NCBI GenBank assembly: GCA_943787795.1
Contig: CALSNU010000002.1
Span: forward strand, 256,001-320,000
Origin: an uncultured bacterium
GTDB lineage: Bacteria > Planctomycetota > UBA1135 > GCA-002686595
Length of the DNA: 64,000 nt
Direction of reading: 5' to 3'
The notes below the pieces were generated by a model. That model searched no databases and had not been told where the DNA came from. It saw only the letters and a list, made by a program, of their open reading frames with translations. Position 1 is the stretch's first letter. Every line of letters begins with the position of its first letter. Made by a program: the position numbers and the translations under genes. This document shows positions 1-64,000 of the stretch, piece by piece.

Positions 1-2
1 AC

Positions 3-443
3 GAGCTGCAGGGCATCAAGAAGGGCATCCTCGAGGTGGGCGACGTCCTCGCCGTCAACAAGGCGGACGGCGACCGGGTGGCCCTCGCGCGCGCCGCGGC
101 CCGAGACCACGAGGCGGCGCTCCGCTACCTGAGGCCGAGGGACGACCACTGGACGCCCTCAACCGTCGTCGTGAGCGCGGAGACCGGGTCGGGAATGGAG
201 GAGCTCTGGGAGACCATCCACCGCCACCGAGCGTCCCTCGAGGAAGCCAACGTGCTGGAGGTCCGCCGGGGTGAGCAAGCCGCTCGCTGGATGTGGTCCA
301 TCATCGAGGAGCGCCTGATGGCCGGCTTCTGCAACCACGGCGACGTTCAGACCATGCTCCGAGCGCTCGAGCACGACGTGAGGCAAGGCGCTGTCCCCCC
401 CGGCGCCGCGGCAGCCCGCCTCCTCGAGGCCTACCGGAGCTGA
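3..443 (+). CDS. meaB: Methylmalonyl-CoA mutase-associated GTPase MeaB, C-terminal part (5' truncated by window edge)
   Basis: Frame from pos 3 reads ELQGIKKGILEVGDVLAVNKADG...SAETGSGMEELW...RRGEQAARWMW, typical of MeaB/ArgK (NKxD G4 motif). Confidence 0.9.
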   Translation, partial: ELQGIKKGILEVGDVLAVNKADGDRVALARAAARDHEAALRYLRPRDDHWTPSTVVVSAETGSGMEELWETIHRHRASLEEANVLEVRRGEQAARWMWSIIEERLMAGFCNHGDVQTMLRALEHDVRQGAVPPGAAAARLLEAYRS

Positions 444-457
444 CCCCCTTCGTGGGT

Positions 458-1780
458 ATGGGAACACGGCACGGTGGGCAGCGGCGCTCGCCCACGGAGC
501 GCCCGTGCGATCCATGGCTTTGGCTTCAGAGGCTCCTGTCCATCAGCCTCGTGGCCCTCGCCTCCTGCGGTCAAGAGCCTGCGAAGCCCGACAGCCAAGA
601 CCTCGACGGGCGCGGCTGGGCCACGGACCAACCAGGTCTCTTCGGGTTCCGTCGGTCCACCCACGGCGCCGTTGAGATCGGAGAGCTCGGCTATGCGCCG
701 GGTTCGACCCCAGCCCCCGCGGCCACCGGCCGCCTACGTTGGCGTCGCGGTCAGACCGAGGACGGGCTCAACCTGATGTGCTCGGGCGACGCCGCGGAGG
801 CCGTGCTGCTCTCCATGGAGGGGCAGGTGGTTCACCGCTGGGCCAGGGCATACGCCGACCTCCCGGACGCGCCGCCCGCGGACGGTCCACATCAGTTGCC
901 GTGGCGACGCGTCCGGCTTCTTAGCAACGGCGACCTGCTCGCGATCCACTCCGGACGGGCGCTGGTCTGCGTCGACCGAGACTCCGCGCTCCGCTGGGCG
1001 GTGATGGACCGCGTCCACCACGACCTCGACGTCGCGCCCGACGGCTCCATCCTGGCCCTGACCCGAACGGAGCGACTGGTCCCTCGGGTCAATCCGGCCG
1101 AGCCCGTCATCGATGACCTCGTCGTCCGATACTCGGCCGACGGAGAGCGCCTGAGCGCCGTCAGCCTCTGGGACGCCTTCGCCGCCTCGCCCTACGCGGA
1201 GCTCCTCGACCAGCTCACGGTGAGGACTGGCGACGTGATGCACGCCAACTCCGTCGACCTCCTCGACCCGGCGGAGGCCGAACGGCTCGCGGTCCCTGGC
1301 GTGGAAGCGGGGCAGGTGCTGGTCTGTCTCAGGGATCTGGACCTCGTCGTGGCGGTCGATCTCGACGCCGCGCGGTTCACCTGGCTCACCGGGGGTCCCG
1401 CCGTCTCCCGCTGGCGAGCCCCGCACGAGCCCTCGGTTGCCAGCGATGGCTCCATCCTGATCTTCGATAATCGTGGCGGCCTGGCCGAGACCTCCCGCAT
1501 CCTTCGGGTCGACCCGGCGACCGGCGCGATCCGGTGGCGGTGGGCAGCCGCGCCGCCCTCGGCCTTCGCCTCCTTCTTCTGCGGCACCGTCCAGGAGCTC
1601 CCCGGGGGCAATCTGCTGGTGGCAGAGTCGACGCAGGGGAGGGCCATCGAGATCGATGGGGAGCGCGGAGACGTCGTCTGGGAGTACGTGAGCCCGCGGG
1701 TGATCGGGGACTCGGACGAGCTGATCGCGGCCCTCTTCATGGCAGAGCGGCTCCCTCGCCCCGCCTGGCTCCAGCGTTGA
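458..1780 (+). CDS. Arylsulfotransferase (ASST)-like beta-propeller lipoprotein
   Basis: Motifs HHDLDV, DVMHANSV, HEPS...ILIFDNRG, QELPGGNLLVAES; lipobox-like LASC; start uncertain (ATG 458 chosen). Confidence 0.75.
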   Translation: MGTRHGGQRRSPTERPCDPWLWLQRLLSISLVALASCGQEPAKPDSQDLDGRGWATDQPGLFGFRRSTHGAVEIGELGYAPGSTPAPAATGRLRWRRGQTEDGLNLMCSGDAAEAVLLSMEGQVVHRWARAYADLPDAPPADGPHQLPWRRVRLLSNGDLLAIHSGRALVCVDRDSALRWAVMDRVHHDLDVAPDGSILALTRTERLVPRVNPAEPVIDDLVVRYSADGERLSAVSLWDAFAASPYAELLDQLTVRTGDVMHANSVDLLDPAEAERLAVPGVEAGQVLVCLRDLDLVVAVDLDAARFTWLTGGPAVSRWRAPHEPSVASDGSILIFDNRGGLAETSRILRVDPATGAIRWRWAAAPPSAFASFFCGTVQELPGGNLLVAESTQGRAIEIDGERGDVVWEYVSPRVIGDSDELIAALFMAERLPRPAWLQR

Positions 1781-1847
1781 GCTTCCGCTCGGGCGCAGCC
1801 CCCCCTTCCGCCACGGTCGCGGTGGGGCCAAGCCCACCAGGCCGTCC

Positions 1848-3125
1848 CTAGCGGTCTGCGCCGGCCTCGCCAGCCGTGCGCCCCGCCGGCTCGAGGGTGA
1901 TCTCAACCTCTCCGGACGGCTTGGCCACGCGTAGCACGAGCACCTCCCCGGGATCGAGTGCCCGAAGGACCGCCGTCAGCTCCGCTCGCTGACGCACCTC
2001 CTGGCCCATGGCGCTCACGATCACGTCGCGAACCACGAGGCGCTCCTCGAGGCCAGCGGAGCGCACGGTTTGCATGGCCCGCAGGCCCGCCACGGCGGCG
2101 GGCCCACCGTCGTCGACCTCGGCCACCACCAGGCCAACCTTCGGCGCCTGCGGCTCGTCACGGATCTTGCCCAGGAGCGCCTCACTGTTCACGTCACTCG
2201 CCGTGACAAACCCGAACCTCGGCTCCCACCGAAACCCCGACCTCATGATGGCTGGCACGACCTCCTGCAGCCGATCGACGGGCAGCGCGAAGCCCACGCC
2301 CACCTGCCGACGGGAGTCCGCGTGGATCGCCGCGTTCATCCCGATCATGCGGCCCTGATCGTCCAGCAGCATGCCGCCGGATGACCCCGGGTGCATCGCA
2401 GCATCAGTCTGGATCACACCGTCAATGAACTGCCCAGACTCGGATCGAATCCTGCGCCGGAGCCCACTGACGAAGCCGACCGAGAGAGAGTGGGCGAGGC
2501 CGTAGGGGCAGGAGACCGAGAAGACCTGGGCGCCGACCGCGAGGTCACTGGAGGAGCCCATGCGCACCGGGACGAGCCGCTCCGGAGGCGCGTCGATACG
2601 AACCACCGCGACGTCCGTCTTGGGGTCCACGCCCACGAGCTTCGCCTCCCACTCCGACCCATCGGCCAGCGTGACCAGCGCGGAGGTCGCGCCGTTGATG
2701 ACGTGCAGGCAGGTCACGACGTGACCCGTGCGATCCCAGACCCACCCAGACCCCGTCCCTGAGACGAACTCGGTCGCGTCGAAGTCGTTGCCCTCCACGT
2801 CACGGGAGCGAGTGGTGACGTGCACCACGGACGGGGAGGCGTCGGCGAAGATCGACTGCGCGAGGGTCAGAGCCCCGCGCTCTCGAGCCGACACCGGCCG
2901 GGGGAGGTCCGCTGGACCCGCCCCCTCCAGCCGCTGCTCGAGCGCGCCGGCGGCTGACCCGGGGCCGACGAGCCCGAAGCGGTCCGGGTAGATCCGGATC
3001 AGGACCAGCAGGCCCATGAGCGCCACGCTAAGCGTGGAGAGGAAGACCAGGAGCGCATCCCGGCGTCCCCCCGGGACGGCCGCCGCCTCCCGCGGGAGGG
3101 GCCCGAGTTCCTGCTCCTTGTCCAT
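1848..3125 (-). CDS. HtrA/DegP-like S1C serine protease with N-terminal TM and PDZ domain
   Basis: GTGSGWV, TCLHV (His), TDVAV (Asp), IQTDAAMHPGSSGG (Ser); C-terminal PDZ-like region. Confidence 0.9.
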   Translation of the reverse strand: MDKEQELGPLPREAAAVPGGRRDALLVFLSTLSVALMGLLVLIRIYPDRFGLVGPGSAAGALEQRLEGAGPADLPRPVSARERGALTLAQSIFADASPSVVHVTTRSRDVEGNDFDATEFVSGTGSGWVWDRTGHVVTCLHVINGATSALVTLADGSEWEAKLVGVDPKTDVAVVRIDAPPERLVPVRMGSSSDLAVGAQVFSVSCPYGLAHSLSVGFVSGLRRRIRSESGQFIDGVIQTDAAMHPGSSGGMLLDDQGRMIGMNAAIHADSRRQVGVGFALPVDRLQEVVPAIMRSGFRWEPRFGFVTASDVNSEALLGKIRDEPQAPKVGLVVAEVDDGGPAAVAGLRAMQTVRSAGLEERLVVRDVIVSAMGQEVRQRAELTAVLRALDPGEVLVLRVAKPSGEVEITLEPAGRTAGEAGADR

Positions 3126-3268
3126 CTGGGAGGAGGGTACGCACCGAGCCCCGCGCCTGTGAGCGCCCTTGCGTTGATCTGTCGAAGTCGGGGCACCCGG
3201 GATCAGGCAGAGAGAGGCCCCACCGCGTATCGTCCTCGCCCCAGCGCTTCCCTGCGTCGCTGCCGCCC

Positions 3269-4714
3269 TTGACCAAGACCCGAGAAGAACTGGGGGTGCT
3301 CTGCCGCCTGTCCCTGCCGATCCTGCTCACCAACGTGTGCTGGATGGCCATCGGCCTCGTGGACCTCCTGATGCTGGGCCGCTGGTCCAGCGAAGCGGTC
3401 GCCGCCGCGCTGCTCGCAGGCGTCTGGGTGCACCTGACCCAGGTGGCGGGCATGGGTCTGGTGATGGGCATCGACCCTATCGTGACCCAGGGCCATGGCG
3501 CCCGGGATCGAGAGGCCCTCGGGCGCGCGCTCCAGCGCGGCGTCATCGTCGCCCTGCTGGCCTCGGTCCCTGTCATCGGCCTGCGGTTCCTGACCGCCGA
3601 GCTCATCGAGGCGACCTGCAGCTTCGCCGAGTGGATCGCTGGGTCCGGTGACGTCGTCACGGCCGCCGGAATCGACGTGGAGAGCGCAGCACGGCTCGGC
3701 GGTCCAGGGGAGCGCTACGCCCTCAGCCAGTCCTTCGCGACGCCGTTCTTCCTCGTCTACATCGCCTTCAGGCAGCACCTACAGGGACGCGGGATCCTCA
3801 AGCCGGCGCTCGCCGTCGCCCTGATCGCGAACGTGGTCAACGTCTTCGCCAACTGGCTGCTGATCTTCGAGCTGGGGTGGGGCATCACGGGAGCCGGGAT
3901 CGCGACCGGGGCCACCCGGACCTTCATGTGCCTGGCCATCCTCTGGATGGTCCGCCGCCATCGTCTCCTCCGCGGCGCATGGGTCAGCTGGGACCGAGCG
4001 TCGCGCTCATGGGCTGGCATCGCCCGCGTCCTGCGCTACGGCATCCCCGTCGCGCTCCACCTGACCCTGGAGATGGGGGCCTTCGGGGCGACCACCTACC
4101 TCGCCGGCATGCTCGGGATCCAGGCCACCGTGGCCCACGGCGTGGTCATCAACATGGCGAGCATGACGTTCATGGTCCCGCTCGGTATCGCCCTCGCCGC
4201 CACGACACGGATCGGCAACCTGATCGGAGAGCGGCGCTTCGCTGATGCCCAGACCAGCGCGCAGCTCGCCCTCGCCCTCGGCGGCGTCGCCATGGCCGCC
4301 CTGGGCCTGCTCCTCTACGCCGGCAGGCACTGGCTCCCCTCCCTGTACATCCCCGATGACCCGGGCGCCCTCGCCATCGCCGCGGTCATCCTCCCCATCG
4401 CCGCCGCCTTCCAGGTGGTGGATGGCCTGCAGGTCGTCGGCGCCGGCATCCTGCGGGGAATGGGACGGACCGTCCCTCCGGCGGTCTTCAACTTCCTCGC
4501 CTGGTGGGTCATCGCCCTGCCGCTGGGGGGCTGGTTCGTCCTCAGGCGCGGCGGCGGCCTGGTCGAGGTTTGGTGGTCCCTCGCTCTCGGGCTCGGCGTC
4601 GTCGCCATCCTCGTGGTGGGCTGGGTCTTCAAGCGCGGTCCTGCGTCGCTCACCCCGCCACTTCCCCCACCGAGCGGCCCGCGCTCGGCTGAGCCAGAGC
4701 GGGATCGTCGGTGA
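3269..4714 (+). CDS. MATE family efflux transporter
   Basis: About 12 hydrophobic segments; DLLMLGR, VTQGHGA, FQVVDGLQVVGAGILRGMG motifs. Confidence 0.9.
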   Translation: MTKTREELGVLCRLSLPILLTNVCWMAIGLVDLLMLGRWSSEAVAAALLAGVWVHLTQVAGMGLVMGIDPIVTQGHGARDREALGRALQRGVIVALLASVPVIGLRFLTAELIEATCSFAEWIAGSGDVVTAAGIDVESAARLGGPGERYALSQSFATPFFLVYIAFRQHLQGRGILKPALAVALIANVVNVFANWLLIFELGWGITGAGIATGATRTFMCLAILWMVRRHRLLRGAWVSWDRASRSWAGIARVLRYGIPVALHLTLEMGAFGATTYLAGMLGIQATVAHGVVINMASMTFMVPLGIALAATTRIGNLIGERRFADAQTSAQLALALGGVAMAALGLLLYAGRHWLPSLYIPDDPGALAIAAVILPIAAAFQVVDGLQVVGAGILRGMGRTVPPAVFNFLAWWVIALPLGGWFVLRRGGGLVEVWWSLALGLGVVAILVVGWVFKRGPASLTPPLPPPSGPRSAEPERDRR

Positions 4715-4771
4715 GAGGAAGGTGAGAGGAACCGACCGGGGCCAGCGGACGTCCGGCTACGGTGGGCACCA

Positions 4772-5452
4772 ATGCGAATCCTCGTCGTTGAAGACTACGG
4801 TCCACTCCGCGGCCCCGTCGTGACGGCGCTCCGGGATGAAGGCTGGACCGTCGACGTCGCCGGGGACGGCGATACGGCCCTCCAGGCCATCGCGGGGCAA
4901 GAGCGGGACCTGGTGATCCTCGACCTGATGATCCCTGGCGTCGATGGCCTCAACGTCCTCAAGCGCACCCGCGCCACGGGCGACATGGTCCACATCTTGG
5001 TCATGACCGCACGCGACAGCGTCGAGGACCGGGTGCGGGCGCTCGACGCAGGCGCGGACGACTACCTGGTCAAGCCGTTCGCCATCGAGGAGCTCATCGC
5101 CCGGACCCGCGCGTTGCTACGTCGGAAGTTCCAGGTCAAGTCACCCACGATCCGAGTGGGTCCCCTGGTCGTCAGCACCGCGGATCGCGTGGTCAAGATG
5201 GACGACCGGGTCGTCGACCTGACGGCCCGGGAGTACGCCCTCCTCGAGTACTTCGCCCACAGGGCCAACGAGATCGTCACGCGATCCGAGGCTCACCTGA
5301 GCCTCTACGGAGAGCAGACACAGGCCAGCAGTAACGTCGTGGATGTGTACGTCGGGTACCTGCGCAAGAAGCTGGAAGCCGCCGGCGAGCCGCGCGTGCT
5401 CCACACGCGCCGCGGTCAGGGCTACATCCTCACGGCGCCGGATCAGCCCTGA
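4772..5452 (+). CDS. OmpR-family response regulator
   Basis: MRILVVED, DLVILDLMIP, GADDYLVKPF, NVVDVYVGYLRKKL, TRRGQGY. Confidence 0.95.
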   Translation: MRILVVEDYGPLRGPVVTALRDEGWTVDVAGDGDTALQAIAGQERDLVILDLMIPGVDGLNVLKRTRATGDMVHILVMTARDSVEDRVRALDAGADDYLVKPFAIEELIARTRALLRRKFQVKSPTIRVGPLVVSTADRVVKMDDRVVDLTAREYALLEYFAHRANEIVTRSEAHLSLYGEQTQASSNVVDVYVGYLRKKLEAAGEPRVLHTRRGQGYILTAPDQP

Positions 5453-6954
5453 TGGCCGCCAGCAGCATCCAGAGGCGCGTGGTGGTCAGCGCCACCGTCG
5501 CCATGACCGCGACGATCCTGGGATCCGGGGGGTTGATCTTCGAGGCCTACCGCAGCGGCGCGCGCTCGGACGGCGAGAACAGCCTCACCAGCATCATCGA
5601 GCTCGGCGCCGAACGGGCAGTGGCAGAGTCGATCTTCGCGACCCGCGCGGGGAACGCGTCGGTCCCACCCGAGCGGGCCGGCCCGCTGAGCCAGTACGCC
5701 TGGATCTGCTGGAGGGCCGGGGAGGCCGAGGAGCTGTGCCGCTCCACGGGCTTTCCGCCGGTGAAGGTCCCGCTGGTCGAGTCCCGGGAAGCAGGTGAGG
5801 AGGGCGCCGCGACCGGCCTGCAATTCGCCGAGATCGTGGGAGAAGACGGCCGGCATTACCGCATCGCGACGGCGTCGTTCGTGCCGCGCCTCAGGGGCCT
5901 CGCGTCGCTTCGCCGTGGGGAAGGCCGAGCCAGCCGACGCGACCGAGACCGTCGGGCGCCACGCCCCTCCGAGCCGCCCTTCCTGCCCGGGGACCAGTTC
6001 CTCGTTCTCGCGATGGCCCCAATGCAGGAGGAGTTCGAGCGGTCGGCCGAGCTCGCCAGGCTCATGCTGATTGGCGGCGCCGGGGCTCTGCTCGCGGCCA
6101 CCCTCCTCATCCGCTCCAGCGTGCGCCGAGGCATGGCACCCCTCGGAACGCTGACCCGGACCATCGAGGGAATCGGCGAGGGCAACCTCGACGAGTCGGT
6201 GCACCTCGCCGGAGCTCCGATCGAGCTCACCCCCATCGTGGACGCCCTGGAGCGATCGCGCGTCCAGCTCGCGCAGTCCTTCGCCCGGGAGCAACGCTTC
6301 ACGGACGACATCGCCCACGAGCTCCGTACGCCGCTCGCTGGCCTCCGAGCCGCCCTCGAGGTTGCCCTGCGCCGCAAGCGGAGCCCCGAGGAGCTGGAGG
6401 AGGTCCTGACCAACAACCTCTCTGCGGCCCTCGATCTCCAGCAGATCGTGGACAGCCTCCTGCTACTGCGACGCTCGGGGGCCGCCTCGGAGGACGCGCA
6501 GGGGGTGAATCTCCGGGAGGAGATGGAGCGCGCCTTTGAGGAGCTTGGGGAGGCCCTCGAGGCGAGGTCCCTCACCGTGGCGTTCCACGCTGAGGCAGGC
6601 GCCCCTCACCTTGGTCTCGGCGCGCCGGCCGTTGTGCGGCGGATCACCACGAACCTCGCGCGCAACGCGGTGGACCACGCCGATGTGGAGTCCACGATCT
6701 CCGTGACGACCCGCGCTGACTCCGAGTTCGCGACCCTGATCGTTGAGAATCCATCGGAGGGCATCCGCCAAGAGGCTGCCGACCGCGCCTTCGAACCGTT
6801 CTGGCAGGCGGACCAGGCCCGCAGCGCAGGCGACCAGCACGTCGGACTCGGGCTCGCGATCGTCGAGGGCTGCGCCTCTGCCCTCGGGGGCCGCGCGGCC
6901 GCGGCCACGGCCGACGGCACCTTCCGCATCACGATCGACTTGCCCCTCGCCTGA
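5452..6954 (+). CDS. Sensor histidine kinase (2 TM, HAMP, HisKA, HATPase)
   Basis: DIAHELRTPL H-box, NLARNA N-box, GLGLAIV; TGATG overlap with the response regulator. Confidence 0.93.
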   Translation: MAASSIQRRVVVSATVAMTATILGSGGLIFEAYRSGARSDGENSLTSIIELGAERAVAESIFATRAGNASVPPERAGPLSQYAWICWRAGEAEELCRSTGFPPVKVPLVESREAGEEGAATGLQFAEIVGEDGRHYRIATASFVPRLRGLASLRRGEGRASRRDRDRRAPRPSEPPFLPGDQFLVLAMAPMQEEFERSAELARLMLIGGAGALLAATLLIRSSVRRGMAPLGTLTRTIEGIGEGNLDESVHLAGAPIELTPIVDALERSRVQLAQSFAREQRFTDDIAHELRTPLAGLRAALEVALRRKRSPEELEEVLTNNLSAALDLQQIVDSLLLLRRSGAASEDAQGVNLREEMERAFEELGEALEARSLTVAFHAEAGAPHLGLGAPAVVRRITTNLARNAVDHADVESTISVTTRADSEFATLIVENPSEGIRQEAADRAFEPFWQADQARSAGDQHVGLGLAIVEGCASALGGRAAAATADGTFRITIDLPLA

Positions 6955-7037
6955 CAGGCGAGCGCCAGCCTCCAGGGCTCGCCTGCGTGCCCGGCCGGCC
7001 TGCGAGCCCAAGGGGCACGCGCTGGTGGCGCTGCCTT

Positions 7038-7081
7038 CTGGATCCACAGCTGGGTCCACAGCTGGGTCCACAGCTGGGTCC
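7038..7081. repeat. 12-bp tandem repeat (CTGGGTCCACAG) x~3.7, intergenic
   Basis: ctggatccacag ctgggtccacag ctgggtccacag ctgggtcc. Confidence 0.85.
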
Positions 7082-7192
7082 GCTGCCAGGTCCTCCGCGG
7101 GCTCCTCTCGCGGGCTCTTTGCTGGGCCCTTGCTGGGCTCTCGCGCCATGGCGCCAGTCGAGCACCGAGTCGCCTCCCCCCGGAGTATGAGA

Positions 7193-7232
7193 GAAGCGGG
7201 GCGTCGACCTCGAGAGATCGACGCCCCGCTTC
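7193..7232. terminator. Inverted repeat, probable terminator between convergent genes
   Basis: GAAGCGGGGCGTCGA-N10-TCGACGCCCCGCTTC, perfect 15-bp stem just downstream of the peroxidase stop. Confidence 0.75.
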
Positions 7233-7258
7233 CCGGAGTCGCCCTCACGCTTGGCAGG

Positions 7259-8905
7259 TCACTCGATCGTGACCAGGACCGCCGTGGAGCGCGCGATGTT
7301 GTTGTTGGCGGAGAAGTCCCGCACGAGCCACTGGGCCTCGTAGGTCAGCCCGACGAGCACCGGCGCCGTGGCGTCGGCGTCAATCCAGGTCGCGGTGCCG
7401 TTCCCCGGGCCCGACCCCAGGACGGTCTGCGCGAGCGGGAGGCCATTCCGTAGGTCGGTGACCGTCGCGGTCCCCGGGATCGAGATCAGGTTCACCTTGA
7501 GCACGGCGAACGTGTTGCCGACGGCTCCATGAAGGCCGATCCGGAACCCTCCGTTGCCGCTCTTCGGCGGCGCCGTGGCGACGATCTGGGGGACGAAGCC
7601 GCCGGCGCCGGCCACCGCCCCGAAGGGCAGGGACGCGGGGTTGGCGAACGGACGCTCACTCCAGAGCGTCGGCCGATCGAAGGGTGCCGTCTCGTTCGCC
7701 ACGCGCGGGTCAGTGAGCGTGCGCAGGAAGGCGACGAGGTCCGGGCGGACGTTCCCAGGCACGTTCAGGTTGTTCAGCAGCGGGTCCTTGTTCTGACCGA
7801 ACTGACCGCCGTCGTTGTTGTAGAACACCATGACGTCGTTGAGGTTGTCGATCCCCGGCGCACCCGTATGGAAGAAGCGCCCACGCAGGTCGACGTTGCG
7901 CAGGGAGGGCGTCTTGAAGCGGCCGCGGTCGCTGAACTGCCCGGTGACGCCCCGGCGCCCATTGTCCTCGCCGATGGGCCGCAGGCCGAGGTTGTGGTAC
8001 TGGCGATCCGAGAACAGAGAGCCGCTGTGGCACTGGTTGCAGCGCGAACCCTGACTCCGGAAGGCGCCGAAGCCATTGTTCTCCTGGGGCGTGAAGTTGG
8101 CCTGGTTGCGCATCACCCGGTCGAACTTTGACTGGTCGGGGATCAGCGTGCGCTGGTAGGCGGCGAGCGCGAAGGCGATCCGCACAGGCGTGATCTCCGT
8201 CGTACCGAACGCCGCGTCGAAGAGCGCCGGATAGCTCCCGTTGAGGGACAGGGCTGAGACCATGTCCGGCGTGAGGTCGGTCGCCATGGCCATGGGCTGG
8301 GCGTCCGCGAGGCGGTCGGTGACGTCGCCCCATGAGCGTCCGGACCAGGCCATCTCCACGTCCGACATGATCGGGTCCAGGGACTGGGCCTCAAGGGCGC
8401 CCCCCTGGGGGATCACGACCGCTCCGGAGAGCGGGTCGACGAACGTGCCTGAGGCGCGACCGTCCCAGAAGAGCTCGGTGAAGTAGGCCGCCGCGATCAT
8501 GCTCGGGGCGTAGCGATCGGTGGCCTTGGCGCCGAAGCCAAACTCGCCATCCTCCACGAAGTGACCGAACGAGTTCGAGCCGTGCATCGCGGGGGAGCCG
8601 AAGATGTCGTCGGGGGTCAGGAAGACCCCGTCCGGCCCCGGGTTCGCCGCGGGGCCCTCGGCCCGGGGATCCGAACCGCCCTGGCCCGGCATGTGGCAGG
8701 TGCCGCAGGCCATGGTTCCGTCGCTCGACAGCTGCTCGTCCCAGAAGAGCATCTTGCCCAGCACCGCCTTCTCGGCGGTCTGCGGGTTCTGCGGCGGGAT
8801 CGGCGGCGGCGGAAGGGGGCCCTGCGCCACGGCGGGGAGCGCGAGCGCGGTGGTCGTCAGCGCCGTGGCGGCGAGCGCCGGGAGGGGGAAGAGCGAGCGT
8901 TTCAT
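7259..8905 (-). CDS. Di-heme cytochrome c peroxidase/MauG family protein with C-terminal extension
   Basis: Signal peptide; LGKMLFWDEQLS, CGTCH and CNQCH heme motifs, FWDGRA, FKTPSLRNV. Confidence 0.92.
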   Translation of the reverse strand: MKRSLFPLPALAATALTTTALALPAVAQGPLPPPPIPPQNPQTAEKAVLGKMLFWDEQLSSDGTMACGTCHMPGQGGSDPRAEGPAANPGPDGVFLTPDDIFGSPAMHGSNSFGHFVEDGEFGFGAKATDRYAPSMIAAAYFTELFWDGRASGTFVDPLSGAVVIPQGGALEAQSLDPIMSDVEMAWSGRSWGDVTDRLADAQPMAMATDLTPDMVSALSLNGSYPALFDAAFGTTEITPVRIAFALAAYQRTLIPDQSKFDRVMRNQANFTPQENNGFGAFRSQGSRCNQCHSGSLFSDRQYHNLGLRPIGEDNGRRGVTGQFSDRGRFKTPSLRNVDLRGRFFHTGAPGIDNLNDVMVFYNNDGGQFGQNKDPLLNNLNVPGNVRPDLVAFLRTLTDPRVANETAPFDRPTLWSERPFANPASLPFGAVAGAGGFVPQIVATAPPKSGNGGFRIGLHGAVGNTFAVLKVNLISIPGTATVTDLRNGLPLAQTVLGSGPGNGTATWIDADATAPVLVGLTYEAQWLVRDFSANNNIARSTAVLVTIE

Positions 8906-9048
8906 GGTCGGCCTTGATTCGGGAAGGGACTCGGACAAGCCGGGGATGGACTCAGTCCACCACTAGAGTCGCCCACCCAGGCCGGATCATCAAACGGCGG
9001 CTCACGTCACTCTCATGAGCCCCGGACCTCGCCAAGGGTCACAGCGCC

Positions 9049-10401
9049 TCACTTCGGACCACCGTAGCCCAGGACGCGGAGCTCGACGGACTGAGCGGCG
9101 GACGCTGGAGATGGAGCGAGGCGCTCCCCCCTGTACCGCCCGGCGTCCAGGAATGAGTCCAGGCGCGACCTCAGCGCCAGAGCATGGGCCGGCTCACGGG
9201 ACGCGAGGTCGTCCTGCTCGTCCGGGTCCGCCTCGAGGTCGTAGAGCTCCACCCCCCCGGCGCCGACGATCAATTTGAAGCGACCCTCGCGCAGGGCGGT
9301 CCGCTCACGCTGGAATCGTTCGCCATAGAGCAGGAGCTCCCGGGGCCGGGCGAAGTGGACCTCGGCCGCCACGGGGTGATCCCCGGGGAGCCGGGGGAAG
9401 TCCCGCCGCAAGAGGATCCCGGTGGTCCCCGGGATCGACCCGGCGATGAGCCCGGGCACGTCGACCAGCGACGCGATCTCCGCCCGCGTCGCCCCCTGCA
9501 CCTGCCAGGGGCGCTTCACGATGAGCGGGACCGAGATGAGGGACTCGTACACGTCCTTGCCGTGCTCCACGATGCCGTGATCCCCAAACGCCTCCCCGTG
9601 GTCCGACGTCACGAGGACCAGCGCACCGTTGAGGAGGCCGCGCTGCCGGAGCCCATCGAGCAGGCGCCCCACCTCTCGATCGAGCGCCTCGAGGCCCTCG
9701 TCATAGAGGTCCGAGACCCGCTCCCCGAGCGGCCCCGGCGCCTCGCCACCGAGCATGACCCGCTCGCAAAGGCGCTCCAGCAACATCGCGGGGTGTTCCT
9801 CCTCGGGCAAGCGCGCCAGCTCCGAAGCAGGGGCCATGCCGTAGGGACGATGGGCGTCCATGTAGTTGACGAAGAGGAAGCACGGCGCCCCGGGGTCTCG
9901 ATCGTCGAGGTACCGGAGCGCCCGGTCCGTCATACGCGCCGCGTTCTGTCGGCGGACCTCGTAGGTCTCGAACCCCTGGGCGAGCCCGAACCGGTTCGCG
10001 AGGTAGACCGTATTGGCCACGAAGGCAGCGGTCTCATAGCCCGCCGCCCTCAGGCCCTCGGCGAGCGTGAGGTGCTCGGGGTGCAGCGGGTGCGCGTTGT
10101 CCACGTACTCCGCCACGCGGAAGCCGTGGGTGCCGTGCTCGAAGGGGAAGAGCCCGGTGAACATCGACGCATGGGAGGGCAGCGTCCAGGGCGCCGTGGC
10201 TACGCAGGACAGGTACCGGTCCGCGCCCGCCGCGAGGGCGTCGAGGTTGGGCGTCCGCGAGCGATCTCCCCCGTAGCACCCGAGCCGGTCCGCTCGGACC
10301 GTGTCCAGGGAGAGGACGATGACGTGGGGCGGCGCGGCCGCTCCCCCATCGCCGCAGGCTGCGAGCAGCATGAGGGCAAGGCTGCCCCGGAGCGCGCTCA
10401 A
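9049..10401 (-). CDS. Sulfatase-like hydrolase/transferase, lipoprotein
   Basis: LAAC lipobox; SLDTVRADRL, WTLPSHASMFTG, NYMDAHRPY, TSDHGE. Confidence 0.88.
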   Translation of the reverse strand: MSALRGSLALMLLAACGDGGAAAPPHVIVLSLDTVRADRLGCYGGDRSRTPNLDALAAGADRYLSCVATAPWTLPSHASMFTGLFPFEHGTHGFRVAEYVDNAHPLHPEHLTLAEGLRAAGYETAAFVANTVYLANRFGLAQGFETYEVRRQNAARMTDRALRYLDDRDPGAPCFLFVNYMDAHRPYGMAPASELARLPEEEHPAMLLERLCERVMLGGEAPGPLGERVSDLYDEGLEALDREVGRLLDGLRQRGLLNGALVLVTSDHGEAFGDHGIVEHGKDVYESLISVPLIVKRPWQVQGATRAEIASLVDVPGLIAGSIPGTTGILLRRDFPRLPGDHPVAAEVHFARPRELLLYGERFQRERTALREGRFKLIVGAGGVELYDLEADPDEQDDLASREPAHALALRSRLDSFLDAGRYRGERLAPSPASAAQSVELRVLGYGGPK

Positions 10402-11756
10402 CGCCCCTCTCCCCCGCCGTAGCCCAGCTCGCTCATCTCATCCGCCTGCTGGCGGGTGAGCTGATCGGGGAGGGCCCGCTGGCCCTGGAAGGCGCCGGCG
10501 CCGAGGAGCACCTCGAGGGATCGGGCCATGTCCGCCACGGACGCCGCATCGCGCTCCGCGAGGTCGTCAAGCTCGGCGGGATCCACCGCGAGGTCGTAGA
10601 GCTCTGGCGCCGCGGCCGAGTCGAGAATGAACTTCCTTGAACCCTCGTAAATGGCCACGCGACGACGCCGGAATCGATCGCCGAAACGCTCCAGGTCGCG
10701 CAGGCGGCTGTAGTAGTTCTCCACCACCACAGGGTGATTGCCGGGGGCGCGTGTGAAGGACCGGGCGAGCACCGGGAAGCCCGAGGATTCGAGCGCTCCT
10801 GCGACGAGACCCGGCACATCCACCGAAGAGGCGCGCTCGGTGGCCACTCGACCCGCCGTCTGCCCCGGAGCCTTCACGAGTAGGGGCACCTTGACGAGGT
10901 CCTCGTACACGTCCTTGGAGTGCTCGACGAGGCTGTGGGCACCGAAGGCCTCCCCGTGGTCCGAGGTGATGATGACCAGCGCGTCCTCGAGGAGCCCACG
11001 CGTTCGGAGTCCCTCGAGGAGAGCTCCGACCTCCGTATCGAGACGACTCACCGCCCGCTGGTGGAGCGCACGGACCTCGAGCCCCGCGTCGCCGGCGGGC
11101 TCGTTCGAGACCATGACGCGCTCGATCAGCCCGTCGAGCGCCGCGTGCCCGTCCGCCTCCGGGTCGCCGGTGGCGTAAGGCCGGTGGGCGTCCATGTAGT
11201 TGACGAACAGGAACGCAGGTCGATCCCCCCCCGCCCTCGAATCGAGCCACTCGAGGGCCCGCGCGGTCACCCTGGCCCCGCTCTCGCGGCGCACATCCCA
11301 GCGCTGGAAGCCGGCGTCGAGTCCGAGCCCTGGCCGCAGGTAGACCGTGTTGGACACCACCCCGCAGGTCGCGTACCCCTCAGCGGCGAGCCCCTCCGCG
11401 AGCGTTTGAAACCGCGGGTGCAGCGCGAAGACGTTGTCGCCGCGGTGGCCTGGCCCCGGAAGGAACGAGTGCGCCCCGTGTTCGAACGGGAAGAGGCCCG
11501 TGAACATCGACGCGTGGCTCGGCATCGTCCAGGGAGCCGCGGAATAGCTCGAGACGTAGCGGGTAGCGCCCGCCGCGAACCGATCAAGATGGGGGGTCGC
11601 CCCCTCTGGCCCGCCGTAGGCCGAGAGGGAATCGGCGCGCACGGTGTCCATCGAGACCAGCACCACCGTCGGCGGCACGCCCTCCGGCGGGGCTGAGGGC
11701 CCCCCGCAGGCCGCGAGACCGAGGATCGAGAGGGTGACGTGGAGGACGAGACGCAT
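10398..11756 (-). CDS. Sulfatase-like hydrolase/transferase, lipoprotein
   Basis: LAAC lipobox after ATG 11756; SMDTVRADSL, WTMPSHASMFTG, NYMDAHRPY, TSDHGE. Confidence 0.88.
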   Translation of the reverse strand: MRLVLHVTLSILGLAACGGPSAPPEGVPPTVVLVSMDTVRADSLSAYGGPEGATPHLDRFAAGATRYVSSYSAAPWTMPSHASMFTGLFPFEHGAHSFLPGPGHRGDNVFALHPRFQTLAEGLAAEGYATCGVVSNTVYLRPGLGLDAGFQRWDVRRESGARVTARALEWLDSRAGGDRPAFLFVNYMDAHRPYATGDPEADGHAALDGLIERVMVSNEPAGDAGLEVRALHQRAVSRLDTEVGALLEGLRTRGLLEDALVIITSDHGEAFGAHSLVEHSKDVYEDLVKVPLLVKAPGQTAGRVATERASSVDVPGLVAGALESSGFPVLARSFTRAPGNHPVVVENYYSRLRDLERFGDRFRRRRVAIYEGSRKFILDSAAAPELYDLAVDPAELDDLAERDAASVADMARSLEVLLGAGAFQGQRALPDQLTRQQADEMSELGYGGGEGR

Positions 11757-11877
11757 GGGCCGACAAGAGGCTACGAACCACGCTGAGCGGTGCGAGCAGC
11801 CACCGGAGAATCCCCGGGGCTCCGAGGCACGGGCCAACCCGGAGGGGTCGGGTTCGTACACTGCCGCTGCGCCCGCC

Positions 11878-13467
11878 ATGAGACCCCGCTCCGCCCTCTC
11901 CACCATCGCCTGCTGCGCCCTCGCGCTCGCGGGCTGCGGCGGCTCCGAGGACGGGACCCGCGTGCTCGTCGTGGGTTGGGACGGCGCGACCTTCGACCTC
12001 CTGGACCCCATGGTGGCCGGGGGCGAGCTCCCCCATCTGGCGGCCCTCATGGCCAGGGGTCGAACGGCGGCCCTGGAGTCCACCAGGATCCCGATCAGCA
12101 GCGCCGCCTGGCCCACCATCTCCACCGGCGTCGGCCCCGGCGTCCACGGGGTCTACTCCTTCTTCCAGACCGAGGACGAGACCTACGACGTCCGCCTGGT
12201 CGCCGCCACCGATGTGGCGGCTCCTCCCATCTGGCGAGTCCTGTCCGCCCGCGGCCAGCGGAGCCACGTCTGGGGCGTCCCCATCACCTACCCCCCCGAG
12301 CAGATCGACGGCACGCTGGTGGCCGGCATGCTCAGTCCCTTCGGCGCGCAGTACGCTCATCCGCGTGGCCTCGCTGACGAGCTCCGCGCCAAGGGGCTTG
12401 TTCCGGACCTCGGCGTCTGGCGCCAGGATCAGGTGGCCGACCTCGACCTGGTTCGACGTCAGCTCGAGCTCAAGGAGCGCGAGCTACTCGAGCTCGCGGG
12501 CAGGCAAGACTGGCGGCTCTGCATGTTCGTCTTTAAGAGCCTCGACGTCCTGTGCCACCGGCCCAACCTCGACCTGCGGGGGCCCGAGATCCGGGAGCTA
12601 CTCCAGCGTCTCGACGGCATCCTCGGGCGGCTCATCGAGACCGTCGGGCCCGACACCACCGTGGTGCTGCTCTCCGACCACGGCTTCAAGAGCTACCGCC
12701 GGGCCTTCAACCTCCACCGATGGCTCGTCGATGGCGGATGGAGTATCCAGCGTGAGGGGGAGTCCGCAGGTACCTCGGCCGCGGGCCCCCTGGCGCAGGC
12801 CAAGGCGTCCCAGCGCGCCGCGAGGCTAGCGACGCTGGACCTCTCGAAGAGCCGCGCCATCGCCGACGTCGCCGAGGGGAACTTCGGCGCCATCCGGCTG
12901 AACGTCGCCGGGCGGGAGCCGGCAGGAATCCTCGCTCCGGAAGAGGTCCCGGGGGTCCTGGATGAGCTCACAGCGCGTCTCCACGAGATCGAGCTCCCGG
13001 CGGGGATCCCAGTGGTTCGGCGGGTCGATCGCGGCGCCGACCTCTACCCCGGACCGCTCCAAGACGCCCGCGTCCCGGACCTGATCGTGGAATTCGATCC
13101 GGCCTGGCGGGTCTATACCGACCTCTTTGGCCCCCCGTTGTCCGTGGGCGCCCAGCCCTTCCCCGACCACGCGCTCGACGGAATCCTCGTCACCGCGGGG
13201 CCCTCGATCGAGGGAGCGAGCGAGCGCGCACGCGCGCAGCTCACGGACGTCGCGCCGATGCTGTACCACCTCATGGGTGAGCCGATCCCCGCCCGTCTCG
13301 AGGGGGACCCCAGACCGTCCATCGAGCGCCGGCCGCGCCCAGTGCGTCGCCTCCCGACGGACCAGGACGCCGGCGAGGGCCGCCTTGAGGGCGTCTTCCC
13401 CGACCCCGATGGGGCCGGAGATCAGGAGGTCACCAGCCGCATCGAGAGCATCGGGTACGGGGGCTGA
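11878..13467 (+). CDS. Alkaline phosphatase superfamily (type I phosphodiesterase/nucleotide pyrophosphatase-like) lipoprotein
   Basis: LAGC lipobox; VVGWDGATF, PISSAAWPTISTGVGPGVHG, DVLCH, SDHGF, DHALDG. Confidence 0.85.
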   Translation: MRPRSALSTIACCALALAGCGGSEDGTRVLVVGWDGATFDLLDPMVAGGELPHLAALMARGRTAALESTRIPISSAAWPTISTGVGPGVHGVYSFFQTEDETYDVRLVAATDVAAPPIWRVLSARGQRSHVWGVPITYPPEQIDGTLVAGMLSPFGAQYAHPRGLADELRAKGLVPDLGVWRQDQVADLDLVRRQLELKERELLELAGRQDWRLCMFVFKSLDVLCHRPNLDLRGPEIRELLQRLDGILGRLIETVGPDTTVVLLSDHGFKSYRRAFNLHRWLVDGGWSIQREGESAGTSAAGPLAQAKASQRAARLATLDLSKSRAIADVAEGNFGAIRLNVAGREPAGILAPEEVPGVLDELTARLHEIELPAGIPVVRRVDRGADLYPGPLQDARVPDLIVEFDPAWRVYTDLFGPPLSVGAQPFPDHALDGILVTAGPSIEGASERARAQLTDVAPMLYHLMGEPIPARLEGDPRPSIERRPRPVRRLPTDQDAGEGRLEGVFPDPDGAGDQEVTSRIESIGYGG

Positions 13468-14873
13468 TGGCGCGCTCGATCGCCATACGAGCGGCGGCGC
13501 TCCTCGGCGCGGCCTGGATCCTGGCCTGGATCACCTACGGGCCGGTGAGCGGCGACGCCCTCCTCGGGTTCGACGCCTACCCCCTCATCGCCGCCTCCGC
13601 CGTCCACTCTGCGGGCGACCTCTTCGGCGCGTTCGGCGACGAGCTCATGGGTGGGCGTTATCCCGATGGCCGCTTCTATCGGCCGCTGGTCCACCTGAGC
13701 TTCGGATTGGACCATGCCCTCGGCGGCCTGAGCCCGACCCAGTACTCCCGCACCGACATCTCCCTCGTTGCGGTCACCGCCACGCTCCTCGGGCTCCTGG
13801 CCGGGACCCTCGCCAACGCGATGCCCGGCCCCACCGGTAAGGCGAGAGCCTTCGCCGCCGCGAGCGCCGCGGCGATCTACGTGTTGCACCGCGCCCAGCT
13901 CGAGGTCGTCCCCTATGCGCCGCGCCGCGCCGACGCCCTCGCGGTGCTCTTCGTCGCGGCCGTCGCCCTCGCGGCCAGCCGAGGCGCCCGCCCGTGGTGG
14001 ACCGGAGCCCTCGCTCTCTGCGCGCTGCTCTCCAAGGAGAGCGGCGTCATCGCACTGCCCGTCGCGATCGCGGCAGCCTACACCCGCCCAGGCGTTGACC
14101 TGCCCGCGGCAGCCCGCGCTGCGCTCGGCCCGGCCGTGGGCCTCGGCCTCGGTCTCGTCGCGCGCACCGTGGTCCTCGGCGGGCTCGGCGGGCACGCGGA
14201 GTCCGGAGCTCCGGGCCGCGAGTCGCTGGGCGCCATGGCGAGTTCCTTGGCCCACGCGATCAGCGCCTCGATGCCTGGCGGCGGCGCCCTCCTTGGACTC
14301 CTGGTCGCCGGGGGGCTCGCCGTGCTGGTGCGCAGAGCCGACGCCGGAGGCCGATCCGCCGCCCTCCTCATCGTCATATGGGCCGCCGCAGGGTTCGCGA
14401 TCACCACGCTCTCCGGCCGCTTCCACGACTGGTACGCCCTGACCCTCGTCGCCCCCCTCGCCGTCTTCGCCGGCGTGAGCTCTGGCCGGGGCCCCTTCGG
14501 CGCGGCCGTCGCCACTGTGCTGGTGGCGCTTGTCGCGGCGGGGCAGTTGAGGTCAGCCCAGAGGGACACCCTCCCCGTCGCGCAGGAGGTCTCTCGCGAC
14601 CAGGCTGAGCGTTTCGAGGCCCTCCTCCAAACCGCCCCGGCGGGCGAGGTCGCCGCCTTCGAGCCCTGGGTGTTCGCGGTCGCCACAGCGCCAGGTGCGC
14701 CACCCATCTTCGTGCACGCTCCTTACAGCCTGTCCGCCCTCGCAGAGCTCACGCTAAGGGAGGGCGCGGTTCAGGTCTTCACCGGCCAAGAGCCCCCGGC
14801 ACCCACCCCGAACCGACGACAAGTTCAGCTCGTCCCCGGCCCGCCTCCTCCGGCGACCGTCACGCTGCGCTGA
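13467..14873 (+). CDS. Multi-pass membrane protein, GT-C/TMTC-like glycosyltransferase
   Basis: FD near N-terminus, FYRPL, HRAQLEVVPYAPRRADAL, ALLSKESG resemble TMTC-type protein O-mannosyltransferase motifs; coupled to upstream gene. Confidence 0.6.
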   Translation: MARSIAIRAAALLGAAWILAWITYGPVSGDALLGFDAYPLIAASAVHSAGDLFGAFGDELMGGRYPDGRFYRPLVHLSFGLDHALGGLSPTQYSRTDISLVAVTATLLGLLAGTLANAMPGPTGKARAFAAASAAAIYVLHRAQLEVVPYAPRRADALAVLFVAAVALAASRGARPWWTGALALCALLSKESGVIALPVAIAAAYTRPGVDLPAAARAALGPAVGLGLGLVARTVVLGGLGGHAESGAPGRESLGAMASSLAHAISASMPGGGALLGLLVAGGLAVLVRRADAGGRSAALLIVIWAAAGFAITTLSGRFHDWYALTLVAPLAVFAGVSSGRGPFGAAVATVLVALVAAGQLRSAQRDTLPVAQEVSRDQAERFEALLQTAPAGEVAAFEPWVFAVATAPGAPPIFVHAPYSLSALAELTLREGAVQVFTGQEPPAPTPNRRQVQLVPGPPPPATVTLR

Positions 14874-14905
14874 TCTCCCCTCACCGACCGGCCACCGAGC
14901 TCACC

Positions 14906-16894
14906 ATGCTGCTGACCCTCACCCTCCTCGCCATCTCCCAGGAGGCTCAGAGCCTCCGCCCGCTCGAGGCCATGGACCTCTTCGAGCTCGAGGGGGTCAC
15001 CAGCCCCACCGTCTCCCCCGACGGCTCGCAGGTCCTCTACACCCGCGTCGGCTTCGACGTGATGAGTGACAAGCAACGGCGGGAGGTCTGGCTGCACGAC
15101 GTCGAGACCGGCGACTCCCGGCCGATCCTCGACGGCGTGGGCAGCGCCCGGTGGTCCCCGGACGGCCGCTACATCGCCTATGTGCGTGGCGCCGGTGGGG
15201 ACGGCGCCGAGGTGTTCGTGCGCTGGATGGACGACGGGACCACGCGGCAGGTGACGCGCCTCGCCGAGTCCCCTGGCTCCGTGCACTGGTCTCCGGACTC
15301 CAAGCGGATCGCCTTCACCATGAACGTCCCGCGCGAGGCCACGCCGTTGGCCTCGATGCCCAAGAAGCCCGCGGGCGCGGAGTGGGCCCCGGCGCCCAAG
15401 GTCATCCAGCAGTTCCGCTACCGGGCCGATGGCGGCGGCTACCTCGACGACGCCGACCGTCAGGTCTTCGTGGTGGACGCCATGGGCGGGACGCCCCGAC
15501 AGCTCACGGACGGCCCCGCCGATCACGGTGGCGGCCTGATGTGGGCGGACGAGGGCACGCTCCTGTTCAGCGCGAACCTGCGCGAAGACCGCCACGACCA
15601 CCCAAACGACACCGACCTCTGGTCCCTGCGCGTCGCGGATGGCGAGCTCACGAAGCTGACCTTCCGCGAGGGACCCGATGGCGGGGCGGCCCTCGACGAA
15701 GCGTCCGGGACGCTCTTCTGGACCGGCTTCGACGACCGGCGGCAAGGCCACCAGCAGCGCGAGATCTACGCGCGCCCCCTCGACGGCGGTGAGAGCAAGG
15801 TCCTGACCGCGGGGCTTGACCGCTCCCCAGGGAGCCTCCTCGTCGATCAGGGCGAGCTCTACTTCTCCTTCGTGGACGAGGGGCGGACGCGCGTCGGGGT
15901 GACCAGCGCCGGCGGCGGCGTCGAGGTCCTGGACATCGGCCTCCACGGCATGGGCTCCGGCCGCCCGTACTCCAGCGGCGAGTTCCACGTGGCCGGCGGG
16001 ACCATGGCGTGGATCGGCGGCGACCCCGCCTGGCCTGGCGAGCTTCACCTGGCTCGCCGCGGCGAGGACCTCGGCCAGATCACCGACGTCAACGCTGACC
16101 TGCGCGAGACCGTCGAGCTCGGCGCGGTGGAGGAGCTCTGGACGGAGTCCGGTGCCGGCGGCCTCCGGGTGCAGTCCTGGGTCATCACCCCGCCGGGCTT
16201 CGAAGCCGACCAGACGCACCCCCTGATCCTCGAGATCCACGGCGGTCCGTTCACCGCCTACGGTCCGGCGTTCACCTTCGAGCTTCAGCTCATGGCGGCC
16301 AAGGGATACGTCGTCCTGTACGGCAACCCCCGCGGGAGCACGAGCTATGGCGAGGGCTTCGCCAACCGGATCCACCACGCCTACCCGAGCCAGGACTACG
16401 ACGACCTGATGAGCATGGTGGACGCGGTCGTGGAGCGCGGCATCATCGATCGGACTCGACTCTTCGTGACCGGTGGCAGCGGCGGCGGCGTCCTGACGGC
16501 CTGGATCGTGGGCACCACCGACCGCTTCAAGGCGGCGGTGGTCGCCAAGCCGGTCATCAACTGGATCTCCTTCGCCCTCACGGCGGACGCCTACGACTTC
16601 TTCTGGCAGTACTGGTTCCCCGGCGCCCCCTGGGATCACTTCGAACACTACTGGGAGCGCTCACCGCTCTCCCGCGTGGGGAACGTGACCACCCCGACCA
16701 TGCTGCTCACGGGCGAACAGGACTTCAGGACGCCGATCTCGGAGTCGGAGCAGTACTACCAGGCGCTCAAGATCCAGGGGGTCGAGACGGCCATGGTGCG
16801 CATCCCCGAGGCGGGCCATGGCATCGCGCGTCGGCCGAGCCACCTCATCGGCAAGGTGCTCCACATCCTGGCCTGGTTCGAGCGGGACCGCTAG
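14906..16894 (+). CDS. S9 family peptidase (dipeptidyl/acylaminoacyl peptidase)
   Basis: WSPD propeller repeats, IHGGP, NPRGSTSYG, GGSGGG nucleophile, D and H of triad (QDFR, AGHG). Confidence 0.95.
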   Translation: MLLTLTLLAISQEAQSLRPLEAMDLFELEGVTSPTVSPDGSQVLYTRVGFDVMSDKQRREVWLHDVETGDSRPILDGVGSARWSPDGRYIAYVRGAGGDGAEVFVRWMDDGTTRQVTRLAESPGSVHWSPDSKRIAFTMNVPREATPLASMPKKPAGAEWAPAPKVIQQFRYRADGGGYLDDADRQVFVVDAMGGTPRQLTDGPADHGGGLMWADEGTLLFSANLREDRHDHPNDTDLWSLRVADGELTKLTFREGPDGGAALDEASGTLFWTGFDDRRQGHQQREIYARPLDGGESKVLTAGLDRSPGSLLVDQGELYFSFVDEGRTRVGVTSAGGGVEVLDIGLHGMGSGRPYSSGEFHVAGGTMAWIGGDPAWPGELHLARRGEDLGQITDVNADLRETVELGAVEELWTESGAGGLRVQSWVITPPGFEADQTHPLILEIHGGPFTAYGPAFTFELQLMAAKGYVVLYGNPRGSTSYGEGFANRIHHAYPSQDYDDLMSMVDAVVERGIIDRTRLFVTGGSGGGVLTAWIVGTTDRFKAAVVAKPVINWISFALTADAYDFFWQYWFPGAPWDHFEHYWERSPLSRVGNVTTPTMLLTGEQDFRTPISESEQYYQALKIQGVETAMVRIPEAGHGIARRPSHLIGKVLHILAWFERDR

Positions 16895-17952
16895 CGGCTG
16901 CCGAGCTCGGTCAGCCGCTGGTCGAGGCGACCGAGGAGGTCGGGCGCCGCGTCCGCCACCCCCGCCTCAAGGAGCTTGCGCCGCGCGCTCTGAAGGAGCG
17001 CTCGGGCCTCCTCCTCGCGCCCCTCGATCCACTCCAACTCGCCGAGCTCCCACCACGCGCGACCGAGCCACTCGGCCTGTCGCGCCGAGGGGTTCGCGGC
17101 GTACAGATCCCGCGCCCCGAGGTCCGCTTGCTCCAGGAACGCCCTCGACTCCGCGAGACGCCCGGTCAGTCGTAGGGACCGACCGAGGGCCCAATCCACC
17201 TGGAGGAGGTCCATGGGCGACGCCGCGCCCTCGGTCAGGAGCGCTCGCGCGCGCTCGAAGCACCTGGAAGCGTCCTTGAAGTCGCCCCGCGCCTCGAGCA
17301 GCCAGCCGTGGTTCGACCAGAGTGAGCCCTCCCAGCGGGGCTGCTCGAGCCCCTGGCAGATATCGATGGCCTTCAGGCTCCAGGTGAGCTGCGCGTCGCC
17401 CTCGGTCACGAGGGCACAGAGGCTCGCGCTCTGCATGGCGCGTACCTCGAGCCCGGCATCCTCGCAGACCTCCACCAGCGCCTCGAAGGTCACCAGGGCC
17501 GCGCCGCTCTCGCCAAGCTTCCACTGACGGATGCCTCGGGCCAGCATCACGCGGCTCCGGGTCCCGATCCCCTTGTCCTCGGCGTAGCGCTCGGCGAAGG
17601 ACATCCAGCGGTCGCTCTCCTCAACCGCGTCCTGCAGCGCGTTGATCGTGGAGGCCCGCGCCGCGGCCTCCGCCGCCAGGTCCTCGTATCCGCCGGAGAG
17701 GGCCGCGAGGTAGAGGGCTGAGTACATGTCGAGCGCCTGCTGATAGGCCCGCCCGTCGAACGCGTCATCTGCACGCGTCAGCTGGCGGTCGAGGGATCCT
17801 CTAGGGGTGGCTCCCTCGGGCTGCGCCTCGCTGCTCACACAGCCGAGCGCGAGTCCGAGCCCGAGGAGCGCGGCCGCGAGGCGGCGACCCTTTCCGAGGG
17901 CGGCCCCACGCCCCCCTCTCACCGCGGCGGAGGTTCCCCTCGGCACACTCAA
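16891..17952 (-). CDS. TPR-like alpha-helical lipoprotein, function unknown
   Basis: LALGC lipobox; helical repeats (WSNHGWLLEARGDFKDA, WALGRSLRLTGRLAES); TTG start overlapping upstream stop. Confidence 0.65.
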   Translation of the reverse strand: MSVPRGTSAAVRGGRGAALGKGRRLAAALLGLGLALGCVSSEAQPEGATPRGSLDRQLTRADDAFDGRAYQQALDMYSALYLAALSGGYEDLAAEAAARASTINALQDAVEESDRWMSFAERYAEDKGIGTRSRVMLARGIRQWKLGESGAALVTFEALVEVCEDAGLEVRAMQSASLCALVTEGDAQLTWSLKAIDICQGLEQPRWEGSLWSNHGWLLEARGDFKDASRCFERARALLTEGAASPMDLLQVDWALGRSLRLTGRLAESRAFLEQADLGARDLYAANPSARQAEWLGRAWWELGELEWIEGREEEARALLQSARRKLLEAGVADAAPDLLGRLDQRLTELGSR

Positions 17953-19370
17953 CGGGCCTTCTCCGCGGGGAGGTTCTTGCGCTCGACCTCTCCCCCGTAA
18001 CCGAGGGAGCGGAGCGTATCGATGGTGGATTGGTCCAGGGTTCCCCCGAGGGAGACGGGGGCGTGGGCTTGCTCCCACTCACGGATCAGCGCGGTCAAGG
18101 CCTCGATGCGCGCAGGGTCGTCGATCGGCCGGCGCTCATCGGGGTCGGCCTCCAGGTCGTAGAGCTCGGGCTGGACCCCGAACTTCTTGCGGCGGAACTC
18201 CTTGGGGAGGTGCAGCCGCCAACGCTCATCCACCGTCACCGAGTGGGAGCGAGCGCAGACGGCGAAGATCGCGGCGCGCCCGGACGCGGCGGACTCAGCG
18301 GTGGCGGAGTCGAACATGGCGCGACCCGGCTGGGCTCGCTTCACGGGCAGATCGCAGAGACCGTGGAGCGTGGGGACCACGTCGATGTGCTGGACCCAAT
18401 CGGACCGGCGCACGCCCCTGGGGACCCCCGGACCGGCCAGGACCAGCGGGATCCGGACCTGCTCGTCGTGGAGCATGAGCCCGTGGCGGCGATAGAGGTC
18501 GGGCGCCTCATCCTCTGGGTGCTTGAGGTCGGGGAGCGACGGTCGCTCCATGAGCCCCTCCCCGTGATCCGAGGTCACGACGATGACCGTCGACTCGAGG
18601 AGGCCTCGCGCCTCGAGCGACTCCACGAGGTGCCCGAGGGCCAGGTCGAACTGATAGACCTCCGAGTCATACAGGCGCCGGATACCTTGCACGGTCTCCC
18701 AGTCCTCGTCGGACAGGCGATCCGCCAGCATCGTCCCCGGGTGGTCCGCACGCTGGGCCTCGAGAGCCGCGCGCGCGGCGTCGCGGACGGCTTCCTCGGC
18801 ATCGGGCTCAAACCCGCGCGGATCGAGCGGCTCGTAGGGGTGGTGGGGATCCACCGGGTGAAGCCAGAGGAAGAAGGGACGCTCGCCGCCGGCCCGGCCA
18901 TCGATCCAACGGAGTCCCTTCCCGAGGACCTCGTCGGCCGTCCATGACATCTGCTCCGCACGGTCGATCTCGAAGGACTCGATCCCGCGGTTGTACCCGA
19001 GCCGGCCATTCAGGATGGGGTTGGCGACCACGGCGGCCGTGTCATAGCCCGCGTCGAGGAAGCTCTCGGCCATGTGGACGTGATCCGGGAGGATCGACGG
19101 ATCCGCGAGGCTCTTGACCTCGCCCGTCATCAGCATGCTCATGGACGGGAGGGTCCAGGAGGACATGGCGAAGGCACGCTCGAAGACCGTGCCGCGGGCC
19201 GCCAGGGCGTCCAGGTTCGGCGTCGTCGGACGGAAGTGTCCATACGTCGAGGTCCGATCGGCCCGCAGGGTGTCGCAGACGATGAAGACCACGTTCGGAC
19301 GCTCCACCTCCGGCTCGGCGCAGCCCCCGAGGGCAGCCGCGAAGGCGAGGGCTAGGAGTGACCGGCGCAT
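17949..19370 (-). CDS. Sulfatase-like hydrolase/transferase, lipoprotein
   Basis: LGGC lipobox; RPNVVFIVCDTLRAD, WTLPSMSMLMTG, DPHHPY, TSDHGE. Confidence 0.88.
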   Translation of the reverse strand: MRRSLLALAFAAALGGCAEPEVERPNVVFIVCDTLRADRTSTYGHFRPTTPNLDALAARGTVFERAFAMSSWTLPSMSMLMTGEVKSLADPSILPDHVHMAESFLDAGYDTAAVVANPILNGRLGYNRGIESFEIDRAEQMSWTADEVLGKGLRWIDGRAGGERPFFLWLHPVDPHHPYEPLDPRGFEPDAEEAVRDAARAALEAQRADHPGTMLADRLSDEDWETVQGIRRLYDSEVYQFDLALGHLVESLEARGLLESTVIVVTSDHGEGLMERPSLPDLKHPEDEAPDLYRRHGLMLHDEQVRIPLVLAGPGVPRGVRRSDWVQHIDVVPTLHGLCDLPVKRAQPGRAMFDSATAESAASGRAAIFAVCARSHSVTVDERWRLHLPKEFRRKKFGVQPELYDLEADPDERRPIDDPARIEALTALIREWEQAHAPVSLGGTLDQSTIDTLRSLGYGGEVERKNLPAEKAR

Positions 19371-19384
19371 CGCGGACGCGGCGC

Positions 19385-20533
19385 TCAGGCCCTGGCCTGC
19401 TGCCGCTCGACAAGCTCGCGGAAGCGGACGAAGAGGTGAGCGGAGTCTCCGGGACCGGGGGCGGCCTCGGGGTGGTACTGGACGCTGAAGACCGGCAGCG
19501 TGCGGTGCTTCATGCCCGCGAGGGACATGTCATTGAGGTTCCAGTGGGTCGGCACCAGGTCCTCGGGGAGCTCGGCGTCGTCGACGACGTAGCTGTGGTT
19601 CTGGGAGGTGATCTCGATGCGGCCGGTCTCCTCGTCGCGAACGGGGTGATTCGCACCGTGGTGGCCGAAGGGCATCTTCTTGGTCTTGGCTCCCAGGGCA
19701 AGGGACAGGATCTGGTGGCCGAGACAGATCCCGAAGACGGGCAGGGCCTGCACCAACTCGCGAGCGCTCTCGATGGCGTAGTCCACGGCGGCGGGGTCCC
19801 CGGGCCCGTTGGAGAGGAAGACACAGTCCGGCGCCATCGCGATCACCTCGCTGGCCGGGGTGGACGCAGGGACGACGGTGACGTCGAAGCCCGAGTGCAC
19901 GAGGCTGCGGAGGATGTTGCGCTTCGCGCCGAAGTCATAGGCCACGCAGCGCAGGCGGTCCCCGGACCAGGGCGCCTCGAGCTCAGGGAAGGACTCATCA
20001 AAGGCGGAGGACCACTGATAGGTCTCAGCGCAGGTGACGACGCTGGCGAGGTCTCGACCGTCCGTTGAGGTCGCGCCCTTGGCCTTGGCCACGAGTGACT
20101 CGGGGTCGCTGTCCTCCGTGCTGAGAACAAAGCGCAGCGAGCCGTGCTCTCGGATCGCCTTGGTGATCTGGCGCGTGTCGACGCCGTCGATGGCGACCAC
20201 GCCGTGGCGATCAAGCCAGTGCTCGAGCGTCTCCGTGCAGCGGTGGCTCGACGCGATGGTGGAGAGCTCCTTCATCACGAAGGCCTCTGCCCAGCACTTC
20301 GAGGACTCCATGTCCTCGTCCGCGATCCCGTAGTTCCCGATGAGCGGATACGTCATCACGACCCCCTGGCCGGCATAGGAGGGGTCCGTGAGGATCTCCT
20401 GATAGCCGGTCATGGCCGTGTTGAAGACGAGGTCACCGCTGACCTCGCCGCTCGCGCCGACCGAGCGACCCTCGACCACCAGCCCGTTCTCCAGCGCGAG
20501 CCAGGCCCGCGCACCGTTCTCTTCCACACTCAT
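19385..20533 (-). CDS. carA: Carbamoyl-phosphate synthase small subunit
   Basis: FNTAMTGYQEILTDPSY, LSNGPGDP, GICLGHQ, QYHPEA. Confidence 0.97.
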   Translation of the reverse strand: MSVEENGARAWLALENGLVVEGRSVGASGEVSGDLVFNTAMTGYQEILTDPSYAGQGVVMTYPLIGNYGIADEDMESSKCWAEAFVMKELSTIASSHRCTETLEHWLDRHGVVAIDGVDTRQITKAIREHGSLRFVLSTEDSDPESLVAKAKGATSTDGRDLASVVTCAETYQWSSAFDESFPELEAPWSGDRLRCVAYDFGAKRNILRSLVHSGFDVTVVPASTPASEVIAMAPDCVFLSNGPGDPAAVDYAIESARELVQALPVFGICLGHQILSLALGAKTKKMPFGHHGANHPVRDEETGRIEITSQNHSYVVDDAELPEDLVPTHWNLNDMSLAGMKHRTLPVFSVQYHPEAAPGPGDSAHLFVRFRELVERQQARA

Positions 20534-21318
20534 GACGTTCTGGAGCGACCGCTCTGGGCGGCTCGCACGATCTGACGGTTGATCTGGGCCGCGGCGAAAC
20601 CAGCGCCGAACCCGTTATCGATATTGACGACGGTGACGCCCGACGCACAGGAGTTGAGCATGCCGAGGAGCGCTGCGACACCCCCGAGGCTGGCTCCGTA
20701 GCCCACGGAGGTGGGAACGGCGATCACAGGTCGGTCCACGAGCCCGCCCACGACGCTGGGCAGCGCCCCCTCCATGCCCGCGACCACGACGATCACGTTG
20801 GCCTCCTGGATCCGAGGCGCGACGGAGAGGATCCGGTGGATCCCTGCGACCCCGACGTCCGGGATCTGCTCCACGATGGAGCCGAGGAAGCGGGCGGTCG
20901 TCGCCGCCTCCCTGGCCACCGGCGCGTCGCTCGTCCCCGCGCTGATGATGACCACGTCGCCCGTCGCCTCCGGCAGCTCGCCGCCCGTGACCGTCGCCGC
21001 CCGATCGTCGACCTCGACCTCCATGGACTTCGAGAGGGCGGCGCGCCCGGCAGGCTGCACTCGCGTGGCAAGAAAGCGGCCATGGGCCCCCAGCAGCGCG
21101 CTGCAGATCTCCACGAGCTCCTCGGGGGACTTGCCCTCGCCGTACACCACCTCGGCGTGCCCGCAACGACCCTCACGGTCCGTATCCAGCCGAGAGTGGC
21201 CCAGATCGAGCTGCCCGGCGCGACCGAAGGCATCGAGAACAGAGCCGACGCCCTCCTCGGGAGTGACCTTTCCGTCCTGAATGGACCGAAGGAGGACTTC
21301 TAGAGCGCGCCTATCCAC
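20530..21318 (-). CDS. larB: Nickel pincer cofactor biosynthesis protein LarB (PurE-like)
   Basis: EVVYGEGK, AGTSD, DVGVAGIHR, AGMEGALPSVVGG, AVPTSVGYG, VVNIDNGFGA. Confidence 0.92.
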   Translation of the reverse strand: MDRRALEVLLRSIQDGKVTPEEGVGSVLDAFGRAGQLDLGHSRLDTDREGRCGHAEVVYGEGKSPEELVEICSALLGAHGRFLATRVQPAGRAALSKSMEVEVDDRAATVTGGELPEATGDVVIISAGTSDAPVAREAATTARFLGSIVEQIPDVGVAGIHRILSVAPRIQEANVIVVVAGMEGALPSVVGGLVDRPVIAVPTSVGYGASLGGVAALLGMLNSCASGVTVVNIDNGFGAGFAAAQINRQIVRAAQSGRSRTS

Positions 21319-21453
21319 AGCGGGGGCCGATTCTACCGGGGCGGCAAGGCCGGGGGGGTGCTCCCTGAACTGGATCCCTCCACGGAAGGGCCCATGCGAA
21401 TCCCGGCGCCTCTCGCCGGGGCCGCGCCGCCGCCCCCAGGGCGGGGCGAGCCT

Positions 21454-22506
21454 TCACCGGTCGAGCGACCGGGGAGAGGCGTCCACGTCCAGCCCAGCGA
21501 CCAGCCCGGCCTCGAGCCGTCGCCAGCCGAGCCCGGCGATCATCACCGCGTTGTCGGTGCAGTAGGCCGGCGAGGGAAAGAAGGCCCGGACGTTCTGCGC
21601 CGCCCCACGCGCGTGCATCACTTCCCGGAGTCGGTGGTTACAGGCGACCCCTCCGGCCACGAGCACCTGACCCACCCCGCGCTGCTCCGCAGCGCGCAGG
21701 GTCTGGGTGACGAGCGTGTCCACGACGGCCTCCTCGAAGGACGCGGCCACGTCCGCCCGGTCCAGGATCTCGTCGGGGGGCGGGGTCGGCTGGAGCGCGT
21801 CGCCGCCCCTGAGGTGATACAGGACCGCCGTCTTGAGCCCGCTGAACGAGAAGCCGATGGCCCGCTGCTCCGCGCCCGGCTTCCGCTTGGGGAAGTAGCG
21901 AGGGAAGGCGATGGCGTCACGACGCCCCTCCAGCGCCAAACGCGCCACCGACGGGCCGCCGGGATACGCCAGGCCCAGGAGCCAGGCCACCTTGTCAAAG
22001 GCCTCCCCCGCAGCGTCATCCAGCGTCGTCGCGATCCGGGTCATGTCGAGGGGCGAGCGCACCTCGTAGAGCGCCGTATGCCCGCCCGAGACCACGAGCG
22101 CGAGGCAAGGGAAGTGCACCGCGTCAGGCTCCTCCATCGTGGCCGCATAGACGTGGGCCTCGATGTGGTCCACGTCCACCAGCGGCAGCCCGGTCGACCA
22201 GCAGAGAGCCTTCGCTGCGGACAGGCCCACCAGGAGCGAACCGATGAGGCCCGGCCGAGCGGTGACCGCGATGCCCGCCAGGTCGCCGAGCTCGACGCCG
22301 GCGTCCGCGAGCGCCTGGTCAATGGCGGGCAAGATCGCCTCGAGGTGTGAGCGCCCGGCGACCTCGGGGACCACGCCGCCGAACTGTGCGTGCTCCGCGG
22401 CCTGGCTGAAGACAACGTTCGAGTGGACCTCGACGCCGGCCTCGACGACCGCAGCCGCGGTCTCGTCGCAGGACGACTCGATCCCGAGGATCAGATCTCT
22501 ACCCAT
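21454..22506 (-). CDS. tsaD: tRNA N6-adenosine threonylcarbamoyltransferase TsaD
   Basis: LGIESSCDET, HIEAH, VSGGHT, DDAAGEAFDK, FSFSGLKT, CTDNAVMI. Confidence 0.97.
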   Translation of the reverse strand: MGRDLILGIESSCDETAAAVVEAGVEVHSNVVFSQAAEHAQFGGVVPEVAGRSHLEAILPAIDQALADAGVELGDLAGIAVTARPGLIGSLLVGLSAAKALCWSTGLPLVDVDHIEAHVYAATMEEPDAVHFPCLALVVSGGHTALYEVRSPLDMTRIATTLDDAAGEAFDKVAWLLGLAYPGGPSVARLALEGRRDAIAFPRYFPKRKPGAEQRAIGFSFSGLKTAVLYHLRGGDALQPTPPPDEILDRADVAASFEEAVVDTLVTQTLRAAEQRGVGQVLVAGGVACNHRLREVMHARGAAQNVRAFFPSPAYCTDNAVMIAGLGWRRLEAGLVAGLDVDASPRSLDR

Positions 22507-22521
22507 ATGGACCCCTTCGGC

Positions 22522-23871
22522 TCAGTCTCCTCGCCCGCGCCGTCGCGCGGGCGCGGGGTGTTCTCCTCTCAGGAGCGCGCACGCAGCGTCGAGCTGCGGG
22601 TCACCCGGAGCCTCAGGCAGGACCACGCCGCCCTCTGAAGCCGCCCACGCCTCCAGCTCCCCGAGCATCGTCTCCGGAGGATCGTAGCGGGCGATCCAGC
22701 CGTGGATCTGATCGCGTTGTTCAGGGTCGATCTCCACGACCAGGTCGGGGAGGATCCCGCTGGTCCGGTCCGGGTCCGCGCTCTTCTCGAAGTTGCGGCG
22801 GCTCGGCGAGTAGTAGTAGCCGCTGGTGACCTTTGCCCGGCTCCCGAAGCGTGGGAAGGACTGGGTCATCTGGATCATCCCCTTGCCATACGTCGGCGCC
22901 CCCACGACCACCCCACGCCGGTAGTCCTGCAGCGCGCCAGCGAAGACCTCGCTCGCGCTCGCCGTGTCTCCGTCCACGAGCACGACCAGGCCCATACCCT
23001 CGAACAGGGCCTCGATCTCGCCGGCCTCGTAGGACGCGCTGCGGGTCCGCCCCTCGGAGGTCACGATCACCCCCTCGCCGATGAAGCGAGACGCCATGTG
23101 GACCGCCGCATCAAGGACACCGCCGAGGTTGAAGCGCAGGTCCACCACGAGCGAATCGGCGCCCTGCTCCCTGAGCGCAAGCACCGCCGCGTCGAACTCC
23201 TCCGCCGTCCGATGGCTGAAGGACCGCACCGCGAGATAGCCCGTGGCCGGAGCCGCGCGCAGGATCCCTGCGTGCCGGACGGTGGGGTCCAGCAGCATCG
23301 CAGGCTCGATCACCACGGCTCGCAGCTCCCCGTCGAGACCCTCCACGAGCAGCCCGATCTCACTTCGTCCGCGGGCGGAGAGGAGCGCACGGATCTCGGG
23401 GCCGGAGAGGCCTTCGATGGCCGTGCCATCCACCTCCACGAAGCGGTCCCCCACCCGCACCCCCGCGCTCGTAGCCGGCGAGCCCGTGAGCGGAAACAGG
23501 ACCTGCCCCCGGGAAATCGGAGACCTGAAGACCACCCCGATCCCCCGGAAGTCGCCGTCGATCTCTCGCCTCGCTTGCTCGGAGCTCTCGGCATCGTAGT
23601 AGCGCGAATAGGGGTCGAGGCCGTCGAGCATGCCCGAGAGCGCGCGAGTGACCAGCTCGTCCGACGCCATCTCGCGCACGAAGTGCCGGCGCGCGAAGTC
23701 CTGCACCGCCTCGAACTCGGCGGTCGCGGGGTCTTCGGGCTCGGGGAACAGCAGGAACGCGATCATCAAGACCAGCATTCCCGACATCATCCCGAGCGCG
23801 AAGATCGCGATCGCAGCCTGGCCCGAGCCCTGGGCTCGGGCCGAGGAGCCGTGATATGGATCACCACCCAC
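22522..23871 (-). CDS. S41 family C-terminal processing protease (CtpA-like)
   Basis: LDPYSRY, PDZ region, DLRFNLGG, TASASE, TYGKG. Confidence 0.92.
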   Translation of the reverse strand: MGGDPYHGSSARAQGSGQAAIAIFALGMMSGMLVLMIAFLLFPEPEDPATAEFEAVQDFARRHFVREMASDELVTRALSGMLDGLDPYSRYYDAESSEQARREIDGDFRGIGVVFRSPISRGQVLFPLTGSPATSAGVRVGDRFVEVDGTAIEGLSGPEIRALLSARGRSEIGLLVEGLDGELRAVVIEPAMLLDPTVRHAGILRAAPATGYLAVRSFSHRTAEEFDAAVLALREQGADSLVVDLRFNLGGVLDAAVHMASRFIGEGVIVTSEGRTRSASYEAGEIEALFEGMGLVVLVDGDTASASEVFAGALQDYRRGVVVGAPTYGKGMIQMTQSFPRFGSRAKVTSGYYYSPSRRNFEKSADPDRTSGILPDLVVEIDPEQRDQIHGWIARYDPPETMLGELEAWAASEGGVVLPEAPGDPQLDAACALLRGEHPAPARRRGRGD

Positions 23872-23883
23872 CAGGAACCCTGC

Positions 23884-24741
23884 TCAGGCCATCATGGCCT
23901 CGAGCTCGGCACCCTCGATGCCCAGCTCGACGAGCGCCCTGCGAGCGTCCTCATCCCCAGGCGCCACGCCGTGCCATCCGGGCTGGTTCTCCATGAAGGA
24001 GACGCCCTTGCCGATCAGGGTGTGGCAGATGAGAGCGGTGGGACGCTCGGTCTCCTCACGCGCGGCCACGAGCGCCGCGTCGATGGCGTCGATGTCATGT
24101 CCGTCGACGTCCAGGGCATGCCAGCCGAAGGCCTCGTACTTTGCGCGGAGGTCGCGAACGTCCATGACGTCGCGCATGTAGCCGTCGATCTGGACGTTGT
24201 TGAAGTCCACCAGCACCGTGAGATTGGAGGCCCCGTAGTGGGCCGCGGCGGTGGCCGCCTCCCAGATCTGGCCCTCCTGACTCTCTCCGTCCGAGGACGC
24301 GCTGTAGATCCGCGAGTCCCAGCCGTTGGACTTGGCCGCGAGCGCCATGCCGAGAGCGACCGAGAGGCTGTTGCCGAGCGAACCGGTGGAGAAGTCGATC
24401 CCCATGTCCGGTGTTCGGTGCGGGTGCCCCTGAAGGCGGGAGCCCATCTTCCTGAAGGTGAGCAGCTCATCCCTGGGGATCAGCCCCTTCTGGGAGAGGA
24501 TCGAGTAGTACCCCGCGCAGGTGTGCCCGTTGCCGAGCACGAAGCGGTCACGGTCGGGCCGGTTCAGGGTCTCTGGCGTGAGGTTCATGTGACGCGTGAA
24601 GAGCGTCGCCATGAAGTCGGCCATGCCGATGGGTCCGCCCGGGTGCCCACACGCAGCAGCGTGCACCATCCGGACGGTGTCGATGCGAATCTGTCGAGCA
24701 GCGGTCTCGACGGCAGCCCGGTCTTGTTGGGAGAGCGTCAT
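23884..24741 (-). CDS. Transketolase, N-terminal (TPP-binding) subunit
   Basis: GHPGG, DRDRFVL, LQGHP, STGSLG, SDGESQEGQIWEA, GKGVSFME, WHG. Confidence 0.93.
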   Translation of the reverse strand: MTLSQQDRAAVETAARQIRIDTVRMVHAAACGHPGGPIGMADFMATLFTRHMNLTPETLNRPDRDRFVLGNGHTCAGYYSILSQKGLIPRDELLTFRKMGSRLQGHPHRTPDMGIDFSTGSLGNSLSVALGMALAAKSNGWDSRIYSASSDGESQEGQIWEAATAAAHYGASNLTVLVDFNNVQIDGYMRDVMDVRDLRAKYEAFGWHALDVDGHDIDAIDAALVAAREETERPTALICHTLIGKGVSFMENQPGWHGVAPGDEDARRALVELGIEGAELEAMMA

Positions 24742-24745
24742 GGAT

Positions 24746-25732
24746 TCAGGCCTGCTTGCGATTGAGGAGTTGCTGGGCGCGCGCCACGAGGCCCGCAGCA
24801 TCCAGTCCGTAGTGGGCGAGGAGCTCGTCTCCCGTGCCGCTCTGCCCGAAGGAGCCGCTCATTCCGCACATCTCCATGGGCACAGGGTGCGTCCCGACCA
24901 CCGCCTGGGCGACCGCCTCACCGAGGCCGCCGTTCTCCTGATGCTCCTCGGCGGTCAGGATGGCGCCGCAGTCACGGGCAGCGCTGGCGATCGAGTCGCG
25001 GTCCAAGGGGGAGATCGTCGACATGTTCAGCACGCGCGCCTCGATCCCCATGCCGGAGAGGATGTCCGCGGCCTCGATGGCCGCAGCGACCGTCACGCCC
25101 ATGGCGACGATCGCGAGGTCCCCGCCTTCGCGCAGCATCGCCGCCTTGCCGAACTCGAAGCGATAGTCCTCGGAGAAGACGATCGGAGTGGACGCCCGCG
25201 AGAGGCGAACGTAGACGGGTCCCGGAATCTCCGCTGCTGCGAGGACCGCCTGGCGAGCCTCGACGGCGTCGGCGGGGACGATGACCTGCATGCCCGGGAT
25301 CACGCGCATGATGGTGACGTCCTCGAGCATCTGGTGGGACTTGCCGTCCTCGCCGACCGTGAGGCCGGCGTGGGTCGCACAGATCTTGACGTTGAGCTCG
25401 GGGACGCAGACGCTCTGGCGGATCTGCTCGAAGGCCTTGCCCGTCGCGAACATCGCAAAGGAGCTGGCGAAGGCCACCTTGCCCTGCGAGGCGAGACCCG
25501 CCGCCACGCCGATCATGTTGGCCTCGGCGACGCCCATGTTGAAGAAGCGGTCCGGGTGCGCCTTGCCGAAGGCTTTGGTCTTCGTTGATCCGGAGAGGTC
25601 GGCGTCGAGGACGACGACGTCCGGATTGGAGGCGCCAAGCTCGAGCAGCGCCTCGCCATACGCATTCCGGGTGGCGGCCTTGCGGGCCTCCACACCATCG
25701 AAGAGCGGCGCGAGTTCGGGGGTTGCGATCAT
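24746..25732 (-). CDS. Transketolase, C-terminal subunit
   Basis: ATRNAYG, DADLSGST, GVAEANM, GEDGKSHQ, EEHQENGGLG. Confidence 0.93.
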   Translation of the reverse strand: MIATPELAPLFDGVEARKAATRNAYGEALLELGASNPDVVVLDADLSGSTKTKAFGKAHPDRFFNMGVAEANMIGVAAGLASQGKVAFASSFAMFATGKAFEQIRQSVCVPELNVKICATHAGLTVGEDGKSHQMLEDVTIMRVIPGMQVIVPADAVEARQAVLAAAEIPGPVYVRLSRASTPIVFSEDYRFEFGKAAMLREGGDLAIVAMGVTVAAAIEAADILSGMGIEARVLNMSTISPLDRDSIASAARDCGAILTAEEHQENGGLGEAVAQAVVGTHPVPMEMCGMSGSFGQSGTGDELLAHYGLDAAGLVARAQQLLNRKQA

Positions 25733-25969
25733 GGGCGGGGGGGCCTTCGCGAGGGGTTGGGGGTGCTCGCCGGGACCGCGCCCCGGCTGCGAATCGCCGT
25801 TGTACCGCGAGGACGGAAGCTCCGTCCACGCGCTCTCGGTGGAAGTCTGCGTGGATCACACAGGTCGAGAGTGACTCCAGACGAGGTCCCAGGGACCTCC
25901 CGCTGGGACACCCTCCGGAAGCCGCCGAACCTGACCGCCCATCCCGTAACCTGTGGGGAGGCTCCAGCC

Positions 25970-25985
25970 TGGCACGCTTCCTGCT
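25970..25985 (+). promoter_or_regulatory. Putative sigma54 (-24/-12) promoter
   Basis: TGGCACG-CTTC-CTGCT versus consensus TGGCACG-N4-TTGCW (one mismatch), 38 nt before ATG 26024. Confidence 0.65.
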
Positions 25986-26023
25986 GGTGAGCAGGACGTC
26001 CTCGGACCCCACACCCGATCGCC

Positions 26024-27286
26024 ATGATGAACAGCATCCGGAACCCACAGATCCTCGCGGCCGCCCTGGCTGGAGCATTATTGAGCGCCACCCAGGCTCC
26101 CGCCGCTCCGGCTCAGGACCGGCCTCCGGCCACCCTCGAACTCGCCCAGCGGACCTTCAAGAAGCTGGACGCCAATCAGGACGGGGCCATCTCTCTGACA
26201 GAAGCCCGGCGCGGCGGTCTGACCGTGTCGTCATTCAACAGCCAGGATGCCGACGCCGACCAGCGCCTCTCCGAGGAGGAGTTCACGCTCCTGTATCGGG
26301 GGCTGCTCTCCAGCAGGGGATACCCCATCGCGACGGACCTCGACCGCGCGGTGAAGGACATTCAAGACGGGCGCAAGAAGGCCGCAGAGGCGCAGCGGGT
26401 CCAAGAAGCCCGCAAGAAACAGGCAGAGCTGGACGCCAAGCGCACCCAGGACGCGCGCCAGAAGCAGGCCCAGCAGAGCGCCGAGGCACGCACCGCCGCC
26501 GCCCGCAAGCAGCAGGCGGACCTCGACGCCAAGCGCACCCAGGACGCACGCCAGAAGCAGGCCCAGCAGAGCGCCGAGGCACGCACCGCCGCCGCCCGCA
26601 AGCAGCAGGCGGACCTCGACGCCAAGCGCACCCAGGACGCACGCCAGAAGCAGGCCCAGCAGAGCGCCGAGGCACGCACCGCCGCCGCCCGCAAGCAGCA
26701 GGCGGACCTCGACGCCAAGCGCACCCAGGACGCACGCCAGAAGCAGGCCCAGCAGAGCGCCGAGGCACGCACCGCCGCCGCCCGCAAGCAGCAGGCGGAC
26801 CTCGACGCCAAGCGCACCCAGGACGCACGCCAGAAGCAGGCCCAGCAGAGCGCCGAGGCACGCACCGCCGCCGCCCGCAAGCAGCAGGCGGACCTCGACG
26901 CCAAGCGCACCCAGGACGCACGCCAGAAGCAGGCCCAGCAGAGCGCCGAGGCACGCACCGCCGCCGCTCGCAAGCAGCAGGCCGAGCTCGACGCCAAGCG
27001 CATCGAGGAGGCGCGCAAGAAGCAGGCCCAGCAGAGCGCCGAGGCACGCACCGCCGCCGCCCGCAAGAAGCAGGCGGACCTCGACGCTCAGCGCGCCCAG
27101 GACGCACGCAAGAAGCAGGCTTCTGGCGGTGACGGGACAGATCGCCCGAAACCGACCCAGGTTCCGACGAAGCCCAAGAAGGTCAAGAAGGCCCGAAAGC
27201 CCACGGATGGCGCGACTCCGCCGGCCGCTGACTCCAAGGGGCGCCCCGGCGGAAGCCCCGGCGGAAGCGACGGCACGCGCCCCTGA
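26024..27286 (+). CDS. Secreted EF-hand protein with 31-aa coiled-coil tandem repeats and basic/Pro-rich tail
   Basis: Signal peptide; DANQDGAISLTE and DADADQRLSEEE EF-hand loops; repeat ARKQQADLDAKRTQDARQKQAQQSAEARTAA. Confidence 0.8.
   Translation: MMNSIRNPQILAAALAGALLSATQAPAAPAQDRPPATLELAQRTFKKLDANQDGAISLTEARRGGLTVSSFNSQDADADQRLSEEEFTLLYRGLLSSRGYPIATDLDRAVKDIQDGRKKAAEAQRVQEARKKQAELDAKRTQDARQKQAQQSAEARTAAARKQQADLDAKRTQDARQKQAQQSAEARTAAARKQQADLDAKRTQDARQKQAQQSAEARTAAARKQQADLDAKRTQDARQKQAQQSAEARTAAARKQQADLDAKRTQDARQKQAQQSAEARTAAARKQQADLDAKRTQDARQKQAQQSAEARTAAARKQQAELDAKRIEEARKKQAQQSAEARTAAARKKQADLDAQRAQDARKKQASGGDGTDRPKPTQVPTKPKKVKKARKPTDGATPPAADSKGRPGGSPGGSDGTRP
26408..27120 (+). repeat. 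93-bp coding tandem repeat, about 7.7 copies
   Basis: Units start at 26408, 26501, 26594, 26687, 26780, 26873, 26966, 27059; the five central units appear identical. Confidence 0.95.
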
Positions 27287-27327
27287 CGGGCTGACTCCGA
27301 CGAGCCCGGGGACCTGTCACCCAAGCG

Positions 27328-27366
27328 CGCGGGCCCCGTCTCCCCAGGAGGGAGGCGGGGCCCGCG
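27328..27366. terminator. Inverted repeat between convergent genes
   Basis: CGCGGGCCCCGTCTCCC...GGGAGGCGGGGCCCGCG stem with one G-U pair. Confidence 0.7.
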
Positions 27367-27419
27367 TTGGTCAGAAGCCCGAAGAGTTCGGGACCTTGAT
27401 CGCGTCAGGAGGTGTGGCG

Positions 27420-27779
27420 TCAGAAGGTGCTGTGCTCCGGCGCGTTGTTCTGGACCGTTGACTCACCAGCCTGCCAGTGGAAGCCGCCTTCGAGGCCGCC
27501 GTTGGCGCCGGGGATGAACACCCGGTTCGGGTTGTGCTCGTCCACTGCGCAGCCGAGACGCTCGAACTCCTTCGAGGTCAGCCGGAGCTCCCGGCGCTGC
27601 GTGGCCAGTCGAGCCACCACGCTCCCCGTCGCGGTCGAGGAGCAGCCTTCGAGCTTCATGGCCTTGAGCGTCCGCTCTAGTTCACGGATTGCGCGACGGC
27701 GGTCTGCGACCTCGTTGAAGATGGACTCCAGCAGGGGGACCAGCTTCGCGGCGTTGTCGTGATCGTATGAGTGCTTCAT
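27420..27779 (-). CDS. Small coiled-coil protein, DUF2203-like
   Basis: YDHDNAAKLVPLL N-terminus, coiled coil, FERLGC, WQAGE; GGAGG RBS upstream. Confidence 0.6.
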   Translation of the reverse strand: MKHSYDHDNAAKLVPLLESIFNEVADRRRAIRELERTLKAMKLEGCSSTATGSVVARLATQRRELRLTSKEFERLGCAVDEHNPNRVFIPGANGGLEGGFHWQAGESTVQNNAPEHSTF

Positions 27780-28001
27780 GGGGGGCCTCCGGTTCAAGGG
27801 ACTCTCGTAAGAGCCGGATCTCGCGCTGCTCCGAAGGGTGGAAACCCAATCCAAACAACGCAGTACCCGGCTCGGCTCAGAGAGTCATCGGCCTCCGGAG
27901 GCCCCGCATGCGCGATACCTCCACTGTTTTGTCGTCCCTGCTCCGAATGAGATTTCGTGTGGCGTCGAGCCACACGCATGTCTCGAAAGAGGCTCGGAAC
28001 G

Positions 28002-28706
28002 TCAGCAGATCGAGATCTCGTCGGGTGCTGCCTCGGCCTGATACGCGTCCCAGATCGCGTCGGCAACGGCCTCCGACGTGGTGACCGCAGCGCCCCCCAG
28101 CGTCTCCTTCCAGGGGCCGAGCCCGGGCGTATCCACGTAGCCTGGGAGCACCGTCGTGACCCGGACTCCCTCGGGCCCCAGATCAGCACGCAGCCCGCGG
28201 GACATCCCTTCGACCCCGGCCTTGGAGGCTGCCATGAGCGACTGCCCGGGCCCCGGCTGACCCGCAAGATGCGCCCCGACGTTGAACACGTGGGCCCGCT
28301 CACTCTCCCGCAGGGACGGGAGCACCTCCGCCATCACGAGAAAAGGACCCGTCAGGTGCACCGCGAGGGCACGCTCCCAGTCATCCACGCCCAGCTCATC
28401 GAAGGGCTTGAACTCCACCAGGCCAGCGCAATTCACGACGATGTCTGTCGTCCCTTCGAAGAAGTCGACAGCGCGGAACACCGCGGCCTCCACCGATCCG
28501 TGGTCCCGCATGTTGGTCTGGCAGGCGTCTCCCTGGCCGCCTGCTGACTCGATCTCGGCGACGATCGCGTCGAGATCTGCGGAGGTTCGAGCGGCAACGG
28601 CGACCATGGCGCCTTCCCGGGCGAATCGCAGCGCGATAGCGCGTCCGATCCCCCGGGTTCCACCGGTGATGAAGACCCTGAGAGGGCTCTGGCTGGAGTC
28701 GGTCAT
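28002..28706 (-). CDS. SDR family oxidoreductase (atypical active site)
   Basis: TGGTRGIG, VNCAG, PGYVDT; MxxxK in place of YxxxK. Confidence 0.88.
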   Translation of the reverse strand: MTDSSQSPLRVFITGGTRGIGRAIALRFAREGAMVAVAARTSADLDAIVAEIESAGGQGDACQTNMRDHGSVEAAVFRAVDFFEGTTDIVVNCAGLVEFKPFDELGVDDWERALAVHLTGPFLVMAEVLPSLRESERAHVFNVGAHLAGQPGPGQSLMAASKAGVEGMSRGLRADLGPEGVRVTTVLPGYVDTPGLGPWKETLGGAAVTTSEAVADAIWDAYQAEAAPDEISIC

Positions 28707-28893
28707 GACGTCGGAGTGTATCCCGGCGCCCCCCTCCGGCGCCCGCGGCGTCGCCACTCCCCGGCAAATGGGCTCGACCCGGGCCCTATGGGGGTAAGCT
28801 TCCGAGCGAGGCCCCTCTCCCCCAGGCCCGCTCTCCGCGCGTCGCGCCTCCGGATCCCCGATCGGGACCGGACCTCACGAACCGTCCATTCCT

Positions 28894-29319
28894 TTGCCGA
28901 TCAACGAGCAAGTCATCCGCTGGAGCGAGATCCGGCTGCCCCACCCCTCGAGGAAGGGCGAACTCATCTCCTGGAAGGTGGATGGGCCGTTCTCCCTGCG
29001 GAGCTACTACGAGGCCGAGGGCTGCGATGAGCGAATCGACCTCGACCTCAGCCATCGAAAGGAGGACGGCACCATCGAGCACTGCCTCAACTGCGGCTCG
29101 TCGGGGCTGAAGCTGCGCATGGAGGCCTCGCGCTCCTCTGCTCTGATGGGCCTGCTGTGGCTGGCGCTCGCGATCGGCCTCGCACCTCTGACCTACGGTC
29201 TCTCGATCGCCGTGGCGGCCTATCCACTCTGGTTCCTGTGGACAAACGCATCGAGGGTCCAGCGATGCACCTCGTGCGGCGCGGAGTTTGTCGACTTCCG
29301 CATGGGGCCCCGCCCCTGA
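28894..29319 (+). CDS. Hypothetical membrane protein with two CxxC pairs flanking a TM hairpin
   Basis: CLNC and CTSC on either side of a two-helix hydrophobic stretch; TTG start. Confidence 0.65.
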   Translation: MPINEQVIRWSEIRLPHPSRKGELISWKVDGPFSLRSYYEAEGCDERIDLDLSHRKEDGTIEHCLNCGSSGLKLRMEASRSSALMGLLWLALAIGLAPLTYGLSIAVAAYPLWFLWTNASRVQRCTSCGAEFVDFRMGPRP

Positions 29320-29342
29320 GTTCGCCCGCGAGAGTCTGAAAC

Positions 29343-29384
29343 ACGAAGAGAGCCCCGCGCAGGACTGCGCGGGGCTCTCTTCGT
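29343..29384. terminator. Long perfect inverted repeat, terminator of porin copy 1
   Basis: ACGAAGAGAGCCCCGCGCAG-GA-CTGCGCGGGGCTCTCTTCGT. Confidence 0.85.
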
Positions 29385-29429
29385 GGATCCTGGATAGGGC
29401 CGGCCCAAGGGCCCGCCCGATCCATCGGA

Positions 29430-30527
29430 TCAGAAGCCGGCGTTGAAGCCGATGCGGATCAGGTCCGTGTCGCCAGCGTCGCTGCCCACCGAGGTCCAGT
29501 TGATGATGTACTTCATCGCGTGGCCGTCGACGTAGTAGTTGGCGCCGATGTCCATGACGTCGGTGCTGTTGGTGTCGTCAAGGTCCTGATAGCGGATGCC
29601 AAGCTCCCAGCTCTCGTTCAGGGCGAACGTGCCCATGAGCGACCAGGGGGTGTTGTCTCCCTCGGTAGCGGCAGCCACGTAGGCCGCGTTCGTGAGCATC
29701 ACGTGCGGGTCGTTCACGTCGAAGTTCGAGCCGACGCCACTGTCGTCACGGGAGACGAAGTTGGCCGAGATGCTGAACTGGCTCGACTGGGCGCCAGCTT
29801 CAACCGCGAAGCCGCCACCGTCGGCAGCGCCGCCGTCGTCGTAGTACGTGACGCCCGCGGAGGCCGTCATGTCGTCGCCGGCGCCGTACGCGCCCTCGAC
29901 CATGCTCGTGCCCGCGCCCATGAAGTCCATGCCGGCGTGGAGCGCGTAGAAGAGATCGTCGCCGTCGCCGTCCGTCGCGCCAGGGCCGGTCGCGCCGTCG
30001 CTGCCGTCCTGGATCGTGATGGCCCAGTTGAAGGCCTCCATGTCACCGGAGACCGCGAGGCCCTGCTGACGACCCGCGAAGGAAGCAGCGTTCACCGAGC
30101 GGTCGATGAAGAACAGGTTGCCCGAGTCGATCTGGCTCTCCGCAAGCACGTAGGCGCGGAACTGGCCAAGGCGGATGTCGATGGTCTCGCCGGCCGAGAC
30201 GTCGATGTACGCGTCGAGCAGGTTGCCCGTGGCGAAATCGTTCTCGAGGCGGTAGCCAACGCCGGCCGCGGTGGTGCCGTGGGCGAAGAGGCGGGCGTTG
30301 TAGAGCTGGAAGCCACCAAGGTCGTTGGTGCCGACCGTGATGTCGCCGGAGGACGCGTACGCCGCACGGATACGGCCGCCGATCGTCATGCCGCCGCCCT
30401 CCATGTCCTGGAGGTTGGCCGAGAGGGCCTGGACGTCGTTGTCGAGTTGGTCCCAGTCGCTGTTGTTAGCGACCGCGGTACCGCAGGTCAGGGTCAGCGC
30501 GCAGGCGCTGAAGACGAGCTTCTTCAT
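29430..30527 (-). CDS. Outer-membrane beta-barrel porin (OprO/OprP-like), copy 1
   Basis: Signal peptide MKKLVFSAC..., short coiled segment, NARL, LLDAYID, IRLGQF, FFIDRS, amphipathic strands, C-terminal Phe. Confidence 0.8.
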   Translation of the reverse strand: MKKLVFSACALTLTCGTAVANNSDWDQLDNDVQALSANLQDMEGGGMTIGGRIRAAYASSGDITVGTNDLGGFQLYNARLFAHGTTAAGVGYRLENDFATGNLLDAYIDVSAGETIDIRLGQFRAYVLAESQIDSGNLFFIDRSVNAASFAGRQQGLAVSGDMEAFNWAITIQDGSDGATGPGATDGDGDDLFYALHAGMDFMGAGTSMVEGAYGAGDDMTASAGVTYYDDGGAADGGGFAVEAGAQSSQFSISANFVSRDDSGVGSNFDVNDPHVMLTNAAYVAAATEGDNTPWSLMGTFALNESWELGIRYQDLDDTNSTDVMDIGANYYVDGHAMKYIINWTSVGSDAGDTDLIRIGFNAGF

Positions 30528-30924
30528 GGGATTGCCACCTGCGAGGTGGAACGGGGACTGCCGAGAGAGCAAAGGGTGTTGGTTGGTGGGTGAGCGCTGG
30601 CAGATGACGAACAGTTGCCGTCTGACAGGTACTCACATCAGAACTTCCGTGGAAGTAGGGATGCCATCGGCGGCTGCGCCGTGGCCTCGGACCCTTTTTG
30701 TGACGAATCTGGCAGGAATGTCGACCCCCATGGACACAGAACCACTGTCAGGAATCGTCCTGTCCCCCTCCCGTGCCCCTTAGGCCTGCATGGCTGCCCC
30801 ATGTGCCATCCGCACCAGGTAGTGGGCAGCTACGAAGAGTCCAGTCGAACTCTGGCGAAGAGGCTCGCCTCTTCCCGGCCCCGGCGCTCGACGCTCCCCG
30901 ATGGGCCCTCGACCGCCGCCCCTG

Positions 30925-31284
30925 CTACCGCCGCCGGATCGAGAGTGACGGCCCCGTTCGCTCGATCAGCCAGCGCTGATCTTGGTCCTCTTCCCCCGTC
31001 AAAGTGAGCTCCCAGCGCCCGCGATCCAGGGCGGACAGGGAGGCGTTTCGCACGTCCACCACCGCCCCGTCGTTGGCGAGTTCGGCGGAGCCGAGGTGAC
31101 GTCGAGCCCCGGAACTCACCTCGTAGAAGTGAACGGTGTGCGAGCCGAAGGCCCACCCAGAGACGGCGCGGAGCTCGAGCTCGACGTCTTGGAGCTGGAA
31201 GGAGCTGAAGGTCTCCCCGCTCGGCTCCCGCGCGCACCCGCCAAGAAGCAGCCCGAGCGCAAGGGTGCGGAGGATTGGCGCCAT
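30925..31284 (-). CDS. Small hypothetical lipoprotein
   Basis: MAPILRTLALGLLLGGC lipobox; beta-rich mature part. Confidence 0.6.
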   Translation of the reverse strand: MAPILRTLALGLLLGGCAREPSGETFSSFQLQDVELELRAVSGWAFGSHTVHFYEVSSGARRHLGSAELANDGAVVDVRNASLSALDRGRWELTLTGEEDQDQRWLIERTGPSLSIRRR

Positions 31285-31370
31285 GTCCCGATCATCAGCC
31301 GCGCAGGCTGCAGGTGTACAGCGCAACCGCTCAGATCCTCGCCTCCGAGACGAGGGCTGGCGCCTTGTGA

Positions 31371-31412
31371 ACGAAGAGAGCCCCGCGCAGGACTGCGCGG
31401 GGCTCTCTTCGT
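31371..31412. terminator. Long perfect inverted repeat, terminator of porin copy 2
   Basis: Identical to 29343-29384. Confidence 0.85.
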
Positions 31413-31457
31413 GGATCCTGGATAGGGCCGGCCCAAGGGCCCGCCCGATCCACCGGA

Positions 31458-32555
31458 TCAGAAGCCGGCGTTGAAGCCGATACGGATCAGGTCCGTGTCG
31501 CCAGCGTCGCTGCCCACCGAGGTCCAGTTGATGATGTACTTCATCGCGTGGCCGTCGACGTAGTAGTTGGCGCCGATGTCCATGACGTCGGTGCTGTTGG
31601 TGTCGTCAAGGTCCTGATAGCGGATGCCAAGCTCCCAGCTCTCGTTCAGGGCGAACGTGCCCATGAGCGACCAGGGGGTGTTGTCTCCCTCGGTAGCGGC
31701 AGCCACGTAGGCCGCGTTCGTGAGCATCACGTGCGGGTCGTTCACGTCGAAGTTCGAGCCGACGCCACTGTCGTCACGGGAGACGAAGTTGGCCGAGATG
31801 CTGAACTGGCTCGACTGGGCGCCAGCTTCAACCGCGAAGCCGCCACCGTCGGCAGCGCCGCCGTCGTCGTAGTACGTGACGCCCGCGGAGGCCGTCATGT
31901 CGTCGCCAGCGCCGTACGCGCCCTCGACCATGCTCGTGCCCGCGCCCATGAAGTCCATGCCGGCGTGGAGCGCGTAGAAGAGATCGTCGCCGTCGCCGTC
32001 CGTCGCGCCAGGGCCGGTCGCGCCGTCGCTGCCGTCCTGGATCGTGATGGCCCAGTTGAAGGCCTCCATGTCACCGGAGACCGCGAGGCCCTGCTGACGA
32101 CCCGCGAAGGAAGCAGCGTTCACCGAGCGGTCGATGAAGAACAGGTTGCCCGAGTCGATCTGGCTCTCCGCAAGCACGTAGGCGCGGAACTGGCCAAGGC
32201 GGATGTCGATGGTCTCGCCGGCCGAGACGTCGATGTACGCGTCGAGCAGGTTGCCCGTGGCGAAATCGTTCTCGAGGCGGTAGCCAACGCCGGCCGCGGT
32301 GGTGCCGTGGGCGAAGAGGCGGGCGTTGTAGAGCTGGAAGCCACCAAGGTCGTTGGTGCCGACCGTGATGTCGCCGGAGGACGCGTACGCCGCACGGATA
32401 CGGCCGCCGATCGTCATGCCGCCGCCCTCCATGTCCTGGAGGTTGGCCGAGAGGGCCTGGACGTCGTTGTCGAGTTGGTCCCAGTCGCTGTTGTTAGCGA
32501 CCGCGGTACCGCAGGTCAGGGTGAGCGCGCAGGCGCTGAAGACGAGCTTCTTCAT
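31458..32555 (-). CDS. Outer-membrane beta-barrel porin, copy 2 (protein identical to copy 1)
   Basis: Translation from MKKLVF to NAGF identical to 29430-30527. Confidence 0.8.
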   Translation of the reverse strand: MKKLVFSACALTLTCGTAVANNSDWDQLDNDVQALSANLQDMEGGGMTIGGRIRAAYASSGDITVGTNDLGGFQLYNARLFAHGTTAAGVGYRLENDFATGNLLDAYIDVSAGETIDIRLGQFRAYVLAESQIDSGNLFFIDRSVNAASFAGRQQGLAVSGDMEAFNWAITIQDGSDGATGPGATDGDGDDLFYALHAGMDFMGAGTSMVEGAYGAGDDMTASAGVTYYDDGGAADGGGFAVEAGAQSSQFSISANFVSRDDSGVGSNFDVNDPHVMLTNAAYVAAATEGDNTPWSLMGTFALNESWELGIRYQDLDDTNSTDVMDIGANYYVDGHAMKYIINWTSVGSDAGDTDLIRIGFNAGF

Positions 32556-32839
32556 GGGATTGCCACCAGTGAGGTGGTTGGGGGACTGCCGAGAGAGCAA
32601 AGGGAGTGGTATCGAGGCGCAGAGGTTGCCGCGGCGAACTTGAGCCGTCGACCTGGCACGCATGAAATCGCTTCAAGGAAGCAGTGGGGACATCGGTGTG
32701 GCCCCGGACGACCCGGACCGATTTCAGCGCAAATCTCAGCCTTGTGCAGATGGTCTAAGGCCGGAGCCCTCTTTTCCATGTCTCCAGGCGTGTTTTTTGA
32801 GCCGGCCGCATGAAGTTCACTTCATGGCCGCGGCGGAAA

Positions 32840-33271
32840 TCAGTCGTCCGACCCACGCGATCGGCGGCCCTTCTTGATCTCGCCCCGGGCTCGCTTCTTG
32901 TCGAGACGACGTCTCTGGGAGCCGCGAGTGGGCTTGGTCGCCCGACGCGCCTTGCGAATCAGGAGGCCGTCCGCCACCAGCGCAGCCAACCGCTCCCTGC
33001 ACGCCTCGATGTTCTGGTGCTGCGAGCGCCGCGCGCTGGATCGAACCACCAGGGCCTTCTTCTCTCCGACCAACCGGTGCCCCAGCGCGGCCATGAGCCG
33101 CGCCCTGTCTGTATTACTTAGGGCCGTCGATGAACCGACCTCGAAGCGGATCTCCACCGCCGTCTCCACCTTGTTCACGTGCTGACCGCCAGGACCGCCG
33201 GCCCGCATGGTGCGCACCGTCAGGTCAGCTGCAGGGATCACGACCCGCTCATTGACTCGTAGCGGGTCCAC
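32840..33271 (-). CDS. arfB: Alternative ribosome rescue factor ArfB (peptidyl-tRNA hydrolase)
   Basis: GPGGQHVNKVETAV, RSQHQN, basic tail RRATKPTRGSQRRRLDKK. Confidence 0.95.
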   Translation of the reverse strand: MDPLRVNERVVIPAADLTVRTMRAGGPGGQHVNKVETAVEIRFEVGSSTALSNTDRARLMAALGHRLVGEKKALVVRSSARRSQHQNIEACRERLAALVADGLLIRKARRATKPTRGSQRRRLDKKRARGEIKKGRRSRGSDD

Positions 33272-33274
33272 CCG

Positions 33275-33622
33275 TCACGCCCCTGAGAGCCGCCTCAGCG
33301 CTGCCCACGTGAAGATGCCGGTGCGGTGACCGTCGCTGAAGGTGACGGAAAGGGCGTAGTTGCCCACCAGCTCCACCCCGGCCTGCGTGAGCCCCTCCGG
33401 GACCGTCTGCGGGTCCAGAAGCGCTGCTCCGCTGAACTCGTCCACGCAGCGCGCGCAGGGGCAGCCGAGGCGCAGCGACCGCGCGGAGACCGAAGTCGAG
33501 GCGCCGTCCGGCCACTGGAAGCCGATGCGATCTGGCTCCCGCCTGAGGATCCGCACGGGCGGCTCGACCCGTTCTGGACGGCTGGGATGGGGTTGGCCCG
33601 CTTCGTCCATCATTCGACTCAT
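33275..33622 (-). CDS. DUF971 / gamma-butyrobetaine hydroxylase N-terminal-like protein
   Basis: WPDG, LRLGCPCARC, VGNYAL, FSDGHRTGIFTW; start uncertain. Confidence 0.85.
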   Translation of the reverse strand: MSRMMDEAGQPHPSRPERVEPPVRILRREPDRIGFQWPDGASTSVSARSLRLGCPCARCVDEFSGAALLDPQTVPEGLTQAGVELVGNYALSVTFSDGHRTGIFTWAALRRLSGA

Positions 33623-33653
33623 CCGATGTGGCTTGACCACTGGCAGTCGTAAG

Positions 33654-33729
33654 TGGTGGCGAGGACCGGATTTGAACCGGTGACCCCTTGATTTTCAATC
33701 AAGTGCTCTACCAACTGAGCTACCTCGCC
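33654..33729 (-). tRNA. tRNA-Phe (GAA)
   Basis: Minus strand GGCGAGGTAGCTCAGTTGGTAGAGCA-CTTGA TTGAAAA TCAAG-GGGTCACCGGTTCAAATCCGGTCCTCGCCACCA; cloverleaf with encoded CCA. Confidence 0.97.
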
Positions 33730-33752
33730 TCGCACTCCCTTTCGGGGCTGGA

Positions 33753-33781
33753 ATTCTCCGTCAGGCCGGGGCGGTCGTCAA
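33753..33781 (-). promoter_or_regulatory. Putative sigma70 promoter for tRNA-Phe
   Basis: TTGACG-N17-GAGAAT on the minus strand, 23 nt upstream of the tRNA 5' end. Confidence 0.6.
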
Positions 33782-33958
33782 CGCAAAGCCCCCCCCTTTC
33801 TGAACGGTCTCCTCAGCGGAGCGATCTTTCGGGTTCGAGCCACCAGAGGTTCCAGCGCTTGCGCGAGGCATCGGCCCCCTCCATCGGGGGCAACCGGTCC
33901 GAGAAGGCCGAGGGGATCTGCCTTGAATCGCCCCCCCCAGGCCTGCTCAGTTGGGGCC

Positions 33959-35167
33959 ATGGACACCCTCAGGACACCCTCCTGGCGACGGGAAGATGAG
34001 ACTCCCTCCCCGTCCGAGCCCCACTCTCTGCCCGAAGGCTCGTCGACGCACGGGATCCCCCGCGAAGGCCAGCCAGGCGATCGGCAACCGGGCCAGCAAC
34101 CGAGTCAGCAACCGGGGGGGCAACCCGGCGGACAACCAGAAGCGCCGGCCGGCAGACCAAGCTCAGCACCCTTCACGGCGCCCGGGAACGTGGTGAGCGG
34201 GACCGGAGTTCCCCTTGCAGCCGCCGCCGCCATGGAGGGCGTCCCCTCGGTTCAGGCGCTTCGCAAGCGGATCAAGAAGGGCACCCTCGCGAGCGTGCGC
34301 GTGTTGCACCGCGATTCCATCGTGGTCGGCGTTGAGCTGGACGAGCTCGCAAGGCAATACCCCGCGGCCTTCCACTCTAGGCCGGCCGCGCAGCCCTCCC
34401 CGCCGGAGCCCGACACACAACCCGCGGGCCCTGAAGAGCAACCCGCGCCTCCCTCGAGACAACCCGAGGATACCCACGGGCCGCGGCGCAACACCGCTGA
34501 AGGCCCCCTGAGGCCAGGCCGCACCTCAGCCGGGGGCGATCCGGTTGCCCCTGACGGGCAACCCGACAAACAACGCGACGAGCAACCCGACGAACCCGAC
34601 GCCGAGCAGCCAGAGCCGCGGGGAGCCCGGGAGCTGCAGACGGTCGACGTGGCGATCCAGGGCTGGCGCGAGGCTCGGGAGGCCCTGGAAACAAGCCGAA
34701 GGGAGCACCGCGAGGAGGTCACGCGGACGATCTCGTCGTACGAGAACCAGCTGCGGTCGAGGGACCGGGAGAGGGAACATGAGCAGAAGATCCACGGGGC
34801 GCGAGAGGCCCGGGCGGTCCGCTGGGGACGGGCTGCAGCCGGCGCCCTCCTCGTCACCCTGACCATGGGCCTTTGGGCCACGGAGCGCGCGGGCGACCGT
34901 CTCGCCACCGAGCGGTTCCAGGCTGGGGCCATGACCGAGCAGACCCGGGCCCTCACCGAGGAGAAGGCGGCGCTGGTGGAGGCCATCGAAGCCCAGGGCG
35001 CCGAACTCGGGGCGGCCCTTGAGGCCCTCGACGAGGCGGAGGCCGAGGCTGGCGCCTTGAGCGCCCAGCGAGACGCCCTCGGGCAGGAGCTGGAGGAGAT
35101 CCGGGCCGAGCGAGAACGCGCGCGGGACGCCACCCGCGCCGCACTCAGGTTCCTCGGCGCCCGCTGA
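33959..35167 (+). CDS. Hypothetical protein: disordered N-terminus, HTH-like segment, coiled coils and one TM helix
   Basis: LAAAAAMEGVPSVQALRKRIKKGTL resembles an excisionase/MerR-type HTH; TM AAAGALLVTLTMGLWA; heptad-rich C-terminus. Confidence 0.6.
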   Translation: MDTLRTPSWRREDETPSPSEPHSLPEGSSTHGIPREGQPGDRQPGQQPSQQPGGQPGGQPEAPAGRPSSAPFTAPGNVVSGTGVPLAAAAAMEGVPSVQALRKRIKKGTLASVRVLHRDSIVVGVELDELARQYPAAFHSRPAAQPSPPEPDTQPAGPEEQPAPPSRQPEDTHGPRRNTAEGPLRPGRTSAGGDPVAPDGQPDKQRDEQPDEPDAEQPEPRGARELQTVDVAIQGWREAREALETSRREHREEVTRTISSYENQLRSRDREREHEQKIHGAREARAVRWGRAAAGALLVTLTMGLWATERAGDRLATERFQAGAMTEQTRALTEEKAALVEAIEAQGAELGAALEALDEAEAEAGALSAQRDALGQELEEIRAERERARDATRAALRFLGAR

Positions 35168-35249
35168 TTCGACCCCGCGACTGATTCGACCCCACTATTG
35201 GGCCGAGTCTGCTGCTGGGCCGGGCCTGCTGCTGGGCCGGGCCTGCTGC
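35164..35249. repeat. 17-bp-period tandem repeats, intergenic
   Basis: CTGATTCGACCCC x2 followed by TGGGCCGRGYCTGCTGC x3. Confidence 0.8.
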
Positions 35250-35291
35250 CGAGACGAGGCAGCGCAGGAGCGGGAGACCGGCGTCGCCTCG

Positions 35292-36263
35292 TCAGCCCCG
35301 GGTGAGGACCGCTCGTGCGCGCTCCACGTCGGCGGAGATCGCCGCCTGGAGCTCATCGAGGCTGCCGAACTTCACCTCGGGGCGCAGCCGCTCGGCGAAT
35401 TCCAGCTCGATGCGTTGGCCGTAGAGGTCCCCGTCGAAGTCGAGCAGGTGGACCTCGACCAGGGGCCCAGCCCCCTCGGTCGCCACCGTGGGACGCCGGC
35501 CGATGTTGGCGACGGCGTCAAAGCTCCCAACCCGCTCCCGCGGGTCCGGAGCGCCACTCTCGGAAGGAGGCGGGACCACGTGGGCCCGGCACGCGTACAC
35601 GCCCTCGGGGGGCTGCAGCTCGTGGAGCAGGTCGAGGTTGGCCGTTGGGAATCCCAGCCGCCGCCCCAGCGCCTGCCCGGGAACGACCTCCCCGTAGATG
35701 GTGACCGGTCGCCCAAGCATCCGGCTCGCGCCGGCCAGATCGCCGAGCTCCACGGACTCTCGGATGACCGTGCTGGAGACCGCCCGCTGCCCGACCAGCA
35801 CCTTCGGCGCGATCTCCACCTCGTGGCCGCGGTCCTCCAGGGACCCCGGTCCACCCGATCGGTCCTTCCCGAACTTGCTGTCAAAGCCCAGGACAAACGC
35901 CCTCGTGGCGAGCCCGTGCTCGAGGATCCGCTCGCTGAAGGCCTCCGCCGTGGTGTTTCGGAGCTCCTCATCGAAGGTGAGCACCACCACGTGGCGAATC
36001 CCGGCGCGCCACAGGAGCGCCAGCTTGTGCTCCAGGGTCGTCAGGGTGCGGGGCGCGCGGCCCAGGAGGACCGCCTTGGGGTGCTCCGCGAAGGTCACCA
36101 CCGTGGGCTCCGACCCGAGCGCCTCAGCCCTGGCCACATTCGCCTCGAGGATCGATTGGTGTCCAAGGTGCACCCCGTCGAACACCCCGACGCTGGTCAC
36201 GGCACCGCCGGCGCGGGCCTCCAGGCCCTCAACTGAGCGGCTGACTCGGAGTCGGTAGGGCAC
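35292..36263 (-). CDS. ribF: Bifunctional riboflavin kinase/FAD synthetase
   Basis: GVFDGVHLGHQ, VSST, GRRLGFPTANL, NIGRRPT, EVHLLDFDGDLYG. Confidence 0.96.
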   Translation of the reverse strand: MPYRLRVSRSVEGLEARAGGAVTSVGVFDGVHLGHQSILEANVARAEALGSEPTVVTFAEHPKAVLLGRAPRTLTTLEHKLALLWRAGIRHVVVLTFDEELRNTTAEAFSERILEHGLATRAFVLGFDSKFGKDRSGGPGSLEDRGHEVEIAPKVLVGQRAVSSTVIRESVELGDLAGASRMLGRPVTIYGEVVPGQALGRRLGFPTANLDLLHELQPPEGVYACRAHVVPPPSESGAPDPRERVGSFDAVANIGRRPTVATEGAGPLVEVHLLDFDGDLYGQRIELEFAERLRPEVKFGSLDELQAAISADVERARAVLTRG

Positions 36264-36266
36264 GGC

Positions 36267-36803
36267 TCAGGAGCGCTCGGCGCGATACTGCGCCTTGAGT
36301 TCCTCGACAGCCGCGCGGTTGCGCATCTTGTCGCTCGGGGTCATCCGGTCCACGAGGAGCACCCCCTGCAGGTGGTCGTACTCGTGCTGGATGATCCGCG
36401 AGACAAACCCCTCGGCCTCCATCTCGAAGGCCTTGCCCTCCACGTCAAAGGCGTGGACGAGGCACCTGTCCGGACGGGTGACGTCACAGTGGATCCCGGG
36501 CAAGGAGAGGCAGCCCTCCTCAAATCGGACCTTGTCCCCCTTGAGGGACTTGATGGTCGGATTGATCAGCACGAGGTTTCGATCCGGCTTCTCGACGTCC
36601 CCCTCGTCGTTCAGGACGAAGATCCGGCTCGAGAGGCCCACCTGAGGCGCGGCCAACCCGACCCCCTGACTCTCGAACATGCGGGCGAACATTCCGTCCA
36701 CGATCGACTTCAAGGCGTCGTCAAAGGAGGCGACTTCCTCGGCCTCCTTCCGGAGAACAGGATCGGGGAACAGGACGACTTCGAAGCTCCGGGGCTCGGA
36801 CAT
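36267..36803 (-). CDS. def: Peptide deformylase
   Basis: GVGLAAPQVG, EGCLS, QHEYDHL. Confidence 0.97.
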   Translation of the reverse strand: MSEPRSFEVVLFPDPVLRKEAEEVASFDDALKSIVDGMFARMFESQGVGLAAPQVGLSSRIFVLNDEGDVEKPDRNLVLINPTIKSLKGDKVRFEEGCLSLPGIHCDVTRPDRCLVHAFDVEGKAFEMEAEGFVSRIIQHEYDHLQGVLLVDRMTPSDKMRNRAAVEELKAQYRAERS

Positions 36804-36900
36804 GGTGCTCAACGAGGGAGGGTTGCCGCCGCTACGCGCCGCGGTATGCCCCTAAGATAGGTCCGTTCCCGTGCCGCTGGGCGGCTTTCGCATTCGATCC

Positions 36901-38232
36901 GTGGACTACTCAAAACACATCCAAAAGGCCGAAGAGGCCGCGCGTCGCCGTAACTACGACTTCGCCATCGAGCTCTACCAGCAGATCCTCGAGATCGACG
37001 CTGATATCGGGGAGGCTCGAGCGGGGCTCCGAAGCGCGCTCAAGGCGCGCCACGACACCAAGAAGTCGGGGCGTTTCATGAAGCTCGTCAAGGGCGCCAG
37101 CTCCCTCACCGCGGCCAAGGGCCTCGCCAAGGCGTCGAAGTTCGACGCCGCGGCCAAGGCCTGCGAGAGCTACCTGAAGGCGGCCCCGCTGGACGTGGAG
37201 GCCAACATGTTGCTGGGGATGTCCCTGGAGTCAGCGGGACACTTCCGGTCGGCCCTCGCCGTCTATGAGTTCATCGCACAGATCGACCCCAAGAACGCCC
37301 AGGGCCTCAAGCGGGCCGGGGCCATGATGGCCCGCACAGGCGATTCGGTGAAGGCGCTCGCGTTCTACGAACGCGCGCTGGAGGCCGACCCGCGGGATCG
37401 CGACGCCCTCAAGGCCCGCAAGGACCTCGCCGCCGAGGCGGCCATTCAGAGCTCGAAGTTCGACAGCGTCGAGCACAGCCGTGAGCAGCTCGTGGACGTG
37501 GAGCAGACCCGCGAGCTCGAGCAGAGTCGGCGCCTGCACCGCACGCCCGAGGAGCTCGAGGCCGACCGCGAACGGCTCGAGTCCAAGTTCGCAGAGGACA
37601 CCACCGACGTGGACGTCATGGTCAAGCTGGCCGAGGTGCACGAGAAGCTCCGTGACCCGGAAGCTGCCCTCGACGTCCTCGAGCGTGCGCTCTCCTACCG
37701 GAAGGGGGACCGCGACCTCGAGGAGCGGGTCGGCACCATGCGCGGCAAGGCCCTGAAGCGCGCCCTCGCCAAGGCGGACAAGCTCGGGGACCAGGAGAAG
37801 GCCGACCGGATCGAGGCCAAGCTGCGGGCCCACGAGGTCTCGGAGATCCAGCGGCGGCTCGCGATCCACCCCGGCGATGCGACGCTCCGGGTCCAGCTCG
37901 GCCAGGAGTTGCTGCGTCAGGGTGACCCGGACGCGGCGGCCTCCGAGCTCCAGAAGGCCCTCTCAGACCCCAGGAAGGCCCTTGAGGCCCGTCTCTTGCT
38001 CGCGAAGTGCTTCGAGGCCAAGGGGTTCGGCGACCTCGCCGCCAACGAGTATGAGAAGGCCCTGGAGGGGATGGCGGAGAACGACCAGCGCCGGCGAGAG
38101 ATCCTGTATAGTCTCGCCGCTCTTTCGGAAGAAGCGGGTGACCTCGAGCGAGCTCGAACGCTCTACACGCGTGTGTACGAGGTCGACGTGAGCTTCCGAG
38201 ACGTCGCCAAGAAGATGGAGCAGCTGCGCTGA
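36901..38232 (+). CDS. Tetratricopeptide repeat protein
   Basis: Multiple TPR-like helical pairs; C-terminal VYEVDVSFRDV. Confidence 0.85.
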   Translation: MDYSKHIQKAEEAARRRNYDFAIELYQQILEIDADIGEARAGLRSALKARHDTKKSGRFMKLVKGASSLTAAKGLAKASKFDAAAKACESYLKAAPLDVEANMLLGMSLESAGHFRSALAVYEFIAQIDPKNAQGLKRAGAMMARTGDSVKALAFYERALEADPRDRDALKARKDLAAEAAIQSSKFDSVEHSREQLVDVEQTRELEQSRRLHRTPEELEADRERLESKFAEDTTDVDVMVKLAEVHEKLRDPEAALDVLERALSYRKGDRDLEERVGTMRGKALKRALAKADKLGDQEKADRIEAKLRAHEVSEIQRRLAIHPGDATLRVQLGQELLRQGDPDAAASELQKALSDPRKALEARLLLAKCFEAKGFGDLAANEYEKALEGMAENDQRRREILYSLAALSEEAGDLERARTLYTRVYEVDVSFRDVAKKMEQLR

Positions 38233-38336
38233 CGCGCCGCCGCCTCCGCCCTCTGGCCCCGATGAGCCCCAATCCAACGTCCCCAAGGGGGGCCGCCCCG
38301 AACACCAAGCGCCAAGCCGGCGCCCACTGAAATCAG

Positions 38337-38594
38337 ATGCCCAACACCAAGCAAGCCAAGAAGCGCATGGTCACCGACGACGCCCGTCGTCTGGCCAACA
38401 AGACCGTCCGTACCTCCATGCGCTCGGCCGTCAAGAAGGTCCTGCAGTCCGAGTCCGCCGACGAGGCGAAGGCCGGCATGACCGAGGCCTTCAAGCGCGT
38501 CGACAAGGCCGCCAAGAAGAACATCATCCATGACAACGCGGCCGCGCGGACGAAGTCCCAGCTCAGCCGTCACGTCAACAAGCTCGAGGGCTGA
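38337..38594 (+). CDS. rpsT: 30S ribosomal protein S20
   Basis: MPNTKQAKKR...DKAAKKNIIHDNAAARTKS. Confidence 0.97.
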   Translation: MPNTKQAKKRMVTDDARRLANKTVRTSMRSAVKKVLQSESADEAKAGMTEAFKRVDKAAKKNIIHDNAAARTKSQLSRHVNKLEG

Positions 38595-38617
38595 GCCCCC
38601 CGGGGCGGATCAGTTCC

Positions 38618-38956
38618 ATGGGGTGCTTCTCGACCAGCAAGGATGCCTCCGACAAGTGGCTCCAGCCCGTGGCCGTTCCGTCCAGCAAGGGCGGGGTCTT
38701 CGGCACGGTGATTGAGTTGCTTGAGGACCTGCCGGGTTGGGAGGTCCAGTCCTCTGACGAGGAGAGCTGCACGGTCCACGTCTCCAAGGCCAACGGCTTC
38801 CTCGGCGGCACCTCGAAGATCTCGATCACGGTCTCAGGTCCAGACGGCATCCCCTCCTCGGAGACCAACGTCACCTCCGAGTCGGACGGGATGATCTCCC
38901 GGGACAAGTCCAACGTCTCGACCTTCTGCCGCAAGCTCTGGATGCGCGTCACCTGA
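38618..38956 (+). CDS. Small hypothetical protein (possibly DUF1499-like)
   Basis: Clean ORF with GC-rich third positions following rpsT; LPGWEV...GFLGG...ITV...S.S pattern. Confidence 0.6.
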   Translation: MGCFSTSKDASDKWLQPVAVPSSKGGVFGTVIELLEDLPGWEVQSSDEESCTVHVSKANGFLGGTSKISITVSGPDGIPSSETNVTSESDGMISRDKSNVSTFCRKLWMRVT

Positions 38957-38985
38957 GGGCGGGCAGCGCAGCTGGGCCCCTCGGA

Positions 38986-39028
38986 GAGCCCCGGTCGACG
39001 TCCACCCCGGACGCACCGGGGCTTCTTC
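38986..39028 (+). terminator. Probable intrinsic terminator of the rpsT operon
   Basis: AGCCCCGGT...CGTCC-ACCCC-GGACG...ACCGGGGCT followed by TCTTC. Confidence 0.6.
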
Positions 39029-39256
39029 GTACCCCCGCCACCCCTCGCCGGTCCTGCGCCCGGTCTTTGGGGTCCTGCCGCGAGGACCCCTGCGGCGAGG
39101 ACCAAGGTCGGGCTCTGAGAACGAGGCTGCGCCCGCAGTCGCCGACCCGTCGCCCGGACGATCTCTCACCCTCTCGACGCCGATTCCCGGATCCACCCAC
39201 AGCGCGTGACGATGGGATGGCCTAGGAATGGGGACACGCAAGCCGCGCCCAACATC

Positions 39257-40843
39257 GTGAAGACCCTCCTCGACCTCGACTTCCAGAACCGCTTCACCCG
39301 GGATCTCCCCGCGGATCCCGAGACCACAACGCGCCCGCGCGAGGTGACCGGCGCCCTCTACTCAAGGGTCTCTCCCACGGCCGTCGCCGCCCCCAAGCTC
39401 GTCGCTGGCTCCTGGGAGTGCGCCACCCTCATCGGACTCGACCCTTCGGAGTTGGAGGGAGAGGACTTCGCCCGCGTCTTCGGTGGCAACGCGCTGGTAC
39501 CCGGGATGGACCCCTTCGCGATGGCGTACGGCGGGCATCAATTCGGCCACTGGGCTGGACAGCTCGGAGACGGGCGGGCGATCAACCTCGGTGAGATCCG
39601 CGGGCCCGAGGGAGCAGGCTGGACGCTCCAGCTCAAGGGGGCTGGCATGACCCCCTACTCGCGCCGAGCCGATGGGCTCGCGGTGCTCCGCTCCTCGGTG
39701 CGCGAGTTCCTTTGCAGCGAGGCGATGTCCCACCTCGGGGTCCCCACCACTCGCGCCCTGAGCCTCGTGACCACCGGGGATCAGGTGCTGCGGGACATGT
39801 TCTACGACGGCAACGCGAAGCTCGAGCCCGGCGCCGTCGTCTGCCGCGTGGCGCGCTCGTTCGTGCGCTTCGGCAGCTTCGAGCTCCCCGCCTCGCGGGG
39901 CGACGAGGCCCTGCTGCGCTCGCTCGCGGACCACGTGATCCGCACCTCGTTCCCCGAGCTGAACGCCCCGCCAGCAGGAACCCCGATCCCGGCCGAGACC
40001 TACGTCGCATGGATCCGAGAGGTCGTGCGCACCACCGCCGTCATGGTCGCTCACTGGATGCGGGTCGGCTTCGTCCACGGCGTCATGAACACCGACAACA
40101 TGTCGATCCTCGGCGAGACGATCGACTACGGCCCCTACGGCTGGCTTGAGGGCTACGACCCCGACTGGACGCCAAACACCACCGACGCCCAGGGCAAGCG
40201 CTATCGCTTCGGCAACCAGCATCAGATCGCCCACTGGAACCTGACGCGTCTGGCGAGCGCCGTGGTGCCGCTGGTCGGGGACGTCGAGGCGCTTCAGGAG
40301 GCGGTGGACGGCTTCCAGGCCATCTACACCGAGGCCTGGACGGGCATGTTGGCCTCGAAGCTGGGACTCCCGGAGTTCAACGAGGAGCGAGACGGCCCCC
40401 TCGCGGTGGAGCTCTTCCGGATCCTCGAGCTCCAGGAGACGGACATGACGATCTTCTTCCGCGAGCTCGCTGGTCCGCTCGGAGAGGACACGGTCACGGC
40501 GCTCGCGCGGGCCTCCTACGGCGACGGATTCGACGGGGCGACCGTCGCCGCGCTCGAGGCGTGGCTGGGTTCCTACCGCGGCCGGCTCAAAGCGCTGGGG
40601 GTCGAGGACGGCCCGCGGCGCGCGCGCATGGACGGCGCGAACCCTCGCTACGTCCTGCGCAACTACCTCGCGCAACTCGCCATCGACCGCGCGGCGAAGG
40701 GCGACCCCGCCGGCGTCACCGAGCTCCTCGAGGTCCTCCGACGACCGTACGAGGATCAGCCCGGGCGGGACGAGTTCGCTGCCCGACGGCCGGAGTGGGC
40801 CCGTCACCGGGCGGGCTGCTCGATGCTCTCCTGCAGCTCCTGA
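39257..40843 (+). CDS. selO: Protein adenylyltransferase SelO (YdiU)
   Basis: YGGHQFG, QLGDGRA, QLKGAGMTPYSRRADG, HGVMNTDN, IDYGPYG, NPRYVLRNY, C-terminal LSCSS. Confidence 0.96.
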   Translation: MKTLLDLDFQNRFTRDLPADPETTTRPREVTGALYSRVSPTAVAAPKLVAGSWECATLIGLDPSELEGEDFARVFGGNALVPGMDPFAMAYGGHQFGHWAGQLGDGRAINLGEIRGPEGAGWTLQLKGAGMTPYSRRADGLAVLRSSVREFLCSEAMSHLGVPTTRALSLVTTGDQVLRDMFYDGNAKLEPGAVVCRVARSFVRFGSFELPASRGDEALLRSLADHVIRTSFPELNAPPAGTPIPAETYVAWIREVVRTTAVMVAHWMRVGFVHGVMNTDNMSILGETIDYGPYGWLEGYDPDWTPNTTDAQGKRYRFGNQHQIAHWNLTRLASAVVPLVGDVEALQEAVDGFQAIYTEAWTGMLASKLGLPEFNEERDGPLAVELFRILELQETDMTIFFRELAGPLGEDTVTALARASYGDGFDGATVAALEAWLGSYRGRLKALGVEDGPRRARMDGANPRYVLRNYLAQLAIDRAAKGDPAGVTELLEVLRRPYEDQPGRDEFAARRPEWARHRAGCSMLSCSS

Positions 40844-40945
40844 GGCCTCGCCTCGGGACACCCGACGGCAGCCTCGCCCACGAACGGCCTCACAGCCTGC
40901 GCCCCACTCTGGCCATGGAGGCGGGAAGCGAGGTGCGGGTCAGCC

Positions 40946-43318
40946 TCACATCATCGAGGCCGGGTCAACGTCGATGGCCATGCGCGGACGCTGGGTCTGA
41001 AGATCCGCGAGGATCGCCCTGGCCCGGGAGAGCCCCTGTCCGGAGAGGGGCGCCTTCAGCAGCAGGTGCCAGCGGTGCCGACCCCGGAGGAGCGCCATGG
41101 GAGCAGGAGCAGGGCCCAGCACGTCCACCTTGTGCTCGCCGAGCGCCTCGCGGAGGATCGCGGCGGCCCGCGCCGCGGCGTCCTTGGCCCGCGCCTCCTC
41201 CTCGTCCTCCCAGATGACCCGCAGGAGGCGACGGTACGGCGGATAGCCCAGCTCGGATCGTGCCCGGTCCTCCTCGAGGGCGAAGGACTCGAAGTCATGA
41301 CGCGCCGCGTGCCGGATGGAGGGCTCCTCCACCGAGGTCGTCTGCACCACGATGTGCCCGGGTAGGTCGGCCCGGCCCGCGCGCCCCGAGACCTGGCTCA
41401 CCAGCTGATAGGTGCGCTCGGCCGCGCGGAAGTCAGGCTGATGCAGGGAGGCGTCCGCCGAGACGATGCCCACCAGCGTGACCTTCGGGAAGTCGAGCCC
41501 CTTGGCGATCATCTGCGTCCCCACCAGTACGTCCAGCTCGCCGCGCCCGAAGGCGGAAAGCGTCTCCTCGTAGTCCTCACGCCGCATCATCGTGTCCGAG
41601 TCCATGCGCCCCACCTTCGCGTGGGGACACAGCACCCGCAGGATCTCCTCCACCCGCTGCGACCCGGCGCCGAGGAAACGCAGGGCCGGGGCCGTGCAGG
41701 CGGGGCACGCGCGCGGCACCTCGATCTCCTGGCAGCACGAGTGGCACACCATCCGCTCGTGCCGCTTGTGCCAGGTCATCGCCACGTCGCAGTCCTCGCA
41801 GCGCAGGGTCTCGCCGCACTCCTGGCACCACAGGACCGGCGCGAAGCCGCGCCGATTGATGAAGAGGATGACCTGCTCGGAGCGCGCGATCGTCTCGCGG
41901 AGCAGCTGCTCGAGCCGGCGCGAGAACAGCCGCGGCTTGCCTCGCTCGTCGCGCTCGCCGCGCATGTCCACCACCTCGACCTCGGGGAGCGGCCGACCCG
42001 AGGCTCGGGCGCGGAGTTGAAGAAGCTCGTAGCGACCCAGGCTCGCGTTGCGCCAGCTCTCCAGCGACGGCGTCGCGCTCCCGAGGACACAGACCGCGTC
42101 CGCGTGCTTCGCCCGCAGCACAGCCACGTCCCGGGCGTGATAGCGAGGCACGCTGCCCTGCTTGTATGAGGGCTCGTGCTCCTCGTCCACGACGATGACG
42201 CCGAGGTCCTTGACCGGCGCGAAGATCGCCGACCGGGCGCCCACGACCACCCGCGCCTCGCCACGCCGGACCCGCTGCCACATGTCGAGGCGCTGCACGT
42301 CGGTCATCCCGCTATGCAGGACCGCGACGGCGCCGAAGCGGTCCAGGAACCACCCGACGGTCTGGGGCGTGAGCGCAATCTCCGGCACCAGCACGATGGC
42401 CCCCTTGCCGCGCTCGAGGGCCGCCTCGATCAGGCGCAGATAGACCTCCGTCTTGCCGCTCCCCGTGACGCCATGGAGCAGCGCCGTGCAGAAGCTCCCC
42501 TGATCCAACGCCTCGGTGAGCCGCTCGACCGCCGTCCCCTGGTCCTCCGTGAGCTGGGCGTGGCGCGGCCGCGCCTCGCGATCGCCCGAGAGGAGGTCAT
42601 CGGGGGCCGCCACCACGTGTTCGAGCACGGCGAGGCCCTTCTTGACCAGCGTGCGGATGGGCCCGTCGGTGACGTTGAGCTTCTTGATGACGTCGACGCG
42701 CGCGATGGGCCCACGCGCCTCGAGCAGGGTCCGAAGGACCCGGTGCTGCTTCGCGTTGGCCGCGCCCTCCAGCTCCGCGAGCCGGGATTCGTCCACGCCC
42801 TCGGCTGGCGACACCACCACCACCGTCCGGCGGCCGCCCTCGCGCTTCAGCGCCGCCGGGAGCACGGCCGCGAGCGCCTCGCCCCAGGAGCACGCGTAGT
42901 AGTCGGCCATCCATCGCGTGAGGTCGAGCAGGTGTTCGTCGAGCACCGGCTCCGAGTCCAGCACCTCGGCGATGGGCTTCAGGCGGCCCGCGGGGACGTC
43001 AGTGGTCTCCCGGGTGGCGACGACGACGGCGATCTCACGGCGCCCGGAGAAGGACACCACCACCCTCACCCCCGCCTCGACGCGCGCCTCCAGCTCCGCG
43101 GGGACCGCGTACGTGTACTCGCGCCGCATGGGCCGATTCAGGGCCACCTCGGCGAAGAGCTTCGCAGCCGGCCCCTTGGGGCCAGCGGCGCTGGATCCAG
43201 TGGCGCGGGATCCCGCCGAACGGCGGCGCTCGGGCTCACGCACGAGCTCGGGCCCGAAGAGGCCGTCGACCTTCTTCGTTGCCCCTAGCTCGTTACTCCT
43301 GCTCCGTCCTCGACCCAT
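40946..43318 (-). CDS. priA: Primosomal protein N' (replication restart helicase)
   Basis: GVTGSGKTEVY, VPEIALTPQ, DEEHE, four CxxC pairs, GTQMIAKGLDF, QVSGRAGR. Confidence 0.97.
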   Translation of the reverse strand: MGRGRSRSNELGATKKVDGLFGPELVREPERRRSAGSRATGSSAAGPKGPAAKLFAEVALNRPMRREYTYAVPAELEARVEAGVRVVVSFSGRREIAVVVATRETTDVPAGRLKPIAEVLDSEPVLDEHLLDLTRWMADYYACSWGEALAAVLPAALKREGGRRTVVVVSPAEGVDESRLAELEGAANAKQHRVLRTLLEARGPIARVDVIKKLNVTDGPIRTLVKKGLAVLEHVVAAPDDLLSGDREARPRHAQLTEDQGTAVERLTEALDQGSFCTALLHGVTGSGKTEVYLRLIEAALERGKGAIVLVPEIALTPQTVGWFLDRFGAVAVLHSGMTDVQRLDMWQRVRRGEARVVVGARSAIFAPVKDLGVIVVDEEHEPSYKQGSVPRYHARDVAVLRAKHADAVCVLGSATPSLESWRNASLGRYELLQLRARASGRPLPEVEVVDMRGERDERGKPRLFSRRLEQLLRETIARSEQVILFINRRGFAPVLWCQECGETLRCEDCDVAMTWHKRHERMVCHSCCQEIEVPRACPACTAPALRFLGAGSQRVEEILRVLCPHAKVGRMDSDTMMRREDYEETLSAFGRGELDVLVGTQMIAKGLDFPKVTLVGIVSADASLHQPDFRAAERTYQLVSQVSGRAGRADLPGHIVVQTTSVEEPSIRHAARHDFESFALEEDRARSELGYPPYRRLLRVIWEDEEEARAKDAAARAAAILREALGEHKVDVLGPAPAPMALLRGRHRWHLLLKAPLSGQGLSRARAILADLQTQRPRMAIDVDPASMM

Positions 43319-43418
43319 CCTTCACCGCGCAGCCCTGACGATACCCCCGGCTCACTGGGGCCGCACCCTTCCCTCGGCGGGGTCGCAGCGCCCAGGCCCG
43401 ATTCGAGGGAGCTCCCGC

Positions 43419-44840
43419 TCAGGCGGCGCCTTCGGGGTCCCTTCCGAGCACGATGATGGACACATCCGCAGGGAAGGACTCCTCGTCGGCGAAGGCCTCC
43501 AGCGCGGTCAGGATCCCATCCAGAACCACCTCCGTATCCTCATCCGCGTTACGGAGGAAGAGCTTGTAGAAGCGCTTCTCACCGATCTCCTCGCCCTTCA
43601 GCGAGACCACGCGGACCGCGCCCGTCCCCGCCAGCGCGACCCGATCACCGGGGGCCAGCGGGACCTGCCTGGCGGAGATGCTCCGCTCGAAGACCGGTCC
43701 GCGGTCGAACCCCAGCGCGATGCCGTCCGGCTGGATGGCGCGGATGACGTTCTCCTCACGGGACCAGTGGATGAGCGGGAGCTTGTGCCCCGCAGACACC
43801 ACCTCCAACTCGTGGCGCTCCTGGTCGAGGGCCGCTGCGAGGACGGTCACGAACATCCCGCGGCGGACCTCGCGCGCGAGGACGCGGTTCACACCCTTCA
43901 GCACGTCCTCGAGCGAGCCACCCTGGCGGAACGCCGTCTTCAGGTACGCGCGCGCCATGGCCCCGACCAGGGCTCCCGGCACTCCGGTCCCGCTCACGTC
44001 GCAGGCGAAGAAGATCAGCCGCCCGTCCTCGGCCTCTACGAAGTCGTGGAAGTCGCCGCCCGGCTCCGCCGACCCCACGTGCTCCGAGGCCACGTCGTAC
44101 CCTTCGGGGACCGGAATATCGGTGGGGCGGAGAGCCTCTTGAACCTCGAGCGCCACCTCACGTTCACGCTCCCTGACCGAGAGCTCCATCTCCGCGTCGC
44201 GCGCCTCGCGAAGGGAGTCGGTCATGCGGTCCATGGCCCCGGCAAGGAGCGCCACTTCCCCGCCGCCCTGGGCTCGCACCCGGTGGGTCAGGTTGCCGTT
44301 GGCGATCGCGCGGACATCGTCCACGAGCGAGGTGATCGGCTGGCTCACGCGGTTGGCGACGCCCACAGCCACCGCGGCGGCGACCATCAGCACGATCATG
44401 GTCAACGCGAAGACGAGGCCGTAGAGCTTCGCGAGCGGGTCGTCATCCACCGCCGCAGCAGCGGTCACGCCGACGATCTTGTTCTCGGTCTGCGCCTCGC
44501 GGAAGTAGGCGTAGCCGTCCTCTCCGCTCCGGTTCTCGGAGGTGAAGGTCACGCGACCCCGGAGGATGCCTGGCACGACCCGGACCGCGTCCGTGTTGGG
44601 CTGAATGAACGGCAGCTCGCCGTCCTGGTACTGCGACAGCGCGACGGCGGCCTCATCGCGGGCATCGTCGACCGCGGTCTCAAGGATCTCGCTGGTCGCC
44701 CCGAGCATCAGGTACGAGAAGACCAGCAGGACGAGCGTCAGGGGGATCATCATCGCCACGACGAAGCGCGGCGCGATCTTCAGCCCCACACCCCGCGAAC
44801 CGCTGCGCTCCCGCCCCGCGTCCTCGCGCTGACTCACCAT
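43419..44840 (-). CDS. Membrane HAMP + SpoIIE/RsbU-like PP2C domain protein (degenerate active site)
   Basis: Two TMs, HAMP, ALEVQEAL, GGDFHD, DVSGTGVPGAL, MFVT, SAGH; later motifs altered. Confidence 0.85.
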   Translation of the reverse strand: MVSQREDAGRERSGSRGVGLKIAPRFVVAMMIPLTLVLLVFSYLMLGATSEILETAVDDARDEAAVALSQYQDGELPFIQPNTDAVRVVPGILRGRVTFTSENRSGEDGYAYFREAQTENKIVGVTAAAAVDDDPLAKLYGLVFALTMIVLMVAAAVAVGVANRVSQPITSLVDDVRAIANGNLTHRVRAQGGGEVALLAGAMDRMTDSLREARDAEMELSVREREREVALEVQEALRPTDIPVPEGYDVASEHVGSAEPGGDFHDFVEAEDGRLIFFACDVSGTGVPGALVGAMARAYLKTAFRQGGSLEDVLKGVNRVLAREVRRGMFVTVLAAALDQERHELEVVSAGHKLPLIHWSREENVIRAIQPDGIALGFDRGPVFERSISARQVPLAPGDRVALAGTGAVRVVSLKGEEIGEKRFYKLFLRNADEDTEVVLDGILTALEAFADEESFPADVSIIVLGRDPEGAA

Positions 44841-45403
44841 CAGAGCAGCGACGCGCTGAAGGCCGCGAGGGAACCCACCACACCGCCACCATCGACCCCA
44901 AGGGTCCACGCGCTGGGCTCCAGGAAGAAGGTACGCAGCAGCGCCATGACGCCCAGGCCGTAGATGCCCGCGACCACGTCGTCCAGCAGGATCCCGTCCC
45001 CGCCGGGGATGCGCTCGAAGCGCTTCACGGGGGGCGGCTTGGCGATATCGAAGAAGCGGAACACCACGAACGCGACGAAGAGCGAGAGGAGGGTGGGTCC
45101 CCCGACCCAGGCCACGGTCACGAGGTAGCCGATGACCTCATCCACCACGAAGAAGCCCGGGTCCTTCCCCGCGTGGGCCTCGGCCCAGGGGGCCACGGCG
45201 CGCCCCAGAACGTAGAGGACGAGGGCCGCCACGAGCGCCGAGACCAGGAAGTTGGGGGTCCCGGAGAGCAGCCAGGCGATCAAGACGCCGCCGAGGGTCC
45301 CGAAGGTCCCCGGCGCCACCGGCGCGAGGCCCAACCCGCCGAAGGAAGACACGGCCATGCAGGCGATCGCCTTCGGGGTCCACCGGGTGCCCTCGGCGGT
45401 CAA
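44840..45403 (-). CDS. pgpA: Phosphatidylglycerophosphatase A
   Basis: APGTFGT, DPGFFVVDEVIG, FRFFDIAKP, GILLDDVVAG; TTG start overlapping pgsA stop. Confidence 0.93.
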   Translation of the reverse strand: MTAEGTRWTPKAIACMAVSSFGGLGLAPVAPGTFGTLGGVLIAWLLSGTPNFLVSALVAALVLYVLGRAVAPWAEAHAGKDPGFFVVDEVIGYLVTVAWVGGPTLLSLFVAFVVFRFFDIAKPPPVKRFERIPGGDGILLDDVVAGIYGLGVMALLRTFFLEPSAWTLGVDGGGVVGSLAAFSASLL

Positions 45404-46032
45404 GCGTCGACCTCCCTGAGGATGTCGCGCGTCCGGAGGCAATAGGTGATCCCGGAGCCAATGGTGGTCACCAGAGTCAGCAGAACGAGGCCCTTGACGA
45501 CCAGGTCCCAGAAGTGGAGCCACCAGTCCCCCCAGGGGAAGGCCTCGATCCAGATCAGCCCCCCGACCGCGATGCTCTGGACGATCATCTTGATCTTGCC
45601 GAAGCCGTCAGCCGGGAACTCTCGCCCGAGGCTCTCGATGTAGCCGCGCAGCCCGGTCACCAGGAACTCCCGGGCGAGGATCACCACAACGTAGGTCGCC
45701 GGGAGGCGCTCAGCCGACCAGGGCATGACGCACAGGTAGACCATGGAGCCCAGGATCAAGACCTTGTCCGTGAAGGGGTCCGCGATCCGGCCGAAGGCCG
45801 TGATGATCTGATCCCTGCGTGCGAGGTAGCCGTCCAGGTAGTCGGTGGCCGCGACGACCACGAAGAGCCAGAAGGCGATGAAGAACGGAGCTCGCTTCTG
45901 CTCGATCTGCTCCGCAGACACGTCCCCCCAGACCGCGAAGATGGCGAACAGCACGAGGGAGCCAGCGAAGCGGATCATGGTGATCCGGTTGGGCCAGTGG
46001 GCGAAGACGCCGTCGCGATCCGCTCCGGTCAT
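45400..46032 (-). CDS. pgsA: CDP-diacylglycerol--glycerol-3-phosphate phosphatidyltransferase
   Basis: PNRITMIR, TDYLDGYLAR, GRIADPFTDK, REFLVTGLR, GKIKM. Confidence 0.9.
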   Translation of the reverse strand: MTGADRDGVFAHWPNRITMIRFAGSLVLFAIFAVWGDVSAEQIEQKRAPFFIAFWLFVVVAATDYLDGYLARRDQIITAFGRIADPFTDKVLILGSMVYLCVMPWSAERLPATYVVVILAREFLVTGLRGYIESLGREFPADGFGKIKMIVQSIAVGGLIWIEAFPWGDWWLHFWDLVVKGLVLLTLVTTIGSGITYCLRTRDILREVDA

Positions 46033-47387
46033 GCCGGATCTCCCGCCACCTGCGTGCCGATCCAATTGTGTTCCTGGTCGGTGGCCTCGATGCGCACGCG
46101 GATGCGGTCTCCGACCGCGGCATCAGGTGCTGCCGCGAAGGTGACCATGTCGACCTCGGGCGCATCATGGACCGTACGACCAACAATGACGCCGCCGTCG
46201 GGGTCAGGCGGCTCGTCCACGAGCACCTCGACCTCCGTCCCGATAGCACTGGATTGGGTCTTGGCCAACTGAGCGTCACGCTCCTCGAGCACCGCATCCC
46301 GGCGGGCCATGGCCTCCTCCTCCGGGACGCTCCCCTCGAGGCCGAAGCCCGGGGTGCCCTCCTCGGGGGAGTACGTGAAGGCGCCGACTCGGGAGAGCTC
46401 GAACTCGCGGATGAGGTCCACGACCTCGGCGGCGTCCTGGTCGGTCTCCCCGGGGAAGCCAAGCAGCACCGTGGTCCGCAGCGTCAGGCCAGGCACCTCG
46501 GTGCGCAGGCGGTCCAGCGTACGGCGGACCTGATCGCCGCTGCCTGCCCGGCGCATGGCCCGCAGTACGGGCGTCGCGGCGTGCTGAACAGGGATGTCCA
46601 GGTAGGGCACCACCTTGGGGTGCTCCGCGAGCAGGGGTGCGAGGTCCCAGGGAAAGCGGTTGGGGTAGGCGTACATCACGCGCAGCCTGGCGTCACCGTC
46701 GAGGTCTGCGAGGGACTCCACGAGGGCGGGTAGCTCCGTGCCCAGGTCGCGCCCCCAGGCGGTCGAGTCCTCTGCCACCACAACCAGTTCCTTGACGCCA
46801 GCGCCGATCAGCTCCTCGGCCTCCTCGAGGACATCGGAGGGGCGCTTCGAGCGATGGGGTCCGCGGATCGAGGGGATGGCGCAGAAGGAGCACGTGTGGT
46901 CGCAGCCATGGGAGATCCGCAGATAGGCGTAGCTGCCAGGCGTAGCGAGGAGCCGAGCCCCCTCACGGCGCGGCTCACGCAGGCCGGGCCCCTCGAGGTA
47001 CCGCTGATGCTTCTCCCCCTCGGACATGCTGCGGATGTTCCGGGCGAGCGCGCGGTAGTCGCTGATCTCCGCGAACATGTCCACGTCGGGATACTGACGC
47101 TCGAGGGTCCGGCGGTAGCGCTGGACCAGGCAGCCCGCGACGACCACGGCGCCCAGGTCCCCCGCCTGCTTGCGCTCCACGAGATCACGGATCGCGCCGT
47201 GGCTCTCCTCTCTCGCAGGCCCGATGAAGGAGCAGGTGTTCAGGACCACCGTGTGCGCCTCCTCCGGATCGCCCGTGACGACGAGCCCTTCCTCCGCCAT
47301 CCGACCGAGGATCAGCTCGGAGTCGATCAGGTTCCTGGCACACCCGAGGTGAATCAGGGCCACACGGTCAGCGGGACGGACTGTCAA
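46029..47387 (-). CDS. rimO: Ribosomal protein S12 methylthiotransferase RimO
   Basis: LGCARNLIDSE, NTCSFI, CDHTCSFCAIP radical SAM motif, GFPGET, TRAM domain DAPEVD. Confidence 0.95.
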   Translation of the reverse strand: MTVRPADRVALIHLGCARNLIDSELILGRMAEEGLVVTGDPEEAHTVVLNTCSFIGPAREESHGAIRDLVERKQAGDLGAVVVAGCLVQRYRRTLERQYPDVDMFAEISDYRALARNIRSMSEGEKHQRYLEGPGLREPRREGARLLATPGSYAYLRISHGCDHTCSFCAIPSIRGPHRSKRPSDVLEEAEELIGAGVKELVVVAEDSTAWGRDLGTELPALVESLADLDGDARLRVMYAYPNRFPWDLAPLLAEHPKVVPYLDIPVQHAATPVLRAMRRAGSGDQVRRTLDRLRTEVPGLTLRTTVLLGFPGETDQDAAEVVDLIREFELSRVGAFTYSPEEGTPGFGLEGSVPEEEAMARRDAVLEERDAQLAKTQSSAIGTEVEVLVDEPPDPDGGVIVGRTVHDAPEVDMVTFAAAPDAAVGDRIRVRIEATDQEHNWIGTQVAGDPA

Positions 47388-47404
47388 GGGGATCAGAGGT
47401 CAGG

Positions 47405-49825
47405 TCAGGAGTGGGCGAAGTGGTCCTCCCACTCCTCCTCGCTCAGGAGGATATCACGCTTCTTGCCCCCCTTGTACGGGCCGATCAAGCCCTCCGCCTG
47501 AAGCTGATCCAGAAGTTGGCAGGCCTCATCGAACTCCATGTCGAGCTCCTGCTGGAGGACCGAGACCGCCACTCGGCCCTGCCGCACGAGCACGCGGCCC
47601 GCCTTGAGGAGTCGTTCGGAGTCCGCCGAGGCCCCGGAGGGCGGCGACTGGGGCTCGAGAATGACGGCCTCCTCCTCGAGCGCCTCCTCGTACTCGTCCG
47701 GATCAGCGTCCTCGAGCTCTGCGGCCGCCTCGTCCTCCTCGAGGTCCTCCTCGGGATCCTCCGCAGGGTCCTCTTGGGGGCTCTCATCCTCGGCGGCCTC
47801 CTCGTACTCGGCCTCCTCGTACTCAGCCTCCTCCTCCTCGTCGGGCTCCTCCTCGTCGCCTTCCTCTTCTTCCTCTTCTTCCTCTTCTTCGTCGAGCTCG
47901 GCCGCTTCGTAGTCGTCCTCGTCCACGAGCTCGTAGTCACCGTCCTCGAGGGCGTCGATGTCGATCGGGTTGCCGTCCTCGTCGACGTACTCGTACTCGT
48001 CTGACTCTTCCTCAGGCTCTTCCTCAGGCTCTTCCTCAGGCTCCTCCTCAGGCTCCTCCTCCTCAGCTGAAATCTCGTCAGCCGGGGCCTCACCCTCGAG
48101 CGAGTCCTCCGGCGAATCGGCGGCCTGAGCCTCCTCCCCATGGGCGAGGGCGCCCCCTTCCGGCTCGTCACCAGAGCCCGGACCGGCGGTCGGTACAGCG
48201 GGATCTTCAGCCGTGCCGCCGCGGGTCCAGGTCCCATCGGCCTCGGAGACCGTGTCTCCTTCGAAGCCGCCTTCCCACGAGGCCGGGGGTCTCGGGAGCG
48301 AGAGCTCGTCCACATCCGACTCCAACGGCGCCACGCCGCTGGGGAGATCGGTGACCGATGCTTCGGGGGCGGCGGCGCCATCGCCCACCGATCCAGGCGC
48401 CAGATCTCCCTCTCCACCCAGGCGAAGCGACTCCTCGTCGTCCACCAGGTCGAAGGGAGCCACGTCTCCGATCGGGGTCGTGAGTTCAGCAGAAGGGGCC
48501 GGGGGGACGACCTCTGCAGCGGGGGGAGCGGGGCCAGCAGCGGCGGCGCCCCCAAGGGGCGTGGTTCCCTGGGGGATCTCCCCCTTGAGCCGAGGATCGT
48601 CAGGGTAGGGCGAGGGCGGAATCGGCTCCACCTGCTGGAGGCTGGCCGAGGCGTCGCGCCAGACCTCCTCCATGTAGGCGAGGGTGTTGCCGTCCGGCGC
48701 GAGGGCAGCCGCCTCATCGTGAGAGACTCCCTCCGCCTCCCCTCGCACCAGAGCGTCGCCGAGGGTCTTGGGCTCGCTCTTCTTCGGGGCAGGCATCGCG
48801 ACCCGGGGCCGCCTGCTCATCAGGCGACCGCTGACGGCGCCCACCAGACCCCCGAGCCAGCTTGGAATCGCAGCGAAGGAGAAGCCGCCTGCTTGCGCGG
48901 AGGGGGAGGGACCGTCCACCACCGGGTCAGCCTCACGGTCAAGCAGCGGCATCCCGGCGCCTGTGGAAGCCGGTGAGGCCGGATCGGCTGCCGGTACTTG
49001 CTCGGCGCTCGGTCGCGCGGGGGTGACGGCCTCCGAAGCTGCTTCGGGCGCGACGCCGCTGGAAGCTGCCGGGCGGCCACCGGTCGCCTGAGACGGCTTG
49101 GGCCGGCGAGACGCGGCGCCCACGGACTCCTCGGGCCCGCCTGCCGCCTCACCGCCCTTCGCCTTCCCGCCAGCGCCCCTGGGGGCACTTGATCCTGAAC
49201 CGGGTGACTTGCTGGCGGGCCGACTGCTGGACTGCCCGCCGCGACTCGGAGGGGAGATCTCCTGCACCGCCGGCCCCGAGCGCTCGGCGCTCGCGCGCCG
49301 CAGCTCGGGTCCATCGAGGGAGACCTCGAGGGTCCTCGAGCCCTCCCTGGGCGCCTCGGCGAAGGCGAGCCAGAGCGCGACGGCGACGATGCCAGCGCCC
49401 ACGAGGATGCCAGCCCAGGGGCCGACGGCGTCCGCCAGCCGGGCGCCGGTCCCGTCGCCGATCCGTCCACCCGAGCCGACAGCCAGGGCGCTCGAGATCG
49501 CCGCGACGCCGAGGCCACAGACCACGATCCCGACCATCCGGCGCATGAGGTCAGACCGGAGCGCGCCCAGAACGGCCATGGCGCCGAAGACCGCGATGGC
49601 GCCGGAGATCATGAGGCCCGGCCACGTCCCGACCCAGGTCTCCACCCGGGCCGCGAGGGCGGCGGTGCCACCTAGCCCAGCCGAGGACAGGTCCGTGCCA
49701 TCCCGGACGGCCTTGATCAGGGCGACCGCAGGCAGGCACCCGATGAGAAACAGAACGCCACCGAGGAGCTCGGGCCCCCTCGAGGGAATCCGGGCCGCGC
49801 CGCGCTTACGAGGGTCTTCCTTCAT
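47405..49825 (-). CDS. Motor-less FtsK-like protein (N-terminal TM domain, long disordered acidic linker, C-terminal FtsK-gamma domain)
   Basis: About 4 TM helices incl. GGRIG; no Walker A/B; C-terminus AVSVLQQELDMEFDEACQLLDQLQAEGLIGPYKGGKKRDILLSEEEW aligns to the FtsK gamma domain. Confidence 0.8.
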   Translation of the reverse strand: MKEDPRKRGAARIPSRGPELLGGVLFLIGCLPAVALIKAVRDGTDLSSAGLGGTAALAARVETWVGTWPGLMISGAIAVFGAMAVLGALRSDLMRRMVGIVVCGLGVAAISSALAVGSGGRIGDGTGARLADAVGPWAGILVGAGIVAVALWLAFAEAPREGSRTLEVSLDGPELRRASAERSGPAVQEISPPSRGGQSSSRPASKSPGSGSSAPRGAGGKAKGGEAAGGPEESVGAASRRPKPSQATGGRPAASSGVAPEAASEAVTPARPSAEQVPAADPASPASTGAGMPLLDREADPVVDGPSPSAQAGGFSFAAIPSWLGGLVGAVSGRLMSRRPRVAMPAPKKSEPKTLGDALVRGEAEGVSHDEAAALAPDGNTLAYMEEVWRDASASLQQVEPIPPSPYPDDPRLKGEIPQGTTPLGGAAAAGPAPPAAEVVPPAPSAELTTPIGDVAPFDLVDDEESLRLGGEGDLAPGSVGDGAAAPEASVTDLPSGVAPLESDVDELSLPRPPASWEGGFEGDTVSEADGTWTRGGTAEDPAVPTAGPGSGDEPEGGALAHGEEAQAADSPEDSLEGEAPADEISAEEEEPEEEPEEEPEEEPEEESDEYEYVDEDGNPIDIDALEDGDYELVDEDDYEAAELDEEEEEEEEEEGDEEEPDEEEEAEYEEAEYEEAAEDESPQEDPAEDPEEDLEEDEAAAELEDADPDEYEEALEEEAVILEPQSPPSGASADSERLLKAGRVLVRQGRVAVSVLQQELDMEFDEACQLLDQLQAEGLIGPYKGGKKRDILLSEEEWEDHFAHS

Positions 49826-49840
49826 GGATCGATTGGCTCA

Positions 49841-52573
49841 TCAAGCCTTGTCCAGGTTGGCCTGGTTCTCCTCCCAGTCCTCGAGGGTCATGAAGATCTC
49901 CCGAGCCTTGGACCCCATGTGGGGGCCGAGGATCCCGGCGTCGCTCATCTGATCAATCAGCCGCGAGGCACGGGTGTATCCGATCCCCAGGGCCCGCTGG
50001 AGGAGGCTGGCGGAGCCGCGGCGATACTTGAGGACGACGGAGACGGCCTCGTTGAACATCTCGTCGACCTTCTCGCCGCCCTGGTTCACAGAGCCCGGAG
50101 GCGCTGTCCCGGTGGCGGTCTGAACGAGCTGCTGGTCGAAGTTCGGTGCGGCCTTCTCGCACACGTGGTCCACCAGCGCCTGGAGCTCGTGATCCTCCAC
50201 GAGGGCGCCCTGAACGCGGACCAGCTGGCTGGACTGCGGCGGCGTGTAGAGCATGTCGCCCTGGCCGAGGAGCTTCTCGGCCCCCATCTGGTCGAGGATG
50301 ACGCGGCTGTCGATCTTGGACGCGACCTGGAAGGCGATCCGCGTGGGCAGGTTGCCCTTGATCAGGCCCGTGATGACGTCAGTGCTCGGGCGCTGGGTGG
50401 CGACGATGACGTGAATGCCGACGGCGCGCGCCTTCTGCGCGAGGCGCGCGATGGCCTGCTCCGCCTCCTTCTTGGACTGCATCATCAGGTCCGCCATCTC
50501 ATCGATGACAAACACGATGTAGGGCACGTGACGCGGGGTGTACTCCTCGTTGAAGTCGTCCCCGAGGCGCTCTCGGAGCTTGTCCTCACCGAGCTTGTTG
50601 AACGCCTTGATGTTCTTGACGCCGGCGTTGTTGAAGAGCTCGTAGCGGCTCTCCATCTTCTCGACCGCCCAGAGCAGGACGTTCGTCGCCTGCTTCATGT
50701 CGGTGACGACCGGCAGCTCGAGGTGCGGGATGTTCTGGAAGATCGACAGCTCGACCATCTTCGGGTCGATCAGGATCAGCTTCACATCGTGCGGCGAGCG
50801 CGTGAGCATGATGCTGGCGATGATCGTGTTGATGCAAACGGACTTACCAGAGCCCGTGGTGCCGGCGATCAGCATGTGCGGCGCCCGCGCGAGGTCCTCG
50901 ACGACGGACTTGCCCTCGGCGTCCATCCCGAGGAACAGCGGCAGCGCCAGGACGTCGTTGTCGTACGCCTCCTGGGTGACCAGCTCGGAGATTCGCACCG
51001 TCCGGCGGTCCTTGTTCGGGACCTCCACGCCGATCGTGTTCTTGCCCGGGATCGGCGCGATGATCCGCACGCTGCGCGCCCGGAGCGTCGCCGCGATCTC
51101 CTGGGCGAGGGCCGTCACCTTGTTCATCCTCGTGCCCTGGGTGACCGTCAGCTCGAACATGGTCACGGCCGGGCCGACCTGGGCGCCCACCACCTCGGCT
51201 TCCACGCGGAAGCTCCGAAGCGCGTTCTCGAGGTTCTCGGCGCTGGTCTCGAGGAACTCCTTGTCCACCCGGGCGCTGCCGCTGGGGGCCTCGAGGAGCT
51301 CGAAGGAGGGCAGCTCCCAGGGGCCCGGGGGTGGGGTCGGGGGCTCGTAGATGGGCTGGCTGATCGTCGAGGCGCGCTTCGCGGCGGCGGCGGCGGCGCG
51401 CTTCGCCTTCGCGGAGACCTCCGCCTCGTCGAAGTTCAGCTCGGGCTCGGGCTCCACCTCAACAGCGGCCTTCTTCTTCGAGCGAGAGCGGCTCTTCTTG
51501 GCCGCAGGCTGGATGATCTCCGGCTCCTCCTCGACCTCCTCTTCCCACTCCTCTTCCTCCCACTCACCCTCCTCGAGCTCGTCGGGATCCACCGGGTTGC
51601 CGTCCTCGTCGACGTACTCGTACTCGACCTCCTCGTCTTCCTCCTCCTCGATGTCCTCCACGTCATCGTGGGCCTCGAGGTCAGGGAGCGGGTCCTTCTT
51701 GGCCCTGGAGGCCGGCTTGCGCGGCCCGCGCGCAGCGGCCTTCCTGCCGCTCTTCTTGCCCCCCTTGGCCGCACCGGGCGCGAGGTCCGCGCCACGAAGG
51801 AAGTCCCAGATCCCCACGAGGAGGCGCTTGGTCCATCCCAGCACAGCGGGGAACGTGTGCTCCCCCATGCGGTCGCGGCGATCCTCCAGCCACTCCCCAA
51901 AGGCACTGATGGCCGTATAGAACGCCATCTCGGTGGCCAACAGGGCGGAGATGATGGCCATGGTGAGGAGCACCACCCACAGCCCGATCTGGCCGAAGCG
52001 GTCCACGAGGCCCCCGTTCGACACGAGCGCCAGCCAGCCTCCAGGACCGTAGGGCAGGTCCGGAGAGAGGCTCGACATCACCTCGTCCTCACCGACCTGG
52101 CTCAGCTCGTCCTGCGCAGCCAGGAAGGCCTCCCTCGACTCCAGGTCTGGCCCGAAGCCCAGGTCGAGGACGAAGGCCGTGCTCAGCACGAAGCACACCA
52201 CGCCCAGGAAGCGCAGCATCGGCATCCGGATCTCCCGCCGCGCGACCACGATCGCGCCCCAGAAGATGCCCAGGATCGCGAGCAGGTAGCCTGAGAGGCC
52301 GATGGCGCAGAAGGCGCCGTTCGCGAGGTAGTGCCCGAGCCGGCCGCCGAGGTTCGCCCCCTCGGGGGCTGCCGCCAGCGGAGTGCTGAACGTCACCATG
52401 GACAGCAGCATCCAGATCGAGGTCCCCACCAGCGCCAGGCCCCCCAGCTCGCGTACCCGCGCTGACGAGTCGTCGTCCAGGGGCTCGCCCATGACGAGAC
52501 TAGCCGCGAGCTGACGCCAGCGGCCTCGATCAGCCCCGCGGGCTGCTTTCTTCTTTGACTTCTTTCGCGCCAA
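49841..52573 (-). CDS. ftsK: DNA translocase FtsK
   Basis: N-terminal TMs (NLGGRLG), GPAVT, IPGKNTIGVEVPN, AGTTGSGKS, DPKMVEL, VIDEMADLM, ATQRPS, gamma SASLLQRALGIGYTRASRLID; start uncertain (TTG 52573 or 52603). Confidence 0.97.
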   Translation of the reverse strand: MARKKSKKKAARGADRGRWRQLAASLVMGEPLDDDSSARVRELGGLALVGTSIWMLLSMVTFSTPLAAAPEGANLGGRLGHYLANGAFCAIGLSGYLLAILGIFWGAIVVARREIRMPMLRFLGVVCFVLSTAFVLDLGFGPDLESREAFLAAQDELSQVGEDEVMSSLSPDLPYGPGGWLALVSNGGLVDRFGQIGLWVVLLTMAIISALLATEMAFYTAISAFGEWLEDRRDRMGEHTFPAVLGWTKRLLVGIWDFLRGADLAPGAAKGGKKSGRKAAARGPRKPASRAKKDPLPDLEAHDDVEDIEEEEDEEVEYEYVDEDGNPVDPDELEEGEWEEEEWEEEVEEEPEIIQPAAKKSRSRSKKKAAVEVEPEPELNFDEAEVSAKAKRAAAAAAKRASTISQPIYEPPTPPPGPWELPSFELLEAPSGSARVDKEFLETSAENLENALRSFRVEAEVVGAQVGPAVTMFELTVTQGTRMNKVTALAQEIAATLRARSVRIIAPIPGKNTIGVEVPNKDRRTVRISELVTQEAYDNDVLALPLFLGMDAEGKSVVEDLARAPHMLIAGTTGSGKSVCINTIIASIMLTRSPHDVKLILIDPKMVELSIFQNIPHLELPVVTDMKQATNVLLWAVEKMESRYELFNNAGVKNIKAFNKLGEDKLRERLGDDFNEEYTPRHVPYIVFVIDEMADLMMQSKKEAEQAIARLAQKARAVGIHVIVATQRPSTDVITGLIKGNLPTRIAFQVASKIDSRVILDQMGAEKLLGQGDMLYTPPQSSQLVRVQGALVEDHELQALVDHVCEKAAPNFDQQLVQTATGTAPPGSVNQGGEKVDEMFNEAVSVVLKYRRGSASLLQRALGIGYTRASRLIDQMSDAGILGPHMGSKAREIFMTLEDWEENQANLDKA

Positions 52574-52722
52574 CTCGACTACTCCGCGCGTCTCCCCCCT
52601 CAAGGAGACGAACTGCCCTCCATCGTTGCGTTCCGGGGAACGCGGTTCAACGATAGGCGCCCGTGAATGGGCCCTCTGGCCCGATCCTTCCGAGAAATAA
52701 GCTCCCGCCCTGCCTGCTGCTC

Positions 52723-54186
52723 ATGCTCCTGGCCCCCCTCGCCTCCACCGCGCTTCTGCTGACGTCACCGGCCCCCCTCCAGGAGACCCCCGTGGCTCCC
52801 GAGGTCCTGGACAGCCTCGTCGTCGCTCCGGACGAAGAACTGAAGCTCACGGACACGGGTCCGACAAAGAAGGGCCCCTGGAAACTGCAGGACGCGGTCG
52901 GAGCGCCGGCGTGGCTAGAGGTCAGCGGTCAGTTCCGGACACGATTCGAGAACCTGAGCGAACGCTTCAAGATCATTCAGGACGAGGGGAGCGGCCAGAT
53001 CCTGGTCCTCCGCACGCTCCTCGCCATGACCCTCAAGGACGAGTTCCTCTCCCTCACCACCGAGCTCGAAGATTCGAGGGCGTACGGCTACCCCAGCGAC
53101 GAGATCCTCTCCACCGGTCAGGTCAACGCCGTGGAGCTGCTCCAGGCCTACGCCAGGGCGGACTTCAGTGACATGTTCACGGGCGGCGACAAGACGCGCG
53201 TCAAGCTCGGCCGCCAGACGATGGACATGGGGAGCCGACGGTTCGTGGCCCGTAACCGCTACCGGAACACGATCAACTCGTTCCTCGGCGCGAACGCGCG
53301 CTGGGAGGACAACACGGGCAGAGCCGTGGAGGCCTTCTTCACCAGCCCCACTGTCCGGCTGCCCAACGCCGGCGATCAGGAGGCCCTCAGGAACAACGAG
53401 ATCCAGTTCGATAAGGAGTTCGCGGACAACAACTTCTGGGGCCTGTTTGGCTCCCACAAGGAGGTCATCGAGAACGTCAACGCCGAGCTCTACTACTACG
53501 GGCTCGATCGCGGCGACGTGTTCAACCTCGCGGTGGCGGACCGCAAGCTGCACACCTTCGGGAGCCGCTGGTACCGCCCCACAGCTGCCGGAGAGCCCTT
53601 CTGGGAGATCGAGTACGCCTACCAGTTCGGCGAGTCCCGCAGCACGAAGGCGGCGTCGAACACGACCGACCTCGACCACAGCGCCTACATGCTGCATGTC
53701 TCCGGCGGCTACGCGTTCGATCACAGCTCCGCCCTGAAGGTCGAGGGCCTGTTCGACATCGCGACCGGCGATAGCAACCCGAACGACGGGCAGAACAACC
53801 GCTTCGACTCCCTCTTCGGCGTCCCCCGTTTCGAGTTCGGCCCCACGGGGATCTTCCGATCCTTCACCCGCGCGAACATCATCTCGCCCGGCCTGCGGCT
53901 CACAGGGAACGTCGTCGACGACTGGCAGGTCCAGCTGACCCAGCGGCCGTACTACCTGGAGTCCAAGACCGACGCGTGGACGACCACCGGGTTCCGGGAT
54001 GACACCGGCTCCTCGGGCCGACACGTGGCGGACGTCACCGAGATCCGGGTGCGTAAGCCCCTGCTGAACGGAGGCGCTCGCTTCGAGTTCGGGGGCGCTT
54101 ACCTGGCGATGAAGGAGTTCGCCAAGAACGAAGGGGACGGCAAGGACTCGATCTACACCTACGCGCAGATCACCTTCAGCTTCTGA
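52723..54186 (+). CDS. Alginate export family outer-membrane beta-barrel
   Basis: GQFRTRFE, LEDSR, ELLQAY, LGRQTMDMGSRRFVARNRYRNTINSF, ATGDSNPND, C-terminal FSF. Confidence 0.85.
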   Translation: MLLAPLASTALLLTSPAPLQETPVAPEVLDSLVVAPDEELKLTDTGPTKKGPWKLQDAVGAPAWLEVSGQFRTRFENLSERFKIIQDEGSGQILVLRTLLAMTLKDEFLSLTTELEDSRAYGYPSDEILSTGQVNAVELLQAYARADFSDMFTGGDKTRVKLGRQTMDMGSRRFVARNRYRNTINSFLGANARWEDNTGRAVEAFFTSPTVRLPNAGDQEALRNNEIQFDKEFADNNFWGLFGSHKEVIENVNAELYYYGLDRGDVFNLAVADRKLHTFGSRWYRPTAAGEPFWEIEYAYQFGESRSTKAASNTTDLDHSAYMLHVSGGYAFDHSSALKVEGLFDIATGDSNPNDGQNNRFDSLFGVPRFEFGPTGIFRSFTRANIISPGLRLTGNVVDDWQVQLTQRPYYLESKTDAWTTTGFRDDTGSSGRHVADVTEIRVRKPLLNGGARFEFGGAYLAMKEFAKNEGDGKDSIYTYAQITFSF

Positions 54187-54197
54187 TCCCGGCCGTC

Positions 54198-54253
54198 CTG
54201 CGCCTGCGAGACTGCGCCTGCGAGACTGGGCCTGCGAAACTGGGCCTGCGAGA
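54198..54253. repeat. 14-bp tandem repeat (CTGSGCCTGCGARA) x4, intergenic
   Basis: ctgcgcctgcgaga ctgcgcctgcgaga ctgggcctgcgaaa ctgggcctgcgaga. Confidence 0.85.
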
Positions 54254-54329
54254 CCCGGAGCCGGCGGCAGGCGTCCACCGGCTCCTTCCCCAGGCTCCTC
54301 GGACAGCGCCCCTCCGGGGGCTTTAGAGC

Positions 54330-54983
54330 TCAGCTTGGCGTCGGGCCGTGGGGGCCGATGAGCTGGATGAGGCGCGCCGCCGTCTCCCGCTTGGGGCAGC
54401 CCTCCGCTGACCAGAGCGCACCGTCGGCGTCGAAGACCGTGACGCTGGACTCCGGCGCGTTCAGGGCGCTGGCGCCGTTGAGGACGATCCAGTCGGCGTT
54501 CTTGCGCACGAGCTTCGCGGCCGCCCGCCTCTCGCCGTCCGCCGTCTCGAGGGCAAACGCGATGACCTTGCGGTCTCCCTTGTCCCTGGTGATGGTGCGC
54601 AGCAGGTCCGGATTCTCGACGAGCTCGAGCACCGCTGGGGCGCCGCCCTCCTCCTTCTTCTTCCACTTGCCGTCGAGCCGCTCACGGGGCCTGAAGTCAC
54701 CCACTGCGGCGGCCATGTAGATGGCATCGGCCCGCGGAAAGTGCTCCTCCAGCGCGGCGAGCATGTCCAGGGCGCTCACCACGTCGACCCGCTCGACCCC
54801 TGGCGGGGTCTCCAGGTGAACCGGACCCGCGATCAGGGTCGCGCGGTGCCCCGCTTCCACCGCCGCGCGCGCGATCTCGAAGCCCATTCGACCGCTGGAC
54901 TCGTTCGAGAGGTAGCGGACCGGGTCGAGGTGCTCACGGGTAGGACCCGCGGTCACGAGCACGTGCAAGGAGCCGGAGGCCAA
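54330..54983 (-). CDS. coaB: Phosphopantothenoylcysteine synthetase (stand-alone CoaB)
   Basis: VTAGPTREHLDPVRYLSNESSGRMG, AAAVGDF, NPDLL, FALET. Confidence 0.92.
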   Translation of the reverse strand: MASGSLHVLVTAGPTREHLDPVRYLSNESSGRMGFEIARAAVEAGHRATLIAGPVHLETPPGVERVDVVSALDMLAALEEHFPRADAIYMAAAVGDFRPRERLDGKWKKKEEGGAPAVLELVENPDLLRTITRDKGDRKVIAFALETADGERRAAAKLVRKNADWIVLNGASALNAPESSVTVFDADGALWSAEGCPKRETAARLIQLIGPHGPTPS

Positions 54984-54985
54984 GT

Positions 54986-55534
54986 TCAGGCCCCCTGACC
55001 GAGGGCTCGCTCCGCCGCAGCCACGATCGTGGCCGGCTCGGCGAGCCGCCCTGCGCCCTTATCTCCGCAGGCCATGTGCCCTTCCTCGGCCTCCACCAGG
55101 GACCAGCCGTCCGCTCGAAGGACGTCGAGGTTCCTCTGGACGGCCGGGTTGGCGAGCATGTGGGGATTCATGGCCGGGCAGACCAGCCGCGGAACGCCCG
55201 CCGGCACGGCGAGCAGCGTGGTCGTCACGAGGTCGTTCGCCATCCCATGGGCCAGTCGCCCGGCGAGGTCCGCGGAGCAGGGGGCGACGATCACCAGGTC
55301 CACCGACCGGGAGAGCTCGATGTGGTCCATCGCTCCGCGGCGCTCGTCTCCCCACTCGGACACCTGGGCAGCCTCACCCGTCACGGCGTGGAAGAGCTGG
55401 GGCGAGACGAGCCGCGCGGCGTTCTCGGTCATCGCCGTCCGCACCTGGTGTCCGTTCTGAGCGAGCTTGCTCGCCAGGTCACAGGCCTTGTAGACCGAGA
55501 CCGAGGCGGAGCAGCACAAGAGGATGTGGGCCAT
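54986..55534 (-). CDS. coaC: Phosphopantothenoylcysteine decarboxylase (stand-alone CoaC)
   Basis: SVSVYKA, HIEL, APCSAD, PAMN, MACGDKGAGRL. Confidence 0.92.
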   Translation of the reverse strand: MAHILLCCSASVSVYKACDLASKLAQNGHQVRTAMTENAARLVSPQLFHAVTGEAAQVSEWGDERRGAMDHIELSRSVDLVIVAPCSADLAGRLAHGMANDLVTTTLLAVPAGVPRLVCPAMNPHMLANPAVQRNLDVLRADGWSLVEAEEGHMACGDKGAGRLAEPATIVAAAERALGQGA

Positions 55535-55605
55535 CTTGGGGTCTCGGTCCGAGGTCAGGGGAATGGGTGCTCCGAGCCTTGAGGCGCAGCCCTCGTCGAG
55601 GGTGC

Positions 55606-56184
55606 TCAGGCGTTGGAAGGGATCGGGAGGCCGACGATCTTGCGGATCTCGGTGACGGCACGGTCGAGGTCATCGTTCACGACGATGTGATCGTACTTCA
55701 CGCGCTCACGATACTCGTCCTCGGCCTTCTTCAGGCGCCGCTCGAGCACCTCAGGCGTCTCGGTACCGCGCCCGGAGAGCCGCTGACGCAGCACCTCGAA
55801 GGTCGGAGGAGCCACGAAGACGTAGATGCCGTCCACCTCGAGCGCCTTGAGCTGAAGGGCTCCCTGGACGTCGATCTCCACGAGGTAGGTCTTGCCGGCG
55901 GTGATGGCCTCGCGCATGGGCGCCCTGAGGGTGCCGTACATGTTCCCGTGGACCTCGGCGTGCTCCACAAAGTCGCCCGCCTCGATGCGCGCCTTGAACT
56001 CGTCCACCGAGAGGAAGTGATAGTGCGTGCCGTCCACCTCACCCGGTCGGGGCGCCCGCGTGGTCGCCGAGACGCTGAAGACCACCTGCTCGTCCTCGAG
56101 CAGCTGCCTGCAGATGGTGCTCTTCCCGCAGCCGGAGGGTCCCGAGATGAGCAGGACGGATCCCTGATGATCGGAGGATGTCAT
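55606..56184 (-). CDS. gmk: Guanylate kinase
   Basis: SGPSGCGKST, SVSATTRAPRPGEVDG, YGT, EIDVQGA. Confidence 0.97.
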   Translation of the reverse strand: MTSSDHQGSVLLISGPSGCGKSTICRQLLEDEQVVFSVSATTRAPRPGEVDGTHYHFLSVDEFKARIEAGDFVEHAEVHGNMYGTLRAPMREAITAGKTYLVEIDVQGALQLKALEVDGIYVFVAPPTFEVLRQRLSGRGTETPEVLERRLKKAEDEYRERVKYDHIVVNDDLDRAVTEIRKIVGLPIPSNA

Positions 56185-57086
56185 TCGATGTTCTGGACCT
56201 GCTCCCTCATGCGCTCCACGTGGGTCTTGAGGTCCACCACAAGGTGCGCCACGTCGGCGTCATTGCACTTGGAGCCCACCGTATTGGCCTCCCTGAAGAA
56301 CTCCTGAGCCAGGAAGTCGAGCTGCCGGCCGACAGGTCCACCCCCGGACAGGACAGCCCGGAGCTGGCCGAGGTGGCTGTCGAGCCGGGTGATCTCCTCC
56401 GAGATATCCAGCCGATCGGCGAGCAAGGCGACCTCACGGGCGAGGTCCGCCTCCGCGAGGCTCTTGTCGGCCGCGAGCTCGCCGACGCGCTCCACGAGGC
56501 GCGCCCGGTGCCGGGTCGCTGCGCCCGCCATGCGCTCGGAGATCCTGGTCACCAGCGCGGCGATCTCCTCACCCGCGCCGGCCACGTCCGCCCCCATGGC
56601 CTCCCCCTCGGTGGCCCTCATCGCAAGCAAGGCCTCGAGGGCCTCGTCCACCGCCCCCAGCACCGCGCCCGCCTCTTCGCCCGCGAGGTCCAGGCTCTGC
56701 TTCGAGCGATCATGGACCAGGACTCCGGGGAGCCCGAGCATCTCCGTCACCGAGTCGATCGGTCTAAGCTCGGGGTGCCGCTCGGCCAGGGACCTCTGCA
56801 GCTCGCCGTAGCGTTCCACCGCGGAAAGGTCGACGTTGAATGACGGCTGCCCCCCGGTTCGCGCGACCTCGACCCCGACCTGCACTGCGCCCCGATTGAG
56901 CTTGGCGCGGACAGCCTTGTCCACGACGGCCTCGAGGGCTGCATATCCCTGGGGGAGGCGCACCTTCGCCTGAAGGTGCTTGTGGTTGACGGTCCGGACC
57001 TCGACAGAGATCGACAGCTCCGCGCCGTCCGACAGCGTTCGCTCGGCGCGAGCCGCGCCGAATCCGGTCATCGAGAGGAGCGTCAT
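56181..57086 (-). CDS. yicC: YicC/YloC family endoribonuclease
   Basis: SMTGFG, VNHKHL, DISEEITRL, GRQLDFLAQEFFREANTVGSK, REQVQNIE. Confidence 0.95.
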   Translation of the reverse strand: MTLLSMTGFGAARAERTLSDGAELSISVEVRTVNHKHLQAKVRLPQGYAALEAVVDKAVRAKLNRGAVQVGVEVARTGGQPSFNVDLSAVERYGELQRSLAERHPELRPIDSVTEMLGLPGVLVHDRSKQSLDLAGEEAGAVLGAVDEALEALLAMRATEGEAMGADVAGAGEEIAALVTRISERMAGAATRHRARLVERVGELAADKSLAEADLAREVALLADRLDISEEITRLDSHLGQLRAVLSGGGPVGRQLDFLAQEFFREANTVGSKCNDADVAHLVVDLKTHVERMREQVQNIE

Positions 57087-57123
57087 GCGTGCGCCCTCTT
57101 CGGGCAAACGAACCCGCCTGGGC

Positions 57124-57429
57124 TCAGCGGAGTTCCAGCCCGCTGACCTCTTCCACCGAGGTGTAGGGGGCCGCCTCGGAGAGGGAGCTGGTGCTCTGGC
57201 GCTTGTTGTTGAGGACGTGGATCAGCACGGCCGACGCCAGGAACGCGATGGCCACGTAAGCCGTGAAGCGCTGCACGCCTGACGCCTTGACCCCGAAGGC
57301 CTGCTGGCCAGCTGTACCGAGGGCATCCCCGAAGCCGCCGCCCTTGCCCTCTTGGAGGAGGATGACGACGGTCAGGATGATCGCCGCAGCGACGAACAGA
57401 ATGTAGAGGAGGGTGATCGCGAGGGTCAT
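57124..57429 (-). CDS. secG: Preprotein translocase subunit SecG
   Basis: Two TMs around ILLQEGKGGG...AFG; follows tpiA. Confidence 0.93.
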   Translation of the reverse strand: MTLAITLLYILFVAAAIILTVVILLQEGKGGGFGDALGTAGQQAFGVKASGVQRFTAYVAIAFLASAVLIHVLNNKRQSTSSLSEAAPYTSVEEVSGLELR

Positions 57430-57480
57430 CGTTCTAGGGGGGCGTGCCTTGGCGGCGTCCGCAGGGTGTGGCGCCGGGGC

Positions 57481-58230
57481 TCAGCTGGCGGCGTCAATGA
57501 TCGGGAGGAAGAGCTCTGGCCGCAAGGAGGCGCCGCCCACAAGGGCGCCATCAATGTCAGGAACTGCCATGAGCTCCGCGGCGTTGGTGGGCTTGACGCT
57601 GCCTCCGTAGAGGATCCGCATCGCGGCCCCGACCTCGTCACCGAAGGCCCCTGAGAGGACACCTCGGAGGTAGGAGTGGACCGCTCCGGCCTGCTCAGGG
57701 GAGGCCGTCTCGCCCGTCCCGATGGCCCAAACGGGCTCGTAGGCCACGGAAACACGGGCCAAGGCCGCGTGATCGAGGCCCTCCAGGCCCGCGGTGAGCT
57801 GGGCCTGGCAGACCGCCTCGGTGCGCCCGTCACGGCGCTCCTCGATGGTCTCGCCCACGCAGAGCATCACCTCGAGGCCGTCCTCGAGGGCCCGTCGCAC
57901 CTTGCGGGCGATGAACTCATCTGACTCGCCGTAGACGTGACGGCGCTCGGAGTGGCCCACGAGGGCGACCGTGGCCCCGATGTCCTTCAGCATCCGGGCG
58001 GAGACCTCGCCCGTGAAGGCGCCCTCCTGCTCGTCGCTGCAGTTCTGGCCACCGACCCTCACATGGGATCCCGCGGTCGCCCTCGTCACCTCGTCCAGGT
58101 GCACGAGGGCGGGGAAGAGCCCCACGTCCACGCCGCTCACCGCGTGGTCTCGCACGGCGACGGCGAGGTCGCGCGCGGCGCGACGGTCCAGGTTCATCTT
58201 CCAGTTGCCGGCGACGTAGGGAGTTCTCAC
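57481..58230 (-). CDS. tpiA: Triosephosphate isomerase
   Basis: AGNWKMN, GAFTGEVS, GHSERR, AYEPVWAIGTG, YGGSVKP, LVGGASL. Confidence 0.97.
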   Translation of the reverse strand: MRTPYVAGNWKMNLDRRAARDLAVAVRDHAVSGVDVGLFPALVHLDEVTRATAGSHVRVGGQNCSDEQEGAFTGEVSARMLKDIGATVALVGHSERRHVYGESDEFIARKVRRALEDGLEVMLCVGETIEERRDGRTEAVCQAQLTAGLEGLDHAALARVSVAYEPVWAIGTGETASPEQAGAVHSYLRGVLSGAFGDEVGAAMRILYGGSVKPTNAAELMAVPDIDGALVGGASLRPELFLPIIDAAS

Positions 58231-59336
58231 GCGGTGCCTCGTAGGTGGGTCGGGATCTTGGGGAGGGAGGGGTGCTGGGTCTGGTGGTCTCCGGTCAGGA
58301 GCGTCCGCCCGTCCAGCTCGCAAAGGACGCCTGCGTCAGCCACAAGCGCCTCGAGTTCATCAGGGCCAATGGCCTGCTGCCCGTCCGAGAGGGCCGCGGA
58401 GGGGTCCAGATGCACCTCGACCATCAGCCCGTCAGCGCCAGCTGCCATCCCCGCGCGCCCGATCGCACGGACCAGGTCGGAGCGACCCGCGGCGTGGGAG
58501 GGATCAGCGATGATCGGCAGGTGGGTGGCCCCCCGCAGGTGCGCGATGGCGCCCACGTCCAGGAGGTTCCGGGTGACCTGATCGAAGCTCCGAACGCCGC
58601 GTTCACAGAGCACGACGCGCGTGTTTCCCGCGCAGAGCAGGTACTCAGCCGCGTTCAGGAACTCATCGACCGTCGCCCCGAAGCCGCGCTTCAGGAGCAC
58701 CGGCCGGTCCACCGTGCCCAGCTCCTTGAGCAGAGAGGAGTTGGCCATGTTGCGGGCTCCCACCTGCACCATGTCGGCCACCTCGAGCACGGACTCGATC
58801 TCCCTGGGGTCCAAGACCTCGGTCACGATCCCCAGCCCGGTGGACTCTCGCACGTCCTTCAGGTGCTGCAGCCCGCGCTGTCCCAGCCCCTGGAAGGAGT
58901 AGGGCGAGGACCGGGGTTTGAACGCCCCGCCTCGGAGCAGGGTCGCGCCCCGGCTCTGGACGGCACGGGCGATCTCAAGGAGCTCCCCGCCGTCCTCCAC
59001 CGCGCAGGGGCCAGCGATGATGGAGGCGCGCCCACCGCCGAAGACGGCCCCCGCGACCTCCACGACCGTCGAGGGACGGCGCGTCGCCGACCAGAGCGGC
59101 TGCTCGCCCGGCCGGTCCAGCACCTCGATCACACCTGGGAGGACGGTGAAGGCCGACACGACCTGCCCGCGCTCGGGGACCGGGACCCCGGCCGAGACGA
59201 TCTCCAGCAGCTGGGCCCCCTCCAGCAGTTGGGCCCCCGACTCCGGCGCCACAAGGCGGACACCGAGCTGGAGAGCCGCGGCATCGACCCCAGCGCGCTG
59301 GGCGTCGTCGATGGTGCTCTGGAGGTGGAGGTACAT
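58227..59336 (-). CDS. aroF: 3-deoxy-7-phosphoheptulonate (DAHP) synthase, type I-beta
   Basis: IAGPCAVE, RGGAFKPRSSPYSFQGLG, QVGARNM, LLKRG, LCERG, DPSH; N-terminal regulatory extension. Confidence 0.95.
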   Translation of the reverse strand: MYLHLQSTIDDAQRAGVDAAALQLGVRLVAPESGAQLLEGAQLLEIVSAGVPVPERGQVVSAFTVLPGVIEVLDRPGEQPLWSATRRPSTVVEVAGAVFGGGRASIIAGPCAVEDGGELLEIARAVQSRGATLLRGGAFKPRSSPYSFQGLGQRGLQHLKDVRESTGLGIVTEVLDPREIESVLEVADMVQVGARNMANSSLLKELGTVDRPVLLKRGFGATVDEFLNAAEYLLCAGNTRVVLCERGVRSFDQVTRNLLDVGAIAHLRGATHLPIIADPSHAAGRSDLVRAIGRAGMAAGADGLMVEVHLDPSAALSDGQQAIGPDELEALVADAGVLCELDGRTLLTGDHQTQHPSLPKIPTHLRGTA

Positions 59337-59487
59337 GATGGGTCGCGGAGGCGTTATTGCGCGGGGCACGCGGGCGCGCGGGCTCGTTTGGGTCACGCGC
59401 GTTTGGCTCCAGCGAAATAGCGCACCATTATAGGTGCAACGCCCCGCAAGCTCGGGGAGAGGACCGACATAAAGTCGGCCGCGAGAC

Positions 59488-60069
59488 ATGCCCGTTGACG
59501 ACCAGCACGATCCAACGCCTGGGGACACCCTGGAGGCACTCCTCGACCTGGGGTCTTTGGACGCACTCCCGCGCACCGGCTGGCTCCTCCGGGGAGTCCA
59601 ACCCGCGGAGTCGGTGGCCGGACACCTGCTCGGGGTCGCGCACCTGGCGCTCGCCCTCGCGCCCCGCGTCGATTCGCCGCTGGACCTCGGTCGGGTCCTG
59701 GCCATGGCGGTGCTCCACGATGCAGCCGAGGCACGCAGCGGTGACATTCCAGGCCCTGCTGGGTCCAGGCTCGCGCCCGGCCAGAAGCGGGCGCTCGAGT
59801 CGAGCCTCGCGGATGACCTCTTGACCCCGCTCTCTGCCACCGCAAGGGACGCCTTCGAGGAGTTCCAGGCCCAGGAGACCCCGGAGGCGCGCTTCATCAA
59901 GGCCTGCGACCGCCTCCAACTCGGGGTCCGACTGGTGGGCTACGAGCGGGCAGGGTGGCGTGGCCTCGACGAATTCTGGGACGGCCTCGACCCCGAGCTC
60001 TTCGCGGAGTTTGCGCCCTGCAGTGGACTCTGCGCCGAGCTCCTCAGCTCGAGACCGGGTGGATCTTGA
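59488..60069 (+). CDS. HD-domain phosphohydrolase (YfbR/HDDC2-like 5'-deoxynucleotidase)
   Basis: PRTGW, ESVAGH, LHDAAEARSGDI, EARFIKACDRL. Confidence 0.9.
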   Translation: MPVDDQHDPTPGDTLEALLDLGSLDALPRTGWLLRGVQPAESVAGHLLGVAHLALALAPRVDSPLDLGRVLAMAVLHDAAEARSGDIPGPAGSRLAPGQKRALESSLADDLLTPLSATARDAFEEFQAQETPEARFIKACDRLQLGVRLVGYERAGWRGLDEFWDGLDPELFAEFAPCSGLCAELLSSRPGGS

Positions 60070-61127
60070 GACGGCCGCGGATCCTCTCTGTCGTCCCGCT
60101 GGCCGCCCTGACCGTGGTCCTGGGCGTACTGGCTGCCGCGGTCCTCACGGACCCGCCCCTCGACTTCCCATTTTCCGAGCCGCCGCCCGGAGCGCCCATC
60201 CCGTCCGTCGACCTCTCCCTGGGAGACCTGACGCTCACCGGTCGAGTGATAAGTCCTGACGGCGCCCCGGTGGACGGCGCAGGAGTGTCCTTGAAGGAGG
60301 GAATCCGCCCGGTATGGACCTGGACCTCGTCGGACGGGTCCTTCGCCCTGACCGAACTCGACGCCGGCCCCAAGCGCATCCTGGTGACCGCCCTGGGGCT
60401 CCAGGCCACGGCCTTTGACGTCGAACTGGGCCCAGGGACCGCGGATACGGTGGAGCTGAAGCTGGAACGGAAGATCATCGCGCCGGAGGTGTCTGAGGGC
60501 CTCTCCCTCCAGGACCTCCGCGGAAGGATCGACCTCGGCCCGCTCGCGAGCACGGAGGCCGGCTTCGAGGTGCTCTTCCAACCGCTCCTCTCGCCGCTCG
60601 AGCTCGATGGCGGCTTCCCACGACGCGTGGCTGTGGACCGCGCGGGTCGCTTCGAGGCTCCGCTGCTCCAGGAAGGCGGCTACCGGATCATCCTGCTCTC
60701 TCCCGACAATCGAGGAGCCGACGGCCCGGACCTGCTCTCCACCGGAGCCCAGGACGTGATCACCGTCCAGCACGGAGCTGATGGCGAGACGGGCGAGCTT
60801 GAGCTCACTTCCAAGGCCGGCATGCTGCGTGGCACCGTGACCGCGCCATCGACCGAGACGGGCGGGACCGACCGGCCCGTTCGGGGCGCGCTGGTCCGGG
60901 CCGAACCGTTGACCGTGGATCCGGCCGAGCCGCGCAGGGGGACGTTGCTCCTGGAAGCCGATGACTTCAGGGCCACCCGAACCGACCCCGAGGGGCGCTT
61001 CGTCCTGCGCGACCTGCGCCCCGGCCGCTATCGGGTGACGGTGGTGGCTGGCAGGGCTCGCCGCCAGACCGATGTCCTCGTGCCGGCAGGAGGAGCCGTC
61101 GACGTCCAGTTCGACACGACACGATGA
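60066..61127 (+). CDS. Exported protein with carboxypeptidase-regulatory-like (transthyretin-fold) beta-sandwich domains
   Basis: N-terminal TM; LTGRVISPDGAPVDGAGV, TSSDGSF, PVRGALV, TDPEGRFVLRDLRPGRYRV. Confidence 0.75.
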   Translation: MRRPRILSVVPLAALTVVLGVLAAAVLTDPPLDFPFSEPPPGAPIPSVDLSLGDLTLTGRVISPDGAPVDGAGVSLKEGIRPVWTWTSSDGSFALTELDAGPKRILVTALGLQATAFDVELGPGTADTVELKLERKIIAPEVSEGLSLQDLRGRIDLGPLASTEAGFEVLFQPLLSPLELDGGFPRRVAVDRAGRFEAPLLQEGGYRIILLSPDNRGADGPDLLSTGAQDVITVQHGADGETGELELTSKAGMLRGTVTAPSTETGGTDRPVRGALVRAEPLTVDPAEPRRGTLLLEADDFRATRTDPEGRFVLRDLRPGRYRVTVVAGRARRQTDVLVPAGGAVDVQFDTTR

Positions 61128-63133
61128 ACCGCATCACAGCGATCCTGCTGGCCTTTGCCACCCTGCTGACCCACGTGCTCGTCGTGCACCGTGACCTCAG
61201 CGGAGAATTCGGGCCGCCGTACGATTCCGCATACGTGGCGTTCCGGCTGGCCCTCAACTTGGTCACCGAGGGGGACTTCGCATGGTGGCGCGACCCAACC
61301 ACCGGGGAGACCTTTGGCGGACTCTGGTCCTACCCGTCCCCGATCCTGGTCTTCGTCTCATCAGCCTTCGAGTGGCTACGCATCCCTGTCGCTCGCGGGG
61401 TACAGGTCACCGGAATCCTCTCCGTCATCGCCACCATCTGGCTCTGTACCCGCTTCGACCGGACGAGGATCCTCAGCGTGGTACCTGCAGTCCTCCTGGT
61501 CTCCTGCGGCGCGGTCGCCGCCGCCGGCGGTAGCGGGACCGAGTGGCCCATCGTGATGACCCTGGGCACCGCCGCGTTCATCGCCCTTGAGAGAGGACGA
61601 CCTCTCACTGCCGCGGTATCGCTCGCCCTGCTGATCGTCTCCACCCCGGCGGCCGTCCTGCTGATCATCGCACTCCTCGTGCAGACGCTGCTTCGAGGCG
61701 AGGTCTTCGGATCCACCGCTCGGGCGCAGCGAGTGCTCTACTTCTTGCCCGCGGTGGCGACGCTCGGCCTCGTCGAGCTGGCCGGTGGCTCCCTGCTCGC
61801 CGATGTCGCGAGGCTCCTCTCCTGGCAAGAGGCCGATGCTGCAATTGGCCTCGCCCACCTGAGGGACTTCTGCGTTGCGACGATCTCACCTCTCCTCCTG
61901 ATCTACCCCCTGTTCGCCCTCTGCATGGGTGACCTGTCCCCGGTCGGGCGGCGAGCGCTCGCGCTTGTCGGTGTCTGGTGTGCGGCGACGGTCATGGCCG
62001 GAGGCGGGCTAGAGACATACGACCTCGGATTTATACCTGCGCTGCCGTTTGCGTTCATCGCGATCCAGGAGGGTCTCCGGCGAGCCCTTGACACGCACAA
62101 GCCGAACGTCGAGCGACTCGCGTGGGTCTCCATCCTCGCCGCCAGCCTGGGATCCCTCGCCGTCAACCGATTCCCCGGTGAGCCGTCGAAGTCGGGTGAG
62201 CCGACGGTGATCGAACGACTGCTCAAGTCCACCGCGACCCGCTGGCCGGTCCCCCACCCAACGCTCGGCAGGCCGAGCCTCCACCAGGAGATCCGGAGCA
62301 CGAATCGCCTCCGGCAGATTGGTCAATTTCTGGGCGAGCGCCTCCCTGAAGACACGACCCTGCTCAGTCCCTGGCCGGGAGCCCTTGGATACGTCGGGCG
62401 CTACCGGGTCATTGACCTGCTTGGGCGGACCGACGCCCTACCTGGCTATCCACCGGCCCCATGGTCCCCGTCTCCACCTGCAGCTCGCATCACAGCAGCG
62501 CTCGGCGAAGCGCCCGACTACATCCTCCCCTGGCTCAGTGGCTTCAGGGTGGAGGTCACGGACGGAGACCACCCACGGCTCCGTCCGAGCATTCTTCGCC
62601 TCGATCCCGACGACAGCCCCTCCTACCGCGCCGAGATTGACGCGCTCATGGGAGCCTATGAGCCCCTGGTCACGGCGGGAAGGCAAGGGCCGAAGCAGCA
62701 GGCGACCGCACCGCTCCTTCTCCTGCGCCGCCGGGGCCTATTCAGTGTTCCGGCCATTGAACTCCGGATCCGGCAGGGTGACATCCTCGAGTTCGTCGCG
62801 AGCTTCGGGGCCCCAGGGCCTGGAGAGCAGGCCTCCAGTCTTCCGCAGGTCTTCGATACGGTCATCACCGCCATCCGAGCCGACGGTTCCCGTTCGCTCC
62901 TGGATCCTATGGGCCGGGATCGCGGCTCGCTCGGCGACGGGCCCCTGACCATGAGCAGCCTGGTCATTGATCCCCGCTGGCCGGACGAGGTCTCGCTGCT
63001 GCGCATGTCCCTCGCGGAGCTGCGGTCGATGTCCGCCGTCCGCCGTATCGAGGTGCGGCTGATCCATCATCGGCTGCCCGCCCGCTCATCGATCTCGAAC
63101 GCAGCAGAGCCGTTCATGTACGAGATCCCCTGA
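61124..63133 (+). CDS. Multi-pass membrane protein, GT-C/arabinofuranosyltransferase-like
   Basis: DSAYVAFRLALNLVTEG...YPSP, GSGTE, GALGY...VIDLLG, PDYI resemble the DDAYISFRY-type GT-C family. Confidence 0.65.
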   Translation: MNRITAILLAFATLLTHVLVVHRDLSGEFGPPYDSAYVAFRLALNLVTEGDFAWWRDPTTGETFGGLWSYPSPILVFVSSAFEWLRIPVARGVQVTGILSVIATIWLCTRFDRTRILSVVPAVLLVSCGAVAAAGGSGTEWPIVMTLGTAAFIALERGRPLTAAVSLALLIVSTPAAVLLIIALLVQTLLRGEVFGSTARAQRVLYFLPAVATLGLVELAGGSLLADVARLLSWQEADAAIGLAHLRDFCVATISPLLLIYPLFALCMGDLSPVGRRALALVGVWCAATVMAGGGLETYDLGFIPALPFAFIAIQEGLRRALDTHKPNVERLAWVSILAASLGSLAVNRFPGEPSKSGEPTVIERLLKSTATRWPVPHPTLGRPSLHQEIRSTNRLRQIGQFLGERLPEDTTLLSPWPGALGYVGRYRVIDLLGRTDALPGYPPAPWSPSPPAARITAALGEAPDYILPWLSGFRVEVTDGDHPRLRPSILRLDPDDSPSYRAEIDALMGAYEPLVTAGRQGPKQQATAPLLLLRRRGLFSVPAIELRIRQGDILEFVASFGAPGPGEQASSLPQVFDTVITAIRADGSRSLLDPMGRDRGSLGDGPLTMSSLVIDPRWPDEVSLLRMSLAELRSMSAVRRIEVRLIHHRLPARSSISNAAEPFMYEIP

Positions 63134-63191
63134 GCACCCCCTCCTCCTCGCTTTCCTGCGGGAGCGAGGAGCGCTGCAATAGGATAGGGAG

Positions 63192-64000
63192 GTGGAACCT
63201 GCTGTTTGGAGAGCGCTCGCGCCGCTGGCGCCCGGCTGCGTCGACCGTTGGGGCGAGCTCGCGGATCCAGCGCCTTCCCTGGGCGCCCTCGACCGTATTC
63301 GGGCGACCCGAGGACCAGCCGTGGCCCGCTTTGTCTCTCTCCAGGCAGAGCTAGCGAGGCAGCACCGAGGCCGGCTCGATGGGGCTGCGCTGCCCTTCTT
63401 GACCTCGAAGGGCGCCGAGCAGGCCACGGCGACCGCCGTCGCGCGGCATCGCGCGGAGCGCTTCGCCCGCGCCGGTTTGGATCGGATTCCCTGGGACGCG
63501 TGCTGCGGCGTGGGCTCGGATCTGCTGGCCCTCGCCGAGCGCTTCGACCGGGTCCTCGCCACGGACCTCGACCCTGACACCCTCCGCTGCGCGGCGGCGA
63601 ACCTCGCCTGCACGCAGGATCGCCGGCCTCGAGACCATGGGTTGAGCACTGGCGCGAGCTGGCTCGCGGCCATCGGAGACGCCGTCACTCCTCCCTTTCT
63701 CCCCACGGTCGAGGCTCAGGTCCTCGGTCTCTTCGACCCCGATCGCCGTCCCGCAGGATCGCGAGAGGGCCGTGCAGATCGCTGGAGCCCCGCTCTCGAC
63801 ACCGTGTTTCAGGCCGCAGCCAACCTGGGGGGCGCATGCGTCAAGCTCCCCCCGTCACTGGAGGAGTCCAACCTCTCTCGTGCCGCCGGAGACCTCTCCC
63901 TCGCCCTCTCATGGACATCCCTGGACGGTGAGATGAAGGAGCTGAGCGCATGGTCCGGAGTCCTGTGCGCCGACGCTCCCAGGAGGGAGGCCGTCTCGCT
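63192..64000 (+). CDS. Class I SAM-dependent methyltransferase (THUMP-like family), 3' truncated by window edge
   Basis: Not in ORF track (no stop in window); frame from GTG 63192 reads AEQATATAVARHRAERF...DACCGVGSDLLAL...DLDP...AAANL...FDPDRR...VKLPP. Confidence 0.8.
   Translation, partial: MEPAVWRALAPLAPGCVDRWGELADPAPSLGALDRIRATRGPAVARFVSLQAELARQHRGRLDGAALPFLTSKGAEQATATAVARHRAERFARAGLDRIPWDACCGVGSDLLALAERFDRVLATDLDPDTLRCAAANLACTQDRRPRDHGLSTGASWLAAIGDAVTPPFLPTVEAQVLGLFDPDRRPAGSREGRADRWSPALDTVFQAAANLGGACVKLPPSLEESNLSRAAGDLSLALSWTSLDGEMKELSAWSGVLCADAPRREAVS

Follow-up and report, generated by a model that had tools for sequence, protein, structure and literature searches.

In the window, a 64,000-nucleotide stretch of DNA from an uncultured planctomycete, a complete ftsK gene is followed on the same strand by a second gene of FtsK type, whose product (P0001) carries the membrane anchor and the C-terminal gamma domain of an FtsK, joined by a long linker, and lacks the motor (Table 1). 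Its reading frame is uninterrupted, begins 15 bp after the ftsK stop and ends 17 bp before a gene that is probably rimO, a name read from its UPF0004, radical SAM and TRAM domains. The downstream run rimO-pgsA-pgpA-HAMP/SpoIIE-priA is conserved in relatives, which are labelled Planctomycetota.

Table 1. Features of the ftsK-rimO-pgsA region, in positions of the window.
Feature	Position	Strand	Basis
Motor-less FtsK paralogue P0001, 806 aa (4TM anchor, linker, gamma)	47405..49825	-	Pfam, hydropathy, orthologues
Four-helix membrane anchor, paralogue aa 19-156, homologous to FtsK N-terminal domain	49358..49771	-	hydropathy, hhalign, AlphaFold2
Conserved 70-aa linker island, paralogue aa 356-426	48548..48760	-	profile matches, dN/dS
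11-residue motif EYEYVDEDGNP, paralogue aa 610-620, within acidic linker	47966..47998	-	
FtsK-gamma winged helix, paralogue aa 737-794	47444..47617	-	Pfam PF09397, model
Paralogue gamma helix 2-3 loop, aa 759-770, equivalent to the KOPS/XerD surface of FtsK	47516..47551	-	alignment to 2j5p, 2ve8
Full-length ftsK, 910 aa from TTG at 52573	49841..52573	-	4TM, alpha, ATPase, gamma
EYEYVDEDGNP copy in FtsK linker, aa 317-327	51593..51625	-	
rimO (putative)	46029..47387	-	UPF0004 + radical SAM + TRAM
pgsA	45400-46065	-	Pfam, CDP-alcohol phosphatidyltransferase
pgpA	44840 to about 45424	-	Pfam
HAMP-SpoIIE protein	43419-44909	-	Pfam
priA	40946-43318	-	Pfam

A preliminary description of this DNA had reported the 806-residue frame 15 bp past ftsK, with about four N-terminal transmembrane helices, a C-terminal FtsK-gamma domain and no alpha/beta motor, and in these respects it is borne out. 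Hydropathy gives four hydrophobic helices (aa 19-37, 71-89, 98-116 and 138-156), and the HMM scan it had called for finds FtsK_gamma as the sole Pfam domain of P0001 (E 7e-11, 42.1 bits against a cut-off of 30.6), with no match to FtsK_alpha, FtsK_SpoIIIE or FtsK_4TM and none to Walker A; an NCBIfam scan of P0001 and of its orthologue from Poly30 (P0184) returned no match. The upstream FtsK matches FtsK_4TM, alpha, SpoIIIE and gamma in Pfam, with its Walker A and GYTRASR loop intact, and BLASTP between the two neighbours aligns gamma only (32% over 81 aa). The middle of the paralogue, Pro/Ala/Gly-rich and then strongly acidic (42% Glu in aa 561-730), had been taken for about 590 aa of disorder, which stands as regards a long linker (roughly 570 aa) but not as regards its lack of features, in that it holds both the island and the short motif listed in Table 1.

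Homology of the anchor to that of FtsK emerges from profile comparison (hhalign probability 99.3, E 2.7e-20, 158 columns). AlphaFold2 models the paralogue anchor at a mean pLDDT of 87.9, and a fold search with this four-helix model reached a best Z of 6.8, with none at 8 or more. The profile alignment also corrects a detail, namely the early likening of GGRIG in the paralogue to GGRLG in FtsK: GGRIG, which precedes helix 4, falls against FtsK GGWLA, and FtsK GGRLG aligns with paralogue GGTAA, the original pairing being off by one helix pair.

Both ends of the protein are under purifying selection, the outcome of another check that had been proposed. Against eight congeners (Nei-Gojobori, dS partly near saturation), dN/dS is 0.09-0.54 for the anchor, 0.05-0.23 for aa 356-426, 0.03-0.17 for gamma and 0.26-0.66 for the linkers; FtsK is more constrained than the paralogue (gamma 0-0.02). 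That the paralogue is a decayed duplicate or a misassembly is a negligible prospect, given this selection and an architecture repeated in 52/52 orthologues and in 124 of the best 150 library matches (see below). Over 48026-49922 the sequence agrees, without gaps and with four base differences, with a contig from an independent study, and gamma is covered by a further contig. The acidic repeat at about 47810-48025 is not bridged by any contig from other runs, so the case against misassembly rests mainly on the orthologues. Two inspected copies (G097, G229) are split into two overlapping frames, likely through assembly indels. Decay is already refuted by conservation and dN/dS: the frame breaks, neutral evolution and single-lineage restriction by which pseudogenes are recognised are not seen in the paralogue, and the early argument against simple decay from its long open frame gains orthologues across families and the low dN/dS of gamma. 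A missing gamma match, an absence of orthologues and a misassembly had been named beforehand as contrary outcomes, and none of them occurred.

Contigs from RNA runs include parts of the paralogue, with one extending across the ftsK junction (49574-49930), although such contigs cannot show transcription and both RNA runs stem from a study that is possibly the source of this DNA. A joint of 47987 to 51603 in one run was set aside as a repeat artefact (depth 3, a 23-letter side, 39 foreign letters between). Scanning 44000-54500 for sigma-70 promoters gave none, and the same interval holds 4 terminator-like sites where 3.2 are expected.

The architecture is widespread in the host class. Among 41 genomes related at genus to order level (the window's own included) and scanned for gamma, 37 have two gamma matches; ftsK is immediately followed by the paralogue in 31, a contig end truncates the locus in 4, the paralogue stands apart from ftsK in 4 (G019, G025, G034, G040) and it is absent in 2, both of family f9. 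At class level, 103/112 genomes (all at least 90% complete except the window's own, at 85%) have at least two matches when gamma alone is counted; those below two are all five genomes of f9 and four of f10. As kin are not independent, these and the following genome tallies are counts and not statistics. Family f9 has lost the paralogue, with none in 5 genomes by gamma and an anchor profile that matches only ftsK in all 5; since it keeps ftsK and mreB, the paralogue is not indispensable across the class. FtsZ_C has no match in any of the 112 class genomes, in keeping with the early claim that the host lineage lacks FtsZ.

Beyond the class, at least two gamma matches occur in 51/187 sampled genomes. 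Loci were fetched for 36 of these, and in 29, from 12 families, ftsK is followed by a motor-less gene (in one case ftsK itself is only a fragment, at a contig edge); the other seven comprise four with no adjacent paralogue (G063, G080, G091, G154), two contig edges and one ambiguous case. The gamma-without-motor architecture that the preliminary description proposed to seek beside ftsK in related genomes is thus found both in the host class and outside it, and none of 20 single-gamma control genomes has a motor-less gene at its ftsK locus. The estimated gap between ftsK and paralogue is at most 15 bp in 35/61 tandem loci (starts chosen by script). In a Pfam scan of 52 orthologues, gamma is matched in all 52 (47 above the cut-off), the motor domains (PF17854, PF01580) in none, and FtsK_4TM in 15 at E<=0.05 (5 above the cut-off); a single regex Walker A match among paralogues sits in the gamma wing and was dismissed as chance. 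Searched against 1.84 billion representatives, the anchor profile gave 825 matches (E<=1e-10). Among the top 150, a C-terminal gamma and no motor is the architecture of 124, neither gamma nor motor is present in 26, most of which look like fragments, and a motor occurs in none.

The gene is not general to planctomycetes, being lost in f9 and not found in the other large classes sampled. In the class of G075, probably Planctomycetia to judge from 57 DUF1559 matches, a 4TM-gamma paralogue is indicated in 0/91 genomes and a single gamma in 88/91, the remainder being two stand-alone gamma-only ORFs and one weak match below the cut-off. Two gamma matches occur in 0/61 genomes of the class of G217, probably Phycisphaerae from its place in the tree, and family f35 has a single gamma in 11/11 genomes, with hydrazine synthase matches in 2/2 tested. 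Planctomycetia, Phycisphaerae and Brocadiia are placed as sister to a branch with Saltatorellus and predatory classes (10.64898/2026.10.26.761892). The paralogue may mark the latter branch, whose member Poly30, Saltatorellus ferox, is described as lacking FtsZ and dividing by budding or fission (10.1101/817700).

As to origin, a tree built with FastTree from 232 columns of anchor and gamma together, without most of the congeners, splits 52 paralogues from 77 FtsKs with support 0.949, a split to which long branches could contribute and whose deep nodes are weak. Trees of the anchor only and of gamma only give nearly the same separation, and the paralogues group by family much as FtsKs do in a tree of the motor. 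The pattern is consistent with a single, old tandem duplication followed by vertical descent and some losses. Tandem duplication alone would explain the position of the paralogue, because several planctomycete families that lack it have ftsK directly before rimO.

The gamma domain has kept its shape and changed its surface. AlphaFold2 models it as a winged helix (pLDDT 81.2), whose top structural match is 2ve8, the gamma domain of Pseudomonas aeruginosa FtsK (Z 9.5, rmsd 2.7, 66 aligned), with another winged helix tied within 1 Z and others following within 1-2 Z; core and wing positions are conserved, and 23 columns are invariant in 16 sequences of family f1, to which P0001 belongs. In Escherichia coli FtsK, the stretch 1289-1297 (RQFRIGYNR) makes contact with KOPS as well as with XerD and is enough to stimulate recombination, gamma docking on the acidic XerD residues E183/E184 (PMC5052618), while R1300, E1303 and E1306 are required for reading KOPS (PMC2680272). 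Aligned to 2j5p and 2ve8, the paralogue has QELDMEFDE in place of RQFRIGYNR and Gln at R1300. The motif G[YF]xRxxR is intact in 93/98 FtsKs (of the five exceptions, three have Lys and two are truncated) as against 2/71 paralogues, and a looser rule recovers the recognition motif in 15/124 further paralogues. Over 1284-1300, f1 FtsKs have a net charge of +3.0 and f1 paralogues one of -3.0 (range -6 to 0); in paralogues outside f1 it is +1.5 and +1.8, 43 of them being positive on average. From these motif and charge counts, the surface that FtsK uses appears lost everywhere, with the acidic reversal local to f1. Judged by alignment, then, the paralogue lacks the residues that contact KOPS and XerD and keeps the winged-helix fold.

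Two readings would have this altered domain act on DNA or in the place of DNA. In one, gamma still has affinity for DNA, either without sequence preference or for some motif that is not KOPS, and the protein ties the chromosome to the membrane without pumping. Contact of gamma with DNA may persist outside f1, since the loop is positive there and the position of R1289 holds R or K in 117/124 further paralogues; moreover, the wing and the Q and R positions of helix 2 are kept along with the fold, and the genome contains a heptamer, different from the E. coli KOPS, with a strong strand skew. Even so, a chromosome tether seems unlikely, as the f1 surface, that of P0001 included, is acidic where that of FtsK is basic, and the loop changes from family to family without the constraint expected of a surface that reads sequence. 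In the other, gamma is an acidic decoy mimicking DNA, which would bind the basic FtsK gamma or the XerC/XerD face and hold back loading at KOPS or recombination at dif until the proper time. We think this quite unlikely: the reversal affects exactly the KOPS and XerD surface of FtsK, the tether is long and the genome has two XerC/D-like integrase N-domains, but the reversal is confined to f1, an acidic gamma should be repelled by E183/E184 of XerD, and a search with a dif-like pattern gave no site.

The linker of the paralogue exceeds that of FtsK in 60/60 genomes (median 452 versus 201 aa). Genome by genome, the two genes correlate in the length and in the acidity of their linkers, a correlation that is absent over 19 family means (p 0.19 for length, 0.52 for acidity). 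By profile, the island at aa 356-426 is present in 27 f1 paralogues and in no paralogue of other families or any FtsK; the Poly30 orthologue, named ‘FtsK-like domain-containing protein’, is 74% identical over it, and an ESM Atlas search with aa 340-440 gave a best score of 0.83, to hypothetical clusters only. The motif EYEYVDEDGNP is encoded by stretches identical in 33/33 nucleotides in the paralogue and FtsK linkers, and its core occurs in the six frames of the genome only at these two sites. The shared stretch is found in 14/15 pairs of genus g1, the exception being cut by a contig end; outside g1, an identical stretch occurs in 0/47 pairs, and 5/47 pass a shuffle test, mostly with acidic runs. 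Recent gene conversion is not demonstrated, for the 70% GC genome favours those codons anyway and the flanks differ. The pattern suggests an old exchange between the neighbouring genes followed by selection in both, and retention of the motif in both linkers suggests a common ligand of FtsK and the paralogue.

In several phyla the slot between ftsK and rimO-pgsA is occupied by a rodZ-like gene, RodZ being a protein that binds MreB through its helix-turn-helix (HTH) domain, and the preliminary description had drawn on this slot in its argument. The paralogue might accordingly be imagined as a substitute for RodZ, a membrane-anchored HTH that no longer reads DNA and ties MreB filaments to the membrane, in a class where 109/112 genomes have MreB, the paralogue precedes rimO-pgsA and the window's own genome (85% complete) has no RodZ domains. 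Such a role is very improbable. The paralogue has no homology to RodZ (no HTH_25 or RodZ_C match), and family f9 has MreB without it. The slot argument itself does not hold, as ftsK leads directly to rimO in several planctomycete families that lack the paralogue, leaving the slot empty, and HTH_25 is scarce throughout the phylum (5/201 genomes). An anti-correlation with RodZ was rejected on the latter count, HTH_25 being scarce with or without the paralogue, and co-loss with MreB was rejected on the presence of MreB in 5/5 f9 genomes.

The paralogue could also have taken up a job unrelated to FtsK, for example as a scaffold for envelope or lipid synthesis, gene order being inertia after duplication. 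Three of the four copies separated from ftsK remain with rimO-pgsA-pgpA, and the linker islands are lineage-specific, which would suit such a job. We find it a quite doubtful proposition in view of an adjacency to ftsK held over about 20 families, the retention of both FtsK-derived ends and the occurrence of the same linker motif in both proteins.

The reading we favour, with middling confidence, is that the paralogue is a membrane-tethered partner, scaffold or modulator of FtsK, whose gamma domain has turned into a protein-binding module. An ancient tandem duplicate of ftsK would have dropped the alpha/beta motor and persisted as a membrane protein in its own right, co-produced with FtsK and reaching the same membrane site through the homologous four-helix domain, where it would probably mix into, or dock on, FtsK membrane oligomers. 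With its longer tether, the changed gamma and the motifs in the linker would be able to reach the cytoplasmic part of FtsK or other division or segregation proteins, and it would serve at the division site as a non-pumping scaffold or modulator, its gamma being used for protein contact and no longer to recognise KOPS or activate XerD. This reading builds on the observed architecture, single origin, purifying selection at both ends, replaced KOPS/XerD residues in a retained winged-helix fold, tight coupling to ftsK and FtsZ-less host class. The anchor domain of E. coli FtsK is needed for division and hexamerises at midcell without the motor (PMC3870252). A partner of FtsK is plausible given the central role of FtsK in FtsZ-less Chlamydia, where it leads divisome assembly (PMC11975371), and in Planctopirus, where it is the only essential dcw gene (PMC12283558). 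Against it, adjacency to ftsK is the default outcome of tandem duplication, f9 has lost the gene, four copies are separated from ftsK, the linker motifs are confined to one family or genus, the linker correlations vanish over family means, and gamma outside f1 may still touch DNA. A complex prediction with the FtsK and paralogue anchors given as alignments scored 0.00 in two runs, in which controls were unfolded and the partner fold uncertain, and speaks neither for nor against the pairing. A bolder proposal, which we regard as improbable, makes the paralogue a core part of an FtsZ-less divisome on the Saltatorellus side, where the anchor they have in common would let it build, jointly with FtsK, a membrane lattice containing both pumping and non-pumping subunits; this lattice would mark the division plane, couple constriction to chromosome clearance and replace the organising role of FtsZ.

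The paralogue is a genuine gene, ancient and conserved across many lineages, and it appears to be undescribed: a full-text literature search, which covered few subscription papers, found no description of a motor-less FtsK paralogue, although orthologue tables in supplements may list the gene, and the word ftsK is absent from the main text of 10.1101/817700 and 10.64898/2026.10.26.761892. Such proteins stand in databases as ‘DNA translocase FtsK’ or as hypothetical, labels that conceal the family and can raise counts of ftsK. FtsK is the one canonical division protein kept by all planctomycetes, which divide without FtsZ (PMC12288469). A natural FtsK without a motor, with both ends kept over many classes, separates a scaffold role from the pump role, and would constitute a concrete, testable candidate component of FtsZ-less division. 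Although the paralogue is not found in the class that probably contains the genetically tractable models, localisation and pull-down are feasible, since Poly30, which is cultured and shows budding and fission, has an orthologue.

Among known systems, the closest likeness is to the FtsK/SpoIIIE translocases, with their four-helix N-terminal anchor, long low-complexity linker and C-terminal gamma. The paralogue differs from these in having no alpha/ATPase part (0/52), replaced KOPS/XerD residues and a linker about twice as long, and in being maintained beside an intact ftsK; by its sequence it fails as an FtsK translocase, with neither motor nor recognition motif, yet it descends from one. RodZ is likewise a membrane protein with a cytoplasmic, protein-binding domain of HTH type encoded near rimO-pgsA, but the two are not homologous, the paralogue having four helices and a C-terminal winged helix instead of HTH_25 or RodZ_C. 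Engineered E. coli proteins, the FtsK N-domain and ftsK delta-LC, are motor-less as well, the anchor alone hexamerising at midcell (PMC3870252), and cells without the FtsK linker and motor still grow (PMC2680272). Those fragments are laboratory truncations without gamma, whereas the paralogue is natural, under selection, has kept gamma and coexists with FtsK. Two FtsK-family genes in one cell are also known from Bacillus subtilis, where SftA is a second, motor-bearing translocase beside SpoIIIE; SftA and SpoIIIE keep the motor, and the paralogue keeps all but the motor.

The order coaB-ftsK is widely conserved among the compared loci, and in the window the two genes are separated by a gene for an outer-membrane protein of the Alginate_exp family, placed head-to-head with ftsK. 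This gene is present in many loci of the window's own genus, and none was seen in the displayed loci of other genera. coaB and coaC are two separate genes in the window, with gmk, a YicC-like gene, secG and tpiA ahead of them; all six names are putative readings of the translations.

On the other side, the interval from pgpA to priA retains a HAMP-SpoIIE gene in most families that have the paralogue, and in some that lack it. The ftsK-rimO interval varies within f9, a family of the window's class that lacks the paralogue: about 2 kb of other sequence occupies it in two genomes (loci L068 and L240), unlike G039 and G289, where rimO immediately follows ftsK.

Features around ftsK in the window and in family f82
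Feature	Location	Strand	Genome or basis
HAMP-SpoIIE (PP2C-type) membrane protein gene, pgsA-priA stretch	window 40946-46065	-	
Alginate_exp-family outer-membrane protein gene	window 52663-54186	+	Pfam family match
coaB, coaC, gmk, YicC-like gene, secG, tpiA	window 54330-58323	-	names read from translations
Stand-alone gamma-only ORF	L232:3323-3568		G328, family f82
Stand-alone gamma-only ORF	L233:3113-3358		G349, family f82

Two f82 genomes, from a class without the 4TM-gamma paralogue, carry a gamma-only ORF of ~77 aa directly behind ftsK, its recognition loop (between gamma helices 2 and 3) changed too, as in the paralogues. These ORFs may be a remnant, or may record the same event repeated independently.

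In the window's genome, GC-skew switches near 569 kb on contig C2 and near 198 kb on contig C6 suggest where replication starts and ends. The ftsK operon is encoded on the leading, G-rich strand, and some 260 kb separate it from the origin-like switch. Genome-wide, copies of the heptamer (A/G)TGGGGG show a very strong bias to the G-rich strand (GGTGGGGG, 535 occurrences versus 33 on the other) and are fairly evenly spread, at 10-30 per 50 kb, whereas the bias of GGGNAGGG, ~2:1, is far lower. (A/G)TGGGGG is a candidate lineage-specific Chi motif or KOPS, the sequence read by FtsK gamma.
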